From NCBI GenBank assembly GCA_008632985.1, contig QPGO01000295.1, positions 50,794 to 70,793 on the forward strand: 20,000 nt of DNA. The letters run 5' to 3'. A model generated the notes under the pieces. It saw nothing but the letters and a program-made list of their open reading frames with translations, did no database searches and had not been told where the DNA came from. Below are positions 1-20,000 of this stretch, in pieces (positions within the stretch are counted from its first letter, which is position 1; every line of letters begins with the position of its first letter). The position numbers and the translations under genes were made by a program. This stretch comes from Psammoneis japonica. Its lineage: Eukaryota.

Positions 1-130
1 CTTCTGTTTTTGTTGGCAATCATTCATGCATTCATTGCTTTGCAATCTTGCTGTGGAGCTTGTGTGCAGAACTCCGAGGGCCCAATGTCACAAACAGCCC
101 CACCCAGCTGCCGGCAGGACTGGAGCCGTC
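1..130 (-). mobile_element. Degenerate terminal fragment of the GAC...GTC MITE family (truncated by window start)
   Basis: 51-130 (ctgtggagcttgtgtgcagaactccgagggcccaatgtcac...cccacccag...ggactggagccgtc) resembles the MITE ends at 5983-6052 and 10471-10541 (ctgcggagctcgcacgcagaactctgcgggcccaatgtcacacggagtcccacccaggactggaacccgtc). Confidence 0.7.
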
Positions 131-540
131 TTGTTGCTCTGTTTTGTGAGTGGGGACTCCTCCTTCCATGTGCCACACAGCACATTCAGTCACAGTGCTC
201 CCAACACACCAGGGGCTATGAACAATTTTACGTAAACACCTTCAACATGCTCAACGGGAAAGCCAACGATTTAGTGAGAAGCCGAGCTCGAGCCGACGAG
301 CAGGCCATCACTTGTCCATGGCCGATCAATCAAGAATGCGGACGGACAGACTGCTCTCTTTTAGCTGGCTAGAGAGCACACAGGTCCTACTTAGCACCAA
401 CCCTATGCCAAACGACGTGAGAGAAGAGGCGGACATTGACAAGGTACTTTTTCGTCATTAGCAGGCTCCAGGAGAGGCAATGAACTGCCAGTTTTCTATG
501 CCTATAGAACTTTAAATGGAACGCGTGGGATGTAGTTTCT

Positions 541-3374
541 TCAAAAGACCACGGTCACGTCAGGTGAACAGGTCGAACCACCCGCATCACACACTGTGTA
601 AACGTAGCTCGCGCCTCCTTTTTGGCCAGTGTTGTCCATGTAAAATCCATCATTTTGGGTGGTTGTGACCAATGCACTATTTCGATAGATTTCAACATTG
701 CTTGTGGTAGCACCAGAGAAAGTTAAGTCACAGACGTTGAATCCTTTTTCCTTGCGGGTCGTGATATTCAGGGTAATTGGGCCTCCTGTAGGTGGGGCGG
801 GGACAACTACCTGGGCAACGTTGGACCATGCAGAATTTCCATCTGTATTGTAGGCTCTCACGCGATAGTCATACGTAGCGGAAGGCAAAACGTCAAAGTC
901 CACCGAAGAAGCGGTCACGGTCGTGGCGCTGGGGACCCAGGTCGTTCCACCATCCTCGCTACGTTCAACTTCAAAACCCAACTCATCTATAGAGTTGTCG
1001 TTCCAGGTGAGCTGCACTTCGGTGCTCTCTGGTGCCACTGCCACCAAGTTGGACGGAGCTGATGGTGGACTGCCACCGCCAGTACTCACGAAAGCCTTGA
1101 TGAAAAGCTGGTCAACGTAGACAGTGTCAAGAGTCCGCTCTCCCTGGACACGATTAGCATCAAGTACTCGCACTCTTACATCGCTGACACCAGACCCCGA
1201 AATAAGTTTCGTGTAGGTGCTTGCGGAATTGCTGTTTACGACAAACAATCTTGAAAAGCTGTTTCCTCCATCCAGGGAGACGTCAAAATTGAAAGCTTCT
1301 TCGCCTTGGTGCCACGCTGTGGCAGTTACGGTGGCATGATCCCATCCGTTTGGAAGGCTGAAATACCATTCATGAGACAATCGGGAAATACGACGACTAG
1401 GATTGCCACTAGATTCTTCTTCACGGATGGATTCAGCATTGCCATCTGCGGCATCAAGGCGCGCGAGAGAACCAGTCACCGTTCCAAAACTGTTGGTCTC
1501 GGTCGAAGGGAACACTTCAACATTATCACTCGTTGTGGCAGACACGGTGGGCGATGGGCTTGTAGAGCTTAGTCCTTTTTGAGCTGTAACGTTGTAGGAG
1601 TACTCCGTTGCCAACTGGAGATCAGTGTCCGTGAACGTCGTTTCAGAGACCTGCCAGCTTCCTCCACTCAACCTCTCAACAACATAGGAGTCCGCTCCAT
1701 CAATTTCCCCCCAATTTAGCCGAATTTCACTTCCAGAAAGGGCCGCTGCCGTCACAGAGCCCATTGCCGGCGCTGTAAGTGTTGCTTGGCCAACGTTTGA
1801 ATATTCAGAGGAACCACCGCCATTGACGGCACGAACACGGTAAGAGTTGGTCGTCCATGGCGCTGTAATGTCGCTGAAAGAGGTGACATCACTTGCAAGA
1901 GACTCGATTTCCTCCCATGGACCCTGACCAATGTATCGCTCCAGCCTGAAGGTCTCTTCATTGGAGGAGTTATCTTGCCAGGAAATTAAAATTTCGTTTG
2001 CGCCGACGGTGGTGGCCTCCAAGTTCGAAGGTGCATTCGGGGCGGGAACAGTCACCGAAGCTCGAAACGCGGCCGTGATGGCCATGGTGTTGCGGATGCT
2101 TTCAGCATTGTTGGCAGTTTCGGTACCAGCTACCGCGCCTTCGTAGGTAAGGTTAGGACTGGAAAACAAATTCTGGCGAGTTGCCCCGGTGCAGCCGTAG
2201 GCCATGATAGTGCGAAAGTAGGGGGGAGGGAGACTGCCATCGTTACATACACGGTAACCGTAGGAATAAGGATATGCGGCACTTCCCCCGTTTTCGATGT
2301 TATGGGTAGAACCTTATTTATAAATGAAGCAATGAAAACGGGATGAGAAAATGGGAGAGAATGAGACAATGGAAAAATAATGAACGTACCTTGATTGTGG
2401 CCGATTTCGTGGGTGAAGGTCAATCCGGAAATGCAACTTGAAAATGTCACGCTGAAGGCATAAGGAGCAAAGTCTGAGCTATCACTCGTCATGACATAAG
2501 CAATTCCACAATAGTTATTGTCTTCCGATATCATGGCGACAAGATCTGCACCATATTGATCCCTAACGGAGTGCACTTCATCCATAAAGCCATCGCCGGG
2601 AGTTCTCAAGCGACTGAGAGTGAGACCCATGTCACCTGTTTCTGTATAGCCGACCTCATACATGTACACAAGATTCAGCTCGAGGTTGATTTGACTGTTG
2701 ATATAGCCTTGGTTTGCAAGTTGGATAGCTTCCACGATCTTAGCTTCAATTCCCGCGATGCCACCATACCTGGTTCGGCTGGCTGGCGTGTATACCACCA
2801 TAATGTCTTGTACTGTGTTCCAGAGTGACTTGCTCCCTCCGTGTGAATCCGAAGTGTCAAGACTGGTCTGCTCGCTGATGGTGTCTCCGTCGGTTGCTCC
2901 ACGGAGGAGCCTGCGAGAAGCGGGCGGGAACAGTTCCTTCGTTGGAGGAAGCTTGTCTTCGTCAATCTGCGCAAAGATTGCCGTTCCACCCTGTTCCGAC
3001 GAAATCTCGAATATCTCAGAGACGCCGTAAACGATGGAACCGGAAATTGCTCCTTTGTGGAAGCTAAAGGAGGCCACACTGTTAGGAAAGCCGACGACCT
3101 GACCCATCCAGGTGTGTTCGCCGCGCTTGCCAATTACGGTGCGGTCCTGGCGAAGAGTCAAGGGGGCACTGCCATCTTCGAAGAGATCAACGAGGATAGT
3201 AGCGGCGTTGAGACTTCCTCGATTCAAGCGAATCTGGTCGACGTGTCCTGGGACGTGATACGGAGAGGCCTTCGAGGGCGCCGGCATTCGGGAGCTGAAG
3301 AGCGGAACGGCGTCCTTATTGTTTGCCGCTGCCGACCCTAGCAACAAGGCAAAGGCAAAGACACGGGGGAGCAT
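541..3374 (-). CDS. Secreted M12B/reprolysin-like (metzincin) zinc metalloprotease with fibronectin type III repeats; exons 3374-2390 and 2312-541, 918 aa
   Basis: Signal peptide MLPRVFAFALLLGSAAA, prodomain with RRLLR, and reprolysin-like core (DIMVVYT, RDQYGADLV, YCGIAY). Splicing 2389-2313 joins the two listed ORFs in frame (985+1772 nt) and restores HEIGHNQGSTH (HExxHxxGxxH) and the Met-turn TIMAY. FN3 repeats follow (APSNL..WQDNS..YRVRAVN..GSSEYS; APSNL..WNDNS..YRVRAYN). Confidence 0.92.
2313..2389 (-). other. 77-bp phase-1 GT-AG spliceosomal intron
   Basis: Minus strand reads CAAG|GTACGT...AAATAAG|GTTCT. It is pyrimidine-rich, and its removal restores the frame and the zinc-binding motif. 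Confidence 0.9.
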
Positions 3375-3800
3375 CGTTTTGCTTGAATAAGATCAAAAGT
3401 TGGATCAAGAAGACACGATGGGAGGAGAAAGGTGATGTTGTTTTTTATGGGCTTCACGCCGTTTCTACCAGGAGAAATCGGATGTAAAAAATGAGGTCAT
3501 TGATGGCTGGCATTTTGTATGTTCTGAGAGACGTAGAATGTACTGTACGTGCAACATGGAACATAGAACTTGGTCATGGTCATAAATGAATGAATATTTC
3601 ATATGAACGGTCATTCCGTTTACAGCATTAGATTTATGCTGCACCGCACCGTCCGCGAATTTTTATAAGTCATGCGTATTCATACAATTACAACGGAAAT
3701 TTTGGCCTGCGTGATTTGTAGTTCGTAACGGTTATCCGTTGAATTTAGTCTTGTTTGGCAAAGAACACCTTTTACGTATGTTTTAAGTCGTTGGGGCTGG

Positions 3801-3922
3801 TGATGACTTATGATGACTCTATGATAACTTATGATTACTTTTGATGACTAATGATTACTTATGATTACTTGTGGTTACTTATGATTCCTTTTGATTACTT
3901 ATGATTACTTATATGATTACTT
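3801..3922. repeat. ~10-bp minisatellite (TGATTACTTA / TGATGACTTA)n, block 1
   Basis: About 12 tandem imperfect units read directly. Confidence 0.9.
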
Positions 3923-4019
3923 TAAAAAGTCGAGTGTGTCTGTCTTGTGCAAAAAATATCATGTTAACGGTCAGATTTAAAGGGCTGTTGTGTCAGTTTG
4001 TCTGTGGACATTTGTCTTT

Positions 4020-4144
4020 ATTACTTACGGTTACTTGTGATTATTTATGATTACTCATGATTAATTATGATGACTTATGATGACTTTTGATTACTTGTGA
4101 TTACTTTTCATCACTCATTATTACTTTTGATTACTTTTGATTAC
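4020..4144. repeat. ~10-bp minisatellite (TGATTACTTW)n, block 2
   Basis: About 12 tandem imperfect units, same consensus as block 1. Confidence 0.88.
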
Positions 4145-4266
4145 AAATGATAAGTTAACGTCTTTCTGCGACCAACTCTCGATTGACATTTAACGATTAA
4201 GGGTGGGAAATCCCTTGTGTTTTTGACATGTGAATGCAAACACATGAAAAATAACTGACGTTTTAA

Positions 4267-4661
4267 GGCGGGTCATCCCCCACTTTTTTTAGCTCGAATT
4301 TGGCCGAACAGCTCGTGATTTGCATGATTTTTCTTGAATTTCACCGCGCTTCACCGTGGTGAAAACATCAAGCCACAAGTCTGTGACGGAGGTGGGCCGT
4401 GCGTCAACTTTCATTTGTTTTGTGCTTGTTGTGTGTCTGGGGTCGCACACACATCAAATGTTTGCGCACGGACCGCTGCATTTTTGGACTTGTGTCGACA
4501 TTGCCGTCATCATCGTGCTTCGATCACAGTGTCTGATGTTCTCATTTTCATGCACGATCGGGGGTGAATGTGGGCAATTTTTGCATTCAAAAACAAACAC
4601 TGCAAATGTCCTCATTCAAATGCCACGACAATTTCTGGGACAAATGCGGGGATGACCCACC
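4267..4661. mobile_element. Kolobok-like MITE copy 1 (~395 bp)
   Basis: TTAA|GGCGGGTCATCCCC ... GGGGATGACCCACC|TTGA. GG..CC termini with a TTAA target fit Kolobok better than piggyBac. No transposase. Confidence 0.8.
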
Positions 4662-4665
4662 TTGA

Positions 4666-5062
4666 GGCGGGTCACCCCCATGTTTGTCCCAGAATTGCCG
4701 TTGTTGCATTTGTGTGAGATTTTTTGCAGTGCTTGTTTTTGAATGCAACAATTGTTCATGGTCACACCTGATCGCGCACGAAAATGAGAACCATCAACAC
4801 CACGATCGAAGCACGACGATGACAACAATCATCGACATTTCTCAAAAACGCAGCGTGCCGTCTGTCAACTTTTCATGCATGCACAATCTTTGATGCACAA
4901 CAAACACAAAACAAATGAGAGTTGGCAGACGGACCACCTCCGTCACAGACTTGTGGCTTGTTGTTTTCACCACAGTGAAGCACGGTGAAATTCAGGAAAA
5001 ATCATGCAAAATGCGAGCTGTTCGACCAAATTCGAGCTAAAAAAAGTGGCGACTGACCCGCC
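4666..5062. mobile_element. Kolobok-like MITE copy 2 (~397 bp), inverted relative to copy 1
   Basis: TTGA|GGCGGGTCACCCCC ... GACTGACCCGCC|TTGA. The body is the reverse complement of 4267-4661 (e.g. agctcgaatttggccgaacagctcg / cgagctgttcgaccaaattcgagct). Confidence 0.8.
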
Positions 5063-5492
5063 TTGATCATTTGTGATGCAAATGTGGAAAAAACACACCG
5101 ACGCGTTCTGCGCTCACCGTGCAAACAGCACGACAATGGACGAAATGCCATTCGTTCTCGAAAACTGACAGGGGTGGCCTCCAACTTTTTTCACAGTGTG
5201 TCGCATTTGACATGGTCAACAAACTCATGAAGAAAGTTGGAGGCCTCCAAACCTGCACTGCGTTCAATGGACGGCATTTCGGCCATTGTCGTGTTGTTTG
5301 CACGGTGAGCTCAGCATTCGCTCTCCAGCCTTTTGAACATTTTTCCACAAATTGCACGCATTTGTGAAAAACACTGTCTTGTTTCAGACATTTTTTGTTT
5401 GAAATTTCTAAAATTCACAAAAAAAGAGGGTTCCCAGCCTCAAAACCATTGGCAATTTGGTGAGCACAGAATGTGTCTTGTCGCTGAAGCAG

Positions 5493-5595
5493 TGCTGACC
5501 TTCACAACATTTCTGTGCATCAGTCCGTTGGGTTCACATGAAAAATGTTAACCTTCATAACATTTTTGTGCATTGGTCCGTTGGGTTCACATGAA
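5493..5595. repeat. 53-bp tandem duplication
   Basis: accttcacaacatttctgtgcatcagtccgttgggttcacatgaa at 5498 versus accttcataacatttttgtgcattggtccgttgggttcacatgaa at 5551. Confidence 0.85.
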
Positions 5596-5656
5596 TGCAT
5601 GGGGAAATAAAAATTCGCTGACGGTGCAGGCATCCATCATTGTGTTCATGATGTTG

Positions 5657-6052
5657 GACGCGTTCCAGCCCCAGGTGGGAGCTCGCAGCACTGACATGTG
5701 ACACAAACAATTTTTGTCATCCGTCGCATGTTTTGCACGTGCATTTCTGCGTGTGATGTTTAAAAAAAATTGTCCAGACTCACTGTTTTGTGAAGCCCCA
5801 GACACTTCACACAACAAATTTGCAGAAACGATGATGCGCCAGTTGCATTCTTCAATGTCTGAAGAGTGCAACTGGCCAAGCAAAAAGCGATGTGCTTCAA
5901 TCATGGGCAAGTTTGTGCATTTGCAAAATTGCCTCATTTTCTGTTGGCGATCATTGGCACTTTAACTGCCATGTGCTTTTGCTGCGGAGCTCGCACGTGG
6001 AATTCTGCGGGCCCAATGTCACACGGATTCCCACCTGGGTCTGGAACACGTC
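5657..6052 (-). mobile_element. GAC...GTC MITE, subfamily with a different internal sequence (396 bp), 4-bp TSD GTTG
   Basis: GTTG|GACGCGTTCCAGCCCCAGGTGGGA ... TCCCACCTGGGTCTGGAACACGTC|GTTG. Confidence 0.88.
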
Positions 6053-6425
6053 GTTGTGCCAGCAGGGTCCTGTTGTTTTTATGGGCTTGAGGCCGGTGTT
6101 GTGCTGAGAGACGTGGATTCTGTCTGCAGCACTGGCACAGAGCATGATCAAGGTCAATGATGAATGGACATTTCTTGGCAGTCACGGTCTTCAATGAATG
6201 GACATTTCCTGTGAACGATCATTCTGCAAGGTCAAACAAGACAAAGACTTTAGAGTTGGCAAAAATTGTGAGCGAAAGACCAAGGCAACCAGGTTGCTGT
6301 CAGCGAAGCCCGCTGCAATGGCTCTTGTCATGTCTCACAGAATCATCAATGCTTTTCTGCGCAAGCACACATTGGCAGTTTTTGTGAGGAATTCCACGGG
6401 TTTTTTGCACCAAGCAGCCATCACC

Positions 6426-8420
6426 ATGACGACCCCTCCTCCACCGCAGGCTGGCCCCGCCGGTGCTCCTCTTCCGGATCTTCCTCCCATTGTGGATCGC
6501 ACTCCATCAACCCCAACAAGAGCTGGCTCAAAAAAGCTCAACGTGATTGGCCCAAAAGAAATTGCCACCCGATTTGAGTTGACATTGGCAGAGGACAATG
6601 CCCCTGCAGTCCCAGCTGAGGGTCACACCAACACCCTCCATGCCCTTCAGCAAAAGGTGTCCCAAGATCCGTTGATGCACAAAATCTCCATCATGTCGAA
6701 TCGTGGTGTTGATGTCCCCAATGTCAACATCATTGAATGGAGTTCTGGACTGACGCACTTGCAACATTTTGTTTTACACCAAGTCGGAGGCACCCGCCGC
6801 CGCCCTCCTGCGTGCATCATCACTCACTGCATCTGCACTGCCTTGGCTCTTGCCAAAATCAGGAACACACCCTTTGCACACAAAGTCCTTAAAGACAATG
6901 GCTTTCACATGAAATGTCATGAATGTGACAAGGACGCGTTCCAGCCCTAGGTGGGACTCCGTGTGACATTGGGCCCCGTAGAATTCTACGTGCGAGCTCC
7001 GTAGTACGAGAATTTAATTAATGGACACATTTATCTTCAACATCAAATAAACGGCCAAGTTTGTGGTACAATTATGCCTCTTACCACTCGACGTTTTTGC
7101 AACTTCGCCTGCCCTACGCGATTCTTAAGACATTGTAGAATCGCGCTGTAACAAAAAATGTCAAAAGTTGTTGGACGGATCGCTCAATAAGTGTACCGTA
7201 AAATGACACAAAATATCGAAAAAATCACGTAGAAATCTACGTGCGCGACATACGACGAGACTCAAAAAACTATCGATGTCACAGTTCAGTAGTACGAGGT
7301 CCCACCTAGACCTGGAATCTTGTGCTGCTCTTCTCCTGGATTTTGTGCCTGAGCACTGCCCTGCGGACATTGTTCAGAAATGACTTGTGTCAATTCCACC
7401 CCCCTGCAGTTGCTCCAAGGTTCCTTTCCGGTTGATTGTTCAATCGGCATCTTCCCCAATTGACAAGGACATCAAATCGACTCATTGTGCCATTGAGACC
7501 CCACGAGACTGCGCCAAGGACATGATTGCAGCCCTGATGGAAGCATTGGAGGATCGTCCATTGGCGGCAATTTTCACCTGCTGGCAGCACACTCAACCAG
7601 AACAATTCGACAAAGCAGCGCGCAAGCAACGAAAAACCTCCGCAAAAATTCACGTGATCCCATTGCTTCGCTGCAAGGACAGGATGCATTTTTGTGTGTC
7701 CAGTGCAACTTCCATGATTCCAGGGGCAGTGGACGTTGTCCCCTCAAAGAAGAAAATCTCAGTCCCACGTTGCAACATTCTCGTGGACAAACAGTGCTTT
7801 CGAAAAGTCAAAGAGCACATTGCAGAAAACCTCTCAGGCTGGACGAACCATCTTCCAGAAAACGAATTGCCGTTCATTCACCAACCTCGCCCAACAAATC
7901 CTGGTGTCAACAACGATGTCTCGGACACTGTTCAGTCAATTGCCTTGGCTGGCATCCAAAGCTGGAAGTCTCTGGGACATTTCTGACATTTCTCCTTCTG
8001 ACTCACAAGCTCCTGCTGAATCCGCAACACAGCCAGCACCTCCACTGGTTCCGCGAAATGTTGGGATTGTTGGCGGCTTTCAGATGTTTGCACAAGCCCT
8101 GGAAAGTTCCACCAGTGTGGCAGTCCCCACAGCAACCCCCACTTTGGAGTTGACATCTCATGCCAACAAAACAGCTGAGCTTGAACAGATGGTGCTTCAA
8201 CATCATCAGGAGCAGGATCATTGGTCAGAGCTGCTAGAATGACAACATCAAGCATCTCTTGTGCAGCTGGCTTCCAAGTTTCAAGATTTGATTCAGGAAA
8301 CCATTTCACCCATGATGACTCCGGGAGCTTCATCTCCTCAGAGGAAGAAACCTGCACTCTCAGCCCCAGCAGGCTCTTCATCTCACCATCCTCCCAACGA
8401 CACTGCCGCGGATGACGTGG
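6426..8420 (+). pseudogene. Putative LINE ORF1 remnant (Pro-rich N-terminus), split by the MITE at 6933-7317
   Basis: Long + strand frames MTTPPPPQAG... (6426-6932) and 7387-7986 lie directly upstream of the endonuclease domain. The identity is inferred from position only. Confidence 0.55.
6933..7317 (+). mobile_element. GAC...GTC MITE, TpA-retaining copy; last ~6 bp of the right TIR and the TSD are missing
   Basis: GACGCGTTCCAGCCCTAGGTGGGAC ... GTCCCACCTAGACCTGGAA; colinear with 13990-14380. Confidence 0.9.
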
Positions 8421-10149
8421 ATCAAGAAGACTCAGTTTTTCCTGAGGCAGGGCCAGTCATCCAACCTGCCCATTTCCCAAGATGCATGCACCTGTCGTGC
8501 TGTTCAGTCTTTCTTCGAGAAAGCACGGCATCACACCCAGGGGTGATGCCCCTTTGGTGGCAGTTGGTCCCGCTGCCCAGCAGTTGACCCAGATGTTGTC
8601 AGGCAGAAGTTTTGCACCTCCCTCCAGCACTGTTGATCACACTGCTCTGGCACAGAATGACCTGATTGGTGATCCGCTGGGACCCAAATCACCAGACCAA
8701 ACATGTTTGCACGCGTTTGATGCAAATGGATGTGCTTGTGACCTGCAAGGCAGAGACTTCAACACCTGTTCTCAAGTCACTGCGGAAACACAGGCAGACA
8801 CAGTTGGAATTTCCGAAACTTGTTTGGGCACAATGCAATGCAAAGTTCGACAGAGTTGCACAAACACAGTTTGCCAATCTTTCCAACACGGCCATCTGAC
8901 ATTGTCATCCTCCAAGACTGCCTTTTCCATCCCTTGCAAACCTGGTGGCACCGCCTTGCTTTCATGCAATTCTTTGTCTTCACAATGCCATGCACAATGT
9001 GAAGATCTTCTCGGGAGATGGTCGATCCAAATTTTTGATGGACGCCATGGACGGCAAGTTGTGTTTGTGTCGTGTCATCAAGTGTGCTTTGGCTCTTCTG
9101 TTGCAGGTGAAACAACAGCTTGCGCAAAACAGGAAGCATTGCTTTGACGACAAGGACGCGCAAATCCCGACACAAGATGATCATTTTGCACGGATCTGAC
9201 CCGCATCCTAGAGCGGTTTCTCGATGATCCAGACCAAGAGGTTGCGCTGTTTGGAGATTTTGGCACTGACAATGACACCCTTGCTTCCATGGCGCAACGG
9301 TTCAACATGTCGGACGTGATGTGTTGCCATCAGGAAGATCTTGAATTTTCCATGCATGTGAGAGGATCTTGTCAGCTGGGCTGCATTCCAGCAACTCCAG
9401 GAGCTTTGGCTGCATCAAGAAGGTGTGGGTGCAAATCATTTGGTTGTCACACATCCTTGGATCATTGAGCTCATTTTGTCAGCTTTGACACTGTGGCATT
9501 GTTTGGCAACCCTGCCGTCAACTTGCCTCGTGCCGAACATCGAGGCTTGCAAGCAAATTCTCCGAAACACGCAACTGCACATTTGGAGACAATGGCTCCC
9601 CTCCTGCAAAGTTGCAGTGTCAAGGAGCAAACCAAAGCACTGGCACAGTCTGAGACGCCAAATCACAGACTCACAGAGAGACTCAGCCGCAACAGTCTGC
9701 AGCTCTCATTGTCTTCTGCGAAGCATTGTTGACGTCACAACAAACCAGAATGGTCAGCAAAATTGGCCAGTCTCTGCAGACAGATTTTGGTGTTGTCCAG
9801 GATGATGTCCATGTTTTGCGCCAAGGTTGACATGGCACCAATGATTCCATGTGCTGAGTTTGATCTCAAAGAGTCCTTTGTTCTTCCAACCACCTTACAA
9901 GAATGTGCCACAGCTCTACAAAAGGCTCAGTCAGAGTGCCGTCAGGTGGCAAGAGAGAGTCAGAAACACCAAGATGAAGAATGAGACGCCCGCATCGCCA
10001 AACTTGAATTAGACTGCACCAAACAGTCAAAAGCCAAAGCACAAATCCTGCGCAATCAACGCTGTGCAGAAGAAACTGAGCGGGCATTTAAGAAAACCAA
10101 CGCTTGCAAAAAGACGGAAGGAGCCAGTGCACAAACCATTCAAATCCCT

Positions 10150-10541
10150 GACGCGTTCCAGCTCTGGGTGGGACCTTGCACCACTGAACTGTGACATTGA
10201 CAGTTTTTTTGGATCGCGCCGCATGTCGCGCACGTAGAATTGCACAAGACTTTTGTGAAATTTTGTGTCATTTTGTGGTGCACTTGTTGAGCGATCCGTC
10301 CAACAACTTTTGACATTTTTTTGTTACAGCGCGATTCTGCAATGTCTTAAGAATTGCGCAGGGCAGGCACATTTGCAAAAATGTCAAGTGGCAAGAGGCA
10401 CAATTGCACCACAAACTTGGCCGTTTGTTTGATGTTGAAGATGAACACATCCGTTGATTAAATTCTTGCACTGCGGAGCTCGCACGCAGAACTCTGCGGG
10501 CCCAATGTCACACGGAGTCCCACCCAGGACTGGAACCCGTC
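10150..10541 (-). mobile_element. GAC...GTC MITE (392 bp), 4-bp TSD CCCT, reverse orientation
   Basis: CCCT|GACGCGTTCCAG ... CTGGAACCCGTC|CCCT. Excision restores the LINE frame IQIPEDPRDNPKTCENW. Confidence 0.92.
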
Positions 10542-13173
10542 CCCTGAAGACCCCCGAGACAATCCCAAAACGTGCGAGAATTGGGTGACGACAGATGCCC
10601 CAGACAACATTGAATCTGCGCTCCAGCACTGCAAAAAAACCAACGACACTTCGGACAGGCACATGGCACTCCTCTCACTGTCCCACCCTTGTCTGTTGAC
10701 CTTGGATGTGAAGGAGACACTGTCATGGCCGATTTAATCCTAGACGGAGAACATGAAACTGGACACCTGAACCGTGCCACTTTGCTGCTGACACAGCATC
10801 TTCGAAGAAGGACACCACCAACAGCTCCAAATTCTCTCACTCCTGGGGCTCTCCACTTGAAGACAAAAATGTGGTCAGAGTCAACGTCTGCTTCATTGAA
10901 GTCAGGGATTCATCTGGGACACTGGAAGGCCCTGTGCGCTCCACATTCCCATGCAAATGATTGTGACAATGACGGGAATCCATCCGAGCAGAAAGAATTG
11001 TTGGACTCGGTCCAGCAATCCCTTGTGGCAATGCAACTTAACCTGATCAACTGCGCTTTAAAGCAGGGTTGCTCACGCAAATGATGGAAAGACATTGTGA
11101 ATGCAACGATCTTCAAAGAACCAGGCAACAACAAAATGCACCGATTGTGCATGATTCACATCTGCGAGGCGGATTTCCAACTGATTGCAAGTGTCAAGTG
11201 GCGCAAATTAGCCCAGCATGTGGATCACCGCTGAATGTGCAACCCAGGGATTTGCAGATGTTGCTCCTTCCTTTCCGCCCAAACGCCTGTTTTTCTCAAA
11301 AACTTGATGCTGGAGATGTCACGTGCTTCCCGGAACACTTTGCTCACCAGTGACGATGACTGCACTTCTTGCTGTGACAGGAACATCCCAGCAACAGTGG
11401 GTTTGCGTGCAAAGAGTGATGGCATGCACAAGAGAGTGGTCAAAGTCAATGTGGCAATGTCACATCATGCATGTCATTGGCTGTGCACTCTGTCAGGAAT
11501 CACCCAAAAAAGTTGTTCCCATTCCTCTGAGTTCCCGTTGCATGGAAAAGGACAAGGCAGCGGAAATTCTCCTTGGTGCTGGAACACTCTGCGCAGTGGA
11601 CTGTTTGACATCTTTGATGCTGAAGCTGTTGGTTTGTTCTTCAAAACTCTGGACGGACAGTTCCACATCCAAGCATGCAACAGGGGTCATGTTGATGACA
11701 CTTCCAAGCAGGTGAATGATTTCAGAGCCAGCCCTCAGCCCTCCACGCTCAAGTTGTCCCAGTCTCTCCAATCGGACAGCCGGTTGTGGTGTGACTTGTT
11801 GGACACAGCAGGACATGAACTTGAGTTGCTGAAGTGTTCCTTCCATGCCACAGAATGGGACTTTACAGAGTGCGGAGAACCGCACATGTGACCCTGCCAT
11901 GACAACATTGAGGTGGAGATCTTTTCCACTGTCCAAACCACTTCCAGGTGCAGCCAGCAATTGTCAGCACACACACCTCACAAAACCCTGGGACACTGCA
12001 TGACTCCAATCGGTGCACAGAAAACTCAATCGAAGAAACCCCAACACAAGAGCAATGCTGTCTCCTTGTTTCTCAGGTTGTGCCCGCTGGACAGGACAGA
12101 AACATGGCAACAATGCCGCGCTTGTCACCTCTCCTTGATGACACGTGTTCTGGCTGGCTCAAATTTTCTTCCAAAAGAGCTCCAACAGGTGCAACAAAAG
12201 GCCATGCCGACGATTTTTGCCAAATGTGGTTACAACAGAAACACCAAAAGGCTCGTTCTCTACAGACCACAGTCGCTGGGAGGCGGAGGTTTTCGATTGC
12301 TTGATGTTGAACAAGGAGTGGCCCAACTTCAACAACTGTTGAAGCACTCAAGAGGAGTTGCCCACCTGCAACTCTCGCCACAGGCAGTGACGGGTCAGTT
12401 GGGGAGGGAGCCACCTTCGGATGGACGATTGCCTCAGATGGTGCGCCATCAGTGAATTGTGCAGGACCCGTTTTTGGAAAGACGCCATCTTTGCATCGCG
12501 CAGAGGCCTGTGGCATCCTTTCAATTGCACGGTTCATTTTTTGATTGTGTGAATGTTGTTGGATTTTGGTTCCTTTGGACGCTGCAATTCATTGTGACAA
12601 CAAGGCTTTGGTTGACGGTCTTTCCCGGTTGACATCTGCCCCACCAGCGATTGACCCAGACGAAGAAGCTCACGCTCCACACAATTTTCATGTTCGCTGC
12701 AACGGCGCTGATGCCATTTCTCCAGATTGGGACGTTCTGAACAAAATTCTTCACACCCAGCAAACTCTGAAGCAGCTTTTGGATTCAGAGGATCTGTTCT
12801 CCCTCCAGTCTCATGGGTGAAAGGACATCAAGGCAGGCATTCTCCAGTCCATGCCTTGCCCACAAACGCCAGAGTCAACATCCGCGCTGACAGATTGGCA
12901 GGAGCATGTCAGGGTCACTGCCTGTGTGACAAGTCAAGCATCTGCCTCATTGCAACTCTCACCTCAAAACAGAGGGAGGCACCGCAACATCGAGCCACAA
13001 GAAACAGATCAGACATGCAGCCACCGCCCCCCAACTGATCGACTGCATCATTGAACGCAGCCAGTGGACCCCTCCAGTGATGGAGCAAGTCAATTGGAAT
13101 GCCCGTGCAATCCTGGTGAAGTGCCATTCAAAGAAGCATGTCAACGCGGCAAAACTGGTGCATGACTTGCCAC

Positions 13174-13771
13174 CACCCACGAACAAAATTGCTCGCAGAT
13201 GCGATCAAGTTCGTCCTCACCAGTGCATTGCGTGCGATCATCTGATGGAAGACAGGGACCACATTCTTTGATGTCCCAACGACAAACAGTGGAGGAGGAA
13301 ATTCTTGCAAGGTCTGCACAGATGCTGCAACAAGGCAGACACAATGCCTGTTCTTTGTGACTTTTCATTGGATGTGCTGCAGGCTTGGTTTGATGAGGAA
13401 ATCACTCACCTCAAAAATGGGGGTTGCAGATGCAAGGAGTTGTGGAGAGCTCAGCCAGACATTGGATGGCAACACCCACGAACAAAATTGCTCACAGATG
13501 CAATCAAGTTCATCCTCACCAGTGCATTGCGTGCGATCATCTGATGGAAGACAGGGACCACATTCTTTGATGTCCCAGTGACAAACAGCGGAGGAGGAAA
13601 TTCTTGCAAGGTCTGCACAGATGCTGCAACAAGGCAGACACAGTGCCTGTTCTTTGTGACTTTTCATTGGATGTGCTGCAGGCTTGGTTTGATGAGGAAA
13701 TCACTCACCTCAAAAACAGGGGTTGCAGATGCAAGGAGTTGTGGAGAGCTCAACCAGACATTGGATGGCAA
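13174..13771 (+). repeat. 299-bp tandem duplication inside LINE ORF2 (13174-13472 / 13473-13771)
   Basis: Near-identical copies both start cacccacgaacaaaattgctc; the duplication is frameshifting. Confidence 0.93.
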
Positions 13772-13989
13772 CAGATCTTCAACGGCAGATGCTCGCTTGT
13801 GTGGAACCTCCTGCAATCTGGTCATCTTCATGATTCAGGCATTTTGCGTCAATGTCAAGAGGAAAACAAACAGCCACCAGATTGGACGGTCCAGCTGGGA
13901 TCCTGCACATGGAGAAGCTGGTGGGAGCTGTGGGAAGAGCATGGCAAGCCAGCTCACGGACACAATGTTGAGTCTTGAAAGTCATCCCA

Positions 13990-14380
13990 GACGCGCTCCA
14001 GCCCTGGGCGGGACTCCGTGCGACATTGGGCCCGCAGAATTCTGCGTGCGAGCTCCGCAGTGCGAGAATTTTAATTGATGGACACATTTGTCTTCAACAT
14101 CAAACAAACGGCCAAGTTTGTGGTGCAATTGTGCCTCTCACCAATTGACGTTTTTGCAACTTCGCCTGCCCTGCGCGGTTCTTAAGACATTGCAGAATCG
14201 CGCTGCAACAAAAAATGTCAAAAGTTGTTGGACGGATCGCTCAACAAGTGCACCGTAAAATGACACAAAATGTCAAAAAAATCATGCAGAAATCTGTGTG
14301 TGCGACATGCGACGAGACTCAAAAAACTGTCGATGTCACAGCTCAGCAGTGCGAGGTCCCACCTGGACCTGGAGCACGTC
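13990..14380 (+). mobile_element. GAC...GTC MITE (391 bp), 4-bp TSD CCCA
   Basis: CCCA|GACGCGCTCCAGCCCTGGGCGGGAC ... GTCCCACCTGGACCTGGAGCACGTC|CCCA. Confidence 0.92.
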
Positions 14381-14656
14381 CCCAAAAGACAGGGGAGTGT
14401 TGCTAGATTCAGTCGAGAAACGCCGTTCATTTTCTGCAACAAGGGCTCAAAACTGGATCTCAGCGGTCCTCCCAAGACTCAAAAAAAGCTTGAAAGAAGC
14501 CAAACGCCTGGCCAAAAGAGGTGCCTGCGCCATCTTCAGCCATTTCCGTCAGGCGCCCCCCTTCCGGGGGCGCCAAATCCAGCCAATCACACACAATTTC
14601 TGCCGCATCCTTTGCAGGGTATGCTGGAAGTGTGGGTCAGCCGGCGCTGGTGTTGC

Positions 14657-14727
14657 TTGGGGCCAGGGCCAGGGTCAGGGTTGGGGTTGGGGCTGGGGTT
14701 GGGGTCAAGGTTTGGGGTTGGGGTTAG
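14657..14727 (+). repeat. Degenerate interstitial telomeric repeat (~11 hexamers)
   Basis: ttgggg ccaggg ccaggg tcaggg ttgggg ttgggg ctgggg ttgggg tcaagg tttgggg ttgggg ttag; these are transition variants of TTAGGG in the same orientation as the terminal array. Confidence 0.8.
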
Positions 14728-15412
14728 CATGTGCGTTTTTTTGGCTCGGTTTTGGGTTGGGGCAAGAGTCTGTGCATCGTCCGTCAATGTTTTCAACTGC
14801 AAAATGGCGACGCACGACGCACAGACTGCCCATTTGGGGCCTTTGCTGGACCCATTTCGGTTGCCAGGTGATGAACAGACTGCGCCAATTTGGGGCCAAT
14901 GCTGGACCCATTTCGACCTGCAACTGGAGTTGCCAATGACCCCTGGGATTGGACACTGGTTTGCTGTCCACAACTGCAGTGTCATTTTGACAAGTCAGCC
15001 AAAACACCAGGCGCACAAACACAGACGAATTTCAACACATGCAGCGATTGTGGTTTTGCACAATTGATGTTTCAGCCTGTCTTTCTCTTGCTCTGATTTC
15101 TCGCAGAGGAACAGGGCGTGGCGGCAACAACCCTCCTCATGTGTGGTGCATTTGGGATGGGAGGGTTTGGGTTTGGGTTGTGAGGTGGCAGGAAACGCTT
15201 CCGGTTGAATGACAGACCCCACCTGATCGATGCCAAGTGGCCACGGTTGAAGGACAGACCATGCCAAATCGACACGCACCCGCATCTATTTCTCATCTCC
15301 ACAGTCGAACTCAGGACAAGTCATTGCACACATCGAATCAGTCAAGCATCGTTTTCACATGTTGTGGCCAACAGCGTGACTGCAAGCAACACCTGAAACA
15401 AGCAACTGAGTG

Positions 15413-18400
15413 CTAAAATTGCCACAAACCCAAAAACAAAAAGTGGACAATGAATGTTGCGGGATTCACAGCAATGCAGCAATTTTGAGACTGTGATGCT
15501 CCCCGCACACATTTTTGTGGTTGATGCATGTGCCCAACTGCCCAAACTTCATTTTTTTTGTTTTTTGTTCCGCGGGCAGTTGCACGTTTTTTTTTCTTTG
15601 ACAAATTCGTTTGGATGGGTGGGGGTTGTTCTACCGTCATTCTTCCTGTCGGTGGTGTGTCCTTCTTTGGCTTGCTGGCGTTCTTCATTTTTTCCATTTC
15701 CTTTCTCTTTGCCTCCATTGCCGTCGCTCTTGCAGCCGCCTTCCCCCCCCTTTTCTTGTCTGCCTCAATTCTCTTCCTCCTTGCCTGTTCCTTTCTTTCC
15801 TCCATTTCGGCCAGCGCCTTCGCCCTGCGTTTCTTTGCGTCTGTTTTTGTCTCACGATCCGGAGTTCTCCGAAAAACTCTTTTGCTCCCACACTTGTTTG
15901 GTCGTTCAGACACTTTTGACGGGGTTTTCATCTTGGCTGAAACTTTGGCAGCAGCCACAGCACTTGAAGGGTCGTCATCATCTGCTGCGTCAATCTCCGA
16001 TTCAGAGGATGATTCAGAGGATGAGGAGACCAGATCCCTTCTCCGCTGTCTTTTCCTTGCAGCGGAACGTGGCTCTTGGTTGATTCGATTCAGGACGGGG
16101 CAACTGCTGTCGCTGTCACTCCCGCTTGCAAGGGGCTCGTCTTTCGAATCTGCGTCACTCCCAGCAAAATCCATGTTTTGTTCGTCCTCTTCCACCTGTT
16201 GCTCAGGGTTTGCAGCAGACGGTTCCTCTTCATCTGCTTTGTCATTTCCTTGCCCCCCCCTGTTGATGGTCATTCTCCTCTGACATTCCGTCTCTGTCAG
16301 AAGTCGCTTTGTCATCTGGCGACTGGCCGGTGCCTCCATTGCCCCCCTCATCTGAACGATCTTTCCTTTCTTCTTCATCTTGAGGGTTTGTGCCATCTCC
16401 GTCTTTGTCTGGGGTGTGATCTCCATCTTTGTCATTGTCATCATTGTCGTTGTTGTCGCTTGATTCCTCCTCATCCTTCTGCTCTGGTGCCTCCTCCTCC
16501 TTCTCCTCTTCCTCATCCGCTTCCTTGTCATGTTCCACTGTGGGCTTGCCGGCTGCATCATCGCCCACTTGTTGTGTGCTCCCATCTTGGTGCCGCAGGT
16601 CTGCCAAGGTGGTGTCCATCATCCCTTCGTCGTCGTCTCCCCCTTGTTGTCCCTCCGCTGTGACCTCTGCTCGCGCCGCTTCGTCCTTCTTTGCCTGCTT
16701 TTTTTTCTTTTTCGCCTTCCTTTTCTTGCTCTCTTCCTTCATTCTGTCTTCCAAAATCGTCTTTCTCATTTTGTCCTCGTTCTCCAGTCTTTCCTTCTTG
16801 AATCCATTGCGCATTGTGTTGTCGTGCGCCCATGGCATTGCCTTCTGCTTGCGCCACTTCGTCCTTCTTTGCCTGCTTCATTTTCTTTTTCGCCCTCCTT
16901 TTCTCGCTCTCTTCCTTCATTCTGTCTTCCAAAATCGTCTTTCTCATTTTGTCCTCGTTCTCCAGTCTTTCCTTCTTGAATCCATTGCGCATTGTGTTGT
17001 CACACGCCCATGGCATTGCCTTGCTGAAGTTCTTGTGAATCAAGTCGCACTCGTGCTCAAATCGTTTCTTTGTCTCTGTGTCTTCATCAAAAAGAGCTTG
17101 GAAATTCCGGCAGTTGACAACCCTTGGAGATGTGCCACGCGTTTGGTTCATCGCGTCTTCGTAGTTTTTGCAGGTGACTGAGAATGTCTGCTCCGATTCC
17201 TGCTCTTCAGGTGCAAAAGTGTCCTCCTCGTCTTCGCTGTTCAATCCTCTGAAGTGAATCTGTTCCTTCACATCCTTCACTGTCAGATCAGAGTTGCTTT
17301 GCAGGTGGCAGATGGCTGTTCCAAGAGCCGCCTGTGTTTGACAGGTCCTAACGCACTCTTGTTGCAACTTCATGAAAGCCTCCTGTCGGCTGTCATCTGT
17401 GTCCAGGGTGTTGTCCAATGTGCCGCTGATGGACTTGCACATCTCGGAATTCTTGTTCCACTTCATTCTCTTGCGTTTTCTTTTCGCGGCAGGTTTTGCA
17501 GCAGCTTCTTCGTCGGGCTCGTCCTCATCGTCCCATTTCCTTTTCTTGCTCTGTTTCGATTTCCCCACCACCTCAATGAGTCTCTTGTTTGGTTCTTCCA
17601 ACCATTTCTTCAGCCTTTGGTGGTTGAGCTCGACTCCGTCTGAAACTGCCACATCGTGCACATCGCTCATGCCTGCCATGCAAATCTCCTCAATCAATTC
17701 CTTCAAGGTTAACTTGGCATGCTTTTCATTTCCTGCATGGAAACAATCACCAAACAGGTTAGACGGGGACCGCAAAACAGACACATTGGTGTTCCGATCC
17801 TGCAAACAATCCGATGCACAGACAGACAACACCAAATTGGTGCAATGGCGTGTCGATTCCGCAGAATCGAAGCCGATGAGGACAGACCGTGCGACACAGA
17901 GATGACGTGGCATCGATTTCTTGGTCACACTCACCGCTGCCTTCTCGACTGGATCGATTTCAAATTTGGGAACAAAGTCTTCGGTGGAGGCTGTTTTCTG
18001 GTTTGCCTCGTTGGCCACAATGTTCCCTGGCTCTTCCAGGTGTTCGATCAGAGAGAGCAGTTTGAGGCTCTTCTTCTTTGTCAACCATTCGCAAATGAAC
18101 GCAACCATCTGCGGCATGTTTGTGACTTTCTCTGGACAGTTTGTGTCATCGCGAAACATCAATTCATGAAAGGGCTCCTCGCTCAATGCCTCCTGTTCAT
18201 CATTGTCGAGACCAGACGTTTCTTCCGGAAGCATTGCCTCGAAAAGAAACGTTTTGTGATTTTCTACACCAGCATCCAACCAACATTTGTTGACGGGGAT
18301 CACATCTCCGAAGTGACAAAATGCCTCCATTGTTGCCTTTCCGGCACCGGCCAGCATCTTTGGATGCAGGTTTTTGTCAGTCCACCTCCCTTTTCCGCAC

Positions 18401-19013
18401 TGCACCATTTTTGTCATCGTCAAACCAAGGATGACCTGTGTTTTGATGCAAACATCAAAGACACACAGTGCAGCTTTGGGCAAACCGCTCTTGGAAACAT
18501 CGGTTTCGTTGAGATTTGCAAAAAATTCCCTTCAAAAAGAAAAGAAAAAAATTTGGTCATCAGGCACACGACCAAACAATTCGCGGTTTTCACTTGTCAT
18601 GTGTTTCCGTTGCTCCAACACTCACCGAGTGCAATTTGCCCCTTTTCGTTCCCTGCAATGTTGCGGGAAAGGAGTGATTGAGCAAATGTCAAGCACCGTT
18701 TCTCGAGAATGAAATCATGGTGGGATCCCAAAGCAAGGAATTGTCTTGCCGTGTGTCCATCATTGTCAGCGGTTTCCGCCTTCAGGAACTCTGTTGACAG
18801 GCCCATCACCTCTCCCTGCACGTTTTCAGCCAAATTGTTCAGCACTGTGCAGTCGCGAAGGACTTTTCCATCTTCTCCTTCTCCAAATTCTGTCGCAAAC
18901 GAAAATCGCAATCCCTCCGGTGGGGTGGGTTCAGATTGGCAGGATCTTCCAATGACTTGTTTCAACATTTCAGCGGACTGGCTGTCAAAAACAAAATTCG
19001 TGAACAACATCAT
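15413..19013 (-). pseudogene. Large decayed ORF of unknown function (globular N-terminal part, K/E-rich coiled-coil-like and D/E/S-rich disordered C-terminal part); 5' end runs into the gap
   Basis: Overlapping minus-strand frames 19013-18597, 18483-16558, 16838-16242 and ~16240-15413 have protein-like composition. They are frameshifted (one break from the 178-bp duplication) and almost free of Tyr. Confidence 0.6.
16666..17021. repeat. 178-bp tandem duplication (16666-16843 / 16844-17021)
   Basis: The peptide NTMRNGFKKERLENEDKMRKTILEDRMKEES appears in two different frames. Confidence 0.93.
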
Positions 19014-19458
19014 NNNNNNNNNNNNNNNNNNNNNNNNNNNNNNNNNNNNNNNNNNNNNNNNNNNNNNNNNNNNNNNNNNNNNNNNNNNNNNNNNNNNNNN
19101 NNNNNNNNNNNNNNNNNNNNNNNNNNNNNNNNNNNNNNNNNNNNNNNNNNNNNNNNNNNNNNNNNNNNNNNNNNNNNNNNNNNNNNNNNNNNNNNNNNNN
19201 NNNNNNNNNNNNNNNNNNNNNNNNNNNNNNNNNNNNNNNNNNNNNNNNNNNNNNNNNNNNNNNNNNNNNNNNNNNNNNNNNNNNNNNNNNNNNNNNNNNN
19301 NNNNNNNNNNNNNNNNNNNNNNNNNNNNNNNNNNNNNNNNNNNNNNNNNNNNNNNNNNNNNNNNNNNNNNNNNNNNNNNNNNNNNNNNNNNNNNNNNNNN
19401 NNNNNNNNNNNNNNNNNNNNNNNNNNNNNNNNNNNNNNNNNNNNNNNNNNNNNNNNNN
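19014..19458. other. Assembly gap (445 N)
   Basis: Run of N. Confidence 1.
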
Positions 19459-19669
19459 GGGGGGTTAGGGTTAGGGGTTAGGGTTAGGGTTAGGGTAGGG
19501 TTAGGTTAGGGTTAGGGTAGGGTTAGGGTTAGGGTTAGGGTTAGGGTTAGGGTTAGGGTTAGGTTAGGGTTAGGGTTAGGTTAGGGTTAGGGTTAGGGTT
19601 AGGGTTAGGGTTAGGGTTAGGGTTAGGGTTAGGGTTAGGGTAGGGTTAGGGTTAGGGTTAGGGTTAGGG

Positions 19670-19710
<41 letters not shown>

Positions 19711-19840
19711 GGTTAGGGTTAGGGTTAGGGTTAGGGTTAGGGTTAGGGGTTAGGGTTAGGGTTAGGTTAGGGTTAGGGTTAGGGTTAGGTTAGGGTTAGG
19801 GTTAGGTTGGTTAGGGTTAGGGGGTTAGGGTTAGGGTGGG

Positions 19841-19874
<34 letters not shown>

Positions 19875-19959
19875 GGTTAGGTTAGGGTTAGGGTTAGGGT
19901 TAGGGTTAGGGTTAGGGTTAGGGTTAGGGTTAGGGTTAGGGTTAGGGTTAGGGTTAGGG

Positions 19960-20000
<41 letters not shown>
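19459..20000 (+). repeat. Telomeric array (TTAGGG)n
   Basis: About 540 bp of tandem TTAGGG with occasional 1-nt indels; G-rich strand runs toward the window end. Confidence 0.98.

Follow-up and report, generated by a model that had tools for sequence, protein, structure and literature searches.

A block of about 15 kb at a chromosome end of the analysed DNA (a stretch of 20,000 nucleotides, the window) has lost nearly all of its TA dinucleotides, and it was almost certainly produced by a real mutational process that turns TA into TG or CA in DNA. The block is a domain of silenced mobile DNA, comprising two MITE families, a LINE, degenerate telomere repeats and a subtelomeric repeat. The following features were recognized in the window:

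541..3374, minus strand: gene for a secreted reprolysin-type metalloprotease with fn3 domains (Pfam Reprolysin_3/5/4 and fn3), in the control region, with one apparent intron after the HEIGHNQG motif (frame switch in the translation)
3790..4176: TA-rich 10-bp satellite in two blocks with 33 TA, just outside the depleted domain
4267-4661 and 4666-5062: two head-to-head copies of a TTAA-target MITE (inverted repeats, element ends and flanks)
6933..7317, plus strand: MITE copy M1, young and unmutated, 27 TA kept
8635..13972, plus strand: degenerate non-LTR (LINE-like) retrotransposon, located by tblastn of the relatives P0133-P0135, with M3 inserted
10150..10542, minus strand: MITE copy M3, 22 of 27 TA sites mutated, interrupting the LINE
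13990..14380, plus strand: MITE copy M2, 24 of 27 TA sites mutated
14574..19013: TA-free subtelomeric repeat
14657..14725, plus strand: interstitial telomere-like array of about 12 units (TTGGGG, TCAGGG, CCAGGG or CTGGGG)
19459..20000, plus strand: terminal telomere of TTAGGG repeats with TA intact, behind an N gap (19014-19458)

With M1 excluded, only 43 TA were counted in the 14,338 bp of positions 4291-19013, where 910 were expected from base composition, whereas the control region (1-3790) had 143 TA in 3,790 bp (Fisher p = 1.5e-60); the corresponding TpA frequencies were 0.30% and 3.8%. The observed/expected ratio (O/E) of TA for the whole block was about 0.05, i.e., the change was near-saturated. 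Calculated per kb from 5001 to 18001, the ratio was 0.00-0.13 in 13 of 14 intervals, and the outlier (7001-8000, O/E 0.34) contains the TA-rich copy M1. On the gene side (1-4000) the ratio was 0.47-0.74, and the preliminary description was right that TA is nearly missing from about 15 kb of transposon DNA and ordinary in the adjoining genes. The left boundary was sharp, with TA at 4252, 4264 and 4290 and the next one only at 5038; the TA-free domain started at about 4291, inside the first copy of the TTAA-target MITE. The depleted intervals showed an excess of TG (O/E 1.24-1.84) and CA (O/E 1.27-1.77). With CpG likewise reduced in the domain (O/E 0.33-0.86), ordinary CpG decay accounts for part of this excess.

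In M2, 24 of the 27 TA sites of M1 were changed, 14 to TG and 10 to CA, with zero transversions, and the hand-aligned count given earlier proved exact. That count had used this pair of copies alone; the pair was confirmed, and the third copy, M3, added 22 of 27 sites changed (12 to TG and 10 to CA) plus one TT, the only transversion among 47 changes at MITE TA sites. No reverse cases were found, every TA in M2 or M3 being matched by a TA in M1. At six sites TG in one of M2 and M3 faced CA in the other, for which a TA ancestor is the sole explanation by single steps. Of the 21 sites shared by the two copies, 15 had changed in the same direction (p = 0.08); a partly common history is possible, and the copies are not fully independent. 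CpG transitions from M1 numbered 5 in M2 and 10 in M3. The read depth of the M1 family was about 57,000, compared with about 45 for single-copy contigs. At 7026 and 7028 M1 has C and most of the family depth reads T, which would restore TA, so many copies of the family are unmutated.

The tetramers flanking the TTAA-target MITE pair read, in order, TTAA, TTGA and TTGA, and the two copies (read depth 3,000-6,900) showed 7 TG-versus-CA discordant dinucleotides against 0-2 per control class. Of the altered target sites proposed earlier, TTGA at 4662 and 5063 indeed flanks the MITE copies, with an intact TTAA at 4263-4266, whereas TCAA at 5440 had no matching terminal repeat and was not confirmed.

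The telomere-like hexamers TTGGGG and TCAGGG were found in the array at 14657-14725 as had been described, with no intact TTAGGG among its about 12 units, whereas the true telomere reads TTAGGG. The subtelomeric repeat had a depth of 940-2,970 versus about 45 for single-copy DNA, consistent with about 20-65 copies. It carries a 178-bp tandem duplication (16661-17016) and an ORF of 641 aa of unknown family (16558-18483, minus strand), the chance of such a length being about 2e-4; searches found no named relatives. Since both M1 and the TA-rich satellite at the edge are intact, targeting was not simply "everything near the telomere, always".

The LINE had a TA O/E of 0.04 (13 TA in 4,945 bp) and a 299-bp tandem duplication at 13168-13765, and its region gave no Pfam match in six frames. 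Three long relatives, P0133-P0135, were collinear with 8635-13972 (tblastn, E down to 7e-93); P0135 has Exo_endo_phos (Pfam) and P0133 a weak zf-RVT match (E 0.00088, 20.3 bits, under the 27.5 cut-off). The 56 LINE codons aligned with Tyr of the relatives encoded 18 Cys, 9 His and only 2 Tyr, whereas Phe was retained in 18 of 49 codons (p = 1.2e-5 for the retention of Tyr compared with that of Phe). All 59 of 59 related metagenome LINE loci had ordinary TA (O/E 0.47-0.92), in contrast to the LINE of the window. The motif HVDD, offered earlier as an altered reverse transcriptase Y-x-DD, is present at 11688, but the relatives carry FVDD and not YVDD at that site, so this anchor is weaker than was claimed.

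Judged by sequence comparison, TA is the ancestral state on four independent anchors: the MITE paralogs, the LINE proteins, the LINE DNA and the telomere repeats. The direction proposed earlier, from TA to TG or CA on both strands of genomic DNA, was upheld by the MITE, LINE and telomere-array comparisons. DNA transposons (M2 and M3), the LINE (O/E 0.04) and the telomere-like repeats (the array without TTAGGG) were all affected alike, also as described.

The context of the changes was examined in one window, on 46 events in the MITE, 27 Tyr codons and k-mer frequencies contrasted with those of a control of only 3.8 kb, and on this basis the extended motif is T-A-Y, with the 3' preference C >= T >> G, A and with TTAA and CTAG surviving. 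In the MITE, the A>G rates per copy were 0.65 for TAC, 0.62 for TAT, 0.23 for TAG and 0.15 for TAA, and 12 of 13 A>G events outside TpA had a 3' pyrimidine. Where TAC occurred on only one strand, the TAC strand was struck in 18 of 21 events (p = 0.0015), or 10 of 11 in M2 alone (p = 0.012); a 3' G was chosen 6 times and avoided 19 times. Region-wide O/E compared with the control was 1.82 versus 1.04 for TGC, 1.65 versus 1.14 for TGT and 1.44 versus 1.20 for TGA, with no excess for TGG (1.37 versus 1.34). The 43 surviving TA included 13 TTAA and 4 CTAG and no ATAT or GTAC, the TTAA share being 13/43 against 4/143 of control TA (p = 1.3e-6). Tyr codon outcomes were TGC:CAC = 14:2 and TGT:CAT = 4:7 (p = 0.011). 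The data are strand-symmetric: A>G on one strand is T>C on the other, with GTA/ATA context instead of TAC/TAT.

The preliminary description knew of no such system; however, the same signature is reported in a preprint (Mettrop et al., bioRxiv 2026, 10.64898/2026.01.13.699255), and the process is the same as the one observed there to arise de novo in viral DNA integrated into the genome of Bigelowiella natans. According to the available part of this preprint, TpA->TpG/CpA hypermutation appeared de novo in mutation-accumulation lines; of 231 de novo mutations in the two viral regions, 230 were A>G or T>C, every one at TpA. The same part describes 124 TpA-depleted clusters genome-wide, with RT and DDE domains enriched and RT and endonuclease domains among the TpA-depleted sequences; it names an ADAT2 homologue as the candidate enzyme and cites amphioxus and trypanosome reports of DNA editing by TadA/ADAT enzymes. 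In both systems the changes are confined to A>G or T>C at TpA and occur on both strands, in contiguous blocks with TpA loss and CpA+TpG gain. The TpA frequencies given for B. natans, 0.18% in the low-TpA CDS group and 4.1% in all CDS, are close to the 0.30% and 3.8% of the window. The preprint stresses viral inserts, which retain many TpA (Rho 0.45), whereas the block in the window is non-viral so far as identified, subtelomeric and near-saturated. Flanking or trinucleotide context, telomeres and MITEs are not mentioned in the available part of its main text.

That the block arose from sequencing, base-calling or assembly, for example through G or C being called at a modified base, is highly improbable. 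The assembly end is of low quality (N gap, imperfect telomere units), and run X1, the only public run holding the stretch, may be the assembly's own source sample. Nevertheless, contigs from the raw reads of X1 (depth about 45) reproduced the TA-free sequence (e.g., a single difference over 418 nt), TA is retained within this stretch in M1 and the telomere, the loss of Tyr with open frames kept is coherent biology, and in the available text of the B. natans preprint Illumina data yielded the same changes as de novo calls. Native composition (foreign DNA that was always TA-poor) or selection against TA has a practically negligible chance. TA is mildly under-represented in most genomes, and the control region was mildly TA-poor too (O/E 0.47-0.74), but that the loss is derived is shown by the paralogs, by the LINE proteins of the outgroup and by the 59 related loci of normal TA content, and elements as different as MITEs, dead LINEs and telomere-like repeats would not be under the same selection. 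Targeting triggered by homology, as in RIP, whereby duplicated DNA is recognized as such and mutated at TpA, is quite unlikely. Read depth puts every part of the depleted block at about 2 copies at least, and much of it in the tens to >1,000. On the other hand, M1, from the most abundant family, lies in the block with its 27 TA kept, T predominates in the family depth at 7026/7028, and the TA-rich tandem satellite at 3790-4176 was untouched; the label "repeat-targeted" of the preliminary description was thus not borne out in the RIP sense. The main target in the preprint, as far as its available text goes, is a single-copy insert. Fungal RIP resembles the process in being a dinucleotide-specific transition hypermutation of mobile DNA that leaves a dinucleotide skew, but it changes C>T at CpA, makes TpA, creates stops and is triggered by duplication before meiosis, whereas the process in the window removes TpA, makes no in-frame stops and spares M1, a copy of a family with >1,000 members. 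Decay of 5-methylcytosine (CpG->TpG/CpA) also leaves a TG/CA excess and appears active in the block, but it is unable to remove TpA, so neither of the two explains the block, as had been argued.

Among the possible agents, ADAR editing of element dsRNA, with the edits entering the genome through reverse transcription or RNA-templated repair, is very unlikely. Repeats make dsRNA, and ADAR hyper-editing likewise gives clustered A>G in repeats with U favoured 5' of the edited A (as in the Discussion of the preprint, in its available part). However, the substrate of ADAR is RNA, and the changes here run through one contiguous block of genomic DNA that includes DNA MITEs, telomere-like repeats and intergenic sequence. 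The 3' neighbour preferred by ADAR is G, which was disfavoured here (6 chosen, 19 passed over), with TGG showing no excess over the control. The mutation reported in the available text of the preprint occurred in place in a transcriptionally silent insert. AID/APOBEC enzymes also drive context-specific hypermutation of mobile DNA (retroelements, viruses) by deamination, but they act on cytosine (C>T / G>A) and lower GC, whereas the process in the window raises GC at A:T pairs. Strand symmetry makes thymine-directed chemistry fit the same data: in silent chromatin, a TET/JBP-type dioxygenase would convert the T of TpA to 5-hydroxymethyl- or 5-formyluracil by oxidation, with T>C following by mispairing with G or erroneous repair. 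All MITE and k-mer counts fit T>C at G/A-T-A (R-T-A context) equally; in dinoflagellates 5-hydroxymethyluracil is concentrated at TpA, and 5-formyluracil forms mispairs with G. This explanation is unlikely, though the least so of these alternatives: T-A-Y matches the documented preference of the TadA family, the 1/47 transversions at TA sites fit direct miscoding better than excision repair, and we know of no thymine oxidase with such a trinucleotide preference.

We consider an enzyme that deaminates adenine in DNA the likeliest agent, with a probability somewhat better than even, and with a TadA/ADAT2-type enzyme as the candidate suggested by the motif, since T at -1 and a pyrimidine at +1 (C >= T >> G, A) point to such a deaminase rather than to ADAR. 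The enzyme would deaminate the A of 5'-TpA-3' to hypoxanthine on either DNA strand, to be copied as G, giving TG or CA, and the T-A-Y context would mirror U33-A34-C35 of the tRNA anticodon loop. TadA, ADAT2-ADAT3 and the TadA-derived base editors likewise convert A to I (G), with T/U at -1 and a pyrimidine (C above all) at +1. The substrates of known TadA/ADAT enzymes are single-stranded loops, whereas both strands of a whole domain were altered here; the natural enzymes edit one tRNA position, and DNA editing is mainly found in engineered variants. In the available text of two reports, the activity of wild-type TadA requires UACG, and TadA-8e favours UA (PMC12296453), and ABE3.1 prefers YAC and ABE8e-YA prefers YAY over YAR (PMC12528748). 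As stated before, no deaminase is encoded in the window (Pfam scans of the window).

Targeting looks domain-wise or episodic and not homology-triggered, given the unmutated M1 in the block and the single-copy viral insert of the preprint's available text; the enzyme would be recruited to the silent chromatin domain in bursts, not through sequence homology. TpA editing removes TAA and TAG and is unable to make a new in-frame stop, so that the elements would be disabled by missense changes (Tyr to Cys/His) while long open frames remain. To the process described in B. natans, the window adds non-viral targets, i.e., two MITE families, a LINE and subtelomeric repeats, as well as near-saturation, the extended T-A-Y motif and an unmutated young MITE inside the block.

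The region from about 4290 to 19013 was almost emptied of TA dinucleotides, next to a gene region of ordinary TA content. The observed/expected ratio (O/E) of TA per kb was 0.47-0.74 on the gene side, whereas 13 of the 14 windows 5001-18001 reached only 0.00-0.13, the one exception being the window 7001-8000 (0.34), which contains the TA-rich copy M1 of a MITE family. With M1 set aside, the block comprised 43 TA in 14,338 bp, against 910 expected from base composition and about 541 expected at the density of the gene-side control region 1-3790 (143 in 3,790 bp; Fisher p = 1.5e-60). The preliminary description, which had placed some 15 kb almost without TA beside a normal gene region, was thus accurate, as was its statement that no responsible enzyme is encoded in the window, since no deaminase was found among the Pfam matches of the gene side and of the six frames of the block. 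The features of the window were as follows.

541-3374, minus strand: gene for a secreted metalloprotease of the reprolysin type with C-terminal fibronectin type III domains (Pfam)
3790-4176: 10-bp satellite in two blocks (3790-3922 and 4020-4144)
about 4291-19013: TA-poor block with a sharp left edge at about 4290
4267-5062: TTAA-target MITE, two head-to-head copies, flanking tetramers TTAA, TTGA and TTGA
5657-6057: element that shares its terminal inverted repeats with the M1-M3 family, while its interior is unrelated; TA-poor (2 TA)
6933-7317: MITE copy M1
8635-13972, plus strand: degenerate LINE-like element spanning about 5.3 kb, identified by collinear relatives; contains the M3 insert and, towards its end, a 299-bp tandem duplication
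10150-10542, inverted: MITE copy M3, inserted in the LINE
13990-14380: MITE copy M2
14574-19013: TA-free subtelomeric repeat, its depth consistent with 20-65 copies
14657-14725: degenerate, interstitial telomere-like array
16558-18483, minus strand: 641-aa open reading frame (ORF) in the subtelomeric repeat
19014-19458: gap of 445 N
19459-20000: terminal TTAGGG telomere array

In the depleted windows the O/E of TG was raised to 1.24-1.84 and that of CA to 1.27-1.77. Part of this excess was ordinary CpG decay, because the CpG O/E was also lowered in the TA-free domain (0.33-0.86 vs 0.73-1.19 on the gene side); the low CpG ratio suggests that cytosines of this domain may be methylated. An apparent strand asymmetry, an excess of CA at 15-19 kb, vanished once the T-rich base composition was taken into account.

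The terminal TTAGGG array behind the N gap identified the window as a eukaryote chromosome end. Many units of this array were imperfect, with a G or T missing or extra, which together with the gap points to a low quality of the end sequence of the assembly. On the gene side, the metalloprotease gene had a signal-peptide-like start and its fibronectin domains at the C-terminal side, and the frame switched directly after the HEIGHNQG zinc motif, which in the sequence looks like a single short intron. Relatives of the fibronectin half shared 25-49% identity, six relatives combined reprolysin and fn3 domains, and since many of the relatives lie on metagenome contigs, the gene may have come from bacteria. 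The 10-bp satellite sits exactly between this gene and the TA-free domain and was still TA-rich, with TA>TG-like variants in few units only; it could mark a chromatin boundary. No RNA run was listed as containing the stretch.

The direction of the change could be read from the MITE copies. M1 carries 27 TA, 24 of which were changed in M2 (14 to TG, 10 to CA, none by transversion), exactly the count obtained earlier by hand alignment, and 22 of the 27 sites were TG or CA in M3. Taking both copies together, A>G or T>C accounted for 46 of 47 changes at TA sites of M1; the per-site rates at TpA were about 5 to 20 times those in other A/T contexts. At six sites TG in one of M2 and M3 stood against CA in the other, and since single steps explain such discordance only from TA, the ancestor had TA there. 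Reverse cases were absent: every TA of M2 or M3 was also TA in M1. The TTAA-target MITE pair gave a similar picture: it had seven TG/CA discordances, compared with 0-2 in every one of the six dinucleotide pairs used as controls. The mutated TTAA target sites of the preliminary description were borne out by the TTGA flanks of this pair; the TCAA at 5440 was rejected as such a site, as no terminal repeat backs it.

The reads added a little to this picture. Depths were taken from contigs of the one public run that contains the stretch and are to be read as rough copy numbers.

Read depth by part of the window
Part: depth
Single-copy pieces: about 45
7658-13585: 90-320
Subtelomeric repeat 14574-19013: 940-2,970
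TTAA-type MITE: 3,000-6,900
M1-M3 MITE family: about 57,000

Positions 7026 and 7028 were T in most of the M1-M3 family depth; M1 itself has C there, and T would restore TA. Among the 40 of 681 differing places that were listed, 24 were G>A or C>T, and of these 24, 11 restored TA and 6 lay at CpG. The refuting condition of the preliminary description, a family consensus already carrying CA or TG at the affected sites, which would have made the TA-rich copy the derived one, did not hold, so that the TA loss stands as a finding.

The LINE provided further evidence. Its 218-aa ORF at 11235-11891 had three long protein relatives (E 6e-36 to 7e-29), collinear with the plus strand at 8635-10149, 10629-12344 and 12808-13972. 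Among 56 LINE codons aligned to Tyr in these relatives, the window had 18 Cys, 9 His and only 2 Tyr, and the other residues were retained far more often (Phe 18/49, His 29/75, Trp 17/26; Tyr vs Phe p = 1.2e-5). All 59 related metagenome LINE loci had a TA O/E of 0.47-0.92, compared with 0.04 for the LINE of the window, hence the family is not natively TA-poor. Likewise, the interstitial array at 14657-14725 contained no TTAGGG unit, and TTAGGG was present at the telomerase-renewed end. On the sequence evidence of these four independent anchors (MITE paralogs, LINE proteins, LINE DNA and telomere repeats), TA is the ancestral state. Both the direction away from TA and the breadth of targets (DNA MITEs, a LINE and telomere-like repeats) claimed earlier were therefore upheld.

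The LINE family itself was common in metagenome contigs, where the 59 loci were found. One relative carried the endonuclease domain Exo_endo_phos and another a weak zf-RVT match below the Pfam cut-off. RT-like motifs were visible by eye in the alignment of the LINE with its relatives; no Pfam RT model matched the six frames of the block or the relatives, and when the RT-like piece was compared with PDB sequences there was no match. Since the long ORFs of this family show RT-like motifs and yet no Pfam RT match, the family may represent a poorly modelled clade. In the six-frame translations of 4200-19013 no viral gene was recognised, and with sub-pieces included at E <= 10 no Pfam family was found apart from AbiJ_NTD3, which was dismissed as noise (E = 0.1).

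The 641-aa ORF of the subtelomeric repeat is too long to be expected by chance (about 2e-4) and ends in a lysine/glutamate-rich tail. A word-indexed protein search with it found nothing, an exhaustive HMMER search gave two weak relatives (E about 1e-6) and no Pfam family, and protein atlas scores of 0.77 or less were uninformative. A 178-bp tandem duplication (16661-17016, 94% identity) shifts the frame between this ORF and the ORF at 15413-16585; its copies differed by transitions in 9 of 11 cases, as did those of the 299-bp duplication (13168-13765, 96% identity) in 10 of 12. About half of the transitions in the two duplications were at CpG, indicating that CpG decay continued after TA was exhausted.

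With A treated as the target base, an extended motif T-A-Y was revealed. The A>G rates per copy in the MITE were 0.65 for TAC, 0.62 for TAT, 0.23 for TAG and 0.15 for TAA, and a 3' pyrimidine followed the A in 12 of the 13 A>G events that lay outside TpA. Where TAC was present on one strand only, the TAC strand was hit in 18 of 21 events (10 of 11 in M2 alone), and an A with a 3' G was the one hit in 6 events and the one avoided in 19. Across the block the excess over the control was largest for TGC (O/E 1.82 vs 1.04), followed by TGT and then TGA, with none for TGG (1.37 vs 1.34). The 43 surviving TA lay mostly in contexts poor on both strands, including 13 TTAA and 4 CTAG, with no ATAT and no GTAC. 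The Tyr codons of the LINE agreed, with TGC:CAC at 14:2 and TGT:CAT at 4:7 (p = 0.011); the base before these codons gave no signal as a predictor of Cys vs His.

These observations show a process that acts on both strands of DNA, changes A:T>G:C with a bias for T-A-Y and is limited to one domain. It would most likely proceed by adenine deamination in DNA by a candidate TadA/ADAT2-like enzyme. ADAR-type editing, which would also turn A into G, fits less well: ADARs prefer G as the 3' neighbour, the opposite of the strand choices in the MITE and of the missing TGG excess. Thymine oxidation at R-T-A instead of adenine deamination is possible, since A>G and T>C on the opposite strand are inseparable in these data. 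For deamination by a TadA/ADAT2-like enzyme speaks the flanking context, as T immediately 5' of A and C or a pyrimidine immediately 3' of it, both features of TadA/ADAT2-type specificity, were found in the block, and its motif T-A-(C>T>>G,A) closely matches the TadA/ADAT-type preference. Wild-type TadA is described as dependent on UACG and TadA-8e as preferring UA (PMC12296453), and early base editors as preferring YAC, with one engineered variant favouring YAY over YAR (PMC12528748). Because editing at TpA removes TAA and TAG and cannot make an in-frame stop, elements hit by it stay open-reading though dead, which accounts for the many long ORFs found here and for unannotated 'genes' in the clusters of a preprint on Bigelowiella natans (Mettrop et al., bioRxiv 2026, 10.64898/2026.01.13.699255).

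That preprint reports TpA->TpG/CpA hypermutation in B. natans, so the process is not, as had been supposed, without a described counterpart; in a literature search thin on subscription journals, no other relevant report of TpA-specific hypermutation was found. According to its main text, mutation-accumulation lines had 302 nuclear point mutations, of which 231 lay in two regions of integrated viral DNA; 230 of the 231 were A>G or T>C, all on TpA, and they arose in only 11 of 15 lines, at a de novo rate of about 1e-5 per TpA per generation. Among its TpA-poor gene models there was an enrichment of RT, endonuclease-RT and DDE domains. Its authors liken what they saw to RIP and suggest that an adenine deaminase of the ADAT2 type is at work, the B. 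natans ADAT2 homologue being named there from sequence and model similarity only.

The block showed the same substitutions, almost only A>G or T>C at TpA, and likewise mobile targets, in two MITE families and a LINE. When the cut-offs of the preprint were applied to the O/E values computed here, which do not follow its exact formula, all 14 windows from 5001 passed the TpA cut-off, about 9 of them passed both and six consecutive windows (8001-13001) did so without interruption. Two signs, both weak, would be compatible with B. natans as the source: TpA frequencies of 0.30% in the block and 3.8% in the control resemble the 0.18% of the low-TpA group and the 4.1% of all CDS in the preprint, and telomeres of B. 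natans are said to be canonical (PMC13746701), like the TTAGGG end here. In contrast to the viral regions, the targets here were, as far as identified, non-viral (MITEs, a LINE, telomere-like repeats and one subtelomeric repeat) and lay in one contiguous domain; a term search of the main text of the preprint found neither telomeres or MITEs nor trinucleotide or flanking context. The block thus adds a non-viral and more extreme case to the process reported in this one preprint. From the preprint figures (211 mutations, 6,169 TpA, 3,132 generations) a rate of about 1.1e-5 per TpA per generation was derived, at which the 92% TA loss would need only about 2.3e5 generations.

Fungal RIP turns CpA into TpA by C>T (on the other strand, TpG by G>A) and so leaves an excess of TpA, whereas the block runs the opposite way; RIP also mutates all sufficiently long duplicated copies, whereas M1, of a family with a depth of about 57,000, keeps its TA inside the depleted domain. 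Since M1 and the TA-rich edge satellite are both intact, homology alone was not the trigger, and as M1 is young, the process was not active here after its arrival. Of the term 'repeat-targeted', then, the part that repeats are hit was confirmed; M1 and the satellite leave its repeat-induced sense unproven.

Hypermutation that is targeted to genomic DNA and runs A:T->G:C mirrors the defences of the RIP and APOBEC type, and so far it rests on a single preprint. The locus widens its targets to ordinary transposons and subtelomeric repeats and shows that it can near completion. It is a real possibility, if somewhat short of an even chance, that a natural DNA adenine deaminase, targeted to chromatin domains and specific for T-A-Y in the manner of TadA, serves as a general genome defence, erasing TpA from any silenced DNA (transposons and chromosome ends, not only integrated viruses) in bursts fast enough to bring a domain to saturation in about 1e5 generations. 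If the source of the DNA is not B. natans, the deaminase pathway exists in a second lineage too. Gene finders will call false genes in TpA-free DNA, because TAA and TAG are erased, none are created and long frames remain. The T-A-Y preference, to which TTAA and CTAG are refractory, narrows the enzyme search to TadA/ADAT-like deaminases and predicts directly what the mutation-accumulation data already published should show; this fingerprint makes the enzyme question testable. The enzyme, if found, would be a natural DNA adenine editor.

Follow-up and report, generated by a model that had tools for sequence, protein, structure and literature searches.

The closest described process is the TpA hypermutation of integrated viral DNA in mutation-accumulation lines of Bigelowiella natans, described in a 2026 preprint (Mettrop et al., bioRxiv 10.64898/2026.01.13.699255) which is so far the one report of a TpA-specific A:T->G:C hypermutator. 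According to this preprint, two hypermutable regions acquired 231 de novo mutations, 230 of them A->G or T->C and the GC-biased ones all on TpA, and 124 clusters depleted of TpA and enriched in CpA+TpG are present genome-wide; its authors describe an ADAT2-like candidate and favour deamination of adenine. The main text of the preprint gives no 3'-neighbour or flanking-base preference.

The natural substrate of TadA and of ADAT2-ADAT3 is an RNA hairpin loop. The target A of TadA/ADAT2 is preceded by U33, and in most eukaryotic ADAT2/3 tRNA targets a purine follows A34. The target listed for TadA/ADAT2 is 5'-ACG (Table 1, PMC10661471), and the ADAT2 of amphioxus, the one ADAT2 assayed on DNA, is reported to prefer GAA for A and TCG for C (PMC10354150). 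The 3' preference listed for ADAR is G, in 5'UAG (Table 1, PMC10661471); as ADAR works on dsRNA, fixation of its edits in DNA would need retro-copying.

Layout of the chromosome end

The window, a stretch of 20,000 nt of contig QPGO01000295.1, is a chromosome end in which nearly all TA has become TG or CA over the last ~15 kb before the telomere. Apart from the MITEs, it is composed of the following features:

541..3374, minus strand: gene region with ordinary TpA (rho ~0.6), used as control; reprolysin-like peptidyl-Asp metalloendopeptidase and fibronectin-III domains
3501..4250, no strand: TA-rich non-coding DNA with a 10-bp satellite, used as control; rho TA 0.7-0.9, no hypermutation
4251..19012, no strand: TA-free domain to the telomere; without the MITEs, 37 TA in 13,040 nt, 827 expected
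14657..14730, plus strand: interstitial telomere array in decay; 8 units of the TTGGGG type, 4 of the CAGGG type and a single TTAG left
19458..20000, plus strand: terminal (TTAGGG)n with 84 intact TTA

With the MITEs left out, rho TA of the domain is 0.045, rho(CA+TG) 1.56 and rho(CG) 0.60, and ~96% of the expected TA is absent. TpA alone is lost, neither ApT (0.8-0.9) nor ApA (1.2-1.4) being depleted; the loss is accompanied by CpG decay (rho 0.60 in the domain versus 0.96). The border between the satellite DNA and the domain is sharp, near 4250, and in 250-nt bins the borders around one TA-bearing MITE copy, copy A, are sharp as well. The TA variants of the satellite itself, which is not hypermutated, are 3 TG and 4 CA, showing no preference.

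The metalloendopeptidase/fibronectin-III gene region is read as two overlapping ORFs. The domain contains MITEs, old telomere repeats and one gene remnant, a member of an unnamed family. Among 40 long frames from the domain, none scored above the Pfam cut-off, and none of seven domain frames had a match in PHROG. Since TA-free DNA has no TAA or TAG stops, long ORFs there are no evidence of genes.

The MITE copies

Five MITE copies or part-copies are present within the window:

1..122, minus strand: part of a fifth copy, truncated at the window start, TA-poor
5657..6052, plus strand: related MITE D, with the terminal regions alone in common; target-site duplication (TSD) GTTG
6933..7317, plus strand: copy A, TpA kept; 27 TA, rho 0.91, GC 0.44
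10150..10542, minus strand: copy C, hypermutated and more diverged, a third lineage for polarity; 4 TA left, TSD AGGG
13990..14380, plus strand: copy B, hypermutated; 3 TA left, rho 0.13, GC 0.50, ~25-nt TIRs, 4-bp TSD CCCA

The elements are non-coding, ~390 nt long, with ~25-nt TIRs and a perfect 4-bp TSD in each of B, C and D. Copy A, an island within TA-free DNA, has a 3' TIR without its last 6 nt and no target-site duplication, and MITE D has CA or TG at two TIR sites where copy A has TA. Contig pieces of sequencing run X1 match the window in 6183 cases, with a word depth, which is not a copy number, of 1e4-1e5 in the MITE bins and ~1e2 elsewhere. Searches of metagenome and viral collections did not recover the MITE. 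As copy A is untouched though the family is very abundant, duplication alone is not the trigger; copy A would be either later-arriving or protected.

Between copies A and B, the sequence-only reading had counted 24 changed sites, and the same number was obtained here: 24 of the 27 TA sites of copy A (89%) are altered in B, all to TG or CA, compared to 5 of 160 other A/T positions (3%). Every change at an A/T position of copy B is a transition, and none of 113 non-CpG C/G positions has undergone one. The other differences between A and B are these 5 A/T transitions outside TpA, 5 CpG transitions, 1 transversion and 2 indels. CpG positions are altered in B and C at 9-18%, and along the element TG and CA products alternate site by site, i.e. 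between strands.

That TA was lost, and not gained, had been assumed in the earlier reading and proved correct. At six sites where copy A has TA, one of the copies B and C reads TG and the other CA. Around 7026 and 7028 the sequence is ACACA in A and B and GTGTG in C, with T (ATATA) making up over half of the X1 depth at these two positions, and four further TG/CA swaps are found between the window and the X1 contigs. The relic (TTAGGG)n tract, now TTGGGG eight times, CAGGG four times and TTAG once, fixes the polarity since its ancestor is known.

Flanking-base preference

On its own strand the mutated A is followed in copy B by C at 14 sites, T at 6, A at 2 and G at 2, which gives the 20 of 24 changes at TAC or TAT already reported from the letters. 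Of the 15 changed sites that have TAY on a single strand (one-sided sites), 14 were mutated on the TAY strand (binomial p=0.001), and the three sites retained in B are TTAA, TTAA and GTAA, two of them TTAA as before. Copy C is a weaker witness than B, with 11 one-sided sites that fit and 3 violations; with the products common to B and C counted once, 16 sites fit and 4 do not (p=0.012). The two copies disagree at four one-sided sites, and the events private to C show no preference (2 fit, 3 violations). Copies B and C are equal at five of six RTAY sites, the sixth being a transversion in C, which suggests shared ancestry or a further context, so that not all events are independent.

Independently of the MITE, the preference for TAY over TAR is confirmed window-wide. 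RCAR and RTGR, which have one common purine/pyrimidine pattern, were compared: TA-free DNA has a ratio of 802:540 against 136:177 for the controls (OR 1.93, p=2e-7). RCAR/RTGR is 1.45-2.08 in all seven blocks of 7401-19010, just 1.05-1.16 in the two TA-free blocks 4251-5640 and 6060-6925, and at most 1.22 in every TA-bearing part of the window. Tetramer gains over the whole window have C at +1 in 52%, T in 31%, G in 9% and A in 7%, the values in copy B being 58/25/8/8%. The remark that many residual TAs are YTAR is borne out by 15 of 25 sites in 7401-19010 and by 22 of 37 in the whole domain, as compared to 30 of 181 in the control (p=3e-7).

TA survival, estimated with a pre-mutation composition taken from the 4 kb of control DNA (coding and satellite), is 0.225 for YTAR, 0.038 for one-sided sites and 0.008 for RTAY. 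These class values fit an additive per-strand model with kY ~2.4-2.5 and kR ~0.75, TAY being lost ~3-fold faster than TAR. The tTAg context of the terminal telomere belongs to the slowest class. The rare A->G changes outside TpA are at NAY in 5 of 5 cases in copy B and 6 of 7 in copy C, with an availability of 81:79. With such a +1 preference the product becomes predictable at RTAR and YTAY (RTAR->RCAR), RTAY sites vanish first, and YTAR sites (TTAA, CTAG, TTAG) last longest.

Comparison with known systems

The window and B. natans have in common exclusively TpA->TpG/CpA transitions, to which A:T->G:C changes are essentially confined in copy B, and a regional, apparently episodic process. The domain values (rho TA 0.045, CA+TG 1.56) pass the cluster thresholds given in the preprint (<=0.43 and >=1.52), and canonical TTAGGG telomeres are reported for B. 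natans too (PMC13746701). The difference is that here a finished footprint is found, and that it lies in subtelomeric DNA made up of MITEs, old telomere repeats and the remnant of a gene, not in a recognisable viral insert. The base phenomenon is already in print, and by its signature the process in the window is of the same kind.

Fungal RIP is likewise a dinucleotide-specific transition hypermutation of mobile elements with a compositional footprint; however, it makes TpA from CpA and lowers GC (preprint Discussion), whereas here TpA is destroyed and GC goes up. The RIP signature of C->T at CpA with TpA-rich, GC-poor copies is reversed in polarity, the mutated copies being TA-free and GC-richer.

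Decay of CpG by deamination of 5-methylcytosine also turns a palindromic dinucleotide into TG or CA by transitions on either strand and co-occurs here, but its target is the C of CpG, it proceeds spontaneously and at a far lower rate, and it cannot remove TpA. Flank-biased CpG decay could add to RCAR.

ADAR hyper-editing shares the A->G change and the preferred U/T 5' of the edited A. In the window, TAG and TAA are disfavoured and TG and CA products alternate, without the one-strand runs of A->G of an ADAR-type footprint. For TadA/ADAT2 the resemblance is one of signature: A->I would give A->G, and T-A-C matches at -1 and +1, T at -1 being near-obligatory and +1 being C in 58% and T in 25% in copy B. 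The likeness to the UAC target of TadA noted earlier thus holds at both flanking positions, but it stays an analogy, as the ADAT2 assayed on DNA prefers GAA.

Candidate agent and alternative explanations

A TpA-specific A:T->G:C transition process has swept the last ~15 kb before the telomere, turning TA into TG or CA, with an A followed by C or T mutating about 3-5 times more readily than an A followed by A or G. It acts on a chromosomal domain and not on one repeat family, leaving the adjoining satellite, the gene and MITE copy A untouched. Taken jointly, ancestral TA, near-confinement to TpA, a 3'-neighbour preference and domain-wide action are in our judgement probable, with good confidence.

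From the context it is reasonable to infer that the agent is a sequence-reading enzyme. The earlier argument had passed from the narrow context to an enzyme and away from gene conversion; the exclusion of gene conversion stands, and the enzyme is a reading that agrees with the de novo appearance of such TpA-only mutations in cultures (preprint). Foremost among the candidates is an adenine deaminase of the TadA/ADAT2-like type, which has an HxE-PCxxC site, working on the DNA of silenced chromatin; to this identity we would give not quite an even chance; adenine would be deaminated there and the inosine then read as G.

Counts cannot separate adenine from thymine chemistry, because an A in TAY is a T in RTA on the opposite strand. 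A T in R-T-A might be modified (e.g. 5hmU or base-J-type, or G-pairing-prone) and fixed as C, leaving the same TA->CA/TG footprint and fitting every context count equally well. Some protists have thymine-modified DNA, and the CpG decay of the domain (rho 0.60 versus 0.96) probably points to base-modified chromatin. The rare events outside TpA read naturally as NAY, though equally as RTN. With the ADAT2-like candidate and the A-deamination favoured by the authors of the B. natans preprint on the other side, we regard thymine chemistry as unlikely.

The asymmetry might also originate in repair, if the mutator were equal at every TpA and hypoxanthine or the mismatch were removed better from lesions with a purine on their 3' side. 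A preference that is moderate (~3-5 fold) and not absolute would agree with this, as would the fact that YTAR sites, e.g. those of the old telomere repeats, eventually mutate, and to both products. The same +1 Y bias is however seen in the rare non-TpA events, and the near-absolute requirement for T at -1 resembles one recognition surface, which makes an origin in repair rather improbable.

More improbable still is that there is no true +1 preference, and that the pattern derives from the shared ancestry of B and C, the internal palindromes of the MITE (repeated CGTAG/CTACG) and an odd original composition of the subtelomere. B and C do have 9 one-sided products and 5 of 6 RTAY products in common, the events private to C are split two against three, and no more than 4 kb of coding and satellite DNA underlies the control composition. 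Against this, three independent read-outs agree quantitatively (strand choice ~80-93%, 83% Y in tetramer gains, survival under the additive model), and the bias is present in all seven blocks of 7401-19010, TA-bearing parts never exceeding an RCAR/RTGR of 1.22.

It is hardly credible that the TAs were lost to subtelomeric GC-biased gene conversion, or through an error of sequencing or assembly at modified bases, although the location is subtelomeric and GC is higher in copy B (0.50) than in copy A (0.44). Gene conversion, which the earlier reading had set aside, would favour all weak-to-strong changes including transversions; here TpA alone is lost, ApT and ApA are kept, copy B has no A/T-position transversion, and abrupt borders are seen at ~4250 and on either side of copy A. 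As to an artefact, the same TA-free sequence recurs in X1 contigs, the stretches compared having between 1 difference in 418 nt and 13 in 545 nt, run X1 not being fully independent as it may be the window's own sample, and the same assembly reads TA normally in the telomere (84 TTA), the satellite and copy A. The TA-free sequence is real DNA and no basecalling artefact.

The reverse polarity, in which copy A owes its TAs to a RIP-like C->T at CpA/TpG and the unmutated state is that of B and C, would fit copies A and B taken alone, and fungal RIP classically leaves CpA->TpA changes and (TTAGGG)n telomeres occur in fungi as well, but it needs two adjacent changes at each of the six opposite-product sites, the surrounding 13 kb is TA-free and most family depth at 7026/7028 is TA, and it is already refuted by these sites and by the relic telomere tract with its known TA ancestor.

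To return to the adenine deaminase, a fuller proposal, which we put forward tentatively, is that a natural DNA adenine deaminase, intrinsically specific for T-A-Y (TadA-like UAC), acts as the mutator; aimed at whole silenced chromatin domains and not at viruses as such, it would erase TpA from transposons, decaying genes and stranded telomere repeats to ~96% completion.

Significance

The flanking-base rule is testable, as it predicts both the product (RTAR->RCAR) and the order of loss (RTAY, then one-sided sites, then YTAR). It discriminates among candidate enzymes, the pattern being that of the TadA-like UAC and neither the UAG of ADAR nor the GAA of amphioxus ADAT2, and it represents a sharper footprint for genome screening than TpA depletion alone. 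The process can come near to completion over a 15-kb subtelomeric domain which is not recognisably viral and has sharp borders, and this bears on target choice. For annotators, long ORFs in such TA-free DNA should not be taken as evidence of genes. If a T-A-Y deaminase is indeed responsible, the TAY rule would be a fingerprint of the enzyme, other genomes could be screened for the same defence, and a side effect would be the stripping of TAA and TAG stops, by which dead DNA comes to look full of ORFs.

The chromosome end and its TA-free domain

The window is a eukaryotic chromosome end. Its features, with the copies of a miniature element (MITE) on which the comparison below is based, are as follows.

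1-122: partial fifth MITE copy
541-3374, minus strand: gene for a reprolysin-like peptidyl-Asp metalloendopeptidase with fibronectin-III domains, at the left end
3790-4160: TA-rich 10-bp satellite in two blocks, unit about TTATGATTAC
5657-6052: MITE copy D (related)
6933-7317: MITE copy A
10150-10542, minus strand: MITE copy C
13990-14380: MITE copy B
14657-14730: stranded, G-rich (TTAGGG)n array in the orientation of the terminal array
16561-18531, minus strand: open frame of 657 residues (1 Tyr, 21 Cys, 20 His)
19013-19457: run of N, 445 nt, between unique sequence and telomere repeats
19458-20000: (TTAGGG)n telomere

Because of the run of N, the telomere junction itself is unreadable. From about 4251 to 19012 the dinucleotide TpA is nearly missing, with 37 TA against 827 expected from base composition (observed/expected ratio rho 0.045, over 13,040 nt with the MITEs left out). 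In this TA-free domain the rho of CpA+TpG is 1.56 and that of CpG 0.60, the latter compared to 0.96 in the controls, which are the gene region and the satellite left of about 4250. TpA is ordinary in the gene region and the 10-bp satellite at 3501-4250 (joint rho 0.66), and, resolved to 250 nt, the border near 4250 is abrupt. MITE copy A retains CpGs that have become TG/CA in B and C; the chromatin of the TA-free domain probably carries cytosine methylation.

A nested long inverted repeat (4265-5064; arms of 222 nt with 83% complementarity, inner arms of 130 nt with 77%) is TA-free and foldback-like, and its start coincides with that of the TA-free domain. Two tandem duplications of two copies each lie within the domain, at 13168-13765 (299 nt, 96% identity) and at 16661-17016 (178 nt, 94%), the second where pyrimidines strongly predominate (AT skew as low as -0.69). 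The satellite shows no hypermutation despite being non-coding, repeated and next to the TA-free domain.

The MITE family

The copies are genuine MITEs of about 390 nt with terminal inverted repeats of about 25 nt and, in each of B, C and D, a perfect 4-bp target-site duplication (CCCA, AGGG and GTTG, so that a TA or TTAA target is not seen in these three copies). In copy A the 3' repeat is short of its final 6 nt, and there is no target-site duplication. It forms a TpA island within the TA-free domain (27 TA, rho 0.91, GC 0.44), while copy B holds 3 TA (GC 0.50) and copy C 4 TA. In the partial copy at 1-122, the GTAG of copy A reads TCGG, i.e. a double hit in which both TA bases are altered.

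The family is very abundant in X1, a sequencing run whose contigs were compared to the window: 6183 contig pieces matched, and word depth was 1e4-1e5 in MITE bins versus about 1e2 elsewhere, though such a depth does not count copies. The conserved element cores had 0 matches in two scans of metagenomes and one of viral contigs.

Direction of the change

With two copies either direction can be read. The classical RIP-like change is CpA to TpA, and a classical reading would make copy A the mutated copy, its TAs having been made by C to T at CpA. Three results show instead that TA is ancestral, and the RIP reading was rejected. At six sites where copy A has TA, one of copies B and C has TG and the other CA, which requires independent hits on a TA ancestor. 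At 7026 and 7028, in a stretch that is ACACA in A and B and GTGTG in C, more than half of the X1 depth shows T, giving ATATA; a few TAs are thus gone from copy A as well, and parallel hits occur commonly. The array at 14657-14730 contains eight TTGGGG-type units, four CAGGG-type units and one TTAG, and since its ancestor is known (TTAGGG) it settles the polarity together with the other two results. This stranded array also suggests that the distal ~4.7 kb were added onto an older chromosome end.

GC-biased gene conversion was rejected as well. So was an artefact of sequencing or assembly, since X1 contigs are near-identical over TA-free DNA (for example one difference in 418 nt at 8098-8515) and TA is called normally by the assembly in the satellite, in copy A and in the telomere, where 84 TTA are present. 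X1 shares 0.65 of the window's words (two runs of the same sample are listed besides it, and none of the runs listed is RNA) and is possibly the window's own sample, so that this agreement is supportive rather than independent. In unique DNA, window and X1 contigs differ by at least four further TG/CA swaps among the 40 listed of 420 differing places. Five of ten swaps (six B versus C, four window versus X1) fall at sites with TAY on both strands or on neither, too few for a test between classes.

Base preference in the MITE copies

The sequence-only reading had proposed that TA is altered preferentially where a pyrimidine follows the mutated A (TAY over TAR), and its counts were reproduced. 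Copy B differs at 24 of the 27 TA sites of copy A, all products being TG or CA, and the mutated A is followed by C at 14 sites, T at 6, A at 2 and G at 2. Where one strand only offers TAY, 14 of 15 changed sites were altered on that strand (p=0.001). The TAs surviving in B are TTAA, TTAA and GTAA, and residual TAs elsewhere are, as had been noted, often YTAR, with TAY on neither strand (22/37 in the TA-free domain versus 30/181 in controls, p=3e-7). The change is not equally common outside TA: in B it affected 89% of TA sites versus 3.1% of other A/T. Absent from that account were two indels between A and B and 11 further substitutions, namely five A/T transitions outside TpA, five CpG transitions and one transversion.

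In copy C, 11 one-sided sites fit the rule and three violate it; with products common to B and C counted once, the two copies give 16 fits and four violations (p=0.012). Events private to C are two fits and three violations, and at RTAY sites, which offer TAY on both strands, B and C share the same product at 5/6. The two copies therefore do not testify independently and the rule has exceptions, for which reason the preference was sought in signals without the MITEs.

Base preference outside the MITE copies

At an ancestral RTAR, a hit on the TAY strand gives RCAR and one on the TAR strand RTGR; both share one purine/pyrimidine pattern, so that tract bias cancels. RCAR:RTGR is 802:540 in TA-free DNA versus 136:177 in controls (OR 1.93, p=2e-7). 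By block, the ratio is 1.45-2.08 in 7/7 blocks of 7401-19010 and lower, 1.05-1.16, in blocks 4251-5640 and 6060-6925. Flank-biased decay of CpG could add to RCAR; CpG loss is too small to account alone for the gain.

The stand-in for the composition before mutation, in this ratio as in the gains and survival below, is coding and satellite DNA of 4 kb. Tetramer gains over control put C after the mutated A in 52%, T in 31%, G in 9% and A in 7%, close to copy B (C/T/G/A 58/25/8/8%). Estimated TA survival is highest at YTAR with 0.225, followed by one-sided sites with 0.038 and RTAY with 0.008. A model in which the two strands contribute additively fits these values at kY about 2.4-2.5 and kR about 0.75, meaning that TAY is hit about 3-fold faster; the model predicts about 77% right strand choice, in line with the 80-93% observed. 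The tTAg of the telomere repeat belongs to the slowest class, and the decayed stranded array indicates that it is not immune.

The rare A to G changes outside TpA fall at NAY in 5/5 cases in B and 6/7 in C, with NAY:NAR available at 81:79. Two of the events in C are old TATA sites, and leaving these out the NAY total is 9/10 (p=0.02). The satellite, which is not hypermutated and has three TG versus four CA at its TA sites, is uninformative as an independent test of the preference.

Coding content

The process makes no new stop codon, since TAA becomes TGA at most, and it removes TAA and TAG. TA-free DNA accordingly holds 40 stop-free frames of at least 110 codons, overlapping on both strands, and ORF length is no evidence of genes in this domain. 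None of the 40 frames reached the Pfam cut-off, and 0/7 frames gave PHROG matches. The 657-residue frame has two weak relatives, neither named nor carrying Pfam domains, at E about 1e-5. Its residues 39-247 align at 27% identity to the start of an unnamed 773-aa protein, Met39 standing opposite Met1, and it has H where this relative has Y. It resembles the remnant of a gene that TA loss has rewritten.

The peptidyl-Asp metalloendopeptidase gene, a few kb from a eukaryotic telomere, has bacterial-type proteins as closest relatives (45-48% identity) and may be a horizontal acquisition. It consists of two overlapping ORFs (541-2205 and 2130-3374), which points to a frameshift or an intron.

Nature of the process

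The data show an A:T to G:C transition process confined to TpA with a preference for a 3' pyrimidine, and its target is a domain rather than a repeat family. Inside the hit domain lie MITEs, the stranded telomere array and the putative gene remnant; untouched are the satellite, the adjacent gene and MITE copy A. Along the element TG products alternate with CA products, which means a local decision at each site instead of runs over a whole strand.

One paper on such a process came out of a full-text search: TpA hypermutation was described very recently in Bigelowiella natans (Mettrop et al., bioRxiv 10.64898/2026.01.13.699255). According to this preprint, 231 of 302 nuclear mutations in mutation-accumulation lines fell within two integrated viral regions, 230 of the 231 were A to G or T to C, the GC-biased ones were all on TpA, 124 clusters genome-wide show TpA depletion together with CpA+TpG enrichment, and an ADAT2-like protein is proposed as candidate enzyme. 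The window's TA-free domain meets the thresholds given there for clusters. The best explanation for the escape of copy A is that it arrived after the episode or was locally protected, and either reading fits the episodic, regional behaviour described in the preprint. The canonical TTAGGG telomeres reported for the 94.7 Mb B. natans genome (PMC13746701) are compatible with the window. A flanking-base preference is absent from the main text of the preprint ('trinucleotide', 'context' and 'flanking' occur 0 times each), though its Fig. 2B and Table S2 may bear on it.

The agent would be a sequence-reading enzyme, judging from the bases around the altered sites. In the natural substrate of TadA, U33 precedes the ACG target. 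The window's pattern, T at -1 and C/T at +1, matches this (U)ACG site, the target being listed as 5'-ACG in Table 1 of PMC10661471; it is unlike the UAG of ADAR in the same table and unlike the GAA that amphioxus ADAT2 is described to prefer on DNA (PMC10354150). The sequence would read the same if the base attacked were the T in R-T-A on the other strand rather than the A in T-A-Y, or if the +1 bias came from repair rather than from the enzyme. The observation of TAY over TAR is confirmed and, as far as sequence goes, its interpretation as the mark of an enzyme is supported. The rule (about 3-5 fold; C >= T >> G, with A about equal to G) seems to be new, and the de novo mutations already published allow a direct test of it.
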